Source: an uncultured Gammaproteobacteria bacterium | GTDB lineage: Bacteria > Patescibacteriota > Microgenomatia > UBA10105 > UBA927 | Reading direction: 5' to 3' | Length of the DNA: 64,000 nucleotides | Assembly (NCBI GenBank): GCA_964449585.1 | Contig: CAYUZE010000004.1 | Span: forward strand, 51,063-115,062 | Part shown: piece by piece, positions 1 through 64,000 of the stretch | How the letters are laid out: each line of letters begins with the position of its first letter | Position numbering within the stretch: position 1 is the first letter of the stretch | Notes under the pieces: generated by a model | Told to the model about the DNA's origin: nothing | The model's input: the letters and a program-made list of their open reading frames with translations, nothing else | Databases searched by the model: none | Translations under genes and position numbers: made by a program

Positions 1-1
1 C

Positions 2-589
2 TCGTCCCTTGCGGAAAAGAAGGATGAAGTAGGTATGTCCACCGGTCTTGCCTGGACGGAGGCGGGAGGCGATATCTTGTTCATTGAAGTGGCCCTCATG
101 CCGGGACGCGGCACTCTCATCCTCACGGGACAACTGGGAGAGGTGATGAAAGAATCCGCGCAGGCCGCCATGTCCTATGTGCGAAGTCGCTACAAGGCGC
201 TTAAACTGCCGGAGAAATTCTATCAAAAACTTGACGTCCACGTGCACGTGCCGGAAGGTGCGGTTCCCAAAGACGGTCCCTCCGCGGGAGCGGCAATTGC
301 TACCGCCATCGTGTCTGCCCTAAGCAAGAAAGCGGCACGACGACTGGTGGCCATGACGGGAGAAATCACGCTTCGCGGAAGGGTGCTCGAAATCGGCGGC
401 GTCAAGGAAAAAGTAATCGCCGCGCATCGGGCGGGGATAAAAGAAGTGATACTTCCGAAGAATAACAAAAAAGATTTGGAGGATATTCCGAAAAAGGTAT
501 TAAGCGACGTGAAGTTTAACTTTGTCGAGCACATGGATGAGGTGTTGAAGGTAGCAATTCCCTCACTCAAGTTTTCCGCCAATGCGTAA
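2..589 (+). CDS. lon: Lon protease, C-terminal proteolytic (S16) domain; 5'-partial at the window edge
   Basis: Translation TGLAWTE..GG.....EV....[22 protein letters not shown] and the [18 protein letters not shown] serine-protease motif match Lon S16 domains. The frame is open from the window start. Confidence 0.85.
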
Positions 590-592
590 CGG

Positions 593-1540
593 CTATTGCA
601 GGTAGTCGTAGATCAGTTTCGAAACATCGGCAAGTAATGCATCGGTGGCTTCTCCTTCCGCGGCGCCGTTGATAAATATGCCGACATAATAGGTGATTTT
701 GCCGTCCGTGACGATTCCCGCATCGTGAATGATACCCACTTCCGTGCCGATTTTATGATACGTGACCGCTTTGTCGGGAAGTTTGGCGGGAAGACGGGTT
801 TCGTGATCAGTGTCTTTAAAAAATGAGAGCATCTCCTGCGTGTGGGCACTGTCGGTTATCTTGCCCTCGTAGATCATACGGAATAATTTGGCGATATCCT
901 GGTTTGAGGTGTTGTTTTTCACCATATCCGTTTGCGTAAGTCCCCACTGGGAGACGATTTCGGAAAGCCTGGGGAATCCGATAATGTGGTTAGCGAGAAT
1001 ATAGGCTGCCGTGTTATCGCTTTGTTTGATCATGAGTTTGGCAAGCGTTTTAATCGAGTAGACCGAGCCGGGTTTGTCATAACGGATAGATCCCGTGCCG
1101 TAGTCCTGGATGTCGGACGCCTGTAAGGTGATATCCCGATCAAGATCGATTTCGCCTTTCCCGGCAAGGTAATAGAGCGCGGCGATAATCGGTACTTTGT
1201 TGACGGATGCCGCAACAAAAATTTCCGCTTCACTTTGTCGGAGCGAAAAATCCCCGCCGTACTGCTCGACGATGACGGAGTAATCGTTCCAGGCGCCGTT
1301 AATCGTCTTTTCTATTTTTTCGGCAAGATCATCGGCACTTTTTTCTTTTTTGAAAAAGGTAAAAGATTTGGCGGGGGCTTTGGTGGGTTGTGCGACGGTA
1401 GGATCATCGGGGATAGGGGAGATCACCGTACTTTTGCTTCCCCCGATAAGTTTCACTGCCCCAATTACTACCCATCCGATAAACAGTAACAGCAGAATGA
1501 ATCGTGGCCATCGGTTCTTTTTCTTCCGCTGCAAATCCAT
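593..1540 (-). CDS. Class A beta-lactamase-like serine hydrolase, membrane anchored
   Basis: An N-terminal TM segment, an S-V-N-K (SxxK) motif, an SDN motif (SDNTAAY) and a KIG (KTG-like) triad. The internal ATG at 1540 was chosen as the start. Confidence 0.65.
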   Translation of the reverse strand: MDLQRKKKNRWPRFILLLLFIGWVVIGAVKLIGGSKSTVISPIPDDPTVAQPTKAPAKSFTFFKKEKSADDLAEKIEKTINGAWNDYSVIVEQYGGDFSLRQSEAEIFVAASVNKVPIIAALYYLAGKGEIDLDRDITLQASDIQDYGTGSIRYDKPGSVYSIKTLAKLMIKQSDNTAAYILANHIIGFPRLSEIVSQWGLTQTDMVKNNTSNQDIAKLFRMIYEGKITDSAHTQEMLSFFKDTDHETRLPAKLPDKAVTYHKIGTEVGIIHDAGIVTDGKITYYVGIFINGAAEGEATDALLADVSKLIYDYLQ

Positions 1541-1566
1541 GCCAAGATTGTAACACTTTGTTGTAA

Positions 1567-2532
1567 ATGTCTGATAGGAGCGATATACTCCGCCCAATGG
1601 CAACTGTGGAGCGACAAGACCATGCGTCGCGTGAGCAATTTCCGTTGTTTGATCCGGAACAGTATGTCCGTCGGATTGATGAGGCGAAAACCTTTATCAA
1701 AGAACGGCTCCCCGAAGGATTTGTCCCCAAAGTAGTGCTCACCTTAGGTTCCGGAGGTTTGGGAGTAATCGGCGATGAGATACAAAAAGTCGCAACGATT
1801 CCCTATGAAGACATTCCCGGGTTTCATAAACCCACCGTGGTAGGACATGCAGGCAACCTGATTGCGGGGTACCTTGAAGGAGTCCCGGTGATCGGTTATC
1901 AGGGACGACGGCATTACTACGAAAGCGGCGGACAACCCAACCAGGTCATCGCATTAAAGGATGTGGTGTTTCCCGTTTACGTCGCTCGTGCGCTGGGCGC
2001 CGATACGTATATTGCGACGAATGCCGCGGGAGGACTGGAGCTGAAGTTCAGGCCGGGTGACCTTATGGTAATCACCTCACACTTGGATATCCATTTCCCC
2101 AATGTACTACTCGGACCCCAGGTGCCGTTTATGGATGCCGAACGGTTCCAGCCGCAGCACGGGCAATATAATGCCGAATTGAGAGCGATACTTCTTCATG
2201 CGGCAACGCATGCGGGAGAAGCTGACAGAGTCCATGAAGGGGTATATGCGGCGCTGACGGGACCGACGTTTGAATCGGTTGCCGATTCGCAAGCGCTTCG
2301 GCGATCGGGAGTATCCGCCGTCGGCATGTCCACGGTGCCCGAAATCATCACGGCATCCAATATCGGCATGGAGACACTCGGGGTATCGCTGATCTCCAAC
2401 GTCATTGCCCCCGACGGTACCAACGCGACCAGCCATGAGGAAGTGACGGCGGCACTCCAAGATCCCGCAACCAAAAACCGGGTCGCCAACCTTTTCCGCG
2501 AATTTTTCCGTATCTATAACGGTTCGCACTAA
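1567..2532 (+). CDS. punA: Purine nucleoside phosphorylase (PNP-I/PunA-type)
   Basis: LTLGSGGLG, VGHAG.L..G.L.GVPV, TNAAGG, GMSTVPE and ISNVIAP blocks are collinear with PunA/DeoD family 1 enzymes. Confidence 0.85.
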   Translation: MSDRSDILRPMATVERQDHASREQFPLFDPEQYVRRIDEAKTFIKERLPEGFVPKVVLTLGSGGLGVIGDEIQKVATIPYEDIPGFHKPTVVGHAGNLIAGYLEGVPVIGYQGRRHYYESGGQPNQVIALKDVVFPVYVARALGADTYIATNAAGGLELKFRPGDLMVITSHLDIHFPNVLLGPQVPFMDAERFQPQHGQYNAELRAILLHAATHAGEADRVHEGVYAALTGPTFESVADSQALRRSGVSAVGMSTVPEIITASNIGMETLGVSLISNVIAPDGTNATSHEEVTAALQDPATKNRVANLFREFFRIYNGSH

Positions 2533-2550
2533 GCGGGATATACTATACCT

Positions 2551-3021
2551 ATGCGTATTGCCATTCGTCGCGCAAAACTTTCCGATCTTGATGCAATCTG
2601 TACCCTTAGTCAGTCGCTCTTTGAACATGAGCGGCAATTTACCGATGAGTATGACATGGGATGGTCGCACGGGGCGGCGGGGAGAAAGTTTTTCACCAAA
2701 ATGCTTCGGAGCAGAAAGGCATTTGTTCTGCTTGCGATTGCCGATGAAAAAGTTGTCGGCTACATTCTGATAAAATTCCTCACCTTTTCCTGGCGGGTAT
2801 ATAACCCGATTGCCGAGCTTACGAACTTGAGCGTTGACCCTATGTATCGCGGGCAGGGAATAGGTACCAAGCTGTTTGAGAAGGCGGCGGAAACGGCAAA
2901 AAAGCGCGGCGCCAAACGCATGAGTGTCGAAGGACTGCATGATAATGTGCGTGCCATAAAGTTTTACCAAACCCAAGGCTTCCGCCACTTTAGCGATACC
3001 CTGCTTCTTACCCTGACATAA
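2551..3021 (+). CDS. GNAT family N-acetyltransferase
   Basis: The RGQGIGTKLFE..A.KRGAKRM...V...N..A..FY...GF acetyl-CoA binding motif A/B pattern; 156 aa. Confidence 0.8.
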   Translation: MRIAIRRAKLSDLDAICTLSQSLFEHERQFTDEYDMGWSHGAAGRKFFTKMLRSRKAFVLLAIADEKVVGYILIKFLTFSWRVYNPIAELTNLSVDPMYRGQGIGTKLFEKAAETAKKRGAKRMSVEGLHDNVRAIKFYQTQGFRHFSDTLLLTLT

Positions 3022-3032
3022 CCTCGCTCGGT

Positions 3033-3061
3033 TTGGCACATCGGAGTGTGATAAAATATGA
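3033..3061 (+). promoter_or_regulatory. Candidate sigma70-like promoter (TTGGCA ... TGtGATAAAAT) placed to transcribe the repeat/tRNA-Glu array
   Basis: A -35-like TTGGCA and an extended -10-like TGTGATAAAAT lie immediately upstream of repeat unit A (3069). Identified by eye only. Confidence 0.3.
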
Positions 3062-3068
3062 CATACGC

Positions 3069-3170
3069 GCCCCGTTCGCAATCCAGGAGTGAACGAGCAG
3101 AGTCATCGAAGCGAGTACTACTCCTGGTGAGTGCCACGTACCCGTGGCCAGTCCAGCGCAATTAACAACT
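3069..3170 (+). repeat. Repeat unit A: tRNA-Glu 5' fragment (gccccgttcg), then a 70-nt two-hairpin element (stems CCAGGAG/CTCCTGG and CCACG/CGTGG), then a truncated second element 5' end
   Basis: The first 10 nt are identical to the 5' end of the tRNA-Glu at 3307. The element runs 3079-3148. Its hairpin stems differ from copies B and C by compensatory changes. Confidence 0.7.
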
Positions 3171-3177
3171 AAATATT

Positions 3178-3270
3178 GCCCCGTTCGCAGTCCAGCGCTT
3201 AATGAGCGAATGCATATTCGCGAATCGTAGCGCTGGTGAGTGTCGCGTAACCGCGACCTAGCGGCCGGGG
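3178..3270 (+). repeat. Repeat unit B: tRNA-Glu 5' fragment, then a 70-nt element (stems CCAGCGC/GCGCTGG and TCGCG/CGCGA with a nested GCGAATGCATATTCGC palindrome), then a tRNA D-loop-like ctagcggcc
   Basis: gccccgttcg, then element 3188-3257, then a sequence matching the tRNA-Glu D-loop. The element sits exactly after GTTCG. Confidence 0.7.
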
Positions 3271-3306
3271 AAGTGATTGATAGCAGAGTATTTAACAATT
3301 TAATAC

Positions 3307-3380
3307 GCCCCGTTCGTCTAGCGGCCTAGGACGATTCCTTCTCAAGGAATAAATCGCCGGTTCGAATCCGGCACGGGGTA
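3307..3380 (+). tRNA. tRNA-Glu (anticodon CUC)
   Basis: 74 nt. Acceptor stem GCCCCGU/ACGGGGU, D-arm UCGUCUAGCGGCCUAGGACGA as in bacterial tRNA-Glu, anticodon stem AUUCC/GGAAU with loop UUCUCAA, T-arm GCCGG-UUCGAAU-CCGGC, discriminator A. Confidence 0.85.
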
Positions 3381-3391
3381 CTCACAAAATA

Positions 3392-3417
3392 ATCCGGCAC
3401 ATTGCCGGATTTTTTTT
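3392..3417 (+). terminator. Rho-independent terminator after tRNA-Glu
   Basis: Hairpin ATCCGGC-acatt-GCCGGAT followed by a T8 run. Confidence 0.7.
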
Positions 3418-3451
3418 GTGAATATTCGCATGCGCGAATTTGAACCGGCTA

Positions 3452-3546
3452 GCCGGTTCGCCGTCCAGCGTTTAACGAGGGGAGTCTTCGACACGAGTCG
3501 TAGCGCTGGTGAGTGCCGCGTAACCGCGGCAATCCGGCACGGGGTA
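3452..3546 (+). repeat. Repeat unit C: tRNA T-stem fragment (gccggttcg), then a 70-nt element (stems CCAGCGT/GCGCTGG and CCGCG/CGCGG), then the tRNA-Glu 3' end (aatccggcacggggta)
   Basis: The element (3461-3530) is inserted exactly between GTTCG and AATCC of a T-loop copy. The 3' flank is identical to the last 16 nt of the intact tRNA. It is preceded by the palindromes ATTCGCATGCGCGAAT and GAACCGGCTAGCCGGTTC. Confidence 0.7.
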
Positions 3547-3612
3547 CTTACGCAATCTCCTCACATTTAGCCCTATAGTACGTTCTCCGTGGTATAATTT
3601 GTTTTCATCGCT

Positions 3613-4089
3613 ATGGCAAAAGAACGTCCTCAAATATACGAGCACCTCGTCGTGTCAGACGAAATGGTCGAGTACGCGCGTGTGCTCCGATCCGTTGCAA
3701 AAGGGGGGAGTAACGTTGTCGAGACTGCGGATTGGACGGTACAGAGTTTTTCGCATGCGCGCTATGCTGCGGATTGCGTGTATCATCCTGGCGGCACCGA
3801 ACAGGCGGTATTTTCGTTTGTCATGGCGGAGCGCCGCCAACAGATAGAGATGGAAAACACGCATCGCCGTGCACGGGGAGGAAGCGGAGTGAGCGCGTTT
3901 TCCCACCTGGAACACATGGCGGCAGCCCTTTCCCGAATGGAGAATAAACCGGTATGGATGACCTATCCGCTATACGGACAGAAAGATACCGAACAATTTC
4001 TCCTCCGTCGCGGCTATACCAAAGTGCTCTATTTCCCCATCGGTTCACTTATCCCAGCCCCTGCATTGGCATGGACGTACGCCGCATAA
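3613..4089 (+). CDS. Hypothetical protein (158 aa)
   Basis: Long ORF with an upstream TATAAT-like box. No recognisable motifs. Confidence 0.5.
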   Translation: MAKERPQIYEHLVVSDEMVEYARVLRSVAKGGSNVVETADWTVQSFSHARYAADCVYHPGGTEQAVFSFVMAERRQQIEMENTHRRARGGSGVSAFSHLEHMAAALSRMENKPVWMTYPLYGQKDTEQFLLRRGYTKVLYFPIGSLIPAPALAWTYAA

Positions 4090-4131
4090 CTATTTCATTT
4101 CGATTATCAAACACCGGGTGGGGAATGACCG

Positions 4132-4332
4132 TTATTTCTCCGACGGGATAAATATCCAGCAGAGGATATAGGGGATGATACCGGGAACGCCTCCCGGAAG
4201 GAGGGCAAACACCCACAGCAATCGGACGAGGGTTACGTCGACATTGAGATAGTTTGCCACCGCCAAACATACACCGGCAATTTTCCTGCCTTTTTTGGGA
4301 CGAACTAACTTTTTGACCGCTGCCTGTGCCAT
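4132..4332 (-). CDS. PspC-domain small membrane protein
   Basis: KIAGVCLAVANYLNVDVTLVRLLWVFALLPGGVPGIIPYILCWIFIP matches the PspC domain signature. Start taken at the internal Met (MAQAAVKK). Confidence 0.65.
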   Translation of the reverse strand: MAQAAVKKLVRPKKGRKIAGVCLAVANYLNVDVTLVRLLWVFALLPGGVPGIIPYILCWIFIPSEK

Positions 4333-4398
4333 ACTTCCTTCAGTATATATCGATATATTTCCCGCTGTACAGCGGTTCCGTGGTATAGTGGAGGGATT

Positions 4399-4914
4399 AT
4401 GGCAGAGTCGTCGGAACAACCTACAACGCGTGAGCTCCTCCCCGCGCCTTCCAAAGAGAAGGAAACAACCATCGCGAGTTTCCGTGAGAAGCGACTCGTT
4501 ATGTGGAAATCCATGGTGGAGACCATGAAACAGCATCCGAATATTTCCCGGGTGCTTTCCGCGGCGGTCAATGCCACCGTGGGATCGTACGTAAAGTTAA
4601 GCGCGGAGGCATACACGGGAAAAACCATAGACCAGCAAAATCTCACCCCGCTCGGAAGAATAGTCCATGCCTTTATCGTGGGAACGGGACTTGCTTCATA
4701 CGGGCTTATTGCCGCAGGGAGACCGGAAATTGCGGCGATTACGTACGGATCGTCGTGGGCGGCGTATGCGTTGATGTACGGACCGGAAATTATCGCGCCG
4801 ACGCTTCGCGCGGCGGCAAAGGGTATCGAGACAAAGCATCAGACTACCGCAAATATTTTGCAAACGGTCGCCGCGGTGGTAGAGAAACCGAAGAAATTGT
4901 TTTTTAAGGTATAA
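4399..4914 (+). CDS. Hypothetical protein (171 aa), probable membrane segment
   Basis: ORF with a GGAGGG RBS and a -10-like TATAGT upstream; hydrophobic central region. Confidence 0.5.
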   Translation: MAESSEQPTTRELLPAPSKEKETTIASFREKRLVMWKSMVETMKQHPNISRVLSAAVNATVGSYVKLSAEAYTGKTIDQQNLTPLGRIVHAFIVGTGLASYGLIAAGRPEIAAITYGSSWAAYALMYGPEIIAPTLRAAAKGIETKHQTTANILQTVAAVVEKPKKLFFKV

Positions 4915-4916
4915 CC

Positions 4917-5087
4917 ATGGACGAACTGAACGAGATTATCGAGCAACTTATCTCGCTAGGCGAAGATCGGGATGAGTTGGAATTTTGGCGCACGGTGGCA
5001 CCTTCACTGCCACCGGACAAGCGAGAGGAGCTTCTCAACAATCTGACCGAAGAACTTCAAACACTCCAAAAGCCGTCCGCATCGTAA
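4917..5087 (+). CDS. Possible small acidic protein (56 aa)
   Basis: ATG 2 nt after the previous stop; MDELNEIIEQLISLGEDRDELEFW... Below the ORF-track size cutoff. Confidence 0.3.
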   Translation: MDELNEIIEQLISLGEDRDELEFWRTVAPSLPPDKREELLNNLTEELQTLQKPSAS

Positions 5088-5134
5088 CGTTTCCCCAGTA
5101 GATGAGAATGGGTGTCTTTGATATACTATAGGGT

Positions 5135-5674
5135 ATGTCAATAGAACACGGCGATGAGCTACTCAGCAAAATGTTCCCTCGGGCACGGTTTATTGATCGC
5201 ATAGAATCTATCGTGTTGCAGGAGGGAAACGATGCGATCCATGTATATCCACGGGAGTTTACGCTCAATCATATCGCACTCTATCAGGCACATACGGAAG
5301 AGTTGGCGAGGATGGTGGAACACGCAGATACCCGTGTTGCGGTCGCCGGCCAACGAATTCCCGTGCGTATTAACCGTATCCGTTCGATTCACACCCTTCC
5401 GGATGATCGGGTATTTACCCGTAGCAGATATGCCGGTCCGTTTTCGCTTGATACCTGTCTCGGAAAATGGGGATTACCACGGTGGTTTAGCATTGCAAAA
5501 CCATCCAGTAAACTGATTCGCGAATTGGATATCGCAATTGATAAAGCGGTCGTGCACGACGTCGGCTATGACAATATTCCCAATGAATTTGAACTTGCTA
5601 CCAAAAATATTCACATTGAGCGGGCGGGATTTACGATTGTCGATATTGCCGCCATCCTGGAACGGATATGGTAA
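5135..5674 (+). CDS. Hypothetical protein (179 aa)
   Basis: ORF with coding-like composition. No recognisable domain. Confidence 0.5.
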   Translation: MSIEHGDELLSKMFPRARFIDRIESIVLQEGNDAIHVYPREFTLNHIALYQAHTEELARMVEHADTRVAVAGQRIPVRINRIRSIHTLPDDRVFTRSRYAGPFSLDTCLGKWGLPRWFSIAKPSSKLIRELDIAIDKAVVHDVGYDNIPNEFELATKNIHIERAGFTIVDIAAILERIW

Positions 5675-5714
5675 TTTCGGTAACCCCGCATGCAGACGGT
5701 GCTATACTGACCGT

Positions 5715-6134
5715 ATGTCCTGGTTTGTTTATGCAGTACTTTCGGCGATTTTTGCAGCCCTTACCGCAATTCTTGCCAAAATAGGCATAAAAAACGTCGA
5801 TTCGAATCTGGCGACCGCAATCCGCACGATCGTTATCCTCATCTTTGCCTGGGGCATTGTGTTTTGGCAGGGAACGGCGAGCAAACTCTCTTCAATCTCC
5901 AACTATTCGCTTGTTTTCCTCATCCTTTCCGGGATTACCACCGGGCTTTCCTGGCTTTTTTACTTTCGCGCGCTCCAATTAGGGAAAGCGTCCCAGGTTG
6001 CTCCCATCGATAAATTGAGTTTGGTGCTCACTATCGTGCTTGCAGCCGTGCTTCTTAAGGAAAAAGTGAGCGCCTCGATCGTTGTCGGCGGGATTCTTAT
6101 GGCCATCGGAGCCATACTGATTAGCCTCGGCTAA
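5715..6134 (+). CDS. Small EamA/DMT-family 4-TM transporter
   Basis: A 140-aa protein of four hydrophobic helices with an EamA-like pattern (..FYFRALQLG..S.V.PIDKLSLVLT..). Start at the ATG at 5715. Confidence 0.6.
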   Translation: MSWFVYAVLSAIFAALTAILAKIGIKNVDSNLATAIRTIVILIFAWGIVFWQGTASKLSSISNYSLVFLILSGITTGLSWLFYFRALQLGKASQVAPIDKLSLVLTIVLAAVLLKEKVSASIVVGGILMAIGAILISLG

Positions 6135-6297
6135 CCCCTGAATTGAGGCTAATTGCGGAGTGTTTCTTTCTTGACAAGCCAAAATTTGTTTGAGACAATC
6201 TAACCTACGTCTGAAGGCTGTATAGCCGAAAGATAACGAATTTATCGCTCCCCGGCATTAAATACCGTGGGGAGTTTTTTTTAAACGAGAGGATAGT

Positions 6298-6759
6298 ATG
6301 AACAACAATCATATTGTGGTCACCAAAGAAGGATTAGATGCGCTCAAAGCGGAATATGACGAACTGACAAACGTCAAACGCCCTGCGGCGGTTACCCGGC
6401 TTGCCAATGCCCGTGAACAGGGAGATTTGTCGGAAAACAGCGAATACACCGATGCCAAACAGAATTTAGCCTTCATTGACGGCAGAATTGCCGAGCTTGA
6501 AGTCGTACTCCATGACGTACAGGTCGTCACCACCCACACCAAAGGCCACGTGGATGTCGGATGCAAAGTCACGCTTCATATAAACGGCAAAAAAGAAGTC
6601 TTTACCGTCGTCGGAGAATGGGAAGCCGACCCGTCAAGCAAGAAGATCTCTCACGAATCGCCGCTTGGCAAGGCACTCCTTGGCAAGAAGGTAGGCGAGC
6701 AGGTTGAAGTGGAAGCGCCGGCGGGCAAGATCCACTACAAGGTTTTACATATAGAGTAA
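6298..6759 (+). CDS. greA: Transcription elongation factor GreA
   Basis: EGLDALKAEYDEL...AREQGDLSENSEYTDAK......I.ELE and a C-terminal FKBP-like domain; 153 aa. Confidence 0.9.
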   Translation: MNNNHIVVTKEGLDALKAEYDELTNVKRPAAVTRLANAREQGDLSENSEYTDAKQNLAFIDGRIAELEVVLHDVQVVTTHTKGHVDVGCKVTLHINGKKEVFTVVGEWEADPSSKKISHESPLGKALLGKKVGEQVEVEAPAGKIHYKVLHIE

Positions 6760-6780
6760 AACCCAAAAACATTGAAACCG

Positions 6781-6804
6781 AAACCCGCCGAAAGGCGGGT
6801 TTTT
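6781..6804 (+). terminator. Rho-independent terminator after greA
   Basis: AAACCCGCC-gaaa-GGCGGGTTTTT. Confidence 0.7.
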
Positions 6805-6961
6805 AGTACGAAAGCGCATAATAAGGAAAAAATCGCAGCACAGAAAATATATATCAACATATCTATGAACAACGGCATCGTGATAATCAAGAAGACGAAG
6901 AAGCAATCCCCAACCGGGAGGGCTCTTCGTGGAAGATAGCTAAAGCGTATATTTCCAAACG

Positions 6962-6988
6962 AAAACCCCTCCGCAAGAGGGGTTTTTT
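6962..6988 (+). terminator. Second rho-independent terminator, bracketing a short AT-rich unit
   Basis: AAAACCCCTC-cgcaa-GAGGGGTTTTTT. Confidence 0.6.
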
Positions 6989-7050
6989 GATGGATAGTAC
7001 TCCGACAAAGCGGGATGAACGTATAAAAAATTTTTAAGAAAGGAATCACT

Positions 7051-8121
7051 ATGACAGAACGAATTGAAAATACAAACACGGGAAGTACCGGAGGATTAGG
7101 GTACAGTTTGCGGTCCTACGATCGCGCGTATTGTAACTATCCCGGAGTAATCCATGATGCGGATACGGTAAGGCGGCTTTTCCGTATCGGTCAGCATATT
7201 ATTACCCGAAGCAGGCATAACGTCACCCGCGGGGTGCTGCGTGCCGTGGTGCCTTCGAGTGTAATGGAGCAACTCGCGGACACTCCCGAAACCGCAGGGA
7301 ATATCGAGGCGGCAGTGCCGACCCGATATGCTACCCGCGCCAACAGCAGGAGGAGCGAACCGCTTTGGATGATGCTCGCCGCGATAAATAACGGGAATCG
7401 GGCGCCTCTCTTTCCCGTCCGAGATATGGTACGTGTTGTAGAGAGTGAACGAAAAGCACCCTCGATCCCTCCCGTCGATCGCATCATGTCGCTTCGTCGT
7501 GACGGGTATCGGTTTATCTCCGATATTCCCGAAGAACGAATCGGAGAAGTGGAAACCCTGTGGGGAAACAGTTTCGAATGGAGCAGGTCGGGCATTTTAG
7601 ATCTCCGGGATAAACTGCGTGCGGCGATCGGCGTGCCGAAACGATCCCGCACCGTGTGGTTTTCGGGAATCGTTGAACCAGAACACAATACGCTTGCCGC
7701 GATAGCCACCGCGGAACGACTCGACATCCCGATTGCGGAAGGTGTTTCCGTTCCTATCGTCGAAAGTACCGAGTGGCGGCGTGCCGATCATATCACTCAG
7801 CACGGACTTACCGCCGCAGCCGTATCACATCTTCACGCTAATGTTGTGGAGGATCTGAACGGACTCGCCCCCACGATTATCGCGGAAACAAACTTCCGAT
7901 CCGGGGCGCACCGGGTCGGGTTTGCATCGGGAATGGACGTACCTGCCCGTTCTGTTTTCGGGGCGGATATACCGCAAATGCTTATTCAAAACGTTCGCGT
8001 GGGTGACGGATTACCTCCCGACGGCGAGCGGGACTTTACGCTCCTGCATATCCCTGACGAGTCATTACAAACCTATTATCATGACGCATCACGGGAAGTG
8101 ATGCTGAAAGGAGATCTATGA
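7051..8121 (+). CDS. Hypothetical protein (356 aa), translationally coupled to the downstream HDAC-family hydrolase
   Basis: Long ORF with an RBS-like AAGGAAT. Its stop overlaps the next start (ATGA at 8118). No domain recognised by eye. Confidence 0.55.
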   Translation: MTERIENTNTGSTGGLGYSLRSYDRAYCNYPGVIHDADTVRRLFRIGQHIITRSRHNVTRGVLRAVVPSSVMEQLADTPETAGNIEAAVPTRYATRANSRRSEPLWMMLAAINNGNRAPLFPVRDMVRVVESERKAPSIPPVDRIMSLRRDGYRFISDIPEERIGEVETLWGNSFEWSRSGILDLRDKLRAAIGVPKRSRTVWFSGIVEPEHNTLAAIATAERLDIPIAEGVSVPIVESTEWRRADHITQHGLTAAAVSHLHANVVEDLNGLAPTIIAETNFRSGAHRVGFASGMDVPARSVFGADIPQMLIQNVRVGDGLPPDGERDFTLLHIPDESLQTYYHDASREVMLKGDL

Positions 8122-9125
8122 TCGTTGTTTATCCGTCCCGTCACATTCGGCATGTGCCGCCGTCAGAAATATTTAACGGCAACCGGGAACCGCATGCGGA
8201 GGTACCCGATCGTATCGAGCATATCCGTGCATCGGTATGTTCGATTGCGGGTACCCGATGCATCGAGCCGAAACCGTTGGTGCTTTCCCGCATTGAGGCG
8301 GTGCATGATCGAGCCTATGTCCGTTATCTTGCGGAGGCGGCAAAAGCGGCGGGAAGCGCGTATGTGTATCCATCCGTCTTTCCGTTCGCCGGAAGGGAAA
8401 CGACAAAAAATCCCGTTGCCCGCAGGGGACAATACACATTTGATCTCTATACGCCCGTAAGCAACACGACCTATCGTGCGGCGTGCGACTCGGCGATGGC
8501 CGCGGTTACCGCGGCATCACTGGTGTCGGGAGGGGAAAACGTAAGTTACGCATTATGTCGTCCTCCCGGTCATCACGCCGAATATGCGCGAATGGGCGGC
8601 TACTGTTACTTCAACAACGCCGCAATCGCCGCCGAGTATTTGCGGAGCCGGGGAAATGTTGCGGTACTGGATATAGACGTACATCACGGAAACGGCACCC
8701 AGCATATTTTTTACGGAAGACGTGACGTTTTGACCGTGAGCATCCATGCCGATCCCGATGATAAGTTCCCGTACTTTAGCGGCAGCGCAAATGAGCGGGG
8801 GAGCGGAAGAGGGAAAGGGTACAACATCAACTATCCGCTTCCCATAGGTACCCGGGATCGTGCGTATCACCCTGTGTTACTTCGGGCAATTTCGGTGATC
8901 CGTCGTTTTGCACCGCGATATCTTGTGGTGTCGGTAGGCTACGACGCGCATGAACTTGATCCCATCGGCGGGTTGCGACTGACGACGGGGTATTATCGCC
9001 GTATGGCGGCAACCATTGCCGCGTTGGGCATCCCTACCGTGTTAGTGCAGGAAGGGGGATACAACACCGCAAAACTCGGCGAGGCAGCAAAAACATTCGT
9101 GTCGGGATTTTTGGGTACCGATTGA
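8118..9125 (+). CDS. Histone deacetylase-family (arginase/deacetylase fold) amidohydrolase, AcuC/AphA-like
   Basis: CRPPGHHA, DIDVHHGNGTQ and SVGYDAHE.DP motifs are typical of HDAC/acetoin-utilisation/acetylpolyamine amidohydrolases. Confidence 0.85.
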   Translation: MIVVYPSRHIRHVPPSEIFNGNREPHAEVPDRIEHIRASVCSIAGTRCIEPKPLVLSRIEAVHDRAYVRYLAEAAKAAGSAYVYPSVFPFAGRETTKNPVARRGQYTFDLYTPVSNTTYRAACDSAMAAVTAASLVSGGENVSYALCRPPGHHAEYARMGGYCYFNNAAIAAEYLRSRGNVAVLDIDVHHGNGTQHIFYGRRDVLTVSIHADPDDKFPYFSGSANERGSGRGKGYNINYPLPIGTRDRAYHPVLLRAISVIRRFAPRYLVVSVGYDAHELDPIGGLRLTTGYYRRMAATIAALGIPTVLVQEGGYNTAKLGEAAKTFVSGFLGTD

Positions 9126-9162
9126 ATAGATCAAAGTAATATACGATAATCGGAGTACGCAT

Positions 9163-11226
9163 ATGGCAACAATTGATACACTGAAAAAAATACGACTGGA
9201 TAAGTTAGACGTCCTAAAGAACCAAGGGATAAATCCTTATCCTGCAACGGCTCGACGGGATCAACGGATCTCGGATGCGCGTCAGTCACCGAAAAAAGAA
9301 GTTGCGGTGGCGGGAAGAATTCGCGGACTCAGAGGGCACGGCAAAATCATGTTTGCCGATTTTGCCGATGAGAGCGCGAAAATACAGCTTGTTTTTAAAA
9401 GTGATTTGGTACATGAGCACGCCTTTAAGCTGTTGCCGAACCTTGATATCGGTGACTTTCTTTCGGTTCAAGGAACCGTTGACACCACGCAGGCGGGAGA
9501 AATTTCAATTTTTGTTGCCGATTTTCAAATTATTTCCAAATCTTTGCGTCCGCTCCCCGATGAGTGGTATGGCCTAAAAGATGTTGAAGAACGATATCGA
9601 CGGCGGCATTTGGATTTGCTGCTTAACCCCGATGTAAAAGCAACGCTTGATAAACGATGGAAGATCGAACAGGCGATACGCACGTTTCTTTGGGGAGAAG
9701 GCTATACGGAAGTTGAAACGCCGATTCTTCAGCCGTTATACGGGGGAACGAATGCTAAGCCCTTTACTACGCACCTTAACGCGCTTGACGTAAATTTTTA
9801 CTTACGGATCGCGCCTGAGCTTTACCTCAAACGGCTTATTGTCGGCGGCTACGAGCGCATATTCGAAATCGCGAGAAATTTCCGCAATGAAGGAATGGAC
9901 GCCACGCATCAACCCGAATTTACGATGATGGAATTTTACGAGGCGTATGCGGATTACCATCGGATCATGGATCTTACCGAAGACCTCATCAAGCATGCCG
10001 CACAAGCGGCGAATCAAAGTTACATGATCACGATCGACGGAAAATCCATAGATATTTCCGGCAAATGGCGCCGCATTACCGTGGATGAAGCGCTCAAAGA
10101 ATACGCGGGCATCGATTGGCAAAAAATTTCGGAAGAGGAAATCAAAGCCCGACTCGAAAAAGCCGGCGTGCAGGTCACGGGCGAGTGGAGTAGGGACAAG
10201 GCACTGTTTGCGCTCTATGACCATTTTGTGACGCCGAAACTTATCGAACCCACTTGGGTAATTGATTATCCGCGTGCCGTAAGCCCGCTTTCCAAAGAGC
10301 ACCGTACCAAAGAAGGACGCGTCGAACGGTTTGAAGGATATGTCGGAGGAAAAGAGATTTGCGACGGGTGGAGCGAGATTAACAGCGGGTTAGAGCAACG
10401 ATCAAGGTTTGAACAAGAACAACGCAACATGAAGGCGGGGGATGCGGAGGCACAACCGCTCGATGAAGATTTTATTCAATCACTCGAATACGGTATGCCT
10501 CCGCTTGGAGGGATCGGTATCGGTATCGATCGGTTGGTGATGCTTATTACCAACACCTGGATGATTCGCGAAGTGATTCCGTTCCCGCTTATGCGTCCCG
10601 AATCGATTTCCGGCACGGTCGCCGCGGTTTCCCTGAAAAAAGGTGAGGATAAGGATACAAGTGTATCGAAAAAAGTCGCGATGGATCTGTTGCATGAGCA
10701 TACGAAGAATGAAAATTTGCGGCGCCATATGTATGCCGTGGGATACGCCATGCGCGCACTCGCGGAAAAACTCGGTGGGGACTCAGACACCTGGGAAGTC
10801 ATGGGGTTACTCCATGATGCCGACTGGGAAAAGACAAAAGATGCCCCGCACGAACACACCAAACTTACCCTTTCGTGGCTTGCCGAAAAAGGAATACGCG
10901 AGGGCAGATTGGTGCACGCCCTCATGTCCCACAACAGAAAACATACGGATCTCGCCGAACTTGAGGGACTCATGGAATGGGCGCTGGAAACCGTGGATGA
11001 ACTTACCGGATTTATCGTGGCCGTTACTCTTATGCGCCCCGAAAAGAAACTTGAAAGCGTTGATGTTGGGGCAGTCATGAAAAAATGGAAAATGAAAGCA
11101 TTTGCCGCGGCGGTGGATAGGGATCAAATCGCCCAGTGTGAAGAAAAACTGGGGATTCCGCTTGAAGAATTCATCACGATCACCCTTACCGCCATGCAGC
11201 AGCATCACGAAGAACTGGGACTATAA
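9163..11226 (+). CDS. lysS: Lysyl-tRNA synthetase (class II) with a C-terminal HD-domain phosphohydrolase fusion
   Basis: N-terminal OB anticodon-binding domain plus class II motifs (FRNEG, GIGIDRLVMLITN) to about residue 480. Then a linker and an HD domain from about 10645 (HEH...H....LLHDADWEK...HEH...H pattern). Confidence 0.85.
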   Translation: MATIDTLKKIRLDKLDVLKNQGINPYPATARRDQRISDARQSPKKEVAVAGRIRGLRGHGKIMFADFADESAKIQLVFKSDLVHEHAFKLLPNLDIGDFLSVQGTVDTTQAGEISIFVADFQIISKSLRPLPDEWYGLKDVEERYRRRHLDLLLNPDVKATLDKRWKIEQAIRTFLWGEGYTEVETPILQPLYGGTNAKPFTTHLNALDVNFYLRIAPELYLKRLIVGGYERIFEIARNFRNEGMDATHQPEFTMMEFYEAYADYHRIMDLTEDLIKHAAQAANQSYMITIDGKSIDISGKWRRITVDEALKEYAGIDWQKISEEEIKARLEKAGVQVTGEWSRDKALFALYDHFVTPKLIEPTWVIDYPRAVSPLSKEHRTKEGRVERFEGYVGGKEICDGWSEINSGLEQRSRFEQEQRNMKAGDAEAQPLDEDFIQSLEYGMPPLGGIGIGIDRLVMLITNTWMIREVIPFPLMRPESISGTVAAVSLKKGEDKDTSVSKKVAMDLLHEHTKNENLRRHMYAVGYAMRALAEKLGGDSDTWEVMGLLHDADWEKTKDAPHEHTKLTLSWLAEKGIREGRLVHALMSHNRKHTDLAELEGLMEWALETVDELTGFIVAVTLMRPEKKLESVDVGAVMKKWKMKAFAAAVDRDQIAQCEEKLGIPLEEFITITLTAMQQHHEELGL

Positions 11227-11255
11227 TTTTTTCGTCCCACCGTAGCTGGTGATAT

Positions 11256-12488
11256 ATGAAAACGCAAAGGAAAAAAAGCGGGCGCCGTTCACCCCGTCGC
11301 GCATTTACCCTCTGGAAGCCATTACTCTGGGGAAGTCTGATAATCACCGCACTTGCTGGGCTTGCCTGGTTTGTACTGCTTCCTTCGACGCAATATAAAC
11401 TCCGGCGCGCGCTTATCCAGCGCAAATATCCCGATGCGAACCAGTATCGTCGCCCCGTATTCCCACTTCAATTCGCAGAATCCTCACCGGTACAGCGAAC
11501 TTATTATCTGTATCGTCTTTCGACATCGCAGGGAACGCTTGCCGAAATATATCGGAAAGAAGATGCGCCGTGGCGGACGAGTGCCATCGTGAGTGACGGC
11601 GTCATATACGTCGCGGACGGAAAAACGCTTTATGCGTTGCGCGGTGCATCAGGGGATAAAGAAAAGATGTATGAAATCTCCGGCGATAACACGGCGCTTT
11701 ATCTGGTAAATAGCGCAGACGACGGCGTATACACGGTCAGATTCAACGATGAAACGGATTATTCCCAAGATATGCAGGTATCAAAATTTAATCCGATGCA
11801 AAAAACGGTAAATTCTTTTGCGACACTGCACCCCGATATTTACGAATCGCCCTCCATGGTAATTCCGGGAGAGTATCCGACGCTTATTACCGGCGGCGGT
11901 GACGGGTGCGGCGGCGGTCATCGGGTATTGCAGTACCGGGATGGGGATCAGAAACAGATTGCCCGGTTCGGCGAGGGCTGTGTGGAAGGTCCCCGCTATA
12001 TCGGCGTGATGAACGACACGACAAAATTGCTCGCCGCCTCTCCTTTATCGCCGATTGACGGCGAAAACGGTCCGTTTTACTGCAATTATGACGTCCTTTA
12101 TTCACACGATATCAAGAGCGGCGGAGTGACGCCTATTATCGATATGAAGCCGATCCCCGGATGTATTCGCGATATGACCTATGATCGCATCACCAATCAT
12201 GCCGCAATCATCACCGACGCGACGATATATATCGTCGATATTGCAAAGGCTGCGGTGGTGAAAACACTGGCAAACGCAGATGCTCATCCGTATAATTTCA
12301 GCCAATACGGCGGCTTACTTGTCTCGTATACCGATGAACCGAATGACAAACATATCACCGTTACCGACATCATGAAGGAAGCATCTGTCGACGTTTCATG
12401 GGATTATCGATACGGGAGGTTTCCGTCTTTTGTGGGGAGAATCGGCGACGATGTGCTGATTAGTACCTACGAAACGAAGACTAAATAA
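11256..12488 (+). CDS. Hypothetical membrane-anchored/secreted protein, possible beta-propeller
   Basis: N-terminal basic stretch and TM helix. Repeated G(V/I)IYVADG-like segments suggest PQQ-like propeller blades. Confidence 0.5.
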   Translation: MKTQRKKSGRRSPRRAFTLWKPLLWGSLIITALAGLAWFVLLPSTQYKLRRALIQRKYPDANQYRRPVFPLQFAESSPVQRTYYLYRLSTSQGTLAEIYRKEDAPWRTSAIVSDGVIYVADGKTLYALRGASGDKEKMYEISGDNTALYLVNSADDGVYTVRFNDETDYSQDMQVSKFNPMQKTVNSFATLHPDIYESPSMVIPGEYPTLITGGGDGCGGGHRVLQYRDGDQKQIARFGEGCVEGPRYIGVMNDTTKLLAASPLSPIDGENGPFYCNYDVLYSHDIKSGGVTPIIDMKPIPGCIRDMTYDRITNHAAIITDATIYIVDIAKAAVVKTLANADAHPYNFSQYGGLLVSYTDEPNDKHITVTDIMKEASVDVSWDYRYGRFPSFVGRIGDDVLISTYETKTK

Positions 12489-13120
12489 TGCAAAAACTGC
12501 TTATTGCCACTACCAACCCAGGAAAACTTGCGGAACTCCGATTGTTTCTCCGCGACGTTCCCGTAACGCTCATAGGTCTTCAGGATATCGGGATCACGAC
12601 AGGTATTGCGGAAACGGGCAAAACCTTTGAGGAAAATGCGGTGTTAAAGGCGAAGTATTATCACGATGTATCGGGACTTATGACGCTTGCCGATGACGGC
12701 GGCTTTGAAATTGATGCATTGGGAGGAGAGCCGGGAGTGCACTCTCACCGTTGGAAGAACAAAGATCGTGAAGACACCGATGAAGAACTTATCGCCTATA
12801 CGTTGGAGCGGTTGCGCGACGTACCGGAAGGAAAACGCGGTGCACAACTTCGCTTGGTGTTGGCGCTCGTGACGGAGACGGGAACTCTTCAGACTGCAAC
12901 AGCGAGTGTGAGAGGAATTGTCCCGGTGTCACCGGCAAATAAACTGACGCCCGGGTTTCCGTATCGGTCACTCCTTTTTCTCCCCGAAATCGGCAAGTAT
13001 TATAACCATGATGAGTTAACCCCTAAAGAAACGGAAACATATAACCACCGGAAAAAGGCACTCGATATGCTCATCCCCTTTATCATGCAGGAATTGACGA
13101 ACGGAACCAATCCCGTATAA
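12488..13120 (+). CDS. rdgB: Non-canonical purine NTP pyrophosphatase (RdgB/Ham1/ITPase)
   Basis: IATTNPGKL.E......TFEENA.LKA........ADDGG.EIDALGG.PG motif set of the Ham1 family. Confidence 0.85.
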   Translation: MQKLLIATTNPGKLAELRLFLRDVPVTLIGLQDIGITTGIAETGKTFEENAVLKAKYYHDVSGLMTLADDGGFEIDALGGEPGVHSHRWKNKDREDTDEELIAYTLERLRDVPEGKRGAQLRLVLALVTETGTLQTATASVRGIVPVSPANKLTPGFPYRSLLFLPEIGKYYNHDELTPKETETYNHRKKALDMLIPFIMQELTNGTNPV

Positions 13121-13124
13121 TAGA

Positions 13125-13290
13125 GGATGAAAGGCGTTTGAGACAGCCTCCAACTGTCAAGCCTCTCGGTGTCGCAACCGGGACGGATGAGCCCGTAACG
13201 CTCTAAATCAAGAACTTGTTAGGGTGGCACCTTCCCGCCTCAGCGGGACCATAACACGCAGATTTTTGCGTGTTTTTTTATGGTATAAAG
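13125..13290 (+). promoter_or_regulatory. Candidate T-box riboswitch leader for serS
   Basis: AGGGTGGCACC (13221-13231) matches the T-box core AGGGUGGNACC, with N=C as expected for the tRNA-Ser discriminator G. It is followed by a small hairpin and an intrinsic terminator ACACGCAG-attttt-GCGTGTTTTTTT (13254-13279). GUUAGGG can pair with CCAUAAC to form an antiterminator that competes with the terminator 5' strand. Confidence 0.5.
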
Positions 13291-13298
13291 GAGGATAT

Positions 13299-14543
13299 AT
13301 GTTAGATATAAAATTTATTCGGGAAAACCTCGAACTCTGTAAGACAGCGGCGGTCAATAAAAATCGTGTCGTCGATTGGGACGCGTTACTTGCCCTTGAT
13401 GAACAGCGCCGTGCGCTTATCGGTAAAGCGGAAGTACTGCGTGCGGAGCGAAACGACGTCAGCCGCACCCGTTCAGAGGAAAGTATCGCCCGCGGGAAAG
13501 CATTAAAGGAAGAACTCAAAGCACTGGAGGAAACGTTACGGATGACGGAAGAGAAATTCTCGCAGGCAATGTTTACGGTTCCCAATGTGCCCGATCCGAC
13601 GGTCCCGGTAGGGAAAGACGAATCGGAAAATGTGGAGATAAAAAAGTGGGGAGAACCGACAAAATTTTCCTTCACTCCCAAAGATCATATCGAACTTACT
13701 AAGTCGCTTGATCTTATCGACTTTGAACGCGGGGCAAAAGTCGGCGGATCGCGCGCGTACTTCCTCAAAAACGAAGCGGCACAAATGGAGCTTGCGCTCA
13801 TGTATTACTGCCAGATGAAGCTGGTTGCCAAAGGGTACACCCCGCTTATCGCTCCCAGTATGGTCAAAGAGTACACCTTTTTCGGGAACGGACAGTTTCC
13901 GTGGGGGCGTGATGAGGTCTATGCGCTTCCGAAAGATGAATTATACCTTGCCGGAACTGCGGAAGTTCCCGTCACCGCGTATTATAGTGACGAGGTGTTA
14001 AGCGAAAAAGACTTGCCGAAGAAATTCGTCGCCTTTTCGCCCTGTTTCCGACGCGAGGCGGGCAGTTACGGCAAAGATACGAGAGGGGTCTATCGATTGC
14101 ACCAATTCAATAAAATCGAACAAGTAATTATTGCACCCAATGAAACGAACAATTCTCTTACTCTTCATGAGGAATTGCTCGCGAACGCAGAGGAAATTCT
14201 GCAAGACCTGAAGTTGCCGTACCGGGTGCTTTTGATGTGCACCGGCGATATGGGGGAACCGCAGGTAAAAAAATATGATGTGGAAACCTGGATGCCGGGA
14301 AGAAATGCCTACGGGGAAACCATGTCCAACTCGTTTATGGGCGACTTTCAGGCAAGGCGACTCAAAATCCGCTATAAGGCAAAGGACGGCTCGATGAAGT
14401 TCTGTCATACGTTAAACAACACGGCAATCGCCAGTCCGCGTATACTGGTCGCGATTTTTGAGAATTACCAACAGGAAGACGGGTCGATCCTTATTCCCGA
14501 AGTGCTTCAGCCGCTCATGGGCAAAAAGAGTATCAGCCGGTAA
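13299..14543 (+). CDS. serS: Seryl-tRNA synthetase
   Basis: N-terminal coiled-coil arm and class II core (FSPCFRREAGSYGKDTRG, HQF.K.E, MCTGDMG). AAAGGAGG RBS before the ATG at 13299. Confidence 0.9.
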   Translation: MLDIKFIRENLELCKTAAVNKNRVVDWDALLALDEQRRALIGKAEVLRAERNDVSRTRSEESIARGKALKEELKALEETLRMTEEKFSQAMFTVPNVPDPTVPVGKDESENVEIKKWGEPTKFSFTPKDHIELTKSLDLIDFERGAKVGGSRAYFLKNEAAQMELALMYYCQMKLVAKGYTPLIAPSMVKEYTFFGNGQFPWGRDEVYALPKDELYLAGTAEVPVTAYYSDEVLSEKDLPKKFVAFSPCFRREAGSYGKDTRGVYRLHQFNKIEQVIIAPNETNNSLTLHEELLANAEEILQDLKLPYRVLLMCTGDMGEPQVKKYDVETWMPGRNAYGETMSNSFMGDFQARRLKIRYKAKDGSMKFCHTLNNTAIASPRILVAIFENYQQEDGSILIPEVLQPLMGKKSISR

Positions 14544-15741
14544 CGGTTTTCGTGTGATAACGACGGCGTATCCTGATGCCTAAGGGGAGGACGGTAAGAA
14601 CCGATGCGATACCGAGTACGGTGAACATGGCTTTTACCCCGCCGAAATATTCCATAACGGGTGTTGAGATAAGGGCAAATCCCACGACGGTGAGCGATAT
14701 CAGCATGGAAAGCGTGGAAATCGCGGTTGCTCTGTTTTTCGATTCATAATGTTCGTTGACGTATCCTCCCAGGATCACCCACCGTGCACTGGAGGCAAAT
14801 ATACTGATTGCCACCGCAACGACGGCAAGTTCTTTCGTGAGAAAAATTCCCGGCAAGTAACAAAGCATCATGGCAATGGGGAAGAAAAGGTATGCCCGTC
14901 GTTTGGTAACGATAGTTTTCAGATGCAGGGCGCCGAATAGCACACTACTGTTAAACAGCCGGATCGATGCCACGATGATGCCGATATAAAACGCCGAGTA
15001 CCCGATGGTGGTAAGAAGCGAGGTGTTATAAATCATCATCGCCGACCAGGTGATACCTCCAACTCCCACATAAAATAACGATATATCGCGGATATAGGGA
15101 GTTTTAAATATCTCATGGAATCCCCGGCGGAATTGTCGGATGTAGCGAACCAGGGTAAATTTCTCCGTATCGACCGACGGCTCTTTAAACCAGAAACTTA
15201 ACACGAGTGCTCCTGCATAGGCGGCGGCAGAAGCGTAGATTGCCGTCTCATAACCCCATAAACTCAACACACCGCCCGAAAGTATTGCTGCGGCAAACGA
15301 CAGTTGAAACAGTAACGACGCCTTAGAAGCGACCTTCGGGTAGTGCTCGTCACGACCGTCCTGTTTTAACGAGTCATAGATCAACGCTTCCTTGGCACCC
15401 GATATGAACGAATCTCCGATGCCGGCAATAATCGCATAGATGACAAAATCGCTAAACGAGTGGGATGACGCATACAGCAGTATGCTCACCAAAACAATAA
15501 TCCTTCCGATGATCACCGATGCCCGTTTCCCCAAAAGGTCGGCAACGGCGCCCGTGGGAAGTTCTGCGATAAGCTGTGTTCCCTGTACGATTGCTTCAAT
15601 AATCGCGATCTGGGCAAGGGTGATGTATTGCAGTTCAAACGCCACCCAGACGGGCATATGAAAAATAAGCCCGTTAAAGCACTCCGAAATATAATAAATT
15701 TTTTCGTTTCTTGTTGATAATTTCATGGACAATTTTCCCAT
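14533..15741 (-). CDS. MFS transporter
   Basis: 12-TM hydropathy pattern and a G.L.D..GKR-like motif between TM2 and TM3. Confidence 0.75.
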   Translation of the reverse strand: MGKLSMKLSTRNEKIYYISECFNGLIFHMPVWVAFELQYITLAQIAIIEAIVQGTQLIAELPTGAVADLLGKRASVIIGRIIVLVSILLYASSHSFSDFVIYAIIAGIGDSFISGAKEALIYDSLKQDGRDEHYPKVASKASLLFQLSFAAAILSGGVLSLWGYETAIYASAAAYAGALVLSFWFKEPSVDTEKFTLVRYIRQFRRGFHEIFKTPYIRDISLFYVGVGGITWSAMMIYNTSLLTTIGYSAFYIGIIVASIRLFNSSVLFGALHLKTIVTKRRAYLFFPIAMMLCYLPGIFLTKELAVVAVAISIFASSARWVILGGYVNEHYESKNRATAISTLSMLISLTVVGFALISTPVMEYFGGVKAMFTVLGIASVLTVLPLGIRIRRRYHTKTVTG

Positions 15742-15822
15742 TATACCGCCGATGACGGATTTCGTGTTGTGCGCTGACGTACGGATAAAAAATATCCGCG
15801 TATGTGGTAAAATACTTCAATC

Positions 15823-18534
15823 ATGTTTAAGTTCCTCTCAAAGCTTCTCGACAGTAACGAAAAAGAGATACAAAAACTCAAAGCGCTGGTCGAAAAAATC
15901 AATGCTTTAGAGCCTGAAGCCAAAAAACTCAAAGACACTGAGCTGGGCAAAAAGACCATTGAGTTGAAACAGCGGCTCAAAAACGGGCAAACGCTTGATG
16001 AGATTTTGCCGGAAGCGTACGCATTGGTGCGCGAGGCGGCATTTCGCGCCATAGGAGAACGGCACTATGACGTGCAGCTTATGGCTGCCATTACGCTCCA
16101 TCAGGGAAAGGTTGCGGAACAAAAAACGGGAGAAGGTAAAACGCTTTCGGCTACTCCCGCACTTTACCTGAACGCCTTAACGGGCAGGGGCGCGCACCTT
16201 GTGACCGTCAATGATTATCTCGCCCGTCGTGATGCCGGTTGGATGGGTCCTATTTATCATTCGTTGGGGCTTAGCGTCTCCGCGATCATCAGCGAGCAGT
16301 CATTCCTGTACGATCCCGAATACTCCGCCCCCGATACGACCGATTGGCGTCTTACCCATTTGCGGCCCGTAAGCCGCAAGGAAGCGTACTTGGCGGACAT
16401 CACCTACGGCATCAATTCGGAATTCGGCTTCGATTACCTTCGGGACAACATGGTGAGCGATATGAGCCAACTTTCACAGCGGGAATGGCATTACGCCATT
16501 ATCGACGAAGTCGACTCGATTTTAATCGACGAGGCAAGAACGCCCCATATCATCTCGGCGCCCGCCGAAGAAGCGACCAGCAAGTACTATGATTACGCAA
16601 AACTGGTCGATAAGCTCGTCAAGGAAACCGATTACAGCATCGATGAAAAACTGCGGACCGCGCATCTTACCGATCACGGGATACTTAAAGTCGAAAAAAT
16701 GCTTGGGCTGGGGAATATTTACGAAACAAGCTTTGAAACGGTACATCATATTGAGGCGGCATTGAAAGCCCGAGCGCTTTACCACCGGGAGAAAGAATAC
16801 ATCGTCAAAGACGGGCAAGTGGTGATTGTTGACGAATTTACGGGTCGCCTCCTGAACGGCAGACGGTTTTCCGAAGGTATCCACCAGGCGATTGAGGCAA
16901 AAGAAGGAGTAGCTATCCAACAGGAAAGCAAAACGCTTGCAACCGTCAGTCTGCAGAACTACTTCCGCATGTACGAAAAGCTTGCCGGTATGACGGGCAC
17001 CGCATCCACCGAGGCGGAGGAATTCAAAAAGATATACAACCTGGACGTCGTGGTTATGCCGACACATCGGGCACAGGTTCGTGAGGATTTCCCCGACATG
17101 GTGTATAAAACGACGCGGGCAAAATACACGGCGATAGTGAGTGACATCATCGAACATCACAAAAAGGGGCAGCCGGTGTTGGTGGGTACGACCTCGATTG
17201 ATAAAAACGAAATCATCAGCGAGGCATTAAAGCGCAAAGGAGTACCGCATCAGGTGTTAAATGCCAAAAATCATCTCCGGGAGGCCATGATTATCGCCGA
17301 TGCCGGAAAACTGGGAGCCGTCACGGTTGCCACCAACATGGCGGGACGAGGCGTAGACATTATCCTCGGAGGACCAAAGAAAGAAAAATGGGAATATGAA
17401 AATCCCAAAGAATGGGAAAAAGATCTGGCCGAATGGAAGAAAAGCCATGAGGCAGTACAGCGGGCTGGAGGCCTGTACGTCATCGGCACCGAGCGGCACG
17501 AATCGCGCCGTATCGATAACCAGCTTCGCGGACGAAGCGGCCGTCAGGGAGATCCGGGAGCGAGCAGATTTTATGTATCGCTCGAAGACGACATCATGCG
17601 GCTTTTCGGCGGCGATCAGGTATCACGACTTATGGATGTGTTTAAGCTTCCCGAGGATGTTCCGCTTGAGCATCCGATGGTATCGAGAGCGCTCGAGCAG
17701 GCGCAGATGAAGGTGGAAGGATTCCACTTCGATAACCGAAAACATTTGGTCGAATATGATGATGTCTTAAATAAACATCGTGAGATTGTCTATAGGAGGC
17801 GTCGCAAGGTTCTGGAAGGGGAGAGTCAGAAGGATGCGATTATGAAGAAAGTCGCCGACGAAATTGCCGCATTCACGGCGGTGCACGGCAGCGATTCGAG
17901 CGCCATCGACCGGGAGAAAATGGTCGCGGAATTTGTGGCCATCATCCCGTTTGATCCGGCGAGTCAGGAACAACTCCTCACCCAGCTGAGACAGTTTCAT
18001 ACCACCCATGAAATTACCGAATTTTTGAGTAACCTGGCGGCGGATCTTTATGCAAAGCGGGAAGAGCAATTAACCCCCGAAGTCATGCGGCAGGTGGAAC
18101 GGTGGGTAAGTCTGCAGGTGATGGATAGTTTCTGGATGAACCATCTTGATGCCATTGATGATCTTCGGGAGGGTATCGGACTGCGAGGCTACGGGCAGCG
18201 TGATCCGCTGGTCGAATACAAAAACGAGGCGTTCTCCCTGTTTGAACGACTGCTTTCCAGCATAGACAGCGAAATCGTGCACCGGATATTTAAAGTACAG
18301 GTGCAGATGGCGCCTCCCGGGCAAGAGGCGGGTGCGTCATCCACGGGGGATAAAAAAACGTCGAGTCCGTTGCCGATTCCCAAGAAACGGATGCAAACCA
18401 ACGCACCGACGTCTGAGGTGTCGAATAATCCGATATCGTCCGATAAAATCGGGCGCAATGATCCTTGTCCGTGCGGCTCGGGATTAAAATACAAGAAATG
18501 CGGACTCATTAACGCGCCGCAACATAAGAAGTAG
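15823..18534 (+). CDS. secA: Preprotein translocase ATPase SecA
   Basis: DEAD-like motor motifs (GEGKTL, DEVDSILIDEARTP, TNMAGRGVDI) and a C-terminal zinc-binding tail CPCGSGLKYKKC. Confidence 0.95.
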   Translation: MFKFLSKLLDSNEKEIQKLKALVEKINALEPEAKKLKDTELGKKTIELKQRLKNGQTLDEILPEAYALVREAAFRAIGERHYDVQLMAAITLHQGKVAEQKTGEGKTLSATPALYLNALTGRGAHLVTVNDYLARRDAGWMGPIYHSLGLSVSAIISEQSFLYDPEYSAPDTTDWRLTHLRPVSRKEAYLADITYGINSEFGFDYLRDNMVSDMSQLSQREWHYAIIDEVDSILIDEARTPHIISAPAEEATSKYYDYAKLVDKLVKETDYSIDEKLRTAHLTDHGILKVEKMLGLGNIYETSFETVHHIEAALKARALYHREKEYIVKDGQVVIVDEFTGRLLNGRRFSEGIHQAIEAKEGVAIQQESKTLATVSLQNYFRMYEKLAGMTGTASTEAEEFKKIYNLDVVVMPTHRAQVREDFPDMVYKTTRAKYTAIVSDIIEHHKKGQPVLVGTTSIDKNEIISEALKRKGVPHQVLNAKNHLREAMIIADAGKLGAVTVATNMAGRGVDIILGGPKKEKWEYENPKEWEKDLAEWKKSHEAVQRAGGLYVIGTERHESRRIDNQLRGRSGRQGDPGASRFYVSLEDDIMRLFGGDQVSRLMDVFKLPEDVPLEHPMVSRALEQAQMKVEGFHFDNRKHLVEYDDVLNKHREIVYRRRRKVLEGESQKDAIMKKVADEIAAFTAVHGSDSSAIDREKMVAEFVAIIPFDPASQEQLLTQLRQFHTTHEITEFLSNLAADLYAKREEQLTPEVMRQVERWVSLQVMDSFWMNHLDAIDDLREGIGLRGYGQRDPLVEYKNEAFSLFERLLSSIDSEIVHRIFKVQVQMAPPGQEAGASSTGDKKTSSPLPIPKKRMQTNAPTSEVSNNPISSDKIGRNDPCPCGSGLKYKKCGLINAPQHKK

Positions 18535-18774
18535 TTAGGGTGCTTTGATTAACTCCGGATTTGCCCCATCAAGCTCAAAAATTTTCCCCAGAAGATTGCC
18601 GTAGTAGCCATGATTTTTGTGCTCGGGATCGCATCATTGTTGCTTGTAAGGGAGGGTAATGTATAACGAGGTGTTTGGCTCCGTCATGAGCGGCGTTGCC
18701 ACATGGTGTTAGGTTACCCCTCTTCTCGGATTACCTGACATCACCAAAAAACTCTGTGTTATAATCTTTTTCAT

Positions 18775-19434
18775 ATGAATAGCGAAACAAAACTTTTTGC
18801 GGGTATTATTGCGGCAACCTTTGTGATTATCGTCGGCGCGGCGTTTGTCTTTAGCAGGCCGACTAACACTCCTCCCGTTGATCCCAAGCTCCTTGTCAAC
18901 GAAAACAGCTATAAGACCGGTTCGGGTTCCGCGGTAACCCTTGTTGAGTTCGGGGATTTCCAATGTCCTGCCTGCGGTGCATATCACACGGTGGTGAAGC
19001 AGCTTATGGAGAAGTATAACGATTCGGTGACCTTGGTGTTCCGGCACTTTCCGTTAAACATTCATCCCAATGCCGTACCCGCATCGCTTGCGGTAGAAGC
19101 GGCGGGTGTACAGGGAAAGTTTTGGGAGATGTCGGACAAAATGTACGTGACGCAAAGTGCTTGGTCAAACGAAAAGAATGCCGCTGATATTTTCGTAGGT
19201 TACGCCAAAGAGATGGGACTCGATACCGAGAAATTCAAAAAGGATATGGCTGATCCCGCACTGAAAAAGCGTATTGACCGTGACGTTATGGATGCGACGA
19301 CCTTAGGTATCAATGCGACGCCGAGCTTTTATATCAACAACGTCAAGATCAGCAACCCGGCGAGTCTAGAGGAATTTGATATGTTGCTGAAGACGGCGAT
19401 CGAAAAGTCCGCCACCCCGAGTAGTACTCCGTGA
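18775..19434 (+). CDS. DsbA-family thiol:disulfide oxidoreductase, membrane anchored
   Basis: N-terminal TM helix; CPAC active site in a thioredoxin fold; FRHFPL motif. A TGTTATAAT extended -10 sits upstream. Confidence 0.8.
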   Translation: MNSETKLFAGIIAATFVIIVGAAFVFSRPTNTPPVDPKLLVNENSYKTGSGSAVTLVEFGDFQCPACGAYHTVVKQLMEKYNDSVTLVFRHFPLNIHPNAVPASLAVEAAGVQGKFWEMSDKMYVTQSAWSNEKNAADIFVGYAKEMGLDTEKFKKDMADPALKKRIDRDVMDATTLGINATPSFYINNVKISNPASLEEFDMLLKTAIEKSATPSSTP

Positions 19435-19439
19435 GGTTG

Positions 19440-20639
19440 TTACTCGTATCGAAGCGCTTCGATAGGATCCAGCCGTGCCGCCCGGATCGCGGGGGCAACG
19501 CCGAAGATGATGCCGATGGCGGCCGAAAATCCGAATGATAAGAGAACGGACCAAAGGGTAACCGAGGTATTGATCAGCTGATTGAGCCCCATCGCCCCCA
19601 ACGCGCCTATCCCGATCCCGATTGCTCCGCCGAAAAGGGAAAGGATAACCGATTCGATAAGAAACTGCATCAGAATGTCTTTGGGAGTCGCCCCCACCGC
19701 TTTTCGAAGACCGATCTCCCGTGTTCGTTCGGTGACGGAAACCAGCATGATATTCATAATACCGATGCCTCCCACAAGGAGCGAAATACCCGCAATACCT
19801 CCCAGTGCCGCGGTGATGACATTCAAAAATTGCGTGATCGTTTCCAAAAGTTGGGTTGATTCAAGGACGGTGAACTCATCGTCTTTGAGCCGACGTGCAA
19901 GAATCCGTTCCGCATCATCCCTAGCTTGAGTGACGTGATCGCTGTCCACCGCTTCCACAAATATCATAAACGGGCGATCCCGGTCGAATTGCCGCATCGC
20001 GGTGGTTAAGGGGATGGCGGTAAAGTCATCGGCACTCCCCATGGCACCCCCGCCGCCTTTCGATTTGATGGTGCCCACAATTTCAAACTGTACGTCGTTT
20101 AAGGTAAGGGTTTTGCCGACGGGATTAACCCCCTCGCCGAAAAGGTCGGATGCCGGTTTGTTACCCAGCACCATCACCCTGCGGGACCGTTCCACATCAT
20201 TTTGGGTAATAATTCTGCCGAACTCCGCTTCGTATTTGGCAAGATCAAAATAATTTTCCCATAAGCCCCATACTTCCGTAGAGACGGTTTTTCCTCCGTA
20301 CGAGAATGAGCCGAATCCCTGCACCATGGGAGATGCCTGTTTTATGGATTCGCTGCCCCGTTCAAGATCGGATACGTCGGAGAGTTCAAATTTGCTTGCG
20401 GACATCATGGCACCCCGGGGTCCCTGGCTCATGTCCACATCACCCGCCATGACCATAATGGTGTTCGATCCCAGACTCGCAAACTGTTCGGTTACATAAT
20501 TTTGGAGTCCCGTTCCGATCGACACAAGCAATATCACGGAGGATACGCCGATGATGATCCCCAGCATCGTTAAGAGTGACCGCACCTTATTGGTGCGGAG
20601 CGCGTTTAATGCCAGTCGTATGTATTCGGCGGTGTTCAT
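19440..20639 (-). CDS. ABC efflux permease, MacB/FtsX-like
   Basis: N-terminal TM helix, a large periplasmic domain and a C-terminal FtsX-like 3-TM bundle; 4-nt overlap with the ATPase gene. Confidence 0.8.
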   Translation of the reverse strand: MNTAEYIRLALNALRTNKVRSLLTMLGIIIGVSSVILLVSIGTGLQNYVTEQFASLGSNTIMVMAGDVDMSQGPRGAMMSASKFELSDVSDLERGSESIKQASPMVQGFGSFSYGGKTVSTEVWGLWENYFDLAKYEAEFGRIITQNDVERSRRVMVLGNKPASDLFGEGVNPVGKTLTLNDVQFEIVGTIKSKGGGGAMGSADDFTAIPLTTAMRQFDRDRPFMIFVEAVDSDHVTQARDDAERILARRLKDDEFTVLESTQLLETITQFLNVITAALGGIAGISLLVGGIGIMNIMLVSVTERTREIGLRKAVGATPKDILMQFLIESVILSLFGGAIGIGIGALGAMGLNQLINTSVTLWSVLLSFGFSAAIGIIFGVAPAIRAARLDPIEALRYE

Positions 20640-21334
20640 GCTGTTTTTTTGTGCGTTTTGCCGTCAGATACTATCTTTCCGTCGGTGATACGGATAATCC
20701 GTTTGGCATGACGGGCGACATCCTCGTCATGGGTAACCAGCACGATCGTACGTCCCTGCGAATAAAGCTTTTCAAAGATGTCGAGGATGTCTTTTCCTGA
20801 CTTGCTGTCGAGGTTTCCGGTGGGCTCATCGGCAAGGATAATGCTCGGCCGAGTTATGAGCGCGCGGGCTATTGCGACCCGTTGTTGTTGTCCTCCGGAA
20901 AGTTGGGAGGGGAAATTGGTCATTTTGGTTCCTAGTCCCACTTCATGGAGCAGTTCTATGGCACGATTCTTCCGTTCCTTCGGCGGGACTTTCGCGTAGA
21001 TAAGCGGTAATTCAACGTTTTCGATCGAACTGGTTCGCCGCAAAAGGTTGAATTGTTGAAACACAAATCCGATGTGCGTGTTACGAATTTCCGCAAGCTC
21101 AGCGTCGTTTGCCGTAAATATATCGTGCTCCTCTATATACACCTTGCCGCTTGTCGGGCGATCCAGGCATCCGATGATGTGCATGAGCGTCGATTTGCCG
21201 CTCCCCGAAGGGCCCATGATTGCGACAAACTCTCCCTTTTTGATAGCAAGGGAAACGTTGTCCAACGCCTGAAAGACAACTCCGTCCATGGCGTATTGTT
21301 TGGAGACGTTTTCAATCCGTAGCAGATCGGTCAT
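20636..21334 (-). CDS. ABC transporter ATP-binding protein (MacB/LolD-type)
   Basis: Walker [10 protein letters not shown], signature [15 protein letters not shown], Walker [12 protein letters not shown]. Confidence 0.9.
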
Positions 21335-22377
21335 TTTGGGATATTGGTGAATCCTTTGGTGACGATGACGTCGCCTTCGGCTATGCCGTCGGTAATAATA
21401 ACGTCATCTTCATTTTTCTTTCCGGCGGTGATCGGGGTTTTTTTATAGGATGATCCCGTCTTCTTGTATACATACGTGTTTCCGTTTTCTTCCCTGATCG
21501 CCTCGGTGGGGACGGTTAACACGTTGCTCTCCCGATCGGTGACGATGGTGATGTCGCCGTTTAAACCGATGCGCAGATTTTCGGGATTATCGAATGCTAT
21601 TTTGACCGGAAATACGGTGGCGCCGCCGCTTGATTGTTGGGAGATATAGGAAATATATCGGATCGTACCGGAATAAGTCGCATCGGGAAACGCATCAAGC
21701 GTGATGGTCGCTTTTTGTCCTACGGAAAGGCTTCCGACATCGGTTTCGTCTACCGTGGCTTCGAAAACAAGACTGGTCGGATCGGCGACGGCAAACACCG
21801 CCGTTGCAGGTGTGATGTTGACACCCGCGACCGGCGTATCGATGCGGGTGACAATCCCCGCAATCGGGGTAACAAGGGAAGCAAATTCGACGGCAAGGTG
21901 CTTGAGTTCAACGTCAAGGACGGATTTCTCGAGATCCCATTGATTTTTTTCCAATATTCTCCGTATGGTATCGTTAAATGCGTCATTAGGTTTCTTGCCG
22001 TCGTAGGTGACACGCCATGTTTGTTCGTAATCATTGCGCTGACTACTGTAGTCTCTGAGGGATTTTTCCAGATTCTTCTGTACCTCGCGGCTGTCCAACG
22101 TCGCAAGTGTCTGATACGCACTGACGCTTGCGCCTTCCTTTACTCCTACCCACGCGAGCTTTCCCGATGCCTGAAATTTGAGCTCGACGGAAACATCGGC
22201 CTTTGTTTTTCCCGAAGAAGAAAGTGTTTTCGTAAAATCCCGTCGGGAGACCGTTTTGGTGGTGATGCCTGCCGCCGCATTTTGTGTTTGCGATCGATTT
22301 ACCCACACGATAACGGCAATGCCGACAAGCAGGAGTGCAAGCAGCAGTTTATAATTTCGCACCACAAAGGATTTCAT
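21331..22377 (-). CDS. Efflux periplasmic adaptor (HlyD/MacA family)
   Basis: N-terminal TM anchor, coiled-coil and beta-barrel pattern; in an operon with the ABC ATPase and permease. Start at the internal ATG (MKSFVV). Confidence 0.75.
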   Translation of the reverse strand: MKSFVVRNYKLLLALLLVGIAVIVWVNRSQTQNAAAGITTKTVSRRDFTKTLSSSGKTKADVSVELKFQASGKLAWVGVKEGASVSAYQTLATLDSREVQKNLEKSLRDYSSQRNDYEQTWRVTYDGKKPNDAFNDTIRRILEKNQWDLEKSVLDVELKHLAVEFASLVTPIAGIVTRIDTPVAGVNITPATAVFAVADPTSLVFEATVDETDVGSLSVGQKATITLDAFPDATYSGTIRYISYISQQSSGGATVFPVKIAFDNPENLRIGLNGDITIVTDRESNVLTVPTEAIREENGNTYVYKKTGSSYKKTPITAGKKNEDDVIITDGIAEGDVIVTKGFTNIPK

Positions 22378-22474
22378 AGGTGAAGTATAGCAGGAGTTCA
22401 TGCGATGTACCATAAACCATCGCACGGAAACCCAGCCTCGTTTGAAGCTGGGTTTCCCTATCCATAACCCGGTC

Positions 22475-22897
22475 TTACTTCTCTTCGCGAACGGAAATTT
22501 TCTTCGGTTGTGCTTTCGGGGATTTGGCAAACGTCACGGTCATAACACCGTTTTTGACGGAAGCAACCGGATCTTTGGTGGTATCGATATCACCGGGTAC
22601 GGTTACCCGATAGGAAAACGAGCTTGCCGCTTTCCGGTAATATTTTTTATCGGATTCTTCTTCTTTGGATTCACCTTTAATCCACACGACTCCATGATCT
22701 ACCGTCACCTCTATGTCTTTCGGATCCACGCCGGGAACGGCAGCCTGTACGAACACGCGGGATTCATCTTCGGCAAGCGATAAGCCGCTTGGCCAGTTTG
22801 TTACGGCGCCCCAATCCTCTTCATCTTCCCATAACGACGGAAGGGTGGGGAAGCGCCAGTAAGAACGCGGTACCAGATCTGTCATAGGTTTATTCAC
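22475..22897 (-). CDS. Hsp20/alpha-crystallin small heat-shock protein
   Basis: Alpha-crystallin domain with S.R.V.LP..VD......A...NGVL.V..PK. Confidence 0.8.
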   Translation of the reverse strand: MNKPMTDLVPRSYWRFPTLPSLWEDEEDWGAVTNWPSGLSLAEDESRVFVQAAVPGVDPKDIEVTVDHGVVWIKGESKEEESDKKYYRKAASSFSYRVTVPGDIDTTKDPVASVKNGVMTVTFAKSPKAQPKKISVREEK

Positions 22898-23028
22898 CTC
22901 CTTTCCGCCTATTAAAAGGTCTTAGCACTCTTATAACACGAGTGCCAATTTTCTGTCAAGATCTTTTTTCGCCGGTTCGGAAGTTTGTGTCTTGCGTTAC
23001 AAAAACAGTTTCCTTACAATGCCTGTAT

Positions 23029-23796
23029 ATGAAAGAAACACCAGTTGCCGCTCGTCCGTCATGGGTACAGATCGCCGTCGTCGTTCTTCTGATGATCGCC
23101 TCGTTTCTTATCGGATCCCTCTACACCAAGGTGCAATATCTCGAATCTTTAGGAGGAGCTCCCGCGGGAGTTGCGAAAGCCAAGTACAAGTCCTTCGATG
23201 ATGCCATGGCTGCGTTTGCTAAAGAGGTGAAGATTGACGGCAAGAAGTTGGTGGCCTGTATGAACAGCGGTGAAAAGAAGGCAATCGTCGATGCCGAGGC
23301 TGCGGAGGCTGCTGCCGTCGACGTGACGGGAACGCCGGGATTTTTCATAAACGGCAGGTTGCTCGGAGGAGCGTTTCCCTTTGAGAGTTTTAAAGAGCTC
23401 ATCGACAAGGAGCTTGCAAAGACGGCAACAAACAACGTCGCTGATTATTCAAAAGGCCTGCAGGATGCCAATAAGAGCGGCGCTTTCAATCCCGTGCCGA
23501 AAGTACTTGCGGTAGGCACGTCCAGTTCAAAAGGACCGGAAAACGCTCCGATAACGATCGTGGAGTTTTCTGACTTTCAGTGTCCGTTCTGTAGCAGAGC
23601 GCACCCGACGGTGAAACAAGTGATGAGTGAATATAAAGACAAAGTCCGCTTGGTGTACAAACACCTGCCGCTTGTCAGTTTGCATCCCCGTGCACAAAAA
23701 ACTGCGGAAGCAGCCGAGTGTGCAAAAGATCAGGGAAAGTTCTGGGAATTCCACGACATCCTGTTCGAGAAGCAGGCGGATTGGTCTAGCCTCTAA
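23029..23796 (+). CDS. DsbA-like thioredoxin-fold protein, membrane anchored
   Basis: N-terminal TM helix; CPFC active site; C-terminal KHLPL and FWEFHD motifs like the DsbA at 18775. Confidence 0.75.
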   Translation: MKETPVAARPSWVQIAVVVLLMIASFLIGSLYTKVQYLESLGGAPAGVAKAKYKSFDDAMAAFAKEVKIDGKKLVACMNSGEKKAIVDAEAAEAAAVDVTGTPGFFINGRLLGGAFPFESFKELIDKELAKTATNNVADYSKGLQDANKSGAFNPVPKVLAVGTSSSKGPENAPITIVEFSDFQCPFCSRAHPTVKQVMSEYKDKVRLVYKHLPLVSLHPRAQKTAEAAECAKDQGKFWEFHDILFEKQADWSSL

Positions 23797-23810
23797 TCTA
23801 CGAGATTGCG

Positions 23811-24509
23811 CTAGGATTCAGGGATGATTTGTGGTTCGAACACCTTAGCCTCTCGGGAATCAAACGTTATTGAAAGATTGCCTGATCTTTGATGTCGTTC
23901 ACCTACGACAAGCGATCTCATGGGTATGTTAAAAGAGTCAAACTCCCGGTTGTCCAAGCCTATTGCAGCCCTTTCTGTATCGAAGAGTGATTGAACGCCG
24001 TTTGCAGATGTTACGGTAAAAAATGTGTGCAAAAACGGATAGAGCACGGTGGCAAGCGCACCCTTTTTGATGACTTCGAGCACTGGGGTTGCAGACGAAC
24101 GGTCATCAAAACTTAGCACAAATGTTGAAACAGTTGGGCGCAATCTTGCCTTCTCAAATTTATCAACCACCCCGCTAAACGCAATTTGCCAAAGCCCTTG
24201 AGTATCTGGTTCGCATATCGAATAACATGCACCGTTTGATCGCTCAACACCGGCTTGCCTTAATCCCTTTTTTTGATAAGGGATGCCTAATCGGTCAAAA
24301 AAATACGTGTACGGTTTGCTGAGAATCGGATCGTTAAGCTGAATATCAATCGCACCGCGTGTACTGCCCACTCTAAGCCCTTTATCTGCTCTTTTTGCGG
24401 AAAATGCATATTTTTCATTTGCCATAAATCTTCCGTGAACAACATGGGGTATTTGCATCTTTAGGGCCTCACTTGCCATATGGATATCAACATCGGGATG
24501 TACTGACAT
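23811..24509 (-). CDS. Hypothetical protein (232 aa), compositionally AT-rich relative to its neighbours
   Basis: Intact ORF 19 nt downstream of ruvB. GC is visibly lower than flanking genes. No recognisable motif. Confidence 0.5.
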   Translation of the reverse strand: MSVHPDVDIHMASEALKMQIPHVVHGRFMANEKYAFSAKRADKGLRVGSTRGAIDIQLNDPILSKPYTYFFDRLGIPYQKKGLRQAGVERSNGACYSICEPDTQGLWQIAFSGVVDKFEKARLRPTVSTFVLSFDDRSSATPVLEVIKKGALATVLYPFLHTFFTVTSANGVQSLFDTERAAIGLDNREFDSFNIPMRSLVVGERHQRSGNLSITFDSREAKVFEPQIIPES

Positions 24510-24527
24510 AGTACGTATTATACGTCT

Positions 24528-25565
24528 TTAGAGAGTAAATATTTCTTTTTGACGTTTTGTCGGGGTTTTCCCGAGGTGGGTAAATGCCGCCATCGTGACT
24601 GTTCTGCCGCGCGGGGTACGCTTTAAGAAGCCAATCTGCATCAGATACGGTTCCAGCACATCCTCCACCGTGCCGATATCCTCCGAAAGTGCGGCGGCAA
24701 GGGTTTCAATACCGACGGGGCCGCCTTCGTACTTTTCGATAAGGATCGTTAAGAGTCGTCTGTCCGATGTATCCAGGCCCACGCTATCAACCTCAAACAG
24801 CGTGAGAGAGTGGTGAAGGATGGGCATATCGATGGCGCCGTTTCCTTCTACCTGTGCCACGTCCCGCACGCGTTTTAATAATCGAAGCGCGATACGCGGG
24901 GTACCGCGGCTTCTCTTTGCGAGCTCATGTCTTGCCTCGCTCGCAAGCGTTACGTTGAGTTTTTTGGCCGCGCGATCAAGAATCGCTTCGATATCTTTCG
25001 GTTCGTAAAACGACAGTCGGGTGACGACGCCGAAGCGGTCTCGCATGGGGGAGGAAAGTGCCCCCACGCGGGTGGTTGCGCCGATGATGGTGAACGGCGG
25101 GAGGTCAAGACGAAGGGTTCGCGCCGCAGGACCCTTGCCCAATACGATATCAAGGGCATAGTCTTCCATGGCAGGATACAGCGTTTCTTCCACCACTTTG
25201 TTGAGCCGATGGATTTCGTCGATAAATAAGATATCGTTGGGTTCGAGGTTGGTTAAAATTGCCGCCACGTCGCCCGCCCGCTCGATCGCGGGGCCGCTCG
25301 TTACCCGGACGTTGACCCCTAATTCCTTCCCGATAAGATGGGCAAGCGTCGTTTTCCCCAGTCCCGGAGGACCGTAGAGCAAAATATGCTCGAGCGGTTC
25401 CTTCCGTTTTTTTGCCGCTGCTATCGCAATATGCAGCGTCCGTTTTACCGTTTCCTGTCCCGCAAACTCCGGCCAGGTTGCGGCTCTGAGCGACACCAAA
25501 AGATTTTGTTCTTCCGGCGTGACCGTTGTTTCGAGAATGTGTTCGATGGGATCGGCTTTCTTCAT
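24528..25565 (-). CDS. ruvB: Holliday junction branch-migration helicase RuvB
   Basis: AAA+ motifs [11 protein letters not shown] and DEIHRL, plus a C-terminal winged helix. Confidence 0.95.
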
Positions 25566-25572
25566 ACTGGGA

Positions 25573-26139
25573 TTACCCGAGCCGCTTTAAGGCATGTTTT
25601 ATTTTCTCTTCGAGGGTGCCTTCCGCGGGAACATGTTTGAGTGCTTCTTTTGCCTCATGTTTATCAAACCCCATGGCGATTAACGCATCCGTCACTGCCT
25701 TGGCATCATCGGTATCTTGTGCCGCAAGATCGATATCGGCGGAGTTACCCAATTTGCTTTTCAGTTCAATGATTATTTTTTGGGCATTTTTCTTCCCAAG
25801 GCGGGGGATACCGGTGAAAAATGAGACATCAGACGCAACGATTGCCCGTTTGATTTCGCCGCTTTCATGGTCGAGAACCGAAAGCGCCGTTTTTGGGCCG
25901 ATGCCCGATACGCCCAAAAGCAGTTCAAAGAGTATCCGTTCTTCCTCCCGTAAAAATCCGAAGAGCATAAGCACGTCTTCACGGACATGCGTGTGGGTAA
26001 GCACGGTAACCTCGCTGCCCGTCGGAACCTTACGTAACAGTCGCTCGGGTACCCATACCGCGTAGCCAACGCCGTGCACGTCAACAACCAACGGATTTCT
26101 TTGCGCGGAAATAATGGTGCCGGTAAGTTGGGCGATCAT
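25573..26139 (-). CDS. ruvA: Holliday junction DNA-binding protein RuvA
   Basis: MIAQLTGTI.......VVDV.GVGY.V.VP; HhH motifs (GIGPKTALS..). Confidence 0.9.
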
Positions 26140-26198
26140 AGATTGTCGTACGTCGTGTAAATCTTGTCTCCTAACGTTAGTACAAGATTGATTCCGGA

Positions 26199-26705
26199 TC
26201 AAGTCCGGGATGCCAACGATGACACTTTATAGGAAAATCCGTGAGTCACCGCGATAGCAAGCGCGTCGCAGGTGTCGTCGGGCGTCGGCATTTTGGTAAG
26301 TCGCAACAGCTTTGTCACCATTTTTCCCACCTGCGATTTGTCCGCGCTTCCGCTGCCGCAGATGGTTTTTTTGACGGTCATAGGTCCGTAGCTCGCAAGC
26401 GGAATATTTGCCTGGGCGCAGGCAAGTAATATGACGCCGCGGGCTTGTCCCACCGCAATAGCCGTCTTTGCATTTTTGGAAAAAAACAAATCCTCGACAC
26501 CGACCGCATCGGGTGCATAGGTCGTCAGCAGTTTCGTAAATGACGTATATATTGCGGCAAGTCTTATTTCCGGCGCATCTTCCTTGGGGGTGGTGATGCA
26601 TCCGTACGCCTTGGCTTGTATGCGGCTCTTATCTTCCGTAATAACTCCCCATCCTATACGCGCCGTTCCGGGATCCACCCCTAGTATCGTTATCATGTGT
26701 TCCAT
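26199..26705 (-). CDS. ruvC: Crossover junction endodeoxyribonuclease RuvC
   Basis: ILGVDPGTARIGWGVI, with acidic catalytic residues conserved. Confidence 0.9.
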   Translation of the reverse strand: MEHMITILGVDPGTARIGWGVITEDKSRIQAKAYGCITTPKEDAPEIRLAAIYTSFTKLLTTYAPDAVGVEDLFFSKNAKTAIAVGQARGVILLACAQANIPLASYGPMTVKKTICGSGSADKSQVGKMVTKLLRLTKMPTPDDTCDALAIAVTHGFSYKVSSLASRT

Positions 26706-26783
26706 TTATATCATGCGAGATTGGGTAATGCCATTGTCGGCTGCGGCGTATTCATATGCTATAGTGCAAGAAGTGAGGGAATA

Positions 26784-28559
26784 ATGCCGAAAAATACGCG
26801 GAATATTGATACCGTCAAATCGCTTGCGAGCATGTGGTTTGCATCGCTTGCGGTGTTCTGCGTATTGATTGTTGCTTCCCGGTATCTCGGAGGATATGAA
26901 CGGGTGATTGCGGGGAAGTTCACCGTCGGAAACCTCTTGGTTGCCGATGTTGTTTTCGGATGTCTGGCATTCTTTTTCCTCTCGGTTACCGCAATATACC
27001 GGATGTTCCTCCGCTACGACATACTTACGGTAACGGAGGGTAACCGTTGGTCGCGTTTTTTTTCATACCCCGCGTTTTTTGCGATTCTGGCGATATTTCC
27101 GCTCTATCTTTTTTTCCGGCTTGTTAACCTACGGGCCTTGCGGGATAGGATTGCAAAAAAAGAATTTACGACGGTAATCTCCGGTATTGCGGGTGGCGTA
27201 CTTACCTTGGGTCTTCTTTCTCCCGTTTGGGCAGTCGGGTATTACGGTATCGGATATGCGGGAATGAATATGTTGGGATATGTTGCGGAGCCGCAGGCGA
27301 TATCGGGCACGGGCTCCATGTATCCGACGTTCCCCAAAGGAGAGGGCAAAGACCCCGTTGCCTTGTCAAAGCAGATCGTCGGAACGCCGGGTATGTTCCG
27401 GTATCCCAACGGATTAGTCATCGCGGGCAACCGTTTTTTTGCCTATACCTTGAATCGCGGCGATATCGTGGTTGCGCAAAATCCCGCAATCGCCGAACGG
27501 ACGAAAGCAATGTATGGGGAAGAGGGAAGCTGGGTGAAGCGTATCATAGGTCTTCCGAAAGACACATTGGAGCTTCGGGGAGGGATCGTATACCGCAACG
27601 GCGAAGCAATCCGCGAGCCGTATACCGCAAGTCCGCAATCGACATTCGGCGAATCATTTCTCGGGGAATGTAAAGAAATCACCGTTCCCGACAACGCGGT
27701 ATTTCTCATGGGAGATAACAGAAAGGGAAGCGGGGATTCACGGGATATCGGATTTGTCGGCATTGACGCCATTCGCTACGTCATACCGTTTGAAAAACAA
27801 AAAGGAATCCTCGATAGCCATTTTCGTGATACCGCCAAAGATTTCGACGCGGGTTCCCGCATAACGGTGGATAAAGATCGCTATGTTTCGTTATTAAATG
27901 AAAAACGAAGGGAGGCGGGGGTAGCCCCCGTTCGGTACAATGCAAAACTTGAGGTTTCGGCAAAACTTCGCGGGAAGACGATTTTGGAGTTTGACGACTT
28001 TTCTTTTGAAGCGACAAGGAGCGGGTACACCATGGCTCGTGCCATGAGTGATGCCGGATATAGCAATGTGCTGTGGGGAGAAGCGCCCGCCCAGGGATAC
28101 TATGAGGCCGAAGAGCTTATCGAAAACCAGTTTCAGTTTCCGCAGTCAAAGAAATTCCTTCTTGATGATGATTTTGATGATATAGGAATTGCGGAAGTGC
28201 AGGGAACAATAAACGGGTGTCCTACGCAGGTGATTGTGCAGCATTTCGGGGGATACGTACCGCCCGCATATACCCGCGAAGTGGTGGATTCGTGGAGTCA
28301 GACACTCCGCGAGCTCAGGGAAATACAGCCCGGATGGAGTCAGCTAAAAGAGGTTTTTTCGATCTATGATGCGCATAAGGACGAAGTCAACCGCATTAAC
28401 GAGATCATCGCGCTGCGAATAAGCCGCATCAGCGGGATAGTTGCCCGCATGAACGAGAATCAGTGGCTCACCGCTGAGCAGAACAGCTATATAGAACAGG
28501 ATACAGCGCTGTACGAAGAGCAGGAGCGGTTAGCGACAAAGTTAAATAGCTACCGGTAA
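26784..28559 (+). CDS. lepB: Signal peptidase I (S26) with a long N-terminal polytopic region and a C-terminal CAP/SCP-like domain
   Basis: About 170 aa of TM helices. S26 boxes GSMYPT (Ser nucleophile), VKRIIGLPKD (Lys general base) and GDNRKGSGDSR. The C-terminal 230 aa align with the CAP-domain protein at 39253 (LLNEKRREAGV..V.YNAKL.. / GYSNVLWGE). Confidence 0.7.
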   Translation: MPKNTRNIDTVKSLASMWFASLAVFCVLIVASRYLGGYERVIAGKFTVGNLLVADVVFGCLAFFFLSVTAIYRMFLRYDILTVTEGNRWSRFFSYPAFFAILAIFPLYLFFRLVNLRALRDRIAKKEFTTVISGIAGGVLTLGLLSPVWAVGYYGIGYAGMNMLGYVAEPQAISGTGSMYPTFPKGEGKDPVALSKQIVGTPGMFRYPNGLVIAGNRFFAYTLNRGDIVVAQNPAIAERTKAMYGEEGSWVKRIIGLPKDTLELRGGIVYRNGEAIREPYTASPQSTFGESFLGECKEITVPDNAVFLMGDNRKGSGDSRDIGFVGIDAIRYVIPFEKQKGILDSHFRDTAKDFDAGSRITVDKDRYVSLLNEKRREAGVAPVRYNAKLEVSAKLRGKTILEFDDFSFEATRSGYTMARAMSDAGYSNVLWGEAPAQGYYEAEELIENQFQFPQSKKFLLDDDFDDIGIAEVQGTINGCPTQVIVQHFGGYVPPAYTREVVDSWSQTLRELREIQPGWSQLKEVFSIYDAHKDEVNRINEIIALRISRISGIVARMNENQWLTAEQNSYIEQDTALYEEQERLATKLNSYR

Positions 28560-28581
28560 CCGTTCACTATATAATAAACTT

Positions 28582-28956
28582 ATGCCGCTATTTCAATTTT
28601 TAGGTGCAGCGCTGGGTGCCGGCGTCGTCATCTCCTTCATCAGTATCGCGTGGCCCAGGATATCCGCGGATCCGCGACCCGAACTCCTCACGAAGGTTCG
28701 GGAAACGGTGGTTGAAACCTCACCCGGCAGAAGTCTTGCCGAAGTGTTGGGAGTAACCGACGAAACCGGGGTTTCCCCCGTGAGTGTTTCCTCGCTTATT
28801 ACTACCGGTACCAATGCCGCCGTCGACATGGTAACACGATCCACGCAAAGAGCGGTGACGGGAAAAATACTTGAAACCCTCGGAACGCAATTTGAAACGC
28901 TTTCGGAGGAAGATAAGGCGTCATTTCGGGCAAAAATATGCGTCCCTGCCGAATAA
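28582..28956 (+). CDS. Hypothetical small membrane-anchored protein (124 aa)
   Basis: N-terminal hydrophobic helix; ORF only. Confidence 0.45.
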   Translation: MPLFQFLGAALGAGVVISFISIAWPRISADPRPELLTKVRETVVETSPGRSLAEVLGVTDETGVSPVSVSSLITTGTNAAVDMVTRSTQRAVTGKILETLGTQFETLSEEDKASFRAKICVPAE

Positions 28957-30078
28957 TCATGATGCCATCCGACGTTTGGGGATCGTAAGATACCATGCGG
29001 TGAAAAACGTGGTGAGCGGGACGGCGAGAATCAGTCCGAAGCTTCCCGAGAGCGTGCGTACGATCTCTTCCATGATCAACTCACTGTTTATTATTGACCA
29101 CAGCGGGTATTTGTTGGGATTGGTTACCAGTACGATAAAAACGGGCAATGATGCGCCCGCATACGCAAGCACCAGGGTGTTGACGAGCGATGCGACATGT
29201 TCTCTTCCTACCCGAAGCCCCGCCGCCATAAGCTGCCACAGGGTAAGTTTCTTATTTGCCCGATGTAATTCGTAGATTGACGCGGTCAGTCCCGTCGTCA
29301 CGTCATCCAACACACCTAATGCGCCGATTAACATGCCGCCTAAAAGAAGACCCCGGAAATTCACGATCGTCGAGATGCCGAGTTTTAGCGAGTATGCGTC
29401 TTCACTCCCCAAACCGGTGAGATTCATCGAATGGACAAAAATAACGGACAGCGCGCCGGTAATAAGCAACGTACAGAATGTGGCAAAAAGCGCCACCGTG
29501 GTCTGTGCGGAAAATCCGTGCGCCAAATACATGGTGACGATCATGATGACGAGACAGCCGACGATACTTATCGTCAACGGATCGCCCCCTGCCAAAATCT
29601 GCGGCACGATCCACCGTGCGATAACGAGAAGGCTGACAAACATGCCCAGTATTGATCCCACGCCTCGCCATCGGCTTAAAAGAATAACCGCCGCGGCAAA
29701 AATAATAAGATACGGAATAAGGGTAGGCAGACGATAGGAGTCAATGATCGTGAAAGCGGGAGTACCGTCGGTTCCGGAGGTATAAAGCAGCACAACCGTA
29801 TCGTTTTTACGGACAAATTTACTTTTGTCGATGGAGAACACGTCTCCGTGATGAATCGTGACCGTGTGATCTTTGAGGTTACCATCGAGGATGGTGACGT
29901 CGACGATCTGATAGGGGAGGGAGATACCGTTATTGGTGCGACTGCCTTCCTCACGTACCCGTTCCACCCGAGCGCGGTATTGTGCCTCGGGAATTCCCGC
30001 GGGTTCCTGCGCCATAACGGGTTGCAGTGGAATGTATGCGGTAAGAAACAAAAGAACGGCAAGCAAGGTGTTTCTCAT
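28957..30078 (-). CDS. YibE/F-family integral membrane protein
   Basis: Signal/TM, a 100-aa extracytoplasmic domain, then 6-7 TM helices with LGVLDDVTTG and VAY.GASLP blocks typical of YibE/F. Confidence 0.55.
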   Translation of the reverse strand: MRNTLLAVLLFLTAYIPLQPVMAQEPAGIPEAQYRARVERVREEGSRTNNGISLPYQIVDVTILDGNLKDHTVTIHHGDVFSIDKSKFVRKNDTVVLLYTSGTDGTPAFTIIDSYRLPTLIPYLIIFAAAVILLSRWRGVGSILGMFVSLLVIARWIVPQILAGGDPLTISIVGCLVIMIVTMYLAHGFSAQTTVALFATFCTLLITGALSVIFVHSMNLTGLGSEDAYSLKLGISTIVNFRGLLLGGMLIGALGVLDDVTTGLTASIYELHRANKKLTLWQLMAAGLRVGREHVASLVNTLVLAYAGASLPVFIVLVTNPNKYPLWSIINSELIMEEIVRTLSGSFGLILAVPLTTFFTAWYLTIPKRRMAS

Positions 30079-30179
30079 AGCGTCATTGTAACAGAGTCAT
30101 TTACCAAACAACTCCCTTGCGGGAGTTGTTTGGATGTATTGCGTAACATGCCGTGCAGGCATCTTGGTTGAAACGTCTT

Positions 30180-30356
30180 TTATACGGTAATGGTATCGTA
30201 ATCCGCTTTTGATACGAATTTGGTAAGATTTCTTCCGTCTGCGGTTTTTGCTTTCAGCGCGTAACGGGTACCGCCATTTACGGTGTATGCTTTCTTTTCG
30301 GTAACCTGGACATTCACTTTCTGGCGGCTCTTTACGTCATAGAATGATGCGTTCAT
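30180..30356 (-). CDS. Small basic protein (59 aa), divergent from the Fur-family regulator across a shared operator
   Basis: Strong AAAGGAGGTGAG RBS; MNASFYDVKSRQKVNVQV... beta-rich; function unknown. Confidence 0.5.
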   Translation of the reverse strand: MNASFYDVKSRQKVNVQVTEKKAYTVNGGTRYALKAKTADGRNLTKFVSKADYDTITV

Positions 30357-30397
30357 ATACTCACCTCCTTTAATTGAGAACTTATAAATGTATATCA

Positions 30398-30418
30398 CTT
30401 GCATTTGACAAATGCAAG
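30398..30418. promoter_or_regulatory. Perfect 10-1-10 palindrome CTTGCATTTG-a-CAAATGCAAG; candidate Fur-family (Zur-like) operator
   Basis: Perfect inverted repeat in the divergent intergenic region between the small ORF and the Fur-family gene. Confidence 0.5.
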
Positions 30419-30439
30419 TTTATTGCATATACTGCCATT

Positions 30440-30871
30440 ATGCTTACGCATGAGAAAACGCATAACTGCAAAGATGAACTGCGAAATGTATCGCTCAAGG
30501 TAACTCCCGCGCGCCTTGCGGTGCTTGATGCATTGGAACAGGCGAAGACACCGTTGGATGTATCGGGGGTCATTGCGCATCTTCGGAAAAAGGGCGTTGA
30601 TGCCGATGCGGTAACCGTGTTTCGGATTCTTAATATGTTTAGCAAAAAAGGACTTATAACTCCCATACAGTTTAATGAGCATAAACTGAGGTACGAACAT
30701 GCCGATAAGCCGCCGCATCATCACTTTATATGCGAAGAATGCGGCAGTGTCACCGACGTCGAGGGCTGTGTCGTCGGGGGCATTGAAAAAAAGATTGAAA
30801 AGACGTTGGGAGCAAAAGTAACCAGACATTCCCTGGAATTTTTCGGTCGTTGCCGGAGGTGCATCGTATGA
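30440..30871 (+). CDS. Fur-family metalloregulator (probably Zur)
   Basis: Winged-helix DNA-binding region, an HHHF.C..CG motif and a C-terminal CxxC; 4-nt overlap with the downstream ZIP transporter. Confidence 0.75.
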   Translation: MLTHEKTHNCKDELRNVSLKVTPARLAVLDALEQAKTPLDVSGVIAHLRKKGVDADAVTVFRILNMFSKKGLITPIQFNEHKLRYEHADKPPHHHFICEECGSVTDVEGCVVGGIEKKIEKTLGAKVTRHSLEFFGRCRRCIV

Positions 30872-31614
30872 CGCAGTGGTATGCAATTGTTTCGGTTATT
30901 GTAGTAAGCCTGATTTCACTTACGGGGGTATCCCTTATTTCCCTCCGGAAAAAGGAACTGAGCGCCCTTATCACGTATGCGTTGGCATTTTCATCAGGGG
31001 TGATGTTGGGGGCAACCTTCTTTGATTTGCTTCCCGAGAGTGTCGAAGTGTTTCCCGAAGGGGCATTTACCTGGGTGCTCGGCGGCTTTGTGGCGTTTTT
31101 TGCGCTCGAAAAACTGCTTTCCTGGCATCACCATGTGGAAGGCAGACACGTGCACGAGGAAAAACCGTTCGCATATCTTACCCTTTTGGGTGATGCCATT
31201 CACAACTTTGTTGATGGTGCGGTGATCGCGGGTGCGTATTTGGTATCCGTTCCTTTGGGAATTACGACCACCGTTGCGGTCATAGCGCATGAAATCCCCC
31301 ATGAGTTGAGTGACTTCATGATTCTTCTGCACGGCGGATTTTCTCGGGCAAAAGCGCTTTTGTATAATTTTCTGTCCGCAACAACCGCTATCTTGGGGGC
31401 CGTCCTTGTACTGTTTCTCTCGGGACAAGTGGAAGTGTTTGAACAATACATGTTGCCGATTGCCGCGGGTAACTTTCTCTATATCGTGGCAAGTGACCTT
31501 ATTCCCGAACTGTTAACCAAACGGAAAGGCATTGAGTCCGTCGTACAACTTGCCCTCATGCTCTTGGGACTTCTTGTGGTTCCCGTGGTCTCCCGCTTCT
31601 TTGGCGCGGCATAA
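30868..31614 (+). CDS. ZIP-family divalent metal (zinc) transporter, ZupT-like
   Basis: 8 TM helices; HNFVDG and HEIPHELSDF metal-binding motifs. Confidence 0.8.
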   Translation: MTQWYAIVSVIVVSLISLTGVSLISLRKKELSALITYALAFSSGVMLGATFFDLLPESVEVFPEGAFTWVLGGFVAFFALEKLLSWHHHVEGRHVHEEKPFAYLTLLGDAIHNFVDGAVIAGAYLVSVPLGITTTVAVIAHEIPHELSDFMILLHGGFSRAKALLYNFLSATTAILGAVLVLFLSGQVEVFEQYMLPIAAGNFLYIVASDLIPELLTKRKGIESVVQLALMLLGLLVVPVVSRFFGAA

Positions 31615-31639
31615 GCCCATGCTACAATAGTGGACACGT

Positions 31640-32646
31640 ATGGACGAAGATATCAGAAAACGCGCCACAGAACTTCTCATTCGTCTTGACATGGACGGGA
31701 TGCGCAAACACATCCGCGAGCTTGAAGCCGAGAGCATGCATGAGAACTTCTGGAAAGATCCCGAATCCGCCGCCGGGAAAATGCAGGAACTGGCTACCCT
31801 CCAAAAGGAACTTGCCGAAACGGAAGATTTTTCCCTGCTTCTCGAGCTGGGCGAAGAAGAGAAACTTAGGGCGGAAATAACCCGTTTGGAATTTGCGTTG
31901 TATCTTTCCGGCCCTTACGACAAAGGGAACGCAATTATCGCGCTTCATTCTGGTCAGGGAGGAACGGAAGCCATGGATTGGACGCAGATGTTGTATCGGA
32001 TGTACACGCGGTATATCGAACGCAAAGGTTGGAAAATGGAAGAGATGGATTATACGGCAGGTGACGAGGCGGGAATAAAAAGTGTCACCATGGAAGTGAC
32101 CGGTAGGTTTGCGTTCGGCTTTTGAAAGCCGAAGCGGGAGTACATCGACTGGTCCGGCAGTCGCCCTTTAATGCGGATAAGCTCAGACAAACCTCCTTTG
32201 CCATGGTGGAAGTACTTCCGATCGTTGACGAGGTAGGGGTTGATATCCGTGAAGAGGATATCGAGTGGGAATTCTATCGTGCGGGGGGAAAAGGCGGACA
32301 GAATGTGAACAAAGTATCGACTGCAGTGCGGCTGAAGCATAAACCGTCGGGCATCATCGTTGCCAGTCAGGCTCAGCGATATCAGGGACAAAATAGGGAA
32401 TTTGCCTTAAAAATGCTTCGGGCGAAATTATGGGAGCTTGAGGAAGCAAAAAGAAGAAGTCAGGATAAAGCATTTCGCGGCGAATACAAAACGCCGGGGT
32501 GGGGGAATCAGATACGTTCCTACGTGTTGCATCCCTACCACATGGTCAAGGATTTGCGTACGGAACACGAAACGTCCGCAACCGACCGGGTGCTTGACGG
32601 AGACATCGAGGATTTCATCCTGGCATACTTGAAAAAAATTTCTTGA
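31640..32646 (+). CDS. prfB: Peptide chain release factor 2 (prfB), reading frame interrupted at a TTTT run (32120-32123); the two ORFs 31640-32125 and 32122-32646 join by a -1 shift
   Basis: SPF tripeptide (VRQSPFNA) and GGQ ([13 protein letters not shown]). The N-terminal part is in frame at the canonical site (CTT GAC, not CTT TGA C). Homology continues ..GRFAFGF|[13 protein letters not shown] across the break. Confidence 0.75.
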
Positions 32647-32663
32647 ACCCGGATAATGGACGT

Positions 32664-33131
32664 ATGAGACATACACCGCAAGAACATCCGCAGGAAAACG
32701 TGCTTCGCTCTCTTGATCAGAAAAATGTTCCCGACGAAATCAGGAATACGAAAAAAGATGCGGTTGTCGTGCTGGTCGTTTATGTCATTTTGATGCTTTT
32801 GGGCATCGGCACCGGATATCTGTTGAGCCAAAAAGGAGCCGGTCCGCTTGCGCCGAAGGGAACCCCCGTTGCGACCGACAAAGTTGTCGGCGTGCAGGAT
32901 GCCTCGACGTTTAAAGATTGCGCAACCGGCAAACTTGAAAAAGACGGGCTTGACGGGGAAGGAACGCACAAGTTGATTCGTGACGGCGGCCCGTCGCAAA
33001 CGGCCTATCTTATTTCTTCGATTGTGGATCTGGATCAATACGTCGGTCTGACCGTCAAAGCATGCGGGCAGACCCTTGCCGCCAAGAAAGTCTCATGGCT
33101 TATGGATGTCGGCAGGCTGGAACTTGAATGA
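32664..33131 (+). CDS. Hypothetical membrane-anchored protein (155 aa)
   Basis: N-terminal TM helix followed by a soluble domain; ORF only. Confidence 0.45.
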   Translation: MRHTPQEHPQENVLRSLDQKNVPDEIRNTKKDAVVVLVVYVILMLLGIGTGYLLSQKGAGPLAPKGTPVATDKVVGVQDASTFKDCATGKLEKDGLDGEGTHKLIRDGGPSQTAYLISSIVDLDQYVGLTVKACGQTLAAKKVSWLMDVGRLELE

Positions 33132-33868
33132 TTAACTTCACCAACGTCTCCAAATATTATCCCGGTAAGGTTCCGGGACTCGTCGATGTAACGGTGGAAA
33201 TACCGGATGGTGAATTCGTGTTTTTAATCGGTCCTTCAGGGAGCGGCAAAACCACATTTTTACGGCTACTCATCCGTGATCTTGTTCCCTCGAGCGGTAC
33301 GATTACCGTGGATAACACGGATATCGCCAAGTTAACGGGCGCAAATTTATATCTGTTGCGCCGCAAGGTAGGCATCGTGTTTCAGGATTTTAAACTGTTG
33401 CTTGACCGGACCGTTTATGAAAACGTGGCGATGGTGCTGGAGATTTTGGGAAAGCCGGAACGTGATATCGAACACGGCGTGATGAACGTGTTGGAACTTG
33501 TGGGACTTGCGGGGAAGCGCAATCTGTTCCCCGTCCAACTTTCCGCGGGAGAAATGCAGCGGACGAGTATCGCGCGCGCTATCGTCGGAGGACCCAAGAT
33601 CCTCCTTGCCGATGAACCGACCGGCAACCTTGATCCCGATACGGCATGGGGGATCATGGATATCCTTTCCGAGATTCACGGTTTGGGTACGACCGTCATT
33701 GTCGCGAGCCACAATGCGGAGATCGTCAACAAAATGCGCAAACGCACACTCACGATCCAGCACGGTCAGGTAGCCCGCGACGAGGCAAAAGGACATTATC
33801 ATTTGGAAAAGCATCAGAAGAGTAGTTCTAAAGGAGGCAAACACGATGCCGCTCACGAGAGAAGTTAA
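33128..33868 (+). CDS. ftsE: Cell division ATP-binding protein FtsE
   Basis: Walker [10 protein letters not shown], signature [14 protein letters not shown], Walker [12 protein letters not shown]. Confidence 0.9.
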
Positions 33869-34739
33869 AACCCATATCAGAAGAAGTCCGTATCAGGCCA
33901 TGGCGGCAACGCTTACCATGTTCCTTACCTTTCTGGTCGGCGGCGTATTTTTTCTGGCGACGATGGCGTCGGTGAGTATCTTAAGTTACTTTGAGGGTAA
34001 GCCGCAGGTAACGGTGTTTTTCACCGCGAAAGCGGGGGAAGCGGAAGCCGAGAAGTTAAAAACCAAACTGGAAGCGACAAACCAGGTTGCCGGCACGCAT
34101 TTCGTTTCGAAAGAGGACGCGCTTGCTATTTACCGGCAACAAAATCAAAACGATCCGCTCCTTTTGGAGATGGTGACTGCCGATATCCTGCCCGCGTCGC
34201 TTGAAGTTTCGGCAAAAGATCCGCAATATCTTTCCCAGATTGCGAGCGTTATCGAAGGTAGCGAGGGCGTGGATGAAGTAGTATTTCAGCGGGATGTGGT
34301 AGATTCGTTACTCTCGTGGACGAATGCCATTCGTCTCGTGGGCGGTGTGTTGGCGCTTCTGCTGGTTGCCGATTCGTTACTTATCATCGGCACCGTGATT
34401 GCGATGAAAATCGCCCTCAAACGTGATGAAATTGAAATACTCACCCTGGTGGGTGCATCGCCCTGGGCAATCCGGGCTCCGTTTGTTGTAGAAGGCGGTT
34501 TGTACGGTCTTTTCGGCGCGGGAGCCGCATCAATTATTTTAAGCGTGCTCATTACCTGGTTCCGGCCGTATCTGTACTCCTTTTTAAATTCCATACCGGC
34601 GATGAAGGAACTGCTTGCAAGTGCCACGGGTACGCCGTTTCTTATCGCGGTTTCCGTATTTGTCGCGGGTAATCTCCTGATAGGGTTTATGCTCGGCGCA
34701 CTGGGAAGTGCGATTTCTATCAGGCGGTATCTGAAATAG
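33846..34739 (+). CDS. ftsX: Cell division permease FtsX
   Basis: N-terminal TM helix, a periplasmic domain, C-terminal 3 TM helices; adjacent to ftsE. Confidence 0.85.
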   Translation: MPLTREVKTHIRRSPYQAMAATLTMFLTFLVGGVFFLATMASVSILSYFEGKPQVTVFFTAKAGEAEAEKLKTKLEATNQVAGTHFVSKEDALAIYRQQNQNDPLLLEMVTADILPASLEVSAKDPQYLSQIASVIEGSEGVDEVVFQRDVVDSLLSWTNAIRLVGGVLALLLVADSLLIIGTVIAMKIALKRDEIEILTLVGASPWAIRAPFVVEGGLYGLFGAGAASIILSVLITWFRPYLYSFLNSIPAMKELLASATGTPFLIAVSVFVAGNLLIGFMLGALGSAISIRRYLK

Positions 34740-34752
34740 ACCATGAGCGCTC

Positions 34753-35886
34753 ATGAAAAAACTGCTTCGCACGGTTATCGTCTTACTGCTGCTTTGTGTT
34801 AGCACCGTTCCGGTGTTTGCGAACGAGGCGATTGACCAGCAGATCAAAGATCTGGAGGCAAAAATCGCGGCCTCAAAGTCCGAACAAAATACGCTATCCA
34901 AGCAGATAACGCTGTTGGATTCCCAGATTAAACTCACCGAGCTGCAGATTGCTTCAACGGAAAAGAAAGTGGCCGTCCTGGAACGGGAAATCGGGGAACT
35001 TGCCGACGAAATTCATCGGCTTGAAGATTTAAAGACGAAACGATTGGAACTTGTGCTGCATCGCATACCCCAGTCGTATAAGCGGACGTCCTCCTCACAA
35101 TTCGGCTGGCTTTTGTTCAGCAAAAACTTTTCGGAACTTCTCACCCGGGCAAAATATATGGTGCAAGTGCAGGAAGAAGATACGACACTGTATAAACAGC
35201 TCCAGCTGACGCAGATGAATTATAACGAGCGGCGTGATATCCGCGAGACAAAGAAAACGGAACAGGAATCATTACGGAAAGAATTGGAACGCCATACCCG
35301 GGATCTTGCCGCGCAAAAGAAACAAAAACAATCACTGTTGGATCAAACAAAAAGCAGCGAAGCGGTGTATCAACGGTTACTTGCGCAGGCATTGGCGGAG
35401 AAACAGGCCGTCGATCGGGCGCTGGTGGATTCCGTTAAAGTCGGTCCGGTGAAAAAAGGCGATCCCATCGCCCTTGTCGGGAACACCGGATACCCAGGGT
35501 GTTCGACGGGCGCGCACCTGCACTTCGAGGTTCGTCAGGGCGGCTCTTGGGTAGATCCGTCTTCGTATCTTTTGAACAAAACCGTCAAAGATGAACAGGG
35601 GGGCGGGGAGTGGACCTTGGGAGGCGGCAGTTGGAATTGGCCGCTTGCGGATACGATTCGGATGACGCAACATTTCGGAAAAACACCCTGGTCATGGCGA
35701 TACAGTTATTCGGGTGGTATACATACGGGGTTTGATATGATCTCAACTTCCAGCGAGGTAATCAGGGCGCCGGCGGACGGCGAGCTGTTCTCTTCTTCAC
35801 AGGCGTGCGGGACGAGCAGTGTCATAAAAATTAAGTATATCGACCACGGAAGCGGCACACTCAGTTTTTATCTTCATGTGCAATAA
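34753..35886 (+). CDS. M23 (LytM-type) peptidase with an N-terminal coiled coil, EnvC/PcsB-like FtsEX partner
   Basis: Signal peptide, a 200-aa coiled coil and an M23 motif GNTGYPGCSTGAHLHFEV. Confidence 0.8.
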   Translation: MKKLLRTVIVLLLLCVSTVPVFANEAIDQQIKDLEAKIAASKSEQNTLSKQITLLDSQIKLTELQIASTEKKVAVLEREIGELADEIHRLEDLKTKRLELVLHRIPQSYKRTSSSQFGWLLFSKNFSELLTRAKYMVQVQEEDTTLYKQLQLTQMNYNERRDIRETKKTEQESLRKELERHTRDLAAQKKQKQSLLDQTKSSEAVYQRLLAQALAEKQAVDRALVDSVKVGPVKKGDPIALVGNTGYPGCSTGAHLHFEVRQGGSWVDPSSYLLNKTVKDEQGGGEWTLGGGSWNWPLADTIRMTQHFGKTPWSWRYSYSGGIHTGFDMISTSSEVIRAPADGELFSSSQACGTSSVIKIKYIDHGSGTLSFYLHVQ

Positions 35887-35930
35887 ATCGTACAGACGGA
35901 ATGATAAGAGACGGTATAGTGTGAACCTGT

Positions 35931-36779
35931 ATGTCCTGCCCGCGGGGTGTTGTGCTCCTTTGTGTGTTTTGCTTCATGCTCGGCAGTTTTCCGCTTCAAA
36001 CGCTAGGTGCCGCCCGGTCCGTCACCATTACTACCGACAGTAGCCGTATTATCGGCGATGAACCGTTCCGGATAACCGCATCGGCATCAGGGTTCATCGA
36101 CGGGGAAACCGTCAGCATGAAAGGGGCATTTTTTTATCCCGGATCATCCAATTATTTCGGCTATACCAAACGAGCCGACGGTTCATGGGTAAAAAATGGG
36201 GATGCGACCAGTGAGCAACCGAAATTCATCATTGGGACGTGGGACGGCGTGCTTTTGCTTCGTGCCGATAGCGCGGACAGCGGCTATCAGGGCGAAGGGG
36301 AGTATCAGATAAAGATTGGATTTTATTACACGACCGGAACGGGAAGCCTCTCGACGGTCAATTGGTCGGCAAATACATTGCCGATAACGGTTACCGAGCC
36401 CGACCCGACCGTCACACCGTCGCCGACGGTTACTCCTTCGGTGTCTCCCACGACTCCCGTTACGCCGTCGGCCACCCGAACGCCGACGCCGTGGGTGACG
36501 ATCCGACCGACCGACCATAGGTTCCCGCTCCGGCATACACCGATACGGTATGGGTCCAGCATGTCTGGTATACTGGGTATACAGGACAAGGTACGTGGCA
36601 GTGAGGCGACCGGAGATGCGACTGTCTTGTCGCAGGTTCGGACCAGGCCACCTGGTACCGTCTATGCGTTTTTGGTTATCGGGGTAGGGGTTGCCCTTAT
36701 CTCCTTTGTTGTTGCCGTCGGCAAGCTGCCCTTATGGAAAAACGTACTGGAACATCAGAAAAAAAACGAGGATTCGTAG
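35931..36779 (+). CDS. Hypothetical secreted protein with a Thr/Pro-rich linker and a C-terminal TM anchor
   Basis: Signal peptide, a TVTPSPTVTPSVSPTTPVTPSATRTPTP low-complexity linker and a C-terminal hydrophobic helix. Confidence 0.5.
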   Translation: MSCPRGVVLLCVFCFMLGSFPLQTLGAARSVTITTDSSRIIGDEPFRITASASGFIDGETVSMKGAFFYPGSSNYFGYTKRADGSWVKNGDATSEQPKFIIGTWDGVLLLRADSADSGYQGEGEYQIKIGFYYTTGTGSLSTVNWSANTLPITVTEPDPTVTPSPTVTPSVSPTTPVTPSATRTPTPWVTIRPTDHRFPLRHTPIRYGSSMSGILGIQDKVRGSEATGDATVLSQVRTRPPGTVYAFLVIGVGVALISFVVAVGKLPLWKNVLEHQKKNEDS

Positions 36780-37195
36780 CAGTCGCTGCGGGATATTGGG
36801 GACCCGTTTTCTTGTGGATGGCGATTATTTTTTTCCTCTCAAGTCGGCACAGCGTCAGTGTTTCGGAAGAATATTTCATCAACTTTCTTTTTTTTAAGTC
36901 GCTCCATATCATCGAATACGCCGTGCTTTACACATTGGTCGTACGGGCTGCCTATCGGACTTCGGACGTACGGCAAAAAAAAAGTGTCTATCTCCGTGCT
37001 TACCTCATTACCGTGCTCTACGCCGTCTCCGACGAGCTTCATCAGTCCTTTGTTCCGAGTCGTACGCCGCAGCCGCGCGATGTTATAATTGACGCCATCG
37101 GAGCGGGATTCGTATGGTATTACCTGAGCGTGCAGTTACCAAAAGCGCCAAAGCGACTCAAACAGTGGGCGAAACAGTTGGCCATTCCTTACTAA
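36734..37195 (+). CDS. VanZ-like family membrane protein
   Basis: AIIFFLSS..... and ...DE.HQSFVP.R.....D...D..G motifs of the VanZ family. The start is uncertain because the annotated ORF overlaps both neighbours. Confidence 0.5.
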   Translation: MEKRTGTSEKKRGFVAVAAGYWGPVFLWMAIIFFLSSRHSVSVSEEYFINFLFFKSLHIIEYAVLYTLVVRAAYRTSDVRQKKSVYLRAYLITVLYAVSDELHQSFVPSRTPQPRDVIIDAIGAGFVWYYLSVQLPKAPKRLKQWAKQLAIPY

Positions 37196-37581
37196 CGGAA
37201 GGGGAGGGGTATGCCGGGAAAACGGCACGGGTGATCTGTTTATGGGGTGAGCTGGGAAGCGGCAAAACCACCTTTGTCCAGGGAATAGCAAAAGGTATGG
37301 GGATCACTGATCGGTTGCTCTCCCCCACTTTCATTATTGTGCGACATTATAAGGTTCCTGGCGGGTCAGGCTTGCTGCATCATCTGGATTTGTATCGGAT
37401 GACGACACCGGAAGACGTGCATTCCGTAGGCCTTTCCGACATGCTTGCTGATCCGCAATCCGTCGTCATTATCGAATGGCCGGAGCGGTTGGGCGATCTG
37501 TTACCGCGGGAGCGCATCGATTTTTACTTCACCACCCAAACCGACGATACTCATATAATAGAAGGGAGGAACAATGAATGA
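37114..37581 (+). CDS. tsaE: tRNA t6A37 biosynthesis ATPase TsaE (YjeE)
   Basis: P-loop LWGELGSGKTTFVQG, SPTF.I..Y and HLDLYR motifs. Confidence 0.8.
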   Translation: MVLPERAVTKSAKATQTVGETVGHSLLTEGEGYAGKTARVICLWGELGSGKTTFVQGIAKGMGITDRLLSPTFIIVRHYKVPGGSGLLHHLDLYRMTTPEDVHSVGLSDMLADPQSVVIIEWPERLGDLLPRERIDFYFTTQTDDTHIIEGRNNE

Positions 37582-38164
37582 TCAGATAACCGAAGCGGTG
37601 ACCGTGCTTAGTCAGGGAGGCATTATTATTTTTCCCACCGATACCGCCTTTGGCATAGGGTGCCGGCTCGATAAACCGGAAAGTGTTGATCGATTATTCG
37701 CGTTGCGAAAACGACCGAGCACGCAAGCAATGCCGGTTCTGGTTGATTCCATAGCCATGGCACTCTCCTATCTCGACTCCCCTGGTGATATTGTGCGACG
37801 TATGATGCAGGCGCATTGGCCGGGGGGACTAACGATCGTTGCTCCCTGCAAAACGGACCGTATCTACTCCCCTATTCGCGGCGGTGGAACGACGATCGGC
37901 GTTCGTATGCCGGATCATGAAATTACCCGATCAATTATCACGGGAGCGACGGTACCGATTCTCGGGTCATCCGCCAATTTTCATGGGGAAAAAACGCCGT
38001 TTCATCTTACTGATTTGGATCCTCAGCTGGTACAGCTGGTTGACTATGTAGTGTCGGGCAGTTGCAAGGTGGGAAAGGCCTCGACGGTCGTCGATACGAC
38101 GCAAACTCCCGCTGTCATCGTTCGCGAGGGAGCGGTTCATTTAGCGCCGCATGAACTGTTATGA
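37574..38164 (+). CDS. tsaC: L-threonylcarbamoyladenylate synthase TsaC/YrdC
   Basis: YrdC fold motifs I..PTDT.FG.GC, R....RP....PVLV, G.S.N..G. Confidence 0.85.
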   Translation: MNDQITEAVTVLSQGGIIIFPTDTAFGIGCRLDKPESVDRLFALRKRPSTQAMPVLVDSIAMALSYLDSPGDIVRRMMQAHWPGGLTIVAPCKTDRIYSPIRGGGTTIGVRMPDHEITRSIITGATVPILGSSANFHGEKTPFHLTDLDPQLVQLVDYVVSGSCKVGKASTVVDTTQTPAVIVREGAVHLAPHELL

Positions 38165-38481
38165 ATAACGCTGCCGTGATTCTTGCCATTGATACCTCCG
38201 GCATACGGGAGACGAAGGTGTCGCTTACGGTCGGTGAAAAAACCTACCAACGACACACCACCGAAAAGCTTCCCCGCTCACAAACCGTATTGCCGTTTAT
38301 TGAAGAGGTGCTTCGTGAGGCTAACCTTCCCGCCGACGCCATCACGGAAATTATCGTCAATACGGGACCCGGTTCGTACACAGGGCTCCGGGTCGGGATC
38401 ACCGTCGCCAATACGCTTGCGACCCTGTTAGCCGTCCCCGTTAACGGCAAAAAAACGCTTGCCGTTCCCCGCTATTCGTGA
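38161..38481 (+). CDS. tsaB: TsaB (YeaZ)-like N-terminal-domain-only protein (106 aa)
   Basis: ILAIDTS........L and GPGSYTGLRVG..VA..LA motif of the TsaB/YeaZ ASKHA N-lobe; truncated relative to canonical TsaB. Confidence 0.65.
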   Translation: MNNAAVILAIDTSGIRETKVSLTVGEKTYQRHTTEKLPRSQTVLPFIEEVLREANLPADAITEIIVNTGPGSYTGLRVGITVANTLATLLAVPVNGKKTLAVPRYS

Positions 38482-38544
38482 TACCACTAAGAATGAATAT
38501 ATTTCCCGCCGCTTACTATTTTTGGCGGGGATAAAGGAGCGTTT

Positions 38545-39129
38545 ATGGCAAAAAAAGAAACGGAAGCCGTGAAAAAGGGTACAAATCCCCTGGTGTTTGT
38601 CGGAGTCGGTTGTCTTGTCCTCCTGGTGGTATTGGGAGTAGGAAGCGCGGTTGCCTTTAAGTTTTTTGCCAATACGGTAGGCAAGGGCATGGTGGAAAAA
38701 GCCATTGAAGCCAAGACCGGAGTGAAAACCGATATCAGCAATCTTGAAGACGGCAAAATGACCTTCACCGACAGTAAAACGGGCGCGCAGGTGAATATCG
38801 GTACCGGGGAAATTCCCGCCGCATTCCCCAAAGATTTTCCGGTATATCCGGATGCCAAGGTCACAAGCTCGCTATCCGGCGCGGAAGCGGGGAAAAACAA
38901 CGGATACTGGCTTACGTTTGAAACCGCCGATGCTCTCGATACGGTCGCCGCCTTTTATAAGGCTGAATTTGCCAAAAACGGATGGACCGTCGAATCGACG
39001 TATACGGCTAATGACACCACCACACAGGCGGTGAAGAAAGCTGACTGGCGCGGTTCTCTTTCGCTCGCGAAGGATGGCTCGGGAGGGAAGACGCAGATTG
39101 TCATTATCCTCGGGCAGGAACAGGAATAA
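38545..39129 (+). CDS. Hypothetical membrane-anchored protein (194 aa)
   Basis: N-terminal TM helix and a soluble domain; ORF only. Confidence 0.45.
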   Translation: MAKKETEAVKKGTNPLVFVGVGCLVLLVVLGVGSAVAFKFFANTVGKGMVEKAIEAKTGVKTDISNLEDGKMTFTDSKTGAQVNIGTGEIPAAFPKDFPVYPDAKVTSSLSGAEAGKNNGYWLTFETADALDTVAAFYKAEFAKNGWTVESTYTANDTTTQAVKKADWRGSLSLAKDGSGGKTQIVIILGQEQE

Positions 39130-39252
39130 ACGATTGCGGGCAGGCGCAAGCTTCTTTGTTATTCGATCAGCCACGGACAGTTGTCCGTGGCGTTCGTTTT
39201 TTCCGACGTAGGGAACAACCCCGACGCGTGCCTCTTGCAGGAGGGGAGGGAA

Positions 39253-40236
39253 ATGGTGGAGTATAGATATATGCGCCTGTTTCGGATGCTTCATCATTGG
39301 TTCGTTCCTCACGAGGGGAATAACCATCGTGCGAAAGCACTTCATCATGATGCGCTTTTTGCCTATGTCTTACTGCTTGCAGTGTTTAACCTGGGTATTC
39401 GTTATTTCCATGGAGCGATGCCTGATGTGTTGGGATATGCAACCGATATCCGTATCGATCAACTGATTGCCGCAACCAACGCGAAACGAGCCGAAGCCGG
39501 TCTTCCCGCAGTGAGTTTAAACGGCACCCTTTCTCAGGCGGCGGCGGCCAAGGCTGCCGATATGTTTGCCAATAATTATTGGGCGCATAACAGTCCCGCA
39601 GGAAAGACACCGTGGGATTTTATTATCGGTGCGGGATACCGCTATACGTTAGCGGGAGAGAATCTTGCCAAGAATTTTCAGACGAGTGACGGGGTAGTAG
39701 AAGCGTGGATGAACAGTCCGACACACCGGGCAAACATCGTCAAAAGCGGGTATCGTGATGTAGGATTTGCGGTAGTAAACGGGGTATTAAACGGGGAAGA
39801 AACAACCCTTGTCGTGCAGATGTTCGGAACCACGGCTGCCGCCCCGATCGCCCAGATACCCAAGGCGGAAGCGGCGGGACCCGCGCCGACGACCGCTCCG
39901 AAAGTCGTTCCTCAAACCGAGGAAAAGCCGGTAACCGTCGTGCCCACCGAACCTGCCGCGGTCAACACCACCCCCGCGGTTATGCCATCTCCGGCGCTGG
40001 TTTCCGGTTTTTCGTTTGAAAAATTCATCGCAACACCCAGGATAGACATCACCTCGCTCACGAGCTCTGTGGTATTTGTCGTCGTAGGGGTACTTATCGG
40101 CATATTGGCGGTGGATGCGTACATTGTTGGAAAGAAGCGGGTAGTACGGCTTGCGGGGCATAACGTTGCACATATGTTATTCCTCTTAACGATTGTGATA
40201 GGAGGGCTTTCAATCGCCCGGGGGAGCCTATTATGA
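39253..40236 (+). CDS. CAP/SCP (YkwD-like) domain protein with N- and C-terminal TM segments
   Basis: NYWAHNSP, LAGENLA and W..S..HR.N CAP-domain motifs; a Pro/Thr/Ala-rich linker; C-terminal hydrophobic helices. Confidence 0.7.
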   Translation: MVEYRYMRLFRMLHHWFVPHEGNNHRAKALHHDALFAYVLLLAVFNLGIRYFHGAMPDVLGYATDIRIDQLIAATNAKRAEAGLPAVSLNGTLSQAAAAKAADMFANNYWAHNSPAGKTPWDFIIGAGYRYTLAGENLAKNFQTSDGVVEAWMNSPTHRANIVKSGYRDVGFAVVNGVLNGEETTLVVQMFGTTAAAPIAQIPKAEAAGPAPTTAPKVVPQTEEKPVTVVPTEPAAVNTTPAVMPSPALVSGFSFEKFIATPRIDITSLTSSVVFVVVGVLIGILAVDAYIVGKKRVVRLAGHNVAHMLFLLTIVIGGLSIARGSLL

Positions 40237-40481
40237 AACAACAGACAATGCTTGAGTCTATGGTGCTGTTTTGTATATTAGGAGGAGGTCTTTTTACCTT
40301 TTGGTATGCCAAGGGGAACGTAAACCTTCAACTGACGATCGGTGCCCTTATGACGGTGGCCTATGTGCTATGGGGAATTATGCGGCATCACGCGGCAAAA
40401 AGTCTTCACCGGAAGATTGTGATAGAATATGTGCTCGTGGGTATAATAGCCCTTGTATTACTGGCGACACTGGCCATCTAG
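40233..40481 (+). CDS. Small 2-TM membrane protein (82 aa)
   Basis: Two hydrophobic helices; ATGA overlap with the upstream gene. Confidence 0.4.
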   Translation: MKQQTMLESMVLFCILGGGLFTFWYAKGNVNLQLTIGALMTVAYVLWGIMRHHAAKSLHRKIVIEYVLVGIIALVLLATLAI

Positions 40482-40496
40482 GAAAGGAGTACCGAT

Positions 40497-41246
40497 ATGA
40501 AAGGCGTTATCCTTGCAGGCGGACTTGCGACAAGATTACGGCCGCTTACCGCGGTTACCAATAAGCATCTTCTCCCGGTTTATAACAAGCCGATGATTTA
40601 TTATCCGCTCGAGGTAATGCGACGGGTGGGGATGAAAGAAGTGCTGCTTATCACCAGCGGCGGACATGTCGGCGACTTTGCCAATCTCCTCCTTTCCGGT
40701 GAAGAGTTCGGTCTCCGGCTTTATTATGCAATTCAGCAGAATCCGACCGGGGGTATTGCGGACGGATTAAAGCTTGCCGAAGAATTTGCCCGCAATGAAC
40801 CGATTCTGGTAATTCTCGGGGACAATATTTTCAACTTTGATCTCACGGCTTCAATGAAACGGTTTGAAGAAATGATTGCACGGGATAAAAAAGGCGCCAT
40901 GGTGTTCGGCGTTCACCGCGAGAAGCTTGCCCAACAATACGGTGTCATCGAGATGGATGCGGAAAACCGGGTGTTAAGTATTGAGGAAAAGCCTGAACAT
41001 CCCAAAAGTGACGTTGCGCAGACGGGGATTTACATGTATGACAACCGGGCATTTGAATTCATCAAACAGCTCACTCCCTCCGCCCGCGGGCAACTGGAAG
41101 TGACGGATCTTAATAACATGTACCTTCGTGAGCGGTCACTGCGGTGTGAACTCATTGACTGGTGGGTGGATGCGGGGACGTCGCATGATGAATTGCTTGA
41201 AGCCAACATTAAGGCGGCCGAATTCGTAAAGCAAGGAAAACTCTAA
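40497..41246 (+). CDS. Sugar-1-phosphate nucleotidyltransferase (short RmlA-like)
   Basis: GVILAGGLATRLRPLT..TNKHLLPV nucleotidyltransferase motif; 249 aa. Confidence 0.75.
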   Translation: MKGVILAGGLATRLRPLTAVTNKHLLPVYNKPMIYYPLEVMRRVGMKEVLLITSGGHVGDFANLLLSGEEFGLRLYYAIQQNPTGGIADGLKLAEEFARNEPILVILGDNIFNFDLTASMKRFEEMIARDKKGAMVFGVHREKLAQQYGVIEMDAENRVLSIEEKPEHPKSDVAQTGIYMYDNRAFEFIKQLTPSARGQLEVTDLNNMYLRERSLRCELIDWWVDAGTSHDELLEANIKAAEFVKQGKL

Positions 41247-42262
41247 TGCGATTACTCGTCACCGGCGGTGCCGGATTTATCGGTACAAACTTTATCATCT
41301 ATTGGCTCAAAACCCATCCCGATGATACGGTCGTCAACTTTGATAAGTTGACGTACGCCGGTAACCTCGAGAACCTCATAAGCGTCGAAAACGATTCCCG
41401 CTACTCGTTTATCCAGGGAGATATTTGTGACACGAAAGCGGTGGCTTCCGCGATGGAAGGCATTGATACCGTGGTGCACTTTGCCGCGGAAAGTCATGTG
41501 GATCGCTCGATTTTGGAGGCTTCTCCGTTTATCACGACGAATGTCGTGGGGACTCACGTGTTGTTGGACGCGGCGCTCAAGGCAAACGTCGGAAGATTTC
41601 ATCATGTATCCACCGATGAGGTGTTCGGCGCGTTGCCGCTCGGAACCAACGATAAATTCCGGGAGACAACCGCGTATGATCCCCGCAGTCCGTACTCGGC
41701 AAGCAAGGCGGGATCGGATCATCTGGTGCGAGCCTATTACCACACCTTCGGGCTTCCGATTACCATCACCAACTGCTCCAATAATTACGGTCCTTACCAA
41801 TTTCCGGAAAAACTTATTCCGCTTGCGATAACCAATCTGTTGGAAGGAAAAAAAGTACCGATATACGGTGACGGAAAATACGTCAGAGATTGGCTGTATG
41901 TGGATGATCACTGCAGGGCAATCGATGCGGTCTTAACCTCGGGGAAAATCGGGGAGACCTATTGTGTCGGGGGCCTTACGGAAGACATGGATAACCTTAC
42001 CATCATCCGCGCAATCCTTGCGATCATGGGCAAGGATGAATCTTCGCTCGAATTTGTCAAAGACCGCCCCGGTCATGATCGCCGGTACGCGGTGGATTGG
42101 ACGAAGATACAAAAAGAATTAGGATGGAAGCCGCAAAATGATTTTCATACCTGGCTTGTCGCCACCGTGGAGTGGTACAAAAACAATGATGCCTGGTGGA
42201 AAAACGTCAAAACAGGCGCGTACAAAGCATATTACGAGAAACAATATCAACGCCCGCTATGA
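41246..42262 (+). CDS. rfbB: dTDP-glucose 4,6-dehydratase
   Basis: GGAGFIG, YSASKA(G)SD and the NNYGPYQFPEKLIP motif of RmlB. Confidence 0.9.
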   Translation: MRLLVTGGAGFIGTNFIIYWLKTHPDDTVVNFDKLTYAGNLENLISVENDSRYSFIQGDICDTKAVASAMEGIDTVVHFAAESHVDRSILEASPFITTNVVGTHVLLDAALKANVGRFHHVSTDEVFGALPLGTNDKFRETTAYDPRSPYSASKAGSDHLVRAYYHTFGLPITITNCSNNYGPYQFPEKLIPLAITNLLEGKKVPIYGDGKYVRDWLYVDDHCRAIDAVLTSGKIGETYCVGGLTEDMDNLTIIRAILAIMGKDESSLEFVKDRPGHDRRYAVDWTKIQKELGWKPQNDFHTWLVATVEWYKNNDAWWKNVKTGAYKAYYEKQYQRPL

Positions 42263-43149
42263 AATTTTTAGGTACGGGACTGTCGGGGCTTGTCGGTTCC
42301 CGCGTCGTCTCTCTGCTTTCAACACATACCTTCGTCAATTATAGCCTCGAAAGCGGCGTCGACATCACCGATCGCGAAACGATCATGCGCCGCATTACCG
42401 ATGATACCGAAGCGACGTGGGTGCTACATTTTGCCGCATATACCAATGTGCAGCAGGCTGAATCCGATAAGGATTTGGGAGAGAAAAGTCCGGCATGGCA
42501 GGTCAACGTCGCCGCAACCCAGTCAATTGTCGATGCATGCCGTGCGTCCGGTAAACACCTCCTCTACATCGATACGGATTATGCGTTTGACGGTACCCGC
42601 GACCGTTATACCGAAGATGATCCGGTAAGCCCGCTCGGTTGGTATGCCAAGACAAAATCTGAAGGAGCAAAACGGGTGCTTGCGCTTGATTCGTACGGCA
42701 CGGTCATACGGATTTCCAATCCGTATAGGGCACACCCGGTGGGCAAGAAAGATTTTGTGCATAAAATGATGGAACGGCTATCCGCACGCCAGGAGATTGT
42801 TGCCCCCGCCGACCAGTTGTTTGTGCCGACGTTCATCGATGATATCGCGGGCGCGATAGAAAAATTGGTTGCCGTTTCCGCTTCGGGTATCTATCATGTC
42901 ACGGGAACGCAAGCAATCTCTCCGTTTGATGCCGCATACGCCGTTGCGGAAACATTCGGGTATGACGCCAAGCTGGTGAAACCCGTCAGTTTCGCCGAGT
43001 ATTTTGCCGGCAAGGCTCCCGTCCCCCAAAAAGCGGTGCTTGCCACCGATAAGATCCGCGCGCTGGGAGTGACGCTCCACGGATTCAATGACGGTATTGC
43101 TGAGGTGAAAAAACAGGAGGAACAAACGGCCGGCGGGAAAACGGTATGA
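42259..43149 (+). CDS. rfbD: dTDP-4-dehydrorhamnose reductase
   Basis: SDR with G.G..G and the YxxxK of RmlD. ATGA overlap with rfbB; length 296 aa. Confidence 0.75.
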   Translation: MKFLGTGLSGLVGSRVVSLLSTHTFVNYSLESGVDITDRETIMRRITDDTEATWVLHFAAYTNVQQAESDKDLGEKSPAWQVNVAATQSIVDACRASGKHLLYIDTDYAFDGTRDRYTEDDPVSPLGWYAKTKSEGAKRVLALDSYGTVIRISNPYRAHPVGKKDFVHKMMERLSARQEIVAPADQLFVPTFIDDIAGAIEKLVAVSASGIYHVTGTQAISPFDAAYAVAETFGYDAKLVKPVSFAEYFAGKAPVPQKAVLATDKIRALGVTLHGFNDGIAEVKKQEEQTAGGKTV

Positions 43150-43188
43150 TGGCCTACTGTACAGTCGGGTGATAATTGCGTATACTAT

Positions 43189-44490
43189 TTGCTTATGACA
43201 ATCGCATTTGTCGGTCACGGTTATGTCGGACTCGTCACCGCCGCGGTGTTTGCGGATCTTGGGAATACCGTTTGGGTGGTTGGACGAACGAAGGAAAAAA
43301 TCGAACGCCTTAAAAAAGGTGATCCGTTAATCTATGAACCGGGACTTGATGAACTGCTCAAACGCAATCTTGCCGCGGGCAGATTGAAGTTTACGCTTGA
43401 TTATAAAGAAGCGGTTACCGCGTCTTCGGTAGTGTTTATTGCGGTGGGTACTCCTTCCAAAGCAAACGGGGAAGCGGACCTTAGTCAGGTGTTTGCCGCC
43501 GCGGAAGAAATCGGAAAATCGCTTGTCGGCTATAAAGTGGTTGTCACGAAAAGTACCGTACCTCCGGGAACCGGGAAGAAAGTCGCCGCGATCGTTGAGA
43601 AGGCAAAACCCGCCGGCTCCTCGTTTGCCATTGCTTCCTGTCCGGAATTTTTACGGGAGGGGACGGGGCTTTCAGACACGTTGCATCCTGACCGCGTGGT
43701 AATAGGAACCAACTCCGATCGGGCACGGGATATCTTAGTAGAGCTCCATAAGTCAATCGACGGCAAAGCGGTGCTTTGCAATGTGGAAACCGCCGAACTC
43801 ATCAAATACGCCTCCAATTCCATGTTGGCAACCAAAATTTCATTTGCAAACGCCATTGCCTTTATGGCGGAAAAAGTGGGGGCCGACGTCGAGCGCGTGC
43901 TTGAAGGGGTCGGTCTGGATAAGCGAATCGGGAGAAGCTTCCTTTATCCCGGTGTCGGCTACGGAGGCAGCTGTTTCCCGAAGGACGTCAAAGCGCTCAT
44001 CGCGATTGCCGGTGAGTATGGCTATGATTTTACCCTCCTTAAAGCCGTCCATGAGGTCAATAATGAAGCCCGGAAAAATTTTGTGGAGAAGATAACCCGT
44101 CACTTCACATCGCTTGAAGGGAAAACCATCGCGGTATTGGGGCTCGCCTTTAAACCGGATACCGACGACATGCGGGAGGCACCGGCAACCGATATCGTTG
44201 CCGCTCTCCTGAAGGCGGGAGCAACGGTTGCGGTGTACGATCCGATCGCGATGGAGAAAGCAAAAGAGAAATTGCCGAAAGAGGTGCGGTATGCCAAGGA
44301 TCCGTATGACGCCGTCCGTGATGCGGATGCGGTGGCGATTGTTACCGAATGGAATGAATTCCGTCAGTTAGATCTTGTGCGTCTAGCCCGCGGCATGAAA
44401 CATATGGTATTATTTGATGGAAGAAATATTTACGAGCCCGCACGAGTGCGAGAGCTCGGATTTATGTATTATGGTGTCGGTCGAATGTAA
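43189..44490 (+). CDS. ugd: UDP-glucose 6-dehydrogenase family protein
   Basis: N-terminal GxGYVG Rossmann, catalytic GGSCFPKD and a C-terminal UDP-binding domain. Confidence 0.85.
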   Translation: MLMTIAFVGHGYVGLVTAAVFADLGNTVWVVGRTKEKIERLKKGDPLIYEPGLDELLKRNLAAGRLKFTLDYKEAVTASSVVFIAVGTPSKANGEADLSQVFAAAEEIGKSLVGYKVVVTKSTVPPGTGKKVAAIVEKAKPAGSSFAIASCPEFLREGTGLSDTLHPDRVVIGTNSDRARDILVELHKSIDGKAVLCNVETAELIKYASNSMLATKISFANAIAFMAEKVGADVERVLEGVGLDKRIGRSFLYPGVGYGGSCFPKDVKALIAIAGEYGYDFTLLKAVHEVNNEARKNFVEKITRHFTSLEGKTIAVLGLAFKPDTDDMREAPATDIVAALLKAGATVAVYDPIAMEKAKEKLPKEVRYAKDPYDAVRDADAVAIVTEWNEFRQLDLVRLARGMKHMVLFDGRNIYEPARVRELGFMYYGVGRM

Positions 44491-44515
44491 AAAAAATTTG
44501 TAAGGAGGAGCGTAT

Positions 44516-45472
44516 ATGGCAAAAAAAGCATTGATCACGGGAATCGCGGGTTTTGTAGGAAGCCACATGGCAGAACTTTTGCTCTCCAAAGGCTATGAAG
44601 TCTACGGACTTTGCAGACCGCGAAGCAAAATGGATCATATCGAATCCATAAAGACCAAGCTCCACCTCGAGGATGCCGACCTTCTTGATAGTCACAGCAT
44701 GTACACGACGATCAACAAAATAAAGCCGGATTACATCTTCCATTTGGCCGCGCAGTCATTTGTACCCACCTCATGGGGATCACCTGCGGTGACGCTTGAA
44801 GTCAACATAGTAGGAAGCGCCAATGTGTTCGAGGCGGTTCGTCAGGTCGGTATCGACCCCGTTATCCAAATCGCCTGTTCTTCCGAAGAATACGGGTTGG
44901 TGCATGCCGATGAGGTGCCGATTAAGGAAACCAATCCGCTCCGGCCGCTTTCGCCGTACGCGGTAAGTAAGCTTGCAATGGATTACCTGGGATACCAATA
45001 TTTTGAATCCTATAAGATGCGGATCATCCGAACCCGCGGATTCAATCATACCGGACCGCGCCGGGGTGACACGTTTGCAGAATCAACGTTTGCCAAACAG
45101 ATCGCACTTATCGAAAAGGGCAAGCAGGAACCCGTGATTTATGTCGGCAATCTTGAGGCTGAGCGTGACTATACCGACGTTCGCGATATGGTGCGCGCTT
45201 ACCTCCTGGCCGTCGAGAAATGCGATGCCGGTGACGTCTATAACATCGCAACGGGAAATGCGATCAAGATCGCCGACGTGTTAAAGCTCATGCTCTCCAT
45301 GAGTAAGGTACAGGTGGAAATTAAGGAAGATCCGAAGCGCATGCGTCCTTCAGACGTACCGATTCTTATCGGAGATAATTCAAAATTTGTTGAAAAGACC
45401 GGGTGGAAACCGGAGATTCCCTTCACCAAGACCGCTGAGGATCTTCTCAACTATTGGAGAGAAAGAGTCTAA
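44516..45472 (+). CDS. NAD-dependent sugar-nucleotide 4,6-dehydratase/epimerase (GMD-like)
   Basis: GIAGFVGSH, CSSEEYG, YAVSK and the GFNHTGPRRG motif typical of the GDP-mannose 4,6-dehydratase subfamily. Confidence 0.7.
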   Translation: MAKKALITGIAGFVGSHMAELLLSKGYEVYGLCRPRSKMDHIESIKTKLHLEDADLLDSHSMYTTINKIKPDYIFHLAAQSFVPTSWGSPAVTLEVNIVGSANVFEAVRQVGIDPVIQIACSSEEYGLVHADEVPIKETNPLRPLSPYAVSKLAMDYLGYQYFESYKMRIIRTRGFNHTGPRRGDTFAESTFAKQIALIEKGKQEPVIYVGNLEAERDYTDVRDMVRAYLLAVEKCDAGDVYNIATGNAIKIADVLKLMLSMSKVQVEIKEDPKRMRPSDVPILIGDNSKFVEKTGWKPEIPFTKTAEDLLNYWRERV

Positions 45473-45498
45473 GATACCGGTGCGCTCGCGGTCCACTT

Positions 45499-46611
45499 AT
45501 GAAAGCGGTTATTATTCTGCCAACGTATAACGAGCGGGAAAATATCACCAGCATGTTAACGAAGCTGGTGGATGTGATGGAGAAAGTAAAGCGCTTTTCG
45601 TATGCGATCCTGGTCGTCGATGACACTTCCCCCGACGGTACCGCCGAACTTGTTCGGGCCTTTGCCAAAACCCACCGTGAAGTTCATCTTTTGACCGGAA
45701 AGAAAGAAGGACTCGGAAAAGCGTTGCTTCGCGGGATGAGTTATGCGATCGACACGCTGCATGCCGAAGTCATTGCCCAGCTTGATGCCGATTTGTCGCA
45801 TGATCCGGAAGCCCTCCCCGAATTTTTCAAAAAAATTGCGGCGGGAGATGATTTTGTCGTAGGCACCCGATATATTCCCGGCGGTTCCATACCTGAGAAT
45901 TGGGGACTCCACCGAAAAATTTTTAGCGTGGTGGGAAATGCCATTGTCCGTTTCGGACTCGGATTCCCGTACGTCCATGACTGGACCGGAGGGTACCGGG
46001 TATTTCGTAAAGAATACTTCGAACGGGCAAAGGATAAAATGGCAAAATACAGCGGGTATGTGTATCAGATCGCGTTTCTTCATAGTGCCATCGTGGATGG
46101 GGCAAAAGTTGGTGAAGTGCCGATCCATTTTACGGACCGGAGATACGGGCGGTCAAAAATTGCGCCCCTTCAATATATACGGAATGTATTTTTGTACGTC
46201 GGACGCGCCCGCTTTCATCAGTTGCGTCACGGTCCGTTTGCCAAGTTTGCGGTAGTGGGAACGGTGGGATTTGTCATTAACACGACGATCCTCGAGCTGG
46301 CGGTGCGAGGAGGGTTTCATCCGGCTGTGGGAAGCGCAATAGGAGCGGAGTGTGCGATTATTTCGAACTTTTTCTTCAATAACGGCTGGACGTTTCGCGG
46401 GAAGAAAATCAGCGGGTTAAGGCTTATTCCTAAATTTCTGCAGTTTAATGCGACGTCATTGGGCGCGCTCCTTATCCAGTCGGGTACCGTCGCGTTGGGA
46501 ACGCATTTCTTCGGTGAAAATCTCTACCGTCTGTTCTATCTCATGGGGGTGGGCATCGGACTTGTCTGGAATTACACCATGTACTCACGGGTAATTTGGA
46601 AGAATAAATAA
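45499..46611 (+). CDS. Polyprenyl-phosphate glycosyltransferase (GT2, Dpm1/GtrB-like) fused to a C-terminal GtrA-like 4-TM domain
   Basis: ILPTYNE, VDD.S.DGT and DAD motifs in the GT2 domain. The C-terminus FAKFAVVGTVGFVINTTIL...NFFFNNGWTF is GtrA-family. Confidence 0.8.
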   Translation: MKAVIILPTYNERENITSMLTKLVDVMEKVKRFSYAILVVDDTSPDGTAELVRAFAKTHREVHLLTGKKEGLGKALLRGMSYAIDTLHAEVIAQLDADLSHDPEALPEFFKKIAAGDDFVVGTRYIPGGSIPENWGLHRKIFSVVGNAIVRFGLGFPYVHDWTGGYRVFRKEYFERAKDKMAKYSGYVYQIAFLHSAIVDGAKVGEVPIHFTDRRYGRSKIAPLQYIRNVFLYVGRARFHQLRHGPFAKFAVVGTVGFVINTTILELAVRGGFHPAVGSAIGAECAIISNFFFNNGWTFRGKKISGLRLIPKFLQFNATSLGALLIQSGTVALGTHFFGENLYRLFYLMGVGIGLVWNYTMYSRVIWKNK

Positions 46612-46613
46612 CG

Positions 46614-48182
46614 ATGACAACCTTTATGCGTAGGGTAGCCCGATATCTCCCGACAATTATTCTCGTTGGTGTTTTACTTCTCGGCGCGTATCTTCGCCTT
46701 TACAAAATTTCCGAATACATGACGTTCCTCGGGGATGAGGGGCGGGATATGCTGGTGATAAAACGGATGATCGTTGATCACAAATTTACGCTCCTGGGGC
46801 CTACGGCATCGGTGGGAGGATTCTTTTTGGGACCCATCTACTATTACTTCATGTTGCCGTTTGTATGGATAAGCGGATTAAATCCCGCGGGAGCGGCGGT
46901 GATGGTTGCCCTGTTCGGCGTTGCCACCATTTATGCACTCTATCGGCTGGGGAAGGATGCGGTACATGAGTGGGTAGGTCTTTGTGCCGCCGCGCTCTAT
47001 AGCGTTTCACCGCTTGTTATCGCGTACTCACGATCATCATGGAATCCGAATCTTGTCCCGTTTTTTTCGGTAGTGCTCTTGTATGCGCTTTGGCGATCCG
47101 TCATCAAAAACGAATCGAAATGGCTGTTTTGGGTGGGGGTAACGTTAGGCATCGGATTGCAACTGCACTATCTTTTTCTCTTTTTGTTTCCCGTGGTTGG
47201 CGCCTGGTATCTGCTTTTGGGAAGAAAAAAAGAGTGGCTGCTTGCGTACGGGAAGGGGATAGCGGGGTTTGTCGTTGGCTACGGACCGTTTCTTGCTTTT
47301 GAACTGCGTCACGGATTCCCCAATACGATTTCGATTTATAATTTTCTCCGTGAAGGCGAAGGCACGGGATTCATTGCCGCAAATTTTTGGAATACGCTCG
47401 TTGATGTCATCTACCGATTGTTCGGAAGGCTTGTGTTTCGCTTGCCGCCGCCCGAACAATGGGTGAATCTTACCCCGACGGTGCAGACGGTATGGTCGGG
47501 AGCGGTGATAGCCTCCATCATTCTTTCCCTCTGTCTTCTTGTCGGGGTGGGATTGGGGTTATTCGAGAGAAAAAAGAAAACATTGTCTCAAGATCGCCGG
47601 ACGGCGTTGCTGTTTTCCTTGTGGTTAGGAATTCCGCTTATTCTTTTCGGGTTTTATAAAAAGGGCATTTATGATTATTATTTCGGAGTATTTTTTGCCG
47701 TACCGTTTTTGCTTGTCTCGTGGGTGTTATTTTCCATCAAAAAAATACCGATCGTACGATTCATCGTTCCCGTTATCGCGGCAATCCTTCTTATTTTGAA
47801 CTGGGAAGGACGGCCGTTTAAGTTTGCTCCCAACAATCAGCTTGCCCAGGCGCGGGAGATTGCCCGGGTTGCGTACGAGAAAACCGAAGGAAAACCCTAC
47901 AATTTTGCCCTGATAACAAACTCGAATTCCGACCATGCATATCGTTATTTCTTTGAAATATGGGGAAACCCTCCCGTTGCCATCCAAAACGAAACAATCG
48001 ATCCTGAACGGAAGAGTGTTACGGATCAGCTCATCATCATCTGTGAGCTTTCCGAGTGTAAACCCCTGGGTCATCCGTTATGGGAAATCGCCGGTTTCGG
48101 ACGTGCGGAAATAGCGGGTGAGTGGCAGGCATCTTTTGTCCGGGTCATGAAATTAGTACACTATACGGAAGGAGCGAAATGA
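46614..48182 (+). CDS. GT-C membrane glycosyltransferase, ArnT/PMT (GT39/GT83)-like
   Basis: Polytopic, with an early extracytoplasmic loop carrying the FLGDEGRDM DE motif; about 12 TM helices. Confidence 0.7.
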   Translation: MTTFMRRVARYLPTIILVGVLLLGAYLRLYKISEYMTFLGDEGRDMLVIKRMIVDHKFTLLGPTASVGGFFLGPIYYYFMLPFVWISGLNPAGAAVMVALFGVATIYALYRLGKDAVHEWVGLCAAALYSVSPLVIAYSRSSWNPNLVPFFSVVLLYALWRSVIKNESKWLFWVGVTLGIGLQLHYLFLFLFPVVGAWYLLLGRKKEWLLAYGKGIAGFVVGYGPFLAFELRHGFPNTISIYNFLREGEGTGFIAANFWNTLVDVIYRLFGRLVFRLPPPEQWVNLTPTVQTVWSGAVIASIILSLCLLVGVGLGLFERKKKTLSQDRRTALLFSLWLGIPLILFGFYKKGIYDYYFGVFFAVPFLLVSWVLFSIKKIPIVRFIVPVIAAILLILNWEGRPFKFAPNNQLAQAREIARVAYEKTEGKPYNFALITNSNSDHAYRYFFEIWGNPPVAIQNETIDPERKSVTDQLIIICELSECKPLGHPLWEIAGFGRAEIAGEWQASFVRVMKLVHYTEGAK

Positions 48183-48931
48183 CAAGCCCGTTTCTTTCGG
48201 TCGTTATTCCCTCGTATAACGAGGAAACCAATATCCGTTTAGGCAGTCTTGATAAGGTCTCACGGTACCTGGAAAAACAACCCTATACCTGGGAAGCTAT
48301 TCTTGTGGATGACGGATCTACGGATAAGTCGCCACTCCTTATGGATGCCTTTGCCAAGGCGAATCCGGGATTTACCGTGTTGCACAACCCGCATCGGGGG
48401 AAAGCGGAAACAGTCGTTGCGGGCGTAATGCATGCCAAAGGATCGATCGTGCTTTTTTCCGATCTTGACCAGGCCACCCCTATTGCCGAGCTCGAAAAAG
48501 TGCTTCCGTGGTTCGATAAGGGCTACGACGTCGTCATCGGGAGCCGTAACCGAAGACGGGAAGGGGCGCCGCTCTCGCGGGTTATCATGGCACGGGGATT
48601 TATGGTGCTACGGGGGATCATACTGGGACTCAAAGGAATAACTGATACCCAATGCGGCTTTAAGGCGTTTAAACGTCATGTCGCCAAAGATATTTTTTCT
48701 CGGTTACAGTTGTACGGAAAAAATCAGGAAGTGCAGGGTCCCATGGTGACGGCGGGATTTGATATCGAAGCGTTATTCCTCGCCAAAAAGCTCGGTTTCA
48801 AAATTAAGGAAGTTCCCGTGGAATGGCACTACGTCGAAACAAGACGGGTAAATCCGGTCAAAGATTCCCTGCAGGGATTTTTTGACATGATTAAGATCCG
48901 AAGGAACGCCTGGCAGGGCAAATACGCATGA
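48179..48931 (+). CDS. GT2 glycosyltransferase (polyprenyl-phosphate sugar transferase-like)
   Basis: LSVVIPSYNE, LVDDGSTD and SDLD motifs; ATGA overlap with the upstream gene. Confidence 0.8.
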   Translation: MTSPFLSVVIPSYNEETNIRLGSLDKVSRYLEKQPYTWEAILVDDGSTDKSPLLMDAFAKANPGFTVLHNPHRGKAETVVAGVMHAKGSIVLFSDLDQATPIAELEKVLPWFDKGYDVVIGSRNRRREGAPLSRVIMARGFMVLRGIILGLKGITDTQCGFKAFKRHVAKDIFSRLQLYGKNQEVQGPMVTAGFDIEALFLAKKLGFKIKEVPVEWHYVETRRVNPVKDSLQGFFDMIKIRRNAWQGKYA

Positions 48932-50070
48932 AACGCGTCCGGTTTCTTGTATCGCTTTTTTATCTTGCGTGTATCGCGTTATTTTTGTTTTCCTATACGC
49001 AGGTTGATTTGAATCTTACGCTGTCCCGGACCGGCGTTGTCCAGCATATCCAAAAATCGTTTCAATACATAGGATATTATCAGCGGCCGCTTGCTACCGC
49101 GATATACGGAAGTATCCTTTCGCTTTTTTTTGTTTTATACGGATACCTTTCATGGCTTGCGTACAAAAAGCAACTCACGCTCTCCGTGATTCGACGGCTT
49201 ATCGCGGGGGCGACATTGCTGCTTTTGTTCTCCTATCCCGCCGCATTTTCCTACGATTTTTTCAATTATCTCTTTACGGCAAAAACCGTTCTGGTTTATC
49301 ACCATAATCCTTACACCGTGATTCCGTTGCAGTTTGCCGGCATCGATCCATGGACGAATTTTATGCGATGGACGCACTTATCGAGCGCCTACACGCCGCT
49401 GTGGATAGCAATGAGTATGGTTCCGTATATCTTGGGGCTCGGGTATTTTATTCCGGTACTTTTCGCCACTAAATTTTTTATCGCCGCCTGTTATCTTGCG
49501 TCCTGTTATGCGATTGTCCGTATTGCGGAGGCTATAGATCCTGACAAAAAGCCGTTTATCCTGACCGTGTTTGCCTTAAATCCGTTACTCATCGTCGAAA
49601 CGCTGGTGAGCGGACACAATGACATCGTGCTTGTCCTGTTTGCTCTTTTTTCAATTCTTATGTACATAAAAAAGCGGTATGATGCAGCATGGCTTTTGCT
49701 CGGTTTGTCCGTGGCGACGAAATTGATGACGATATTTCTTGTTCCCGTATATCTGTTACGGAAGAACCGATGGTATCTGTTTGTTTTCATGGCTGCGGGA
49801 CTTATCCTGGTGCTGCTCAAACGGGAATTTTTGCCGTGGTACTGGGTATGGATGCTCCCGGTTGTTGCGTTAAACTATGAGCGCGTACGGCTCCTCCGCT
49901 TTTCTTTTGTCGTTTCCGCGGCGCTCCTCTTAAGTTATGCACCGTATCTTTACTATGGCGAATATTCAGCACTATCCCAGGCGTGGAAAACGGGAATCAT
50001 CTGGACAGGAGTGGCGCTGGGTGCCGTGACCGCAATCTTTTTCCCGAAACCGACCGCTACGAACGGATAA
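48928..50070 (+). CDS. Integral membrane protein, DUF2029/GT87-like putative glycosyltransferase
   Basis: Polytopic; the NPLLIVETLVSGHNDIVLV block resembles GT87/DUF2029 mannosyltransferase-like proteins. Confidence 0.5.
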   Translation: MKRVRFLVSLFYLACIALFLFSYTQVDLNLTLSRTGVVQHIQKSFQYIGYYQRPLATAIYGSILSLFFVLYGYLSWLAYKKQLTLSVIRRLIAGATLLLLFSYPAAFSYDFFNYLFTAKTVLVYHHNPYTVIPLQFAGIDPWTNFMRWTHLSSAYTPLWIAMSMVPYILGLGYFIPVLFATKFFIAACYLASCYAIVRIAEAIDPDKKPFILTVFALNPLLIVETLVSGHNDIVLVLFALFSILMYIKKRYDAAWLLLGLSVATKLMTIFLVPVYLLRKNRWYLFVFMAAGLILVLLKREFLPWYWVWMLPVVALNYERVRLLRFSFVVSAALLLSYAPYLYYGEYSALSQAWKTGIIWTGVALGAVTAIFFPKPTATNG

Positions 50071-50371
50071 AAATACCGGTAACAATCGCGCCCTGGACAA
50101 TAAGCAGCATACAGATCACCGCAATGATCGGTTTTGCCCGGTGGAGTATCCCGTAGATCAGCCAGCAACAAGAGACGGGTAGGAATCCGCACCGGGAAGT
50201 ACGGGAGACGCCCAAAAGATTCGATGCCGTCCCTACGCTGACCAGCTGAGGAACGTTGACAAGGACGGTGATACCTCCCATGAGGGAGGCGAATCGGTCA
50301 AGCGTACGGACGATTTTTGCGGATGATTTCTTGCGCCGTTTTTCCACCGCGTGATAAAAGCCACCCTGCAT
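50057..50371 (-). CDS. Possible small membrane protein (104 aa) on the opposite strand, in the only large gap of the glycan locus
   Basis: ORF with two hydrophobic segments. It fills an otherwise 370-nt intergenic gap and could be spurious. Confidence 0.3.
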   Translation of the reverse strand: MQGGFYHAVEKRRKKSSAKIVRTLDRFASLMGGITVLVNVPQLVSVGTASNLLGVSRTSRCGFLPVSCCWLIYGILHRAKPIIAVICMLLIVQGAIVTGIFIRS

Positions 50372-50439
50372 AAGGTCAGTGGAGCAGAGAAGGAATACGG
50401 TATTTCCTGGTTTTCACGGTTTTAGGATATAATGAATCC

Positions 50440-51972
50440 ATGCGGGGGAACAAAACGAAGCTATGGTTCGGTATCGGCGCCTTGGTTCTTGTGGCGCTCT
50501 ATTTTTTCACCCGGCTTTTTCACCTCACGGGGCTTCCCATATTTACCGATGAGGCGATTTACATCCGCTGGTCCCAAATAGGCATGCGGGATGCCAATTG
50601 GCGCTTTATATCGCTCACCGACGGGAAGCAACCCATGTTCACCTGGATCATGATGGTGCTGTTAAAGATTTTTGAGACTGCCGATCCCCTGTGGGCGGGG
50701 AGGCTCACCTCGGTAATTGCGGGATTCGGCACGCTGATCGGTGTCTGGTTTGTGGCATATGAATTGTTTCGCGATCGCCGGGTTTCGTGGGCGGCAAGTG
50801 TAGGCTATATTCTTTTGCCGTTCAGCACCTGGTACGACCGGGTCGCACTGTATGATTCGTTGGTTGCGACATTTGCCGTCTGGAGTTTGTACCTGGGGAT
50901 CCGTTTGGTGCGTAAGTTGCGGCTTGATACCGCACTGTTACTCGGTATGGTGCTGGGTACCGGGATGCTTAATAAAAGTTCCGGATTTTTGTCGCTCTAC
51001 TTTCTGCCCGCAACCCTTCTTTTATTTGATTGGCAACACAAGGAAAAGCGGCAAAAACTTTTACGGTGGATCGCGCTGGTTGCCGTAGCGGGTGTCCTTT
51101 CCCAGGTGATCTACAGCGTGTTACGGCTTTCACCGTTTTTTCACATGGTGGAGCAAAAAGATAACGTGTTTATTTTTTCCGTCAGCGAATGGTTGAATCA
51201 ACCGTTCCGATTCCTTGCGGGTAACCTTCGGGGGATGTTTGACTGGGTACGGCATTATCTCACCTTACCGGTATTTATCGCGGTCTTATTGCCGATCTTT
51301 ACAAGGTGGCCGAAAAACAGGGAGCGATGGTTCCTGTATGTCTGGTGGGCGCTTCCGTTTGCGGCACTTGCGACATTTGCAAAAATACTGTACCCGCGTT
51401 TTATCTTTTTTATGATGATGCCGCTGCTTATCGTTGCGGCTTCAACGGCGGTTACGGTATGGGACGCGATGAAAAATCGGATGGCACGCCTGCTCCTTGT
51501 TTTCGTGCTCGTCGTTCCTTCACTCTTTATGGATTGGTTTATTATTACCAATCCCGTTGCCGCCCCCATACCCGAATCCGAACGCGGGCAATTTTTGGAT
51601 GATTGGCCGGCAGGGTACGGAGTAAAGGAAGTGGTTACCTATCTTACCGCCGAGGCGGCGCATCAAAAAATACAGGTATTTACGGAAGGAACATTCGGAC
51701 TGCTTCCGTACGCGATCGAAATTTATCTTGTCGATAATCCGAACGTACGTATCACCGGTATGTGGCCGCTTCCAGAAACCATGCCTGATGCTATCGTTAC
51801 CGCGGCAAGCGAAAGCGCCACCTACTTTGTCTTGAACGAAACACAGACAAAACCGGATTGGCCGATGACGCTTATCGGCGAGTATCGAAAAGGGATGAGA
51901 GAAGACAAGCGGATGATGCGGTTCTATAGAGTGGATGCTCCGGTTGCCGATTTCGGTGCCGCAAAAAAGTAA
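50440..51972 (+). CDS. GT-C membrane glycosyltransferase, ArnT/PMT (GT39)-like
   Basis: FTDEAIY DE motif in the first loop; about 11 TM helices; GGATATAAT -10 upstream. Confidence 0.7.
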   Translation: MRGNKTKLWFGIGALVLVALYFFTRLFHLTGLPIFTDEAIYIRWSQIGMRDANWRFISLTDGKQPMFTWIMMVLLKIFETADPLWAGRLTSVIAGFGTLIGVWFVAYELFRDRRVSWAASVGYILLPFSTWYDRVALYDSLVATFAVWSLYLGIRLVRKLRLDTALLLGMVLGTGMLNKSSGFLSLYFLPATLLLFDWQHKEKRQKLLRWIALVAVAGVLSQVIYSVLRLSPFFHMVEQKDNVFIFSVSEWLNQPFRFLAGNLRGMFDWVRHYLTLPVFIAVLLPIFTRWPKNRERWFLYVWWALPFAALATFAKILYPRFIFFMMMPLLIVAASTAVTVWDAMKNRMARLLLVFVLVVPSLFMDWFIITNPVAAPIPESERGQFLDDWPAGYGVKEVVTYLTAEAAHQKIQVFTEGTFGLLPYAIEIYLVDNPNVRITGMWPLPETMPDAIVTAASESATYFVLNETQTKPDWPMTLIGEYRKGMREDKRMMRFYRVDAPVADFGAAKK

Positions 51973-51990
51973 CGGTAGGGCGGTACGGGT

Positions 51991-53583
51991 ATGAGAAAGA
52001 AAAAACCATCAATGCAAAAAAACTCCGGCCACTCACTTGCCCCGAACCGTGATAGGGAGAGTCCTTCGGGATTTTTCTCCCGTTGGTCGTTGCTCCTTAT
52101 TGCGGCGGCACTTTTTCTTGTTCTGACACCCCTGATGCGATCGGGATTTTTTATTACGGACGACGGTGAGTGGATGATAATCCGGCTGTCGGCATTCTAT
52201 CAAAGTCTCGCCGACGGACAATTCCCGGTGCGATTTTTGGGAAGATTGAACAACAGTTACGGCTATCCGGTGAGTAACTTTCTGTATCCGGGGTTTCTCT
52301 ACTTGGGATCCCTGCTGCATATTCTCGGCGCGTCATTTCAGGATGCGGTAAAAATCATCCTTGCCGGTTCCGTTGTCTCGGCCGTTATTGCCGTCTACGC
52401 GGGACTTCGGAAAAGATACGGAAGATGGGCACGGACCATGGGGGCAGTAAGTCTTGTCTTTGCTCCGTATCTCCTTTTTGATATGTATCATCGTGGGTCG
52501 GTGGGAGAAGTACTGGCGATCGCCGCCGCATCCTGGGCCGTCACCGCCATTGTCAGAGGGTGGGGGTGGTTGTTTGCCCCCATGATAGGGCTTCTTATCA
52601 TAAGCCATAATTCGGCGGCGCTCCTTTTGGGGATTGCAATCGCCACCCTTGCGATGAGCGTTCCGGCAAGAGGCATGTTTTTGACCGCCGGCGCAATCGG
52701 CGTGGGGTTTGCCAGTTTTTTCTGGATTCCCGCCCTTCTGGAGAAACATTTGGTTCGGTTTGATGCCGTCGTCATTTCGGATCCGTCATCGTACTTTATT
52801 ACGCCGCTGAATGCCGGACTTATCGGGTTGGGCACCGTGGTTGCGCTTGCGGTATTTCTGGGCTTACGGAAAAAAATTACCCGGTTTGAATCGGTTGCAT
52901 TTTTTTGGGCGATAGCGGGAATCATACTTGCGCTTCCGATTACTGCTCCCGTATGGAACATATCCGCATTTTCCGTCCTTTTTCAGTTTCCGTACCGCGC
53001 GTTGTTATTGCCCGTACTGTTCGGGCCGTGGATTATCGCCGCGGTTTTTGAACATCTTTCGGGTTGGCGGCGGGTCGCCTTATCCGCGGTACTTTTTTCA
53101 GTTTGGTTATCAACGGCATCCGTTCTATTGGGTGAGGTTTCTCCCGTACGGCGTGACACGGGCTATTACGTGACAAACGAAGCGACGACTACCGTCGCAA
53201 ACGAGTATATGCCCCGATGGGTGCATGATATCCCCGTGAATCGTCCCGTGGAAACCTTGGAAGTGATAAACGGCGACGCTCTCCTTTCAACGCGCACGTT
53301 TTCCGGCGAAAAAATCACCTTTACCGCGGAAGCAAAAGAGTCAAGCACGATTCAGATCAATAAAATTTATTATCCCGGATGGGGGATTACCGTTGACAAC
53401 CGATTGACGCCTATTGATTATGCGAACCGATTGGGAGTCATGCGTATCGAAATTCCCAAAGGAACCCATGTCGTATCCGCCGATTTTCGTGAGACACCGT
53501 TTCGATTGGCCGCGGATTTGATAAGTATCCTGTCGTTTATCTGTTATTGCATTGTGTTGCGGCGCCTAACGCACTCATCATGA
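51991..53583 (+). CDS. Large polytopic membrane protein, paralog 1 (putative GT-C-like; possibly PTPS-related/DUF family)
   Basis: Conserved block FFITDDGEWMIIRLSAFYQSLADGQFPVRFLGRLNNSYGYPVSNFLYP is shared with the next gene; about 12 TM helices plus a C-terminal extracytoplasmic domain. Confidence 0.55.
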   Translation: MRKKKPSMQKNSGHSLAPNRDRESPSGFFSRWSLLLIAAALFLVLTPLMRSGFFITDDGEWMIIRLSAFYQSLADGQFPVRFLGRLNNSYGYPVSNFLYPGFLYLGSLLHILGASFQDAVKIILAGSVVSAVIAVYAGLRKRYGRWARTMGAVSLVFAPYLLFDMYHRGSVGEVLAIAAASWAVTAIVRGWGWLFAPMIGLLIISHNSAALLLGIAIATLAMSVPARGMFLTAGAIGVGFASFFWIPALLEKHLVRFDAVVISDPSSYFITPLNAGLIGLGTVVALAVFLGLRKKITRFESVAFFWAIAGIILALPITAPVWNISAFSVLFQFPYRALLLPVLFGPWIIAAVFEHLSGWRRVALSAVLFSVWLSTASVLLGEVSPVRRDTGYYVTNEATTTVANEYMPRWVHDIPVNRPVETLEVINGDALLSTRTFSGEKITFTAEAKESSTIQINKIYYPGWGITVDNRLTPIDYANRLGVMRIEIPKGTHVVSADFRETPFRLAADLISILSFICYCIVLRRLTHSS

Positions 53584-55229
53584 AACGAGTCCTACCGTAT
53601 ATTTTGCTTGCGCTTGCGGGTTTTTTTGCCGTCCGGCCGCTCGTATCTCCGGGGTTCTTCCCGATGCACGATGATACGCAGGTTGCCCGTGTCATCGAAA
53701 TGGGAAGGGCGCTTCGTGATTTCCAGTTTCCCGTCCGATGGGTCAATGAGTTAGGGTACGGATACGGTTATCCGATTTTTAATTTTTACGGACCGTTACC
53801 GTATTATTTCGGCGGGTTGCTGTATGCCGTGGGTGTCCCCGCCGTTTTGGCAACCAAAATCATGTTTGCCGCAGGGATCCTACTGCCCGCATTGTTGGTA
53901 ACGCTGCTTATCGAACTGCCGTACGGACTTCTTGCCGGCGTACTCTTTCTTTTTGCGCCCTATCATGCGGTACAGATATACGTTCGGGGGGCGGTGGGTG
54001 AATATTGGTCCCTCGTGTTTTTCCCCCTTATTGCCTACTGGATTACGGGATGGGGAAAACCCGCAACAAAGAAGTCGGCGGCGGCGGGAGCGATCGGTAT
54101 CGGAGGAGTGATCCTCTCCCATACTCTGATGGGATTTGCGGTGACGATCTTCGTCGGGTGTTCCTTTGTCCTGTATCGGATGATTCGATATCTTCGTAAT
54201 CGCGACCGGCTTCGCGAAACGCTTTCCGCATCCTTTCCGCTGCTTCTCGGTATGGGGCTTGCGGGTTTTTTCTGGCTCCCTGCAATGTTTGAAATGCAGT
54301 TTACCGGGGTTTCCGGCCAGGTGAGTGCCAGTGCCGATTATAAGGATCACTTCGTATGTATCACCCAACTGTACGCATCACTCTGGGGATTCGGCGGATC
54401 CGCGAAAGGATGTGTTGACGGCATGTCGTTTATGGTCGGGAAAGCCCATCTGCTTCTCGGTTTTGCCGGACTGGTGACGGCGCTTGTATTGCGGCCGAAA
54501 CGAATGGCCGGACTTATAGGAGTTGCGGTCGCCGCGGCATTTGTAGGAGTATTGTTTGCTACCGAAGCTTCAAAATGGTTGTGGGATAGCATCCCCGGCT
54601 TTGCCTACCTTCAATATCCCTGGCGTTTTCTGGGGATTCTTATGTTCGGCACGTCACTCTTGGGAAGTTTTGCGATGCTCCCGGTAAAAAACGCCGTTGC
54701 CAAATGGGCGGCAACCATAGCCATTTGCGTCGGGGTTATACTGTTAAACGGCAAATGGTTTATGCCCCAATATACCTATGAGAAACCAAGTACCGCATTT
54801 GAAGCCCCTTCCGATGTCAGGTGGCGGGTGTCAAAAATTTCCGATGAATACCTTCCGCGTTCCGTCCCCCGGCCGGACACACCGAAAGAAGCTGATTTTG
54901 CTACAATAGAGGAAGGAAACGGCCTGTCGGCGCGGTTGCTGACAAAAACCACGACCCGGGAAGTATGGTCCGTCATTGCGGCGGAAGAGATGCCCGTTCG
55001 TATCAATAAAGCGCCGTTTCCCGGTTGGCGGTATTTTATTAACGATAAAGAAGTACGGCCGACCGTCAAAAACGGATTGCCCGAGCTTACTCTTGCCGCG
55101 GGTCAGTCGTATATAACCATGCGTTTTACCGATACGCCGATACGGGTTATCGGCAACGGTATTTCGCTTGTTAGCCTTATTATTTTTATTTATTATCTTT
55201 ATGCCAAGCAGCACAAAACCAAGCGTTAA
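53580..55229 (+). CDS. Large polytopic membrane protein, paralog 2 of 51991-53583
   Basis: FFPMHDDTQVARVIEMGRALRDFQFPVRWVNELGYGYGYPIFNFYGP aligns with paralog 1; ATGA overlap with it. Confidence 0.55.
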   Translation: MKRVLPYILLALAGFFAVRPLVSPGFFPMHDDTQVARVIEMGRALRDFQFPVRWVNELGYGYGYPIFNFYGPLPYYFGGLLYAVGVPAVLATKIMFAAGILLPALLVTLLIELPYGLLAGVLFLFAPYHAVQIYVRGAVGEYWSLVFFPLIAYWITGWGKPATKKSAAAGAIGIGGVILSHTLMGFAVTIFVGCSFVLYRMIRYLRNRDRLRETLSASFPLLLGMGLAGFFWLPAMFEMQFTGVSGQVSASADYKDHFVCITQLYASLWGFGGSAKGCVDGMSFMVGKAHLLLGFAGLVTALVLRPKRMAGLIGVAVAAAFVGVLFATEASKWLWDSIPGFAYLQYPWRFLGILMFGTSLLGSFAMLPVKNAVAKWAATIAICVGVILLNGKWFMPQYTYEKPSTAFEAPSDVRWRVSKISDEYLPRSVPRPDTPKEADFATIEEGNGLSARLLTKTTTREVWSVIAAEEMPVRINKAPFPGWRYFINDKEVRPTVKNGLPELTLAAGQSYITMRFTDTPIRVIGNGISLVSLIIFIYYLYAKQHKTKR

Positions 55230-55950
55230 TATCGTGCTTCCCGTGTATAACGAAGCGGTGGAATTGAAAACAAGTGTCGGCACCCTCATCCGGTACCTGG
55301 CAAAAAATCTCTCCGATTTTTCCTGGCATATAACGATCGCCGATAACGCAAGCACCGATGCCACTTTGAAAATCGCGCGTGAACTCAGTCGTACGTATCA
55401 ATCCGTGTCGGTAGAACATCTTTCGCAAAAAGGACGGGGAAGGGCGGTGAAGCACGTCTGGCGCAAAGGCGACTATGATTATCTTGCCTACATGGATATA
55501 GATCTTTCGACCGATCTGAAGCACCTGCCGCCGCTCTTGCATGCGCTCGAGCGGGGTTTTGACATGGCAATAGGGAGCAGAAATACGAAGGGAGCGAGAG
55601 TATTCGGGAGAAGCACGCTGCGGTCAATCACTTCCAAAGGATATATCAGCCTTATCAAGCTTTTTTTCTGGGTGAATTTCACCGATGCGCAATGCGGATT
55701 TAAGGCGGTCTCCCGAAGGGTCGTACGCGAGCTCATGCCGCAGGTGAAAGATAACGAATGGTTTTTTGACAGTGAACTCCTGATCGTCGGTGAGAAGAGC
55801 GGGTATCGGATTTACGAAGAACCGGTGACGTGGATCGATAATCCCGGGTCTACGGTGCGTGTCATGAAAACGGCGCTTGGGGACTTGAAAGGATTGTGGC
55901 GGTTATATACCACGCGGCCGTGGAGAAAGCTACCGTATGCCAGACATTGA
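55201..55950 (+). CDS. GT2 glycosyltransferase
   Basis: IVLPVYNE, IADNASTD and MDIDLSTD motifs. Confidence 0.8.
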   Translation: MPSSTKPSVNIVLPVYNEAVELKTSVGTLIRYLAKNLSDFSWHITIADNASTDATLKIARELSRTYQSVSVEHLSQKGRGRAVKHVWRKGDYDYLAYMDIDLSTDLKHLPPLLHALERGFDMAIGSRNTKGARVFGRSTLRSITSKGYISLIKLFFWVNFTDAQCGFKAVSRRVVRELMPQVKDNEWFFDSELLIVGEKSGYRIYEEPVTWIDNPGSTVRVMKTALGDLKGLWRLYTTRPWRKLPYARH

Positions 55951-57388
55951 TTTGGATGTTATAAAGAAACGTTCGGTGGTCGGCGTCGTTGCCCTTACCG
56001 CGCGGACGTTCGTTCTTCAGGTGGTCGCATTTGGTGCGACATTTTTATTGACATTATTTTTAACCCCCGATATCTTCGGTGTTTTTTATGTTGTTTCCGC
56101 GATCATTTCCTTCTTGGGATATTTTTCCGATATCGGCTTAGCCGCGGCACTGGTGCAAAAGAAAGACGAGGTGACCGACGAAGATTTAAATACGACATTC
56201 ATGATCCAACAGGGGTTAGTCGTTACCCTTGTCGTTATTAGTCTTATTTTTTCCCAATTTATCGCGTCGTTTTACCGGCTTGATGCTTCGGGCGTGTGGC
56301 TATTTCGTGCGCTTGCGGTATCGTTTTTTCTTTCGAGCCTTAAGACGATTCCGTCGGTGTTACTGGAGCGAAAATTATCCTTTGACCGCCTGGTGATTCC
56401 GCATATCGTCGAAACGCTGGGTTTTTACGGCGTCGCCGTATTTTTTGCCTGGCGCGGACAGGGGATAACAAGTTTCACCTGGGCGGTATTGGTGCGGGGT
56501 ATTTTGGGACTTATCACCATGTATATCGTCGAACCGTGGTTTCCCCGGTTTGCCGTATCCCGCGTCAGCGCCAAACGCCTTATGAAGTTCGGTATCCCGT
56601 TTCAGATGAATTCATTTTTGGCGCTGTTAAAAGACGATCTTATGACGGTATTTTTGGGGCGGGTGTTACCGTTTGCGGAAGTGGGATATATCGGATGGGC
56701 CAAGAAGTGGGCGGAAGTACCGTTACGGCTTATCATGGATAGCGTCATCCGCGTGACGTTCCCCGCATATTCACGGTTGCAGCACGACAAAAAACTTCTG
56801 GAAAAGGCGATCGATAAAACGATGTTCGGCCTTGCGTCGGCGATTCTACCGCTTTCGACCGGATTGTTGTTTTTTGTGCATCCCATGGTTGGCTTAATTC
56901 CGCGATATGCCAAATGGGAGCCGGCCATCATTTCGTTTTATATTTTCGTCTTTTCGTCGGCAATCGCCGCGCTTTCAACGCCGCTTATGAACGCGTTAAA
57001 TGCCGTAGGCAAAATTCGAACGACCTTATCATTCATGGTGGGGTGGACGATCGGTACCTGGGCGTGCACCCTCCTGTTTATGCAATTTTTCGGGTTTAAC
57101 GGCGTGGCGCTCGCCCTTCTTTTCGTATCATTGTCAATTGTACTTGTGATAAAAACGGCGAAACGAATTGCCGATTTTTCGTTTATCGACAACGTAAAGG
57201 GGCCGATTGTGGCGACCGTTGTGCAGGGGTGCGCCTATTGGCTCCTCCTGGCCGTAACACCCCACACGTATATAAGCCTTGTGGTTCTGGGAATTATCGG
57301 TATGGGGGTGTATGCCGGTGCACTGTTTGTTCTGGAAAAAAATAACATATATGCATTTATCGGTATGATAAGGAGGAGTACCCAATGA
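55937..57388 (+). CDS. Wzx-like oligosaccharide flippase (MOP/polysaccharide biosynthesis protein family)
   Basis: 14-TM pattern and an N-terminal block typical of PF01943/PF13440 flippases. Confidence 0.75.
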   Translation: MPDIDLDVIKKRSVVGVVALTARTFVLQVVAFGATFLLTLFLTPDIFGVFYVVSAIISFLGYFSDIGLAAALVQKKDEVTDEDLNTTFMIQQGLVVTLVVISLIFSQFIASFYRLDASGVWLFRALAVSFFLSSLKTIPSVLLERKLSFDRLVIPHIVETLGFYGVAVFFAWRGQGITSFTWAVLVRGILGLITMYIVEPWFPRFAVSRVSAKRLMKFGIPFQMNSFLALLKDDLMTVFLGRVLPFAEVGYIGWAKKWAEVPLRLIMDSVIRVTFPAYSRLQHDKKLLEKAIDKTMFGLASAILPLSTGLLFFVHPMVGLIPRYAKWEPAIISFYIFVFSSAIAALSTPLMNALNAVGKIRTTLSFMVGWTIGTWACTLLFMQFFGFNGVALALLFVSLSIVLVIKTAKRIADFSFIDNVKGPIVATVVQGCAYWLLLAVTPHTYISLVVLGIIGMGVYAGALFVLEKNNIYAFIGMIRRSTQ

Positions 57389-58284
57389 AACTATCCGTCG
57401 TCATCAGCACGTATAATCGTGCAAAGAGTCTGGTACGCACGATCGCTTCCGTCAAAAATTTTGCCGATGAGATTATCGTTGTGGATAACGAATCCTCCGA
57501 TGATACCGCGCAAGTCGCCAAAAAACTCGGGACAAAAATATTTTCACGACCCAATAATCTGATGCTTAACGTGAATAAAAATTTCGGTTTTTCCAAAGCG
57601 GAGGGCGATTGGATTCTTTGCCTCGATGACGATGAAGAGGTAACTCCGGAGCTGTCGGCGGAAATACAGTCGGCAATCCGAACGGATGCTATCGATGGCT
57701 TTTGGATACCGAGAAAAAACATGATTTTCGGGAAATGGATACGACACGGCATATGGTGGCCCGATCTTCAGCTTCGACTTTTCAAAAAAGGTGCCGGAAA
57801 ATATCCTGAAAAACACGTCCATGAATACATAAGCATCGCGGGAAAGTCAGGTACGCTCAAGAGCCCCTATACCCATTATAACTATGACAGTGTCGGCCAA
57901 TACCTCGAAAAAATGCAGAGGGTGTACACGGAAAACGAGGTGAAGAAATACCGTGCGTTGGGATATACGGTGACATGGCAGGATGCCATCCGTTTTCCCG
58001 CCTCGGATTTTATGAAACTCTATTTTGCCCAGGGAGGTTACAAGGACGGTTTGCACGGTTTGGTGCTTGCCATGCTCCAGGCGTTTTACTCCTTTCTTAT
58101 TTTCCTTAAGCTGTGGGAGAAGGAACGGTTTGTCGAAATGGATATACCCCCGGAAACGTCAATTGCCGAATTGAGAAAGACGGGAAAGGAATTATCCTAT
58201 TGGATGACGACCGTACGCATCGGGGAATCCCATACGTTGCTCAGGAAATGGTGGTATAAACTCGTACGAAGATTGAGCCGGTAA
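57385..58284 (+). CDS. GT2 glycosyltransferase
   Basis: LSVVISTYNR, VVDNES.DDT and LDDDEE motifs. Confidence 0.8.
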   Translation: MKLSVVISTYNRAKSLVRTIASVKNFADEIIVVDNESSDDTAQVAKKLGTKIFSRPNNLMLNVNKNFGFSKAEGDWILCLDDDEEVTPELSAEIQSAIRTDAIDGFWIPRKNMIFGKWIRHGIWWPDLQLRLFKKGAGKYPEKHVHEYISIAGKSGTLKSPYTHYNYDSVGQYLEKMQRVYTENEVKKYRALGYTVTWQDAIRFPASDFMKLYFAQGGYKDGLHGLVLAMLQAFYSFLIFLKLWEKERFVEMDIPPETSIAELRKTGKELSYWMTTVRIGESHTLLRKWWYKLVRRLSR

Positions 58285-58286
58285 CC

Positions 58287-59207
58287 ATGAAAAAAGTCGC
58301 CATCGTTATCGTGAACTGGAACGGTTATAAAGACACATCGGTGTGTCTTCGGTCGCTTGCCAAGCTCCGGCGTACCAACGTCGAAGTAGAAACAATTGTC
58401 GTGGATAACGGTTCGACCGATGAATCGGCTGCGATAATCGCCAGGGATTTTCCCGGGGCGGTGCTTTTAAAACTCGACGAGAATCGGGGTTTTACCGGCG
58501 GCAATAACATAGGTATTACGTATGCGATGAAACGGGGAGCGGATTTTGTATGGCTGCTTAATAATGATACGATCGTCGATCCCGAAGCACTTTCGCTTCT
58601 TGACGCTTTTGATACCGATACCGTGGGAATTGCCGGATCAAAAATTTATTTTGCGCCGGGACACGAATATCATAAAACCCGCTACGCCAAAAACGAACGC
58701 GGGCGGGTATTTTGGTACGCAGGCGGACTGGTTGATTGGGATAACCTTTATGCTTCGCATCGCGGCGTTGATGAGGTGGATCATGGGCAATACGATCGTG
58801 CAATAGAAACGCCGTTTGTGACCGGTTGTTCCATGATGATCGCAAGAGCAGTCGTGGAATCCGTGGGGCTTTTGGATGATGCCTATTATCTGTATCTGGA
58901 GGATCTTGATTATTGTCTCCGCGCAAAGCGCGCGGGATTCACGCTTGTCTACCAGCCGACATCGGTTATCTGGCACGTCAACGCCGGCTCGTCGGGTGGT
59001 GCGGGGAATCCCCTCCATGATTATTACATCACTCGTAACCGGTTGCTTCTCGGCATGCGGTATGCCTCAATCCGAACCAAAATTGCCCTGCTTCGTGAAG
59101 GCGTCGCGTTTCTTCACGAGAACAACGAGGAAAAACGAAAAGCGGTTGCTGACTTTTTCTTTCTCAGACGGGGGAAACAATATGAACCGAAAAAAGCAAA
59201 AACTTAG
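58287..59207 (+). CDS. GT2 glycosyltransferase (rhamnosyltransferase-like)
   Basis: VAIVIVNWNG, VVDNGSTDES and LLNNDT motifs. Confidence 0.8.
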   Translation: MKKVAIVIVNWNGYKDTSVCLRSLAKLRRTNVEVETIVVDNGSTDESAAIIARDFPGAVLLKLDENRGFTGGNNIGITYAMKRGADFVWLLNNDTIVDPEALSLLDAFDTDTVGIAGSKIYFAPGHEYHKTRYAKNERGRVFWYAGGLVDWDNLYASHRGVDEVDHGQYDRAIETPFVTGCSMMIARAVVESVGLLDDAYYLYLEDLDYCLRAKRAGFTLVYQPTSVIWHVNAGSSGGAGNPLHDYYITRNRLLLGMRYASIRTKIALLREGVAFLHENNEEKRKAVADFFFLRRGKQYEPKKAKT

Positions 59208-59949
59208 CATTGTTATCATTGCCAGAAACGAAGCGCCGCGTATCGCCGCATGTATCGGTGCGCTTGAAGATGTCGGCGAAATTATCGTTGTCGATAACGG
59301 CTCCCAGGATGATACGACTCGTGTTGCCAAACAGGCGGGAGCGCAAGTTATCCCGGTTACGCAGGAAGGGTTTGCAACCCTCCGCAATCATGCCATGCGA
59401 TATGTGACGGGCGAGTGGGTGTTGTATGTCGATGCCGACGAGATTGTAACCCCGACGCTTCGGAAAGCCATAGCGGATGGCATTGCTCCCCACGCCAAAA
59501 ATGCGGTAGCAGGGTACGAACTCTATCGAAAAAACTACTACCTCGGTCATCCGTGGCCGGGAGGGGAATGGATGCTCCGGCTTTTCCGTGTTGCGGCGTT
59601 TCGCGGTTGGGAGGGCGAACTGCACGAAACGGCACGGGTAGAGGGGGAAGTAAAACGCTTGGAAGGAGAACTGCTGCATGATACGCACCGGACGCTTGAA
59701 GAAATGGTCGATAAAACAAACGAGTGGAGCGAAACGGAGGCAATGTTGCGACTTGTCGCCCATCATCCGCCGATGACCTGGTGGAGAATGCTTCGGGTAA
59801 CGCTCACCGGTTTTTTGCATTCGTACATAACCCTCGGCGGATGGCGTGCCGGTACGGTGGGCTGGATCGAAAGCATATACCAGGGGTTTAGCTTATTTAT
59901 TACGTACGCGAAACTATGGGAGTTGCAGCAAAAAAAGTCACATGAATAA
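59182..59949 (+). CDS. GT2 glycosyltransferase
   Basis: LSIVIIARNE, VVDNGSQDDT and YVDADE motifs; start at the ATG at 59182. Confidence 0.75.
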   Translation: MNRKKQKLSIVIIARNEAPRIAACIGALEDVGEIIVVDNGSQDDTTRVAKQAGAQVIPVTQEGFATLRNHAMRYVTGEWVLYVDADEIVTPTLRKAIADGIAPHAKNAVAGYELYRKNYYLGHPWPGGEWMLRLFRVAAFRGWEGELHETARVEGEVKRLEGELLHDTHRTLEEMVDKTNEWSETEAMLRLVAHHPPMTWWRMLRVTLTGFLHSYITLGGWRAGTVGWIESIYQGFSLFITYAKLWELQQKKSHE

Positions 59950-62248
59950 ATTAGCAGTACGATTCTGGCCGATCGGCGTGATTATTTTTCTTACCTGTCT
60001 TTTAGGGGCTCCGCTTACTCGCGGAAATATGCCGTTTCCGGGGACGTATCTTGCCACATTTTTCACCCCCTGGGCAGCAACGTACGCCATGCCCGTCAAA
60101 AATAATGCGATGCCGGACGTGATAACCCAAATCTTCCCATGGAAACGGGTAACCGTGGATTCCTGGAAACAGGGGCAATTGCCACTATGGAATCCGTATA
60201 GTTTTTCGGGAACCAGCCATATCGGTACGTATCAGACGGCAATATTTTCCCCGTTTACTCTTTTGTTTTTACTGCCCGAAAAGATTGCATGGAGTGTCCT
60301 TATCCTTCTGCAACCGCTTCTTGCGGGGATCGGCATGTATTGCTTCCTTTCTCGACGAAGCCTCACCCCGGAAGCCCGGCTCATCGGAAGTATCGCCTTC
60401 ATGTTTTGCGGGTTTATGACCGTCTGGATGGCATACGGAACGCTCGGATACGCCGTGCTTTTTCTTCCGTACGCACTTTTGGGCATAGATATTCTTATCA
60501 TTGACGGTAAGCGCCACGGGGGACTTATTACGGCGGCAGCCCTTGCGCTTTCATTTCTTTCCGGACATTTTCAGATGAGCCTTTACGTTTTGCTGTATGT
60601 CGCCGGGTATCTGGTGTTTCTTTCGTTTGAAAAAAATAATCGAAAACGGTTACCGGTTGCCGTCATCGCACTGTTATTCGGCATACTTCTTGCGGCTCCC
60701 CAAATACTTGCCGGTTTTATGGCATACACGGAGGCGGTGCGCAGTAGTCTGTTTATAAAAGGGGAAGTAATTCCTTGGCGATATTTCCCCACGATACTGG
60801 CTCCTGATTTTTACGGTAATCCCGTAACGAGAAACGATTGGTTCGGGCACTATGCGGAGTGGGCGAGCTATATCGGCGTTGCTCCGCTGTTTTTTGCAAT
60901 CGCAGCGGTCATTGCGCGCCGCACCTATCGTCCTCTCCGCTTTTTTGCGGGCATGGGAATCCTGTCGTTGCTTTTTGCGTATCAAACGCCGCTTGTGGAT
61001 CTGTTGTTTTTCCTTAAAATTCCGGTCTTGTCGACGAGTTCGGCATCACGAATCATCATTCTTGCAAGCTTTTCTCTTGCCGTGCTTTCCGCATACGGTC
61101 TGGATGCCGTACGGGAGCTTTGGGCAAAACGGAACAAAGGAGCAATCATACGAGGGGCTCTCGGAGTGGGCGGACTTTTTATCGTGCTTTGGGGGGTGTT
61201 GCTTGTGGGGCGACCGTTCCCGGCCGATAAACTGGCTATTGCCACACGCAATCTGGTGCTTCCCACGGCACTTGCCTTGCTATGGGTGACGGGATTTGCA
61301 TCCGGTTTAGTGCTTCCCAAAAACATTGGTAGGATACTTCCCTTTCTTTTTGTGATCATAACGGGAATTGATATGTACCGTTATACCGCAAAATGGATGC
61401 CGTTTGATCCGCACACGCTGGTCTACCCCGAGGTTCCCGCGATCACCGCGCTGCAGCGGCTTACGCGACAGGATAATTCGCGTGCCTTCGGCAACATCGG
61501 CAATGAAGTCGGTTCCGCGTTCGGCATTCCGCTTATCGAAGGATACGACGCCGTGTATAGTCATCGGTATGGAAAGCTTATGGGATCGGTAAGCGAAGGA
61601 AAATTTCGTCCGGTGGACCGGTCGGTCGTGGTGTTTGATAAACATGGGAAATACAGTCAGGAAATGTTAAATCTCCTCGGTGTACGGTACTATTTTCATA
61701 AAAAAAGCGACGGAAGACTCCCCTGGGCATATCCCTTTTGGGATCATCCCGGGTATGTACGTGTTTGGGAAGATGATCATTTTGAAATTCTTGAAAATAC
61801 CCAACATTATCCGCGGGTGTTTTTGGCAAACTCGTTTGTCGTCGCAAACGGTGAGCAATCAATCCTCGATACGCTGTATCGGGAAGGCATGGATCGACGA
61901 AACACGTTAGTACTCGAAACCGCCCCTCATATCACTCCGGAAGCGGGGACGGGGAGTGCAACGATACTTTCCTATACGCCGAACGAGGTGGTTATCGGCG
62001 TGGACACTTCAGCACCTACGCTACTTTTTCTTTCCGACACCTACGATACCGGTTGGAAGGCAACGATTGACGGGACCAAAACACCGCTGTATCGGGCTCA
62101 CTATGATTTCCGGGCGGTTGCGGTGCCCGCAGGGCTGCATACCGTGCGTATGCGATACCTGCCGTGGTACGTCGTATGGGGATGTGTGTTAAGCGGATTT
62201 GCTACACTGGGATTGCTCGTCATTTTTTTGAAAAAGAGGAAAACATGA
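59942..62248 (+). CDS. YfhO-family GT-C membrane protein
   Basis: QGQLPLWNPYSFSGTS motif and polytopic N-terminal half with a large C-terminal extracytoplasmic domain and final TM, as in Bacillus YfhO. Confidence 0.7.
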   Translation: MNKLAVRFWPIGVIIFLTCLLGAPLTRGNMPFPGTYLATFFTPWAATYAMPVKNNAMPDVITQIFPWKRVTVDSWKQGQLPLWNPYSFSGTSHIGTYQTAIFSPFTLLFLLPEKIAWSVLILLQPLLAGIGMYCFLSRRSLTPEARLIGSIAFMFCGFMTVWMAYGTLGYAVLFLPYALLGIDILIIDGKRHGGLITAAALALSFLSGHFQMSLYVLLYVAGYLVFLSFEKNNRKRLPVAVIALLFGILLAAPQILAGFMAYTEAVRSSLFIKGEVIPWRYFPTILAPDFYGNPVTRNDWFGHYAEWASYIGVAPLFFAIAAVIARRTYRPLRFFAGMGILSLLFAYQTPLVDLLFFLKIPVLSTSSASRIIILASFSLAVLSAYGLDAVRELWAKRNKGAIIRGALGVGGLFIVLWGVLLVGRPFPADKLAIATRNLVLPTALALLWVTGFASGLVLPKNIGRILPFLFVIITGIDMYRYTAKWMPFDPHTLVYPEVPAITALQRLTRQDNSRAFGNIGNEVGSAFGIPLIEGYDAVYSHRYGKLMGSVSEGKFRPVDRSVVVFDKHGKYSQEMLNLLGVRYYFHKKSDGRLPWAYPFWDHPGYVRVWEDDHFEILENTQHYPRVFLANSFVVANGEQSILDTLYREGMDRRNTLVLETAPHITPEAGTGSATILSYTPNEVVIGVDTSAPTLLFLSDTYDTGWKATIDGTKTPLYRAHYDFRAVAVPAGLHTVRMRYLPWYVVWGCVLSGFATLGLLVIFLKKRKT

Positions 62249-63297
62249 AAATCGGTTTTTATAATCCCTATTTTGACGGTTTGGGAGGCGGTGAGCGATA
62301 CACGTTGACGCTTGCCAGTCACTGGGCAAAAAAACATACCGTCTCCCTGTTTTGGGATGACCCCAAGATCATCAGCCAATCGGAAAAACGTTTCGGATTG
62401 GATCTATCAGGCATTCAGGTGGTCCCGAATGTCTTTAAAAACGGCAATATCTTTGAAAAGCTCTGGCAATCGAGAACCTATGATCTTATCTTCTTCCTGA
62501 GTGACGGCAGTATCCCTGGGACGTTGGCGCGGCACAATATATTGCATTTTCAGGTGCCGTTTGCCTCCGTACTTATCGATCCGTGGAAAATGCGACGGTA
62601 CGATGCCGTAGTGTGCAATTCCGAGTTCACCAAAAGCGAGTTGGACGCGCAGATAGGGGAAAAAGCGGTGGTCATCTATCCGCCGGTACAACAGGTACCG
62701 AAGGCGGTAGCCACGAAGCGAAAACAACAGATTCTTTCGGTAGGGAGATTTACCGGTTACTTCCAGGCAAAAAAACAGGAAGTGCTTATCGATGCATTCC
62801 TCGATGGATACCGGAAAGGACTGTTAAAAGGGTGGCAATTGGTGCTTGCCGGCGGGCTTATTCCGTCCGATGAGGGATATTTTGCCAAGCTTGCCGAGAA
62901 AGTGAAAAATACTCCCGTGAAGCTTTGCCCGAACATAACAAACGATGAACTTATCAGTCTGTATCAGACGAGCCAGTTTTACTGGCATGCGGCGGGATTT
63001 GGGGTGAGTGACCCGGTGAATATGGAGCATTTCGGGATCACCACGGCGGAAGCGATGAGCGCGGGAGTCGTCCCGATTGTCTATGCTGCAGGAGGACAGC
63101 TTGAGATTGTCCGCGACGGTATAAGCGGTCGCGTTTGGCATACGCCCGATGAACTCGTGCAGTACACCAAGGCGCTTATTGACGATAAAAAGACACTCGC
63201 CGCGATGGCGCAAAAAGGCATCGAACGGGCGAAGGATTTCGGTGCGGCAGAATTTACGCGTTCGTTCGATGCGCTCATCGCGGGGTGGGAGAAATAA
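62245..63297 (+). CDS. GT4 glycosyltransferase
   Basis: C-terminal GT-B motif FGITTAEAMSAGVVPI....GG..EIV, EX7E-like. Confidence 0.75.
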   Translation: MKIGFYNPYFDGLGGGERYTLTLASHWAKKHTVSLFWDDPKIISQSEKRFGLDLSGIQVVPNVFKNGNIFEKLWQSRTYDLIFFLSDGSIPGTLARHNILHFQVPFASVLIDPWKMRRYDAVVCNSEFTKSELDAQIGEKAVVIYPPVQQVPKAVATKRKQQILSVGRFTGYFQAKKQEVLIDAFLDGYRKGLLKGWQLVLAGGLIPSDEGYFAKLAEKVKNTPVKLCPNITNDELISLYQTSQFYWHAAGFGVSDPVNMEHFGITTAEAMSAGVVPIVYAAGGQLEIVRDGISGRVWHTPDELVQYTKALIDDKKTLAAMAQKGIERAKDFGAAEFTRSFDALIAGWEK

Positions 63298-63300
63298 TTT

Positions 63301-64000
63301 ATGAAGCGTTTTTCTTTTTGGACGGTGATTTTTATACTCATCACGATCACTGCGATATTTTTTTATCCCACGGCTCTTGAAAAAAAACTGCCCGTTCCCA
63401 CGGATACCCTGATAGGTCTCTATCATCCGTGGAGAGACCTGTATGCCGAAACCAATCCGCGCGGCGTTCCGTACAAAAATTTCCTGATTACCGATCCTAT
63501 CCGTCAACAAATTCCCTGGAAAAAGGCGGTTATCGACGCGTGGAAGCAGGGAAAAGTACCGGCACTTAATCCATACTCGTTCGGCGGCGTACCGCTTGAT
63601 GCAAATATTCAGGCAGCCCCGTTTTATCCGTTTAACTTTCTGTTTTTTGTCACCGATTTTGCTTCCGCCTGGGTACTTCTTATTATCATGCAGCCGTTGC
63701 TTGCCCTTCTTTTTATGTATCTGTATCTTTCAAGGCGGAACGTGGGAACGGCGTCGTCATTGTTGGGTGCAACGGCATGGGCGTTCGGCGGATTTTCCAT
63801 AGCATGGCTCACCTGGGGAACCATTATCCACACCGCCCTCTGGATACCGCTTATCCTTTTTTCTATCGATAGGCTCGCTTCGGAAAAGAAAACGCGGATC
63901 TCCTCGGTATTGCTGCTTGTGGTTGCAGGAAGCATGTTGTTGCTGGCGGGGCATATACAGGTTGCACTCTACGGCGGAGTTTTTGCTTTTTGCTATAGCC
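63301..64000 (+). CDS. YfhO-family membrane protein, 3'-partial (runs off the window end)
   Basis: KQGKVPALNPYSFGGVP motif parallels the YfhO protein at 59942. The frame is open to position 64000. Confidence 0.6.
   Translation, partial: MKRFSFWTVIFILITITAIFFYPTALEKKLPVPTDTLIGLYHPWRDLYAETNPRGVPYKNFLITDPIRQQIPWKKAVIDAWKQGKVPALNPYSFGGVPLDANIQAAPFYPFNFLFFVTDFASAWVLLIIMQPLLALLFMYLYLSRRNVGTASSLLGATAWAFGGFSIAWLTWGTIIHTALWIPLILFSIDRLASEKKTRISSVLLLVVAGSMLLLAGHIQVALYGGVFAFCYS

Follow-up and report, generated by a model that had tools for sequence, protein, structure and literature searches.

A folded 70-nt element placed after GTTCG in partial tRNA-gene duplications of Candidatus Gottesmanbacteria

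An element of fixed length, 70 nt, was found in three copies around a tRNA-Glu gene and in more than 30 further copies in related contigs, all of Candidatus Gottesmanbacteria/Patescibacteria. The element folds into two hairpins on the tRNA-sense strand, lies immediately 3' of a GTTCG-like pentamer in tRNA-derived sequence, behaves as a discrete unit and is present or absent among close relatives. We proposed, with slightly less than even confidence, that the 70-nt unit is a discrete, non-autonomous insertion module recognised as a single strand by a logic like that of IS200/IS605, surviving in redundant or self-rescuing partial tRNA duplications. The tRNA fragments beside the copies belong to layers of partially duplicated tRNA ends, a system conserved in Gottesmanbacteria which was absent from the preliminary description of this DNA and which needs to be explained jointly with the element.

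The window, i.e., the whole stretch of DNA analysed (64 kb), contains an intact tRNA-Glu(CUC) gene at 3307-3381. Three two-hairpin copies of equal length had been described around it, and both their coordinates and their architecture (hairpin 1, UGAGUG, hairpin 2) were confirmed from the sequence, the folds and a gapless alignment of A (3079-3148), B (3188-3257) and C (3461-3530). Copies located after position 10 of a 5' fragment of tRNA-Glu were termed "up", and those that follow position 57 in a T-arm/3' fragment from tRNA-Glu, -Cys or -Arg were termed "down". The features of the locus were as follows:

3049-3057, + strand: promoter-like box, extended -10, TGATAAAAT (TGnTAAAAT), 11 nt ahead of the outer 5' tRNA fragment (from sequence)
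3069-3078, + strand: outer 5' tRNA fragment GCCCCGTTCG, identical to tRNA-Glu 1-10 (direct repeat family D3; sequence)
3079-3148, + strand: element copy A, 70 nt, consisting of CAAU, hairpin 1, UGAGUG and hairpin 2 (covariance model R1, 85.3 bits; fold)
3149-3159, + strand: stub CAGTCCAGCGC abutting A, the initial 11 nt of a further element copy with the same sequence as the start of B (sequence)
3160-3177, + strand: leader-like motif AATTAACAACTAAATATT, paralogous to the one that directly precedes the tRNA (repeat D5)
3178-3187, + strand: second 5' tRNA fragment GCCCCGTTCG (repeat D3)
3188-3257, + strand: element copy B, up type (covariance model R1, 90.5 bits)
3258-3266, + strand: D-loop fragment CTAGCGGCC, tRNA-Glu 12-20 (repeat D6)
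3267-3306, + strand: variable spacer and conserved leader motif ATTTAACAATTTAATAC directly before the tRNA (multi-genome alignment)
3307-3381, + strand: intact tRNA-Glu(CUC) with two GTTCG sites, at positions 6-10 and 53-57 (T-loop) (ARAGORN; Rfam tRNA RF00005, 58.9 bits)
3382-3419, + strand: trailer and intrinsic terminator (terminator scan; repeat D4)
3424-3439, + strand: small hairpin ATTCGC-ATGC-GCGAAT within the spacer, conserved in L026 and L043 (sequence, MFE fold)
3442-3460, + strand: hairpin P0, GAACCGGC-ta-GCCGGTTC(G), in which the 5' half of the T-arm (tRNA 49-57) pairs with its own inverted copy (MFE folds of 22 down-type units)
3461-3530, + strand: element copy C, down type, at T-loop 57/58 of the fragment (covariance model R1, 84.5 bits; fold)
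3531-3548, + strand: 3' tRNA fragment AATCCGGCACGGGGTACT (tRNA 58-76 plus 2 nt of trailer), contiguous with a flank common to L024 (repeat D2; alignment with L024)

The fragments abutting the copies were identical to the adjacent tRNA-Glu (positions 1-10, 12-20, 49-57 and 58-76), as had been claimed. Both A and B were directly preceded by GCCCCGTTCG, B was followed by CTAGCGGCC with T11 missing, and C was flanked by GCCGGTTCG (tRNA 49-57) on the left and by AATCCGGCACGGGGTACT on the right. Exact matches to the motif CTGGTGAGTG occurred three times in 64 kb and were confined to this locus; the covariance model, run over the 64-kb window with filters off, recovered these three copies and no others. 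Both the promoter-like box ahead of A and the lone terminator that follows the tRNA, pointed out earlier, were present. A simple sigma-70 scan, which needs a -35 box, did not flag the box at 3049-3057; in relatives, a TGnTAAAAT or TGnTACAAT box preceded tRNA-Glu or the outer 5' fragment by 11-27 nt. In the terminator stem (3391-3411), AATCCGGCAC (tRNA 58-67) occurred once more, paired with its complement, and a T-run followed. The P0 hairpin occurred in lineage-specific compensatory versions, e.g. GAACCGA/TCGGTCC in L007. The block TTAACAAnTAAATA was kept in all up-type units, and (G)CTAGCGGCCG was invariant behind every up-type copy in six genomes. It was also observed that the 129- to 165-nt units of the window contained no ORF. 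The 11-nt stub after A, P0 before C, and a Y:R pair with tandem G·A/A·G in hairpin 1 were not part of the preliminary description.

Selection on the structure of the stems, suggested earlier from the three copies, was borne out by covariation in alignments of 13 and 33 copies. In the smaller alignment pairing reached 91.6%, 14 pairs showed double changes and none of 500 shuffles was as good; in the larger one pairing was 92.5% and double-change cells numbered 153 against 45 expected (0/500 shuffles). An independent prediction by RNAalifold gave the same structure. The mismatches in the stems were G·T in 14 cases and A·C in 2, therefore one strand, the tRNA-sense one, folds. Hairpin 1 carried an invariant Y:R pair (CG in 19 and UA in 13 of 33 copies) together with the tandem G·A/A·G, the joining strands CARU and UGAGUG were invariant, and the unpaired nucleotides were nearly so. 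Pairing of the T-stem across the element was mostly but inconsistently kept in down-type copies, and an upstream GTGCCGGAT/ATCCGGCAC stem was found at some loci only. No conserved closing helix was found around up copies, and those around down copies were inconsistent.

The elements remained unmatched in Rfam 15 even at E up to 10, the hairpin, hammerhead, twister, pistol and hatchet ribozymes, T-box and tmRNA included, and at the gathering threshold only the tRNA of the locus passed; the view that standard annotation does not cover the element was correct. A likeness to the hairpin ribozyme (CCAG...UAUUAC...CUGGU) was rejected, as the similar bases lay in variable columns 39-40 and Rfam gave no match. 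A K-turn was rejected as well, two Watson-Crick pairs separating the tandem G·A from the internal loop. The idea of a T-box-like specifier GAG facing the tRNA-Glu anticodon was dropped because UGAGUG was also present in Cys- and Arg-associated copies.

The further copies, for which a search after GTTCG had been suggested, were recovered by flank-free pattern scans and the covariance model in many genomes at 60-92 bits, and every one was preceded by GTTCG or a one-mismatch variant. With the flank-free pattern used for genome scans, this was the case for 10 of 10 true matches (6 exact, 4 with one mismatch). Placement just 3' of the pentamer, in one orientation and with no target duplication, held in relatives found by patterns free of flanks: all 34 covariance-model matches with a tRNA in the locus had the orientation of that tRNA, and the flanks were not duplicated across the element. 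Up copies were found at tRNA-Glu alone, the sole one of the three tRNAs with GTTCG at positions 6-10; tRNA-Cys and tRNA-Arg have the T-loop site only, and tRNA-Glu has both. Within the window, 3 of the 134 GTTCG sites were occupied, all three tRNA-derived, and 131 were empty; eight other CCSGTTCG sites were empty. All copies everywhere lay in tRNA-derived sequence and were not dispersed over unrelated loci. An uninterrupted tRNA adjoined the fragment at every locus, and on the down side the fragment was always split at 57/58 by the element or by a shorter hairpin. In L035 and L023, the element was located in the T-loop of largely complete, displaced old tRNA-Glu genes; a different, functional tRNA-Glu beside them was without GTTCG at 6-10, and its T-loop in L035 had AGTTCG.

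The element was also delimited by comparison between genomes. Up- and down-type copies of different genomes were up to 87-90% identical with unrelated flanks, and the boundaries of homology were exact, at GTTCG| on the left and at the end of hairpin 2 on the right. The two types interleaved: the up copy B of the window was 90% identical to a down copy (L026), and the down copy C was 87% identical to an up copy (L017). Trailer/terminator modules ~90% identical to that of the window were present in L043 and L026, and the L043 element was ~96% identical to that of L012 (sequences compared by eye), i.e., the element assorts independently of the left-hand trailer/P0 module.

Among genomes at ~90% amino-acid identity, copy A was present in the window and L014 and absent in L024, where GCCCCGT-GCAGT was left. 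The 129-nt unit with B was found in the window only and was absent from the close relatives L014 and L024, and the three genomes had one, one and three different downstream layers. The arrangement of A followed by a stub was also present in L014, and in L005 an A-like copy was followed by a 17-nt stub. A abuts the stub of what would be an older copy, a sign of tandem re-use of one target. Decayed copies occurred beside intact ones (43 bits in L005; 52-nt and 5'-truncated in L024; remnants in L043 and L045), as expected for a birth-death process, and junctions of older layers were often ragged, with 5'-truncated elements. At orthologous loci down to 58% amino-acid identity the elements still scored 70-92 bits, and the spacers were unalignable. 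The flanking fragments followed lineage-specific changes of the resident tRNA (L007, L010, L028), therefore recent local events or gene conversion are needed.

We proposed that the module is read as a folded single strand in the tRNA sense and placed immediately 3' of GTTCG in tRNA-gene sequence, the targets being positions 6-10 and T-loop 53-57 of tRNA-Glu and the T-loop site only of tRNA-Cys and -Arg. Insertion into a single-copy functional tRNA would be lethal, so that copies would persist only by one of two routes. They may reside in redundant partial duplicates of tRNA ends, or they may belong to composite units which bring a replacement tRNA end and would thereby regenerate the gene. An up unit would have the order element, tRNA 12-20, spacer, leader, tRNA 1-10, and a down unit the order tRNA 58-76, trailer, terminator, spacer, tRNA 49-57, element. 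Repeated events, together with illegitimate or short-homology recombination between the repeats, would build and erode the stacks at tRNA-Glu, -Cys and -Arg in Gottesmanbacteria. We infer that insertion takes place enzymatically at the DNA level, as we do the kind of enzyme, the self-rescue route and the way in which the partial duplications originate.

The earlier reading as a small mobile element stood as far as the discrete unit and its presence or absence among close relatives are concerned; the copies were not dispersed and no transposase was found. The TnpA(Y1)/TnpB partner suggested earlier, or any other transposase or integrase, was found neither in the 64-kb window nor near other copies. 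Pfam searches of 61 of the 73 window ORFs of at least 70 aa (including all of those >150 aa) gave no transposase, HUH/Y1, TnpB, integrase or RT match. The search for Y1 TnpA (PF01797) by tblastn with hand-entered queries over ~0.4 Mb of related loci gave no match, and ORF clustering over all loci for a partner protein yielded syntenic housekeeping genes only. Neither an empty T-arm fossil (GGTTCGAATCC without insert) nor a circle junction of the element was seen.

The T-loop DNA GGTTCG|A is universally conserved. A more far-reaching form of the insertion proposal, which we consider rather unlikely, is a previously undescribed tRNA-gene parasite of Patescibacteria: the folded single-strand module of 70 nt would enter this T-loop DNA and the look-alike D-arm site of tRNA-Glu, spreading as a self-rescuing unit that supplies a new tRNA end together with a leader or terminator of its own. 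The essential tRNA genes present in single copy would then be rebuilt and layered again and again, via a host or unknown enzyme instead of a classical transposase, or via an RNA intermediate.

The retention of elements at orthologous loci with unalignable spacers could equally mean host-level selection on RNA. In such a case the element would be a functional structured RNA, located in the pre-tRNA 5' leader (up) or produced by read-through or its own transcription (down), and possibly a signal for processing or quality control, a module that binds protein or a stable sRNA freed by RNase P/Z; the tRNA fragments might be needed in cis, e.g. as enzyme-recognition mimics. At up-type loci, a single tRNA promoter can be recognised (TGnTAAAAT), 11-14 nt ahead of the outer 5' fragment, and there is no terminator in between, hence the up element must be transcribed with tRNA-Glu. 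The sense-strand structure agrees with this role, as do the near-invariant unpaired bases and the tandem sheared G·A with its covarying Y:R pair, a combination that is a typical RNA motif, and the conservation at orthologous loci across 58-90% amino-acid identity, which the spacers do not share. In L005 and L045, moreover, the sole copy upstream of the promoter is the degenerate one. However, down copies lie behind a strong intrinsic terminator belonging to each unit, and neither a match in Rfam nor a consistent closing helix supports the role. Up copies, down copies, both or stacks may be present and close relatives differ, therefore tRNA-Glu has no fixed requirement for the element in cis. 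Assigning it an RNA role would also leave the tRNA duplications, stubs, truncated copies and layering unexplained, and we regard it as unlikely. A tRNA that is split or permuted, or whose 5' and 3' fragments assemble in trans, was rejected as unsupported, for nothing supplies an anticodon arm and the fragments are separated by a terminator.

It is similarly doubtful that the element is a structured cis-site (arm), resembling attC, of small integrative cassettes which recombine with tRNA ends by means of a recombinase acting in trans. The core would then be tRNA sequence (58-76 in down units, 1-10 in up units) and the arrays would be cassette arrays with or without cargo, a scheme to which we give as little credence. 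Segments bounded by repeats of the tRNA 3' end (GGGGTACAA) in L018 and L036 point to it. A 1.1-kb cargo cassette (L036) and cargo-less units of ~165 nt both end in spacer, P0, element and fragment, and in L018 one unit is adjoined by an island of 4.2 kb that contains a truncated large serine recombinase; the two L018 units share a block of identity that begins at the 3' strand of hairpin 1 and extends to the core. In L021, an Arg-type element and T-stem seem to have been joined to the acceptor end of a Cys tRNA. Integron attC sites, too, are specific to one strand, conserved in structure and variable in sequence, and Patescibacteria have a family of large serine recombinase genes with 3' ends overlapping tRNA genes. 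Yet homologues of the L018 recombinase lie at tRNA-Gln and tRNA-Asn loci without the element, the window units have neither recombinase nor cargo, integron core sites are absent, the element lies within the block of tRNA-like identity and not beside it, and the ragged junctions of many older layers are unlike site-specific recombination. A search for free or viral forms returned a single chance match within a coding region in two IMG/VR scans and none in INPHARED phages or PLSDB plasmids. Crossover by a serine recombinase at the palindromic TTCGAA (central CG) would fit the left junction, but there is no CG before AATCC on the right, so that such a crossover at both ends is excluded by sequence. 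That nothing specific is present, i.e., decaying tandem tRNA duplications with chance palindromes or an assembly artefact, is extremely improbable. Partial tRNA duplications and T-arm palindromes are indeed common at the locus. The A-B-tRNA order was, however, reproduced in two independent Logan read-set assemblies (L001, L002), which rules out the assembly duplication named earlier as an alternative, and the score of the many copies, the shuffles, the fixed length and the invariant unpaired bases have already refuted this reading.

Literature searches retrieved no description of the 70-nt element. Whichever reading holds, neither Rfam nor standard annotation includes it, and it can be found with the covariance model from this work. 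A tiny, structured, protein-less module marks the T-loop 57/58 and D-arm 10/11 junctions at several tRNA genes in a lineage whose ultra-small genomes can hardly afford junk. If mobile, it would be a minimal tRNA-targeting element of a new kind and a route by which essential tRNA genes are replaced and given new promoters and terminators time and again, and it would account for the hypervariable DNA beside tRNAs in CPR genomes and the resulting assembly breaks. If an RNA, it would be a new conserved motif within pre-tRNA-Glu leaders.

Bacterial group I introns have been described in tRNA genes of Patescibacteria (PMC13011429). The element resembles tRNA introns (group I, archaeal BHB introns at non-canonical positions, split tRNAs) in its defined tRNA position, its sense orientation and an intron-bearing lineage, but it is located at 10/11 and 57/58 instead of the anticodon loop, no copy lies inside an otherwise intact sole tRNA gene, and an intron-less tRNA is always adjacent. 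It is also far too short for a group I intron and lacks the group I core (no Rfam match).

tRNA genes are classic landing pads for mobile DNA, and the known elements use integrases and leave clean partial repeats. As in islands targeted to tRNA genes by tyrosine or large serine recombinases, and in tandem arrays such as the Prochlorococcus tycheposons, an intact tRNA is followed by direct repeats of its 3' end in successive layers, some loci hold a recombinase island (L018) and close relatives are hypervariable. Here, the units measure 129-165 nt and have no integrase, 5'-end duplications occur as well, and in place of the uninterrupted block of tRNA identity of att-site repeats there is a block split at 57/58 (or 10/11) by the 70-nt element. 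Att-type 3'-end repeats bounding integrase-type DNA were seen at L018, with its truncated recombinase, and not in the units of the window, and no further att repeat was found downstream in the window as an island boundary. The scattering of tRNA fragments in archaea is a related case of tRNA-targeting integration (PMC3293823).

With integron attC sites the element shares a strand-specific fold in which structure is conserved, paired sequence varies and a few unpaired bases are invariant, and with integron arrays the short units with or without cargo beside a fixed entry point and the structured site at the 3' end (L036, L018). It differs from them in that the 33 copies are without R''/R' cores (RYYYAAC/GTTRRRY), no IntI was found in the window and attI is absent; a tRNA end serves as the entry point, the element of up-type units is 5'-terminal and older junctions are ragged.

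From the PATEs of the IS200/IS605 family and, more loosely, from REP elements mobilised by Y1 HUH transposases, the element differs in several ways. No Y1 transposase was found in the available sequence, and the element is restricted to tRNA-derived GTTCG, every copy lying in a partial tRNA duplication of a kind not made by classical PATEs. Hairpin 1, with its tandem G·A and conserved internal loop, is elaborate for 70 nt. The left hairpin starts 4 nt from the end, and the right end is the foot of hairpin 2, apparently unlike IS608/ISDra2; IS608 is cleaved ~10 nt past its hairpin. The element is nevertheless like PATEs in being small and non-coding, in its insertion 3' of a fixed short motif kept at the left flank, in its single orientation with neither terminal inverted repeats nor target-site duplication, in its hairpins on one strand, and in that a second copy may land between the motif and an older one.

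The three structured 70-nt copies noticed around a tRNA-Glu in the preliminary description were confirmed, and they were extended by related loci, a covariance model and independent assemblies. The stub, the hairpin preceding copy C and the composition of the terminator stem had been missed before.

Features of the tRNA-Glu(CUC) locus in the window
3079-3148, element copy A, 70 nt, ungapped against B and C
3149-3159, stub, the first 11 nt of a further element copy, abutting A
3188-3257, element copy B, 70 nt, ungapped against A and C
3307-3381, intact tRNA-Glu(CUC), the sole intact gene in 3040-3550 (ARAGORN; Rfam tRNA, 58.9 bits)
3391-3419, intrinsic terminator of the tRNA; its stem (3391-3411) consists of AATCCGGCAC, a T-loop/T-stem 3' fragment, and its complement
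3442-3460, hairpin of the T-arm 5' half and its inverted copy, just before C
3461-3530, element copy C, 70 nt, ungapped against A and B
3613-4089, ORF without Pfam or PHROG match
4132-4536, minus strand, ORF without Pfam or PHROG match
4399-4914, ORF without Pfam or PHROG match

The folded copies shared one layout of CARU, hairpin 1, UGAGUG and hairpin 2. Both A and B were preceded by GCCCCGTTCG (tRNA positions 1-10), B was directly followed by CTAGCGGCC (positions 12-20), and C was flanked by GCCGGTTCG (positions 49-57) and AATCCGGCACGGGGTACT (positions 58-76 and two trailer bases). Paralogous leader motifs (direct repeat family D5), also missed before, occupied 17-18 nt before each GCCCCGTTCG. 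The exact CTGGTGAGTG motif occurred three times in 64 kb, always within A, B and C, and an unfiltered run of the covariance model on the window returned the same three copies only. Two independent read-set assemblies (L001 and L002) showed the same A-B-tRNA arrangement. It was concluded that the locus was real, and an assembly duplication was excluded.

The proposed covariation of the stems held in larger alignments. With 13 copies, 91.6% of cells were paired, double changes affected 14 of 21 pairs and none of 500 shuffles reached the observed value; in slid controls pairing fell to 30-44%. With 33 copies, pairing was 92.5%, and 153 double-change cells were observed against 45 expected (0/500 shuffles). 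The same fold was predicted independently by RNAalifold. Hairpin 1 was composed of an 8-bp outer stem, a small internal loop, an inner helix and a variable stem with a tetraloop. The three central pairs of the outer stem alternated between GAG/CUC, CGC/GCG and CAG/CUG, the inner helix comprised A-U, Y:R (CG 19, UA 13; n=33), G·A, A·G and G-C, and a second tandem G·A was present in the inner part of many copies. The unpaired C1 A2 R3 U4, U13 A14 A15, U38, U41 and UGAGU(G) were invariant or near-invariant. Stem mismatches were G·T in 14 cases and A·C in 2, and therefore the tRNA-sense strand is the one in which the structure is recognized, either RNA or single-stranded DNA, rather than a symmetric duplex site.

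The element was new to annotation, as had been suspected, being unannotated and matching no Rfam family even at E values up to 10. A one-genome-per-species scan with a pattern wholly internal to the element, CCAGNNNTNAAYGAGN{18,34}CTGGTGAGTG, returned 14 stretches; 10 had an identical 51-nt spacing, and all 10 belonged to Candidatus Gottesmanbacteria or unclassified Patescibacteria MAGs. A further 20 loci came from a metagenome scan with a less strict internal pattern. Copies beyond the window were recovered in number: the covariance model (R1) gave 39 matches over the collected loci and the window, and more in loci retrieved via an unrelated neighbour gene. Three pairs (L015/L029, L022/L030 and L009/L032) were duplicate samplings of one sequence. 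Searches of IMG/VR, INPHARED and PLSDB recovered no copy. The range of the element appears limited to Gottesmanbacteria-like Patescibacteria, in which it is the mark of a hypervariable set of duplicated tRNA ends. The MAGs of the species scan included one labelled 'uncultured Gammaproteobacteria bacterium', with the element in L004 (CAZHOQ010000014.1) and L008 (CAZHOQ010000001.1); the gene neighbours matched Gottesmanbacteria loci, and the label or binning is probably wrong.

The reported insertion just 3' of GTTCG was maintained in related loci on both sides of the tRNA, and all 34 matches with a tRNA in their locus lay on the strand of that tRNA. Units 5' of the tRNA (up) consisted of an extended -10 box (TGnTAAAAT), 11-14 nt, GCCCC(G/C)TTCG, the element, (G)CTAGCGGCCG, about 30 variable nt and TTAACAAnTAAATA, followed by the tRNA. 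These were confined to tRNA-Glu (CUC and UUC), because among tRNA-Glu, -Cys and -Arg only tRNA-Glu had GTTCG at positions 6-10. On the 3' side (down), the tRNA was followed by a trailer, an intrinsic terminator, a spacer, usually the T-arm hairpin P0 ending in GGTTCG, the element, the T-loop 3' half, the T-stem and acceptor 3' strands and 2-3 trailer bases; such units were found at tRNA-Glu, tRNA-Cys and tRNA-Arg(CCU). The fragments reproduced the resident tRNA, lineage-specific changes included (GGTTCA/ATTCCGGCACGCGCCTCA for Cys, TCGGTCCG/AATCCGAC in L007, ...GGCTGGGGGTA in L028 and GCCCCCTTCG in L010/L033). The placement 3' of GTTCG was invariable in these two non-homologous tRNA contexts. 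Within the window, the element was missing from 131 further GTTCG and 8 further CCSGTTCG sites.

Up and down copies were intermixed and formed no separate groups by sequence. The copy nearest to B (up) was that of L026 (down, 90%), the one nearest to C (down) was that of L017 (up, 87%), and the flanks of these copies were unrelated beyond GTTCG. The element also assorted independently of the sequence to its left. The down element of L043 was ~96% identical to that of L012 when compared by eye; the trailer/terminator/P0 module of L043 was ~90% identical to that of the window, with different elements in the two. The outer-stem triplets GAG, CGC and CAG were seen in both contexts, which is hard to reach by parallel stepwise compensation. 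Trailer/terminator modules ~90% identical to the window's were noted in L026 and in L043; the L043 module belongs to another tRNA-Glu locus, and the proteins of that genome are only ~75% identical to those of the window.

Further, the orthologous tRNA-Glu(CUC) locus was compared among relatives: L014 and L024 (~90% amino-acid identity in neighbouring proteins), L005/L045 and L012 (72-76%) and L017 (58%). Upstream, the window had A, the stub and the B unit, whereas L014 had A and the stub but lacked the B unit; the two differ here cleanly by 129 nt, with GCCCCGTTCG repeats at the boundaries. In L024, both A and the B unit were absent, and what remained was GCCCCGT-GCAGT, in which the 5' fragment runs directly into the start of the stub. 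Downstream, the window and L014 each had one layer, with differing terminators and elements, and L024 had three, of which one held a deleted copy (52 nt), one a copy truncated at its 5' end and one a full copy. The outermost downstream fragment ran into the same conserved flank in the window and L024; the L014 sequence stopped earlier. Two complete up units stood in tandem in L043, truncated copies occurred in the stacks of L043 and L045, and in L016 two units were separated by 1.4 kb and lacked a tRNA in their vicinity. Turnover was rapid, with units gained, lost, stacked and decaying.

Some other 3' fragments of tRNAs held hairpin inserts of 15-27 nt at the T-loop junction that the element uses, GGTTC(G)/.../ATCCGGCAC; two ended in TTATTC. 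Such inserts may derive from the 70-nt element by deletion or represent a separate family.

Shorter inserts and large serine recombinase genes in related loci
L004, 3797-3845, shorter hairpin insert
L045, 5872-5925, shorter hairpin insert
L009, minus strand, about 6080-6155, shorter hairpin insert
L018, 3917-4816, large serine recombinase gene
L039, 9391-10790, large serine recombinase gene
L040, 10001-11596, large serine recombinase gene

Relative to L036, two segments separated the tRNA from an older unit in L018: a 165-nt unit that was new and an island of 4.2 kb, which encoded an HTH protein and a large serine recombinase in truncated form. In L036, a 1.1-kb cargo segment ended in spacer, P0, element and fragment. 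All segments of both loci were bounded by GGGGTACAA, the tRNA 3' end. Homologues of the L018 recombinase were widespread in Patescibacteria, with 3' ends overlapping opposite-strand tRNA-Gln or tRNA-Asn, and no element was found at those loci. In one family of Patescibacteria large serine recombinase genes, the last codons lay on the strand opposite the 3' portion of a tRNA gene (Gln, Asn or Glu), and many database homologues were C-terminal halves of ~300 aa with a zinc-ribbon domain only. Near the recombinase/tRNA-Asn locus on a Patescibacteria contig, genes for an RVT_1 reverse transcriptase and bAvd formed a pair resembling a diversity-generating retroelement (L040, 4310-5716), accompanied by GIY-YIG and HNH genes; it was unrelated to the element.

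In L035 (545-875), a different complete tRNA-Glu(UUC) was nested at anticodon-loop position 35/36 of an older, otherwise complete tRNA-Glu carrying the 70-nt element in its T-loop. The new tRNA had CCATCG in place of GTTCG at positions 6-10 and AGTTCG in the T-loop; L023 was arranged similarly. The insert of ~183 nt, which included the tRNA, had complementary flanks and inverted ends (CCCAGCAC...GTACTGGG). In Patescibacteria tRNAs, group I introns have been reported at the unusual position 35/36 (PMC13011429); the present insert, however, measured only ~183 nt and held a tRNA.

A TnpA(Y1)/TnpB partner had been suggested, and none was found in the window or the related loci. Pfam scans covered 61 of the 73 window ORFs of at least 70 aa, every ORF above 150 aa included. 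The matches were housekeeping (Lon, PNP, GNAT, GreA, AspRS-like, SerRS, SecA, RuvABC and cell-envelope genes), 13 of the 61 were unannotated, and no transposase, integrase, HUH protein or reverse transcriptase was among them. A tblastn search for Y1 transposases, with approximate queries, gave no match in any locus, and ORF clustering across loci returned syntenic neighbours only. Two or three ORFs without a Pfam or PHROG match (window 3613-5500) separated the tRNA locus from EamA/GreA. These ORFs may be lineage-specific cargo adjoining the tRNA; the matching interval in L045 was much shorter, but no additional tRNA 3' repeat marked a distal end. A peptide chain release factor was split into two overlapping ORFs (31640-32646; PCRF, 31640-32125; RF-1, 32122-32646) mid-protein, away from the early prfB frameshift site; a frameshift, decay to a pseudogene or an error in sequencing could each account for this.

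Any explanation had to account jointly for a bounded, strand-specific, structured 70-nt unit, its fixed place 3' of GTTCG, the partial duplicates and the turnover. Chance or artefact was excluded as the origin of this pattern. We tentatively favored a DNA-level insertion module, with self-rescue or redundancy explaining survival, which directly accounted for the sharpness of the unit, its position and its turnover. A folded single strand would be what is recognized, with insertion 3' of the fixed pentamer. The restriction of the element to partial tRNA duplicates adjoining an intact tRNA would follow from selection against other insertions, these tRNA genes being single-copy and essential. Survivors would be insertions into redundant fragments, or composite units regenerating the gene: an up unit ends in the leader and tRNA 1-10, a down unit starts with tRNA 58-76 and the terminator, and inserting either one after GTTCG would make the tRNA whole again. 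Layers would then be added and trimmed as the resulting repeats recombined, illegitimately or through short homology, with which the ragged older junctions agreed.

It seemed unlikely that the element was a functional RNA, a reading consistent with up copies lying necessarily within the pre-tRNA-Glu leader, with the RNA-like motif and with retention of the element where spacers diverged. It was equally doubtful that small integrative units of a cassette-like kind used the element as their folded arm, a reading supported by the architecture of L018/L036. The mobile-element reading of the preliminary description remained the best available but was only partly supported; the discrete unit, the position rule and the turnover spoke for it. 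The element was rated a small site-specific non-autonomous element, and something more unusual was a real possibility.

Literature searches yielded nothing resembling the element. They did return group I introns residing in tRNA genes of Patescibacteria (PMC13011429) and, for archaea, a model in which a mobile element fragments tRNAs (PMC3293823). The element was not filed in the PATE family of IS200/IS605-derived non-autonomous elements, because the enzymology of insertion was one that we infer, no enzyme was identified and its copies, unlike those that define PATEs, were not dispersed. Its logic was nevertheless like that of IS200/IS605-type elements, with a folded single strand and a fixed pentamer 5' of the insertion.

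Follow-up and report, generated by a model that had tools for sequence, protein, structure and literature searches.

The window analyzed here, meaning the whole stretch of 64,000 nucleotides, carries two adjacent genes on its + strand that we call ORF-A and ORF-B. ORF-A occupies positions 51991..53583 and encodes 530 amino acids (aa); its NCBI entry, MFZ5535505.1, is labeled "hypothetical protein" and starts at Met8, giving 523 aa. ORF-B follows at 53580..55229 with 549 aa and is recorded as MFZ5535504.1, a "6-pyruvoyl-tetrahydropterin synthase-related protein." Both are predicted to be polytopic membrane proteins with a GT-C fold. The stop codon of ORF-A and the start codon of ORF-B overlap in an ATGA that can be read directly in the sequence (53580..53583, + strand), which suggests translational coupling. 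The original prediction had located both genes and their overlap correctly, and its length of ~530 aa for ORF-A stands. The ~560 aa that it gave for ORF-B does not; this length is reached only from an upstream TTG, a start that we rejected because the homologues and the NCBI gene call fit the ATG at 53580.

The two proteins are tandem paralogues, as had been proposed. BLASTP aligns them along their whole length at 26% identity (E=4e-31), far beyond chance, and hhalign of the ORF-A family against the ORF-B family spans 495 columns with E=3.6e-58. The accompanying guess of a PTPS-related family was right for ORF-B, which matches PF10131 (PTPS_related) at 28.0 bits (E=1e-06; gathering threshold 26.4 bits), with residues 67-407 aligned to profile positions 1-318, the transmembrane (TM) core. 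ORF-A itself gives no PF10131 match at E<=1, and 5 of 65 members of its family do; we place it with the PF10131 proteins because of its homology to ORF-B. Precomputed PF10131 matches exist for most ORF-B homologues and for some ORF-A homologues. Against YfhO (PF09586), ORF-A scores 17.1 bits, at its C-terminus only and short of the gathering threshold of 28.5 bits, and 16 of its 65 family members match (best E=2.8e-07). ORF-B has no YfhO match in Pfam, and hhalign of its family with the window's YfhO protein aligns the C-terminal module only (probability 59%).

ORF-A lies below every curated family threshold in Pfam and NCBIfam. Neither protein falls into an NCBIfam family, and at E<=1 Pfam gives no PMT, PMT_2, or MIR match for either. 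Sequence searches of all PDB chains with ORF-A, ORF-B, and an ORF-B-family profile returned nothing meaningful, and the link to solved structures runs through fold comparison only. PF10131 is already listed in the Pfam GT-C clan CL0111 and described as "function unknown" (PMC7801869), and the assignment of a GT-C fold is therefore not new. The novelty lies in this subfamily, and the unnamed ORF-A, being biochemically uncharacterized. We found no characterized PF10131 member, and our literature searches, covering Patescibacteria and Gottesmanbacteria, turned up nothing relevant on the family or the cluster.

The loop block shared by both proteins is worth describing residue by residue. The peptides quoted in the original prediction, GFFITDDGEWMIIRLSAFYQSLADGQFPVRFLGRLNNSYGYPVSNF in ORF-A and GFFPMHDDTQVARVIEMGRALRDFQFPVRWVNELGYGYGYPIFNF in ORF-B, occur verbatim, and they belong to a block in the predicted first extracytoplasmic loop. 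In ORF-A this block covers residues 52-107 (52144..52311, + strand), after TM1 (helix 27-49), and contains D57-D58 (nt 52159-52164), Q77-F-P-V-R81, G91-Y-P-V, and N96-F-L-Y-P-G. Its counterpart in ORF-B, residues 25-79 (53652..53816, + strand) after TM1 (helix 5-22), contains H30-D31-D32 (DD at nt 53670-53675), Q49-F-P-V-R53, G63-Y-P, and N68-F. The two proteins have the DD, QFPVR, and GYP..NF blocks in common, with invariant columns in each. Among 120 homologues of each protein, the DD and QFPVR residues are invariant or nearly so: D57 and D58 of ORF-A are 100% conserved, D31 and D32 of ORF-B 99% and 97%, and in both families Q, P, and R of QFPVR stand at 100% and F and V at 95-100%. D57-D58 is the sole DD/DE/ED/EE pair in ORF-A. 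D31-D32 is the sole such pair in the TM core of ORF-B, whose other acidic pairs (DE422, EE444, and EE469) all fall in the C-terminal beta-sandwich.

The suggested parallel between this DD and the acidic motif of GT-C enzymes also held up. The pair is conserved, immediately follows TM1 on what is predicted to be the outer face, and in ORF-B aligns with the D-E of the conserved T-D-E of a neighboring PMT_2 protein; the proposed catalytic Asp of solved GT-C enzymes likewise sits directly after TM1 (PMC11127046). The alignment in question, hhalign of ORF-B orthologues with the second PMT_2 of the cluster, is long but weak (probability 16%, E=0.0017), so the equivalence of DD and DE rests mainly on position and fold. 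No usable alignment was obtained with orthologues of the cluster's GT87 or first PMT_2 protein. A conserved acidic pair follows TM1 in all four PMT_2, ORF-A, and ORF-B proteins of the cluster.

AlphaFold2 gave confident models of both proteins (pTM 0.88 and 0.90), and a GT-C core was found in each; its absence from a structure prediction was what the original prediction had named as refuting it. Foldseek agrees, with a probability of 1.00, and the structural matches include Pmt1-Pmt2, EmbA-EmbB, Pmt4 homodimer, PIG-U, and GAB1 entries. Each protein has ~12 predicted TM helices by AlphaFold2 secondary structure, with which a hydropathy scan agrees, and GT-C proteins range from 7 to 13. The predicted first extracytoplasmic loop of ORF-A has low pLDDT at residues 82-96. 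Because the N-terminus of ORF-A holds 7 K/R, we place it in the cytoplasm; more generally, the K/R-rich N- and C-termini and predicted inner loops of both proteins lead us, by the positive-inside rule, to infer that all termini are cytoplasmic and the conserved residues outside. The original prediction of a large C-terminal extracytoplasmic domain is correct as to the domain but not as to its size, which in the models is a modest beta-sandwich of ~120 aa between the penultimate and final TM helices. It is predicted at residues ~385-502 of ORF-A (53143..53496, + strand), before a last TM helix at 503-529, and at residues ~397-518 of ORF-B (54768..55133, + strand), before a last TM helix at 520-541; the modeled strands of ORF-B lie at residues 449-516. 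Conserved within it are E405-Y and Y461-P-G-W in ORF-A and E423-Y and F480-P-G-W in ORF-B. In ORF-A the sandwich is probably an acceptor- or carbohydrate-binding module.

The pair sits within a glycan cluster that starts with an RmlA gene at 40497 and runs past position 63297. Its GT-C genes number six, and three of its GT2 genes resemble polyprenyl-phosphate sugar synthases; it also encodes a Wzx flippase, a GtrA domain, a UDP-Glc dehydrogenase, and four more cytoplasmic glycosyltransferases, and it has Rml and nucleotide-sugar genes. Upstream of the pair, all on the + strand, are a GT2-GtrA fusion (45454-46611), the first PMT_2 GT-C (46614-48182), a GT2 (48179-48931), a GT87 GT-C (48928-50070), and the second PMT_2 GT-C (50440-51972). 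Downstream, also on the + strand, a further GT2 that we call GT2c (55168..55950; Pfam Glycos_transf_2) overlaps the end of ORF-B. It is polyprenyl-phosphate sugar synthase-like and is the candidate for making the donor. Its best NCBIfam resemblances, none of which reaches the cut-off, are to Dol-P hexose transferase, PgfS, AglJ, and ArnC. Then come a Wzx/MOP-family flippase (55937..57388, + strand; Polysacc_synt_3 E=1.2e-50) and the sixth GT-C gene, encoding a YfhO-family protein of 800 aa (59846..62248, + strand; PF09586 104.5 bits, cut-off 28.5). Within the window we identified no priming phosphoglycosyltransferase, polymerase, or ligase, and the pathway as read is therefore incomplete. The order of a 13-gene core, from the GT2-GtrA fusion to the YfhO gene, is the same across Gottesmanbacteria and Levybacteria.

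How do these proteins compare with known systems? Like other PF10131 proteins they are polytopic with a predicted GT-C fold, but they reach only about halfway along the 621-position profile and then continue into a short YfhO-like C-terminal module. With the YfhO family (B. subtilis and S. aureus YfhO, Listeria Lmo1079, and streptococcal PgtC2, PgfM1, and PgfM2) they share an architecture in which a GT-C TM core is followed by an extracytoplasmic domain that separates the terminal TM helix from the one before it (PMC5836110), and their C-terminal ~75-150 residues are detectably homologous. They also follow the same genetic logic, in which the gene has a flippase and a polyprenyl-P-sugar-synthase-like GT2 for neighbors (PMC8035078). 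However, they are ~300 aa shorter, with an extracytoplasmic domain of ~120 aa versus 389 aa in B. subtilis YfhO (PMC5836110), and the cluster encodes its true YfhO separately. Relative to Pmt1/2/4 (GT39) and bacterial PMT_2 they lack a MIR domain and share 9-11% sequence identity, a likeness at fold level only. In the EmbA-EmbB, AftA, AftD, and GT136 ORF12 systems several outer-face GT-C enzymes act on one polymer with polyprenyl-monophosphate sugars, and the mycobacterial arabinosyltransferases, like ORF-A and ORF-B, have a C-terminal beta-rich module, which in the former is carbohydrate-binding (PMC11127046). These are different families, though, with no significant sequence match, and ORF-A and ORF-B have an extra TM helix after the beta-sandwich. 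EmbA-EmbB nevertheless offers a precedent for a tandem pair of paralogues. EmbA and EmbB form a heterodimer.

The proposal that the pair are GT-C glycosyltransferases is supported by the confident models, Foldseek, the PF10131 match of ORF-B, and the conserved DD. [quoted passage not shown] The gene context fits GT-A/flippase/GT-C systems of the type described for CsbB-GtcA-YfhO and others (PMC5836110, PMC8035078, PMC11127046). By this mechanism, a cytoplasmic GT2 enzyme would charge polyprenyl phosphate with a sugar drawn from a nucleotide sugar, and GT2c, overlapping the end of ORF-B, is the best candidate for this loading step. The lipid-linked sugar would be flipped to the outer face, perhaps by the adjacent Wzx or the upstream-encoded GtrA domain, where ORF-A and ORF-B would each add it to a glycan or glycoprotein being built at the cell surface. 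The conserved Asp-Asp after TM1 may act as a catalytic base or bind a metal, the lipid phosphate may be gripped by conserved R, K, and H residues on the outer side of the membrane, and the small C-terminal beta-sandwich may help to hold the acceptor. Most likely the two proteins would make two different additions, consecutive or linkage-specific, within an assembly line of several GT-C enzymes that is conserved among Microgenomates. We suggest this division of labor because the catalytic set is common to both but its surroundings differ: the acidic pair is set in T-DD-GEW in ORF-A versus H-DD-TQV in ORF-B, and a Cys-pair loop is peculiar to ORF-B.

Several other readings deserve consideration. 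Rather than acting as independent enzymes, the two proteins could be partners in a single obligate GT-C heteromer of the EmbA-EmbB or Pmt1-Pmt2 type, with an active site in each; we regard this as a tentative possibility. ORF-B follows ORF-A in 77 of 80 loci, even where orthologue identity falls to 37%, and the gap between them is -4 nt in 45 of 78 related loci (median -4; ORF-based estimates using the first in-frame ATG as start). At one locus with the same gene context (P0263 / L081), ORF-A and ORF-B are naturally fused into a single uninterrupted reading frame of 1116 aa, and this fusion would be topologically compatible because the C-terminus of ORF-A and the N-terminus of ORF-B are both predicted to be cytoplasmic. 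Dimers are common among solved GT-C enzymes, as the Pmt1-Pmt2, EmbA-EmbB, and Pmt4 homodimer matches illustrate. However, the overlap is not specific to the pair, since nearly every gene pair in the cluster overlaps by a few bases; by the same kind of estimate, the gap from ORF-B to GT2c is negative in 60 of 62 loci. ORF-A-like modules are elsewhere fused to PMT_2 modules, and multi-module giants are also found, so fusion indicates a common pathway rather than a specific ORF-A:ORF-B interface. Alternatively, one paralogue might be the enzyme and its partner a degenerate, non-catalytic scaffold or acceptor-binding subunit, like PIG-U in the GPI transamidase. Such decay is frequent in duplicated enzymes, and the non-catalytic GT-C-fold subunits PIG-U and GAB1 are among the structural matches. 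We nonetheless find this very improbable, as the whole polar set (D,D; R; Q..R; N; K; R..E; H; E; W; Q..R; E-Y; R) is 97-100% conserved in both families and their mean column identities are comparable at 53% and 54%. Numbered by ORF-A, the invariant residues common to both are D57/D58, R65, Q77, R81, N96, K121, R168, E173, H206, E251, Q332, R336, and E405, each with a counterpart in ORF-B.

The nature of the acceptor and donor raises further alternatives. O-glycosylation of Ser/Thr-rich regions of surface proteins, as by PMTs or the YfhO-type PgtC2, PgfM1, and PgfM2, has a precedent in streptococcal YfhO-family enzymes that glycosylate proteins (10.1101/2024.05.05.592596), and the cluster's own YfhO has a PgfM2-like C-terminus and its GT2 genes are PgfS-like. 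We judge a protein acceptor rather unlikely all the same: ORF-A and ORF-B have neither a MIR domain nor another PMT-specific module; the Rml genes, UDP-Glc dehydrogenase, Wzx, and four additional cytoplasmic glycosyltransferases are typical of lipid-linked glycan building; and an acceptor cannot be read from fold similarity. En bloc transfer of a preassembled glycan from polyprenyl diphosphate, as by STT3, PglB, or AglB, seems improbable given that the WWD, WWDxG, and DxD motifs are absent from both proteins, that the ~120-aa beta-sandwich is not an oligosaccharyltransferase (OST)-type periplasmic domain, and that the three GT2 genes resembling polyprenyl-monophosphate sugar synthases lie in between the GT-C genes. 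As for pterin metabolism, the NCBI and Pfam name is all that speaks for it. No PTPS catalytic domain was detected, what matches is a polytopic membrane domain with a predicted GT-C fold, and the neighboring genes all concern glycan synthesis; we give this reading practically no credence. OST, PMT, and pterin-synthase identities were rejected, their defining motifs or domains being missing.

For annotators, the gain is practical. The "hypothetical" ORF-A can now be described as a predicted GT-C glycosyltransferase, the misleading "pterin synthase-related" label on ORF-B can be corrected, and candidate catalytic residues are defined in both. The enzyme class is well known, and what is added is annotation and a pointer to an unstudied pathway, not a new principle. 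To our knowledge, Patescibacteria have tiny genomes and a cell envelope that is almost wholly unstudied; here at least 23 kb of a ~0.99-Mb contig is given to one glycan cluster. Because the core order is kept across Gottesmanbacteria and Levybacteria, we argue that the cluster makes a core surface structure, which may have a role in host attachment. A bolder reading, which we hold to be on the unlikely side, makes the pair an obligate heteromeric GT-C enzyme with two active sites at the center of a Microgenomates-wide line that builds an undescribed envelope glycopolymer or glycoprotein coat in ultrasmall bacteria. If true, this heteromer-centered line would comprise three lipid-sugar synthases as well as six GT-C enzymes and would be an analogue of mycobacterial arabinan/mannan assembly in a genome of ~1 Mb.

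ORF-A (51991-53583, + strand) encodes a 530-aa polytopic membrane protein and ends in a TGA (53581-53583) that overlaps the ATG (53580) of its downstream neighbor ORF-B (53580-55229, + strand; 549 aa from this ATG), the junction reading ...CATC ATG A AAC.... The original prediction had described this tandem pair and its ATGA overlap correctly, and the peptides it quoted are all found verbatim in the two translations, but its length of about 560 aa for B does not hold: this needs an upstream TTG, and both the homologues and the NCBI gene call give 549 aa. The proteins are, as proposed, paralogues over their full length (BLASTP E=4e-31, 26% identity over ~530 residues; hhalign of the A-family against the B-family alignment, E=3.6e-58 over 495 columns). 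In NCBI, A is a “hypothetical protein” (MFZ5535505.1) and B a “6-pyruvoyl-tetrahydropterin synthase-related protein” (MFZ5535504.1).

The latter name is misleading, since it was carried over from a Pfam label; Pfam finds no pterin-synthase domain in B, and a pterin-related role is excluded on that ground. As a family assignment the earlier guess was sound: B matches PF10131 over its TM core (28.0 bits, gathering score 26.4), a family of GT-C clan CL0111 listed in Pfam as “function unknown” (PMC7801869). The C-terminal 75 residues of A match the extreme end of the YfhO profile below threshold (17.1 vs 28.5 bits), and 16 of 65 A-family members have a YfhO match and five a PF10131 match. Remoter A-like proteins lie above the PF10131 cut-off, with YfhO and PMT_2 cross-matching the same region. 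There is no NCBIfam model for A or B, and PDB sequence searches with either gave nothing meaningful. The wider A-related family is large; an exhaustive search with the A-family profile collected 14,928 cluster representatives at E≤0.001, with 2,735 reaching E≤1e-30.

Structure prediction places both proteins in the GT-C fold that had been suggested for them. AlphaFold2, run on the family alignments, gave models with ~12 TM helices each (A, pLDDT 84.8, pTM 0.88, weak at residues 82-96 in the first loop and at 396-403; B, pLDDT 89.0, pTM 0.90). Against solved GT-C structures the A model scored 21.2 with Pmt4, 18.9 with ALG12, 18.8 with ArnT, 18.5 with AglB, 18.1 with both AftA and STT3B, and 16.5 with AftD, and Foldseek recovered the same set with probability 1.00. 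The N-termini are rich in K/R (7 in 25 residues of A; B begins MKR), as are the predicted inside loops (e.g., B 203-214, with 5) and the C-terminus of B (4 among the last 7 residues); the C-terminal tail of A would be cytoplasmic, judging from the helix count of the model and not from charge. With both termini inside, the predicted topology puts the DD pair, just after TM1, and the QFPVR/GYP loop on the extracytoplasmic side, together with R..GE, H, FFWxPA..E, Q(F/Y)PxR, and a beta-sandwich (A ~385-502, B ~397-518). In solved GT-C enzymes, the proposed catalytic Asp directly follows the first TM helix (PMC11127046). The two PMT_2 proteins of the surrounding cluster likewise carry conserved GDEGRD and TDEA at this position, and hhalign of B orthologues with PMT_2 orthologues sets the H-D-D of B over T-D-E, albeit weakly (E=0.0017, probability 16%, 306 columns).

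Homologues at E≤1e-5 in a large protein collection numbered 911 for A and 1945 for B, nearly all from Patescibacteria or Gottesmanbacteria metagenome bins. Among 120 homologues of each protein, the DD pair is close to invariant (A D57 and D58, 100%; B D31, 99%, and D32, 97%), as are Q, P, and R of QFPVR (100% in both families; F and V, 95-100%) and the G-Y-P and N-F blocks (98-100%). A joint alignment reveals one polar set common to both families, given here as A/B: D57/D31, D58/D32, R65/R37, Q77/Q49, R81/R53, N96/N68, K121/K93, R168..E173/R136..E141, H206/H181, FFWxPA..E251/..E238, W322/W335, Q332..R336/Q345..R349, E405-Y/E423-Y, PGW, and R505/R522. Catalytic roles are presumed for individual conserved residues. 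Beside the DD pair, A reads T-DD-GEW, whereas B reads H-DD-TQV, and a Y393-x-T-N-E397 block is peculiar to the A family. Specific to the B family is a loop (residues 260-278, window 54357-54413; HFVC...WGFGGSA.GC.DG) that has no counterpart in A; it is predicted to be extracytoplasmic with low pLDDT (~46), and its invariant C260 and C278 could possibly form a disulfide.

The pair lies in a glycan cluster that starts at ~40497 and extends past 63297, spanning no less than 23 kb. This begins with RmlA-, RmlB-, and RmlD-like genes, a UDP-glucose dehydrogenase, and an SDR dehydratase/decarboxylase-like gene, continues with a GT2-GtrA fusion, PMT_2, GT2, GT87, PMT_2, A, and B, and then with GT2, a Wzx/MOP flippase, three more GT2, YfhO (800 aa, a true family member at 104.5 bits), and GT4. 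The GT2-GtrA gene (45454-46611), which heads the GT-C run, joins a GT2 domain to a C-terminal GtrA/DPMS TM domain and, from its domains, would place a putative flippase module on the same chain as a synthase. For three of the GT2 proteins the closest resemblance is to polyprenyl-phosphate sugar synthases (ArnC, PgfS, AglJ, Dol-P hexose transferase, PpgS), in every case under the curated cut-off. By gene content the cluster thus encodes six GT-C proteins and the other two parts of the known GT-A/flippase/GT-C scheme for extracytoplasmic glycosylation (PMC5836110, PMC8035078, PMC11127046). The window showed no priming phosphoglycosyltransferase, polymerase, or ligase.

The long ORFs 58876-59949 and 59846-62248 overlap in a mechanical ORF list; the GT2 domain of the former starts at ~59164, and the YfhO ORF, listed from GTG 59846, has its conserved region beginning near an internal Met; the listed starts of both are provisional. 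Genes upstream of 39 kb are housekeeping; an unusually long S26 signal peptidase ORF (26697-28559, 620 aa) and a separate protein with two DsbA/thioredoxin-like stretches (22942-23796) are unrelated to A-B.

When one genome per species was scanned, a close relative of A turned up in 162 genomes. The 80 loci compared come from Gottesmanbacteria, Levybacteria, and unclassified Patescibacteria, as well as from numerous bins with the title “uncultured Gammaproteobacteria” in which the cluster also occurs. In 77 of the 80, A is directly followed by B in the same orientation; the remainder end at or near a contig edge. Most loci, across both Gottesmanbacteria and Levybacteria, keep the 13-gene core in the order GT2-GtrA, PMT_2, GT2, GT87, PMT_2, A, B, GT2, Wzx, GT2, GT2, GT2, YfhO; those of Levybacteria have an additional YfhO and sometimes an additional A- or B-like copy upstream. 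With each start approximated by the first in-frame ATG, the gap from A to B has a median of -4 nt (exactly a 4-nt overlap in 45/78 loci), and B overlaps the next GT2 in 60/62; tight overlaps are cluster-wide, not particular to A-B. As A orthologues range down to 37% identity, against ~26% between A and B, the duplication is older than the split of these lineages.

The “uncultured Gammaproteobacteria” title recurs on records with a Patescibacteria-type cluster (L002, L006, L008, L011, and others). A short contig carries the label Bacteroidia and another contig Limnocylindrales (loci L022 and L070); P0391, which falls in the same 90%-identity cluster as B, is assigned to “Candidatus Brocadia sp. 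AMX3.” Such labels probably reflect placeholder taxonomy or bin contamination, although the Limnocylindrales contig, 280 kb long, might represent a genuine case beyond Patescibacteria.

The evidence fits best with A and B each being an active GT-C glycosyltransferase. The donor, of a class that we infer, would probably be made by the GT2 whose gene overlaps the downstream end of B, and the two would most likely catalyze different steps, a presumptive division of labor. That one paralogue is a pseudo-enzyme is unlikely because both families keep the full polar set, and en bloc transfer of the OST type is unlikely because A and B have neither WWDxG nor DxD. It is plausible that the acceptor is a protein rather than a glycan.

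An obligate A:B heteromer is likewise plausible, and natural fusions bear on it. In P0263 (L081 8001-11351, 1116 aa) an A-like half precedes a B-like half in a single ORF that is unbroken and free of Ns; its contig, of 76 kb, has the context of the A-B cluster (GT87, PMT_2, PMT_2, fusion, Wzx, GT2, YfhO). P0340 joins a pair of B-like modules, P0329 and P0356 each combine an A-like module with PMT_2, and P0346 (3329 aa) has several modules. These fusions show that the modules share a pathway and that their topologies allow them to be joined; they hint at an A:B complex but fall short of proof.

The fold class is already known, as are the family (PF10131, within the GT-C clan) and the three-component logic. 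No prior description of a six-GT-C Microgenomates cluster was found in the searchable literature. What is new is that protein A, so far without annotation, receives a GT-C assignment, that A and B form a conserved pair with overlapping genes and a natural fusion, and that a six-GT-C cluster is conserved in Microgenomates.
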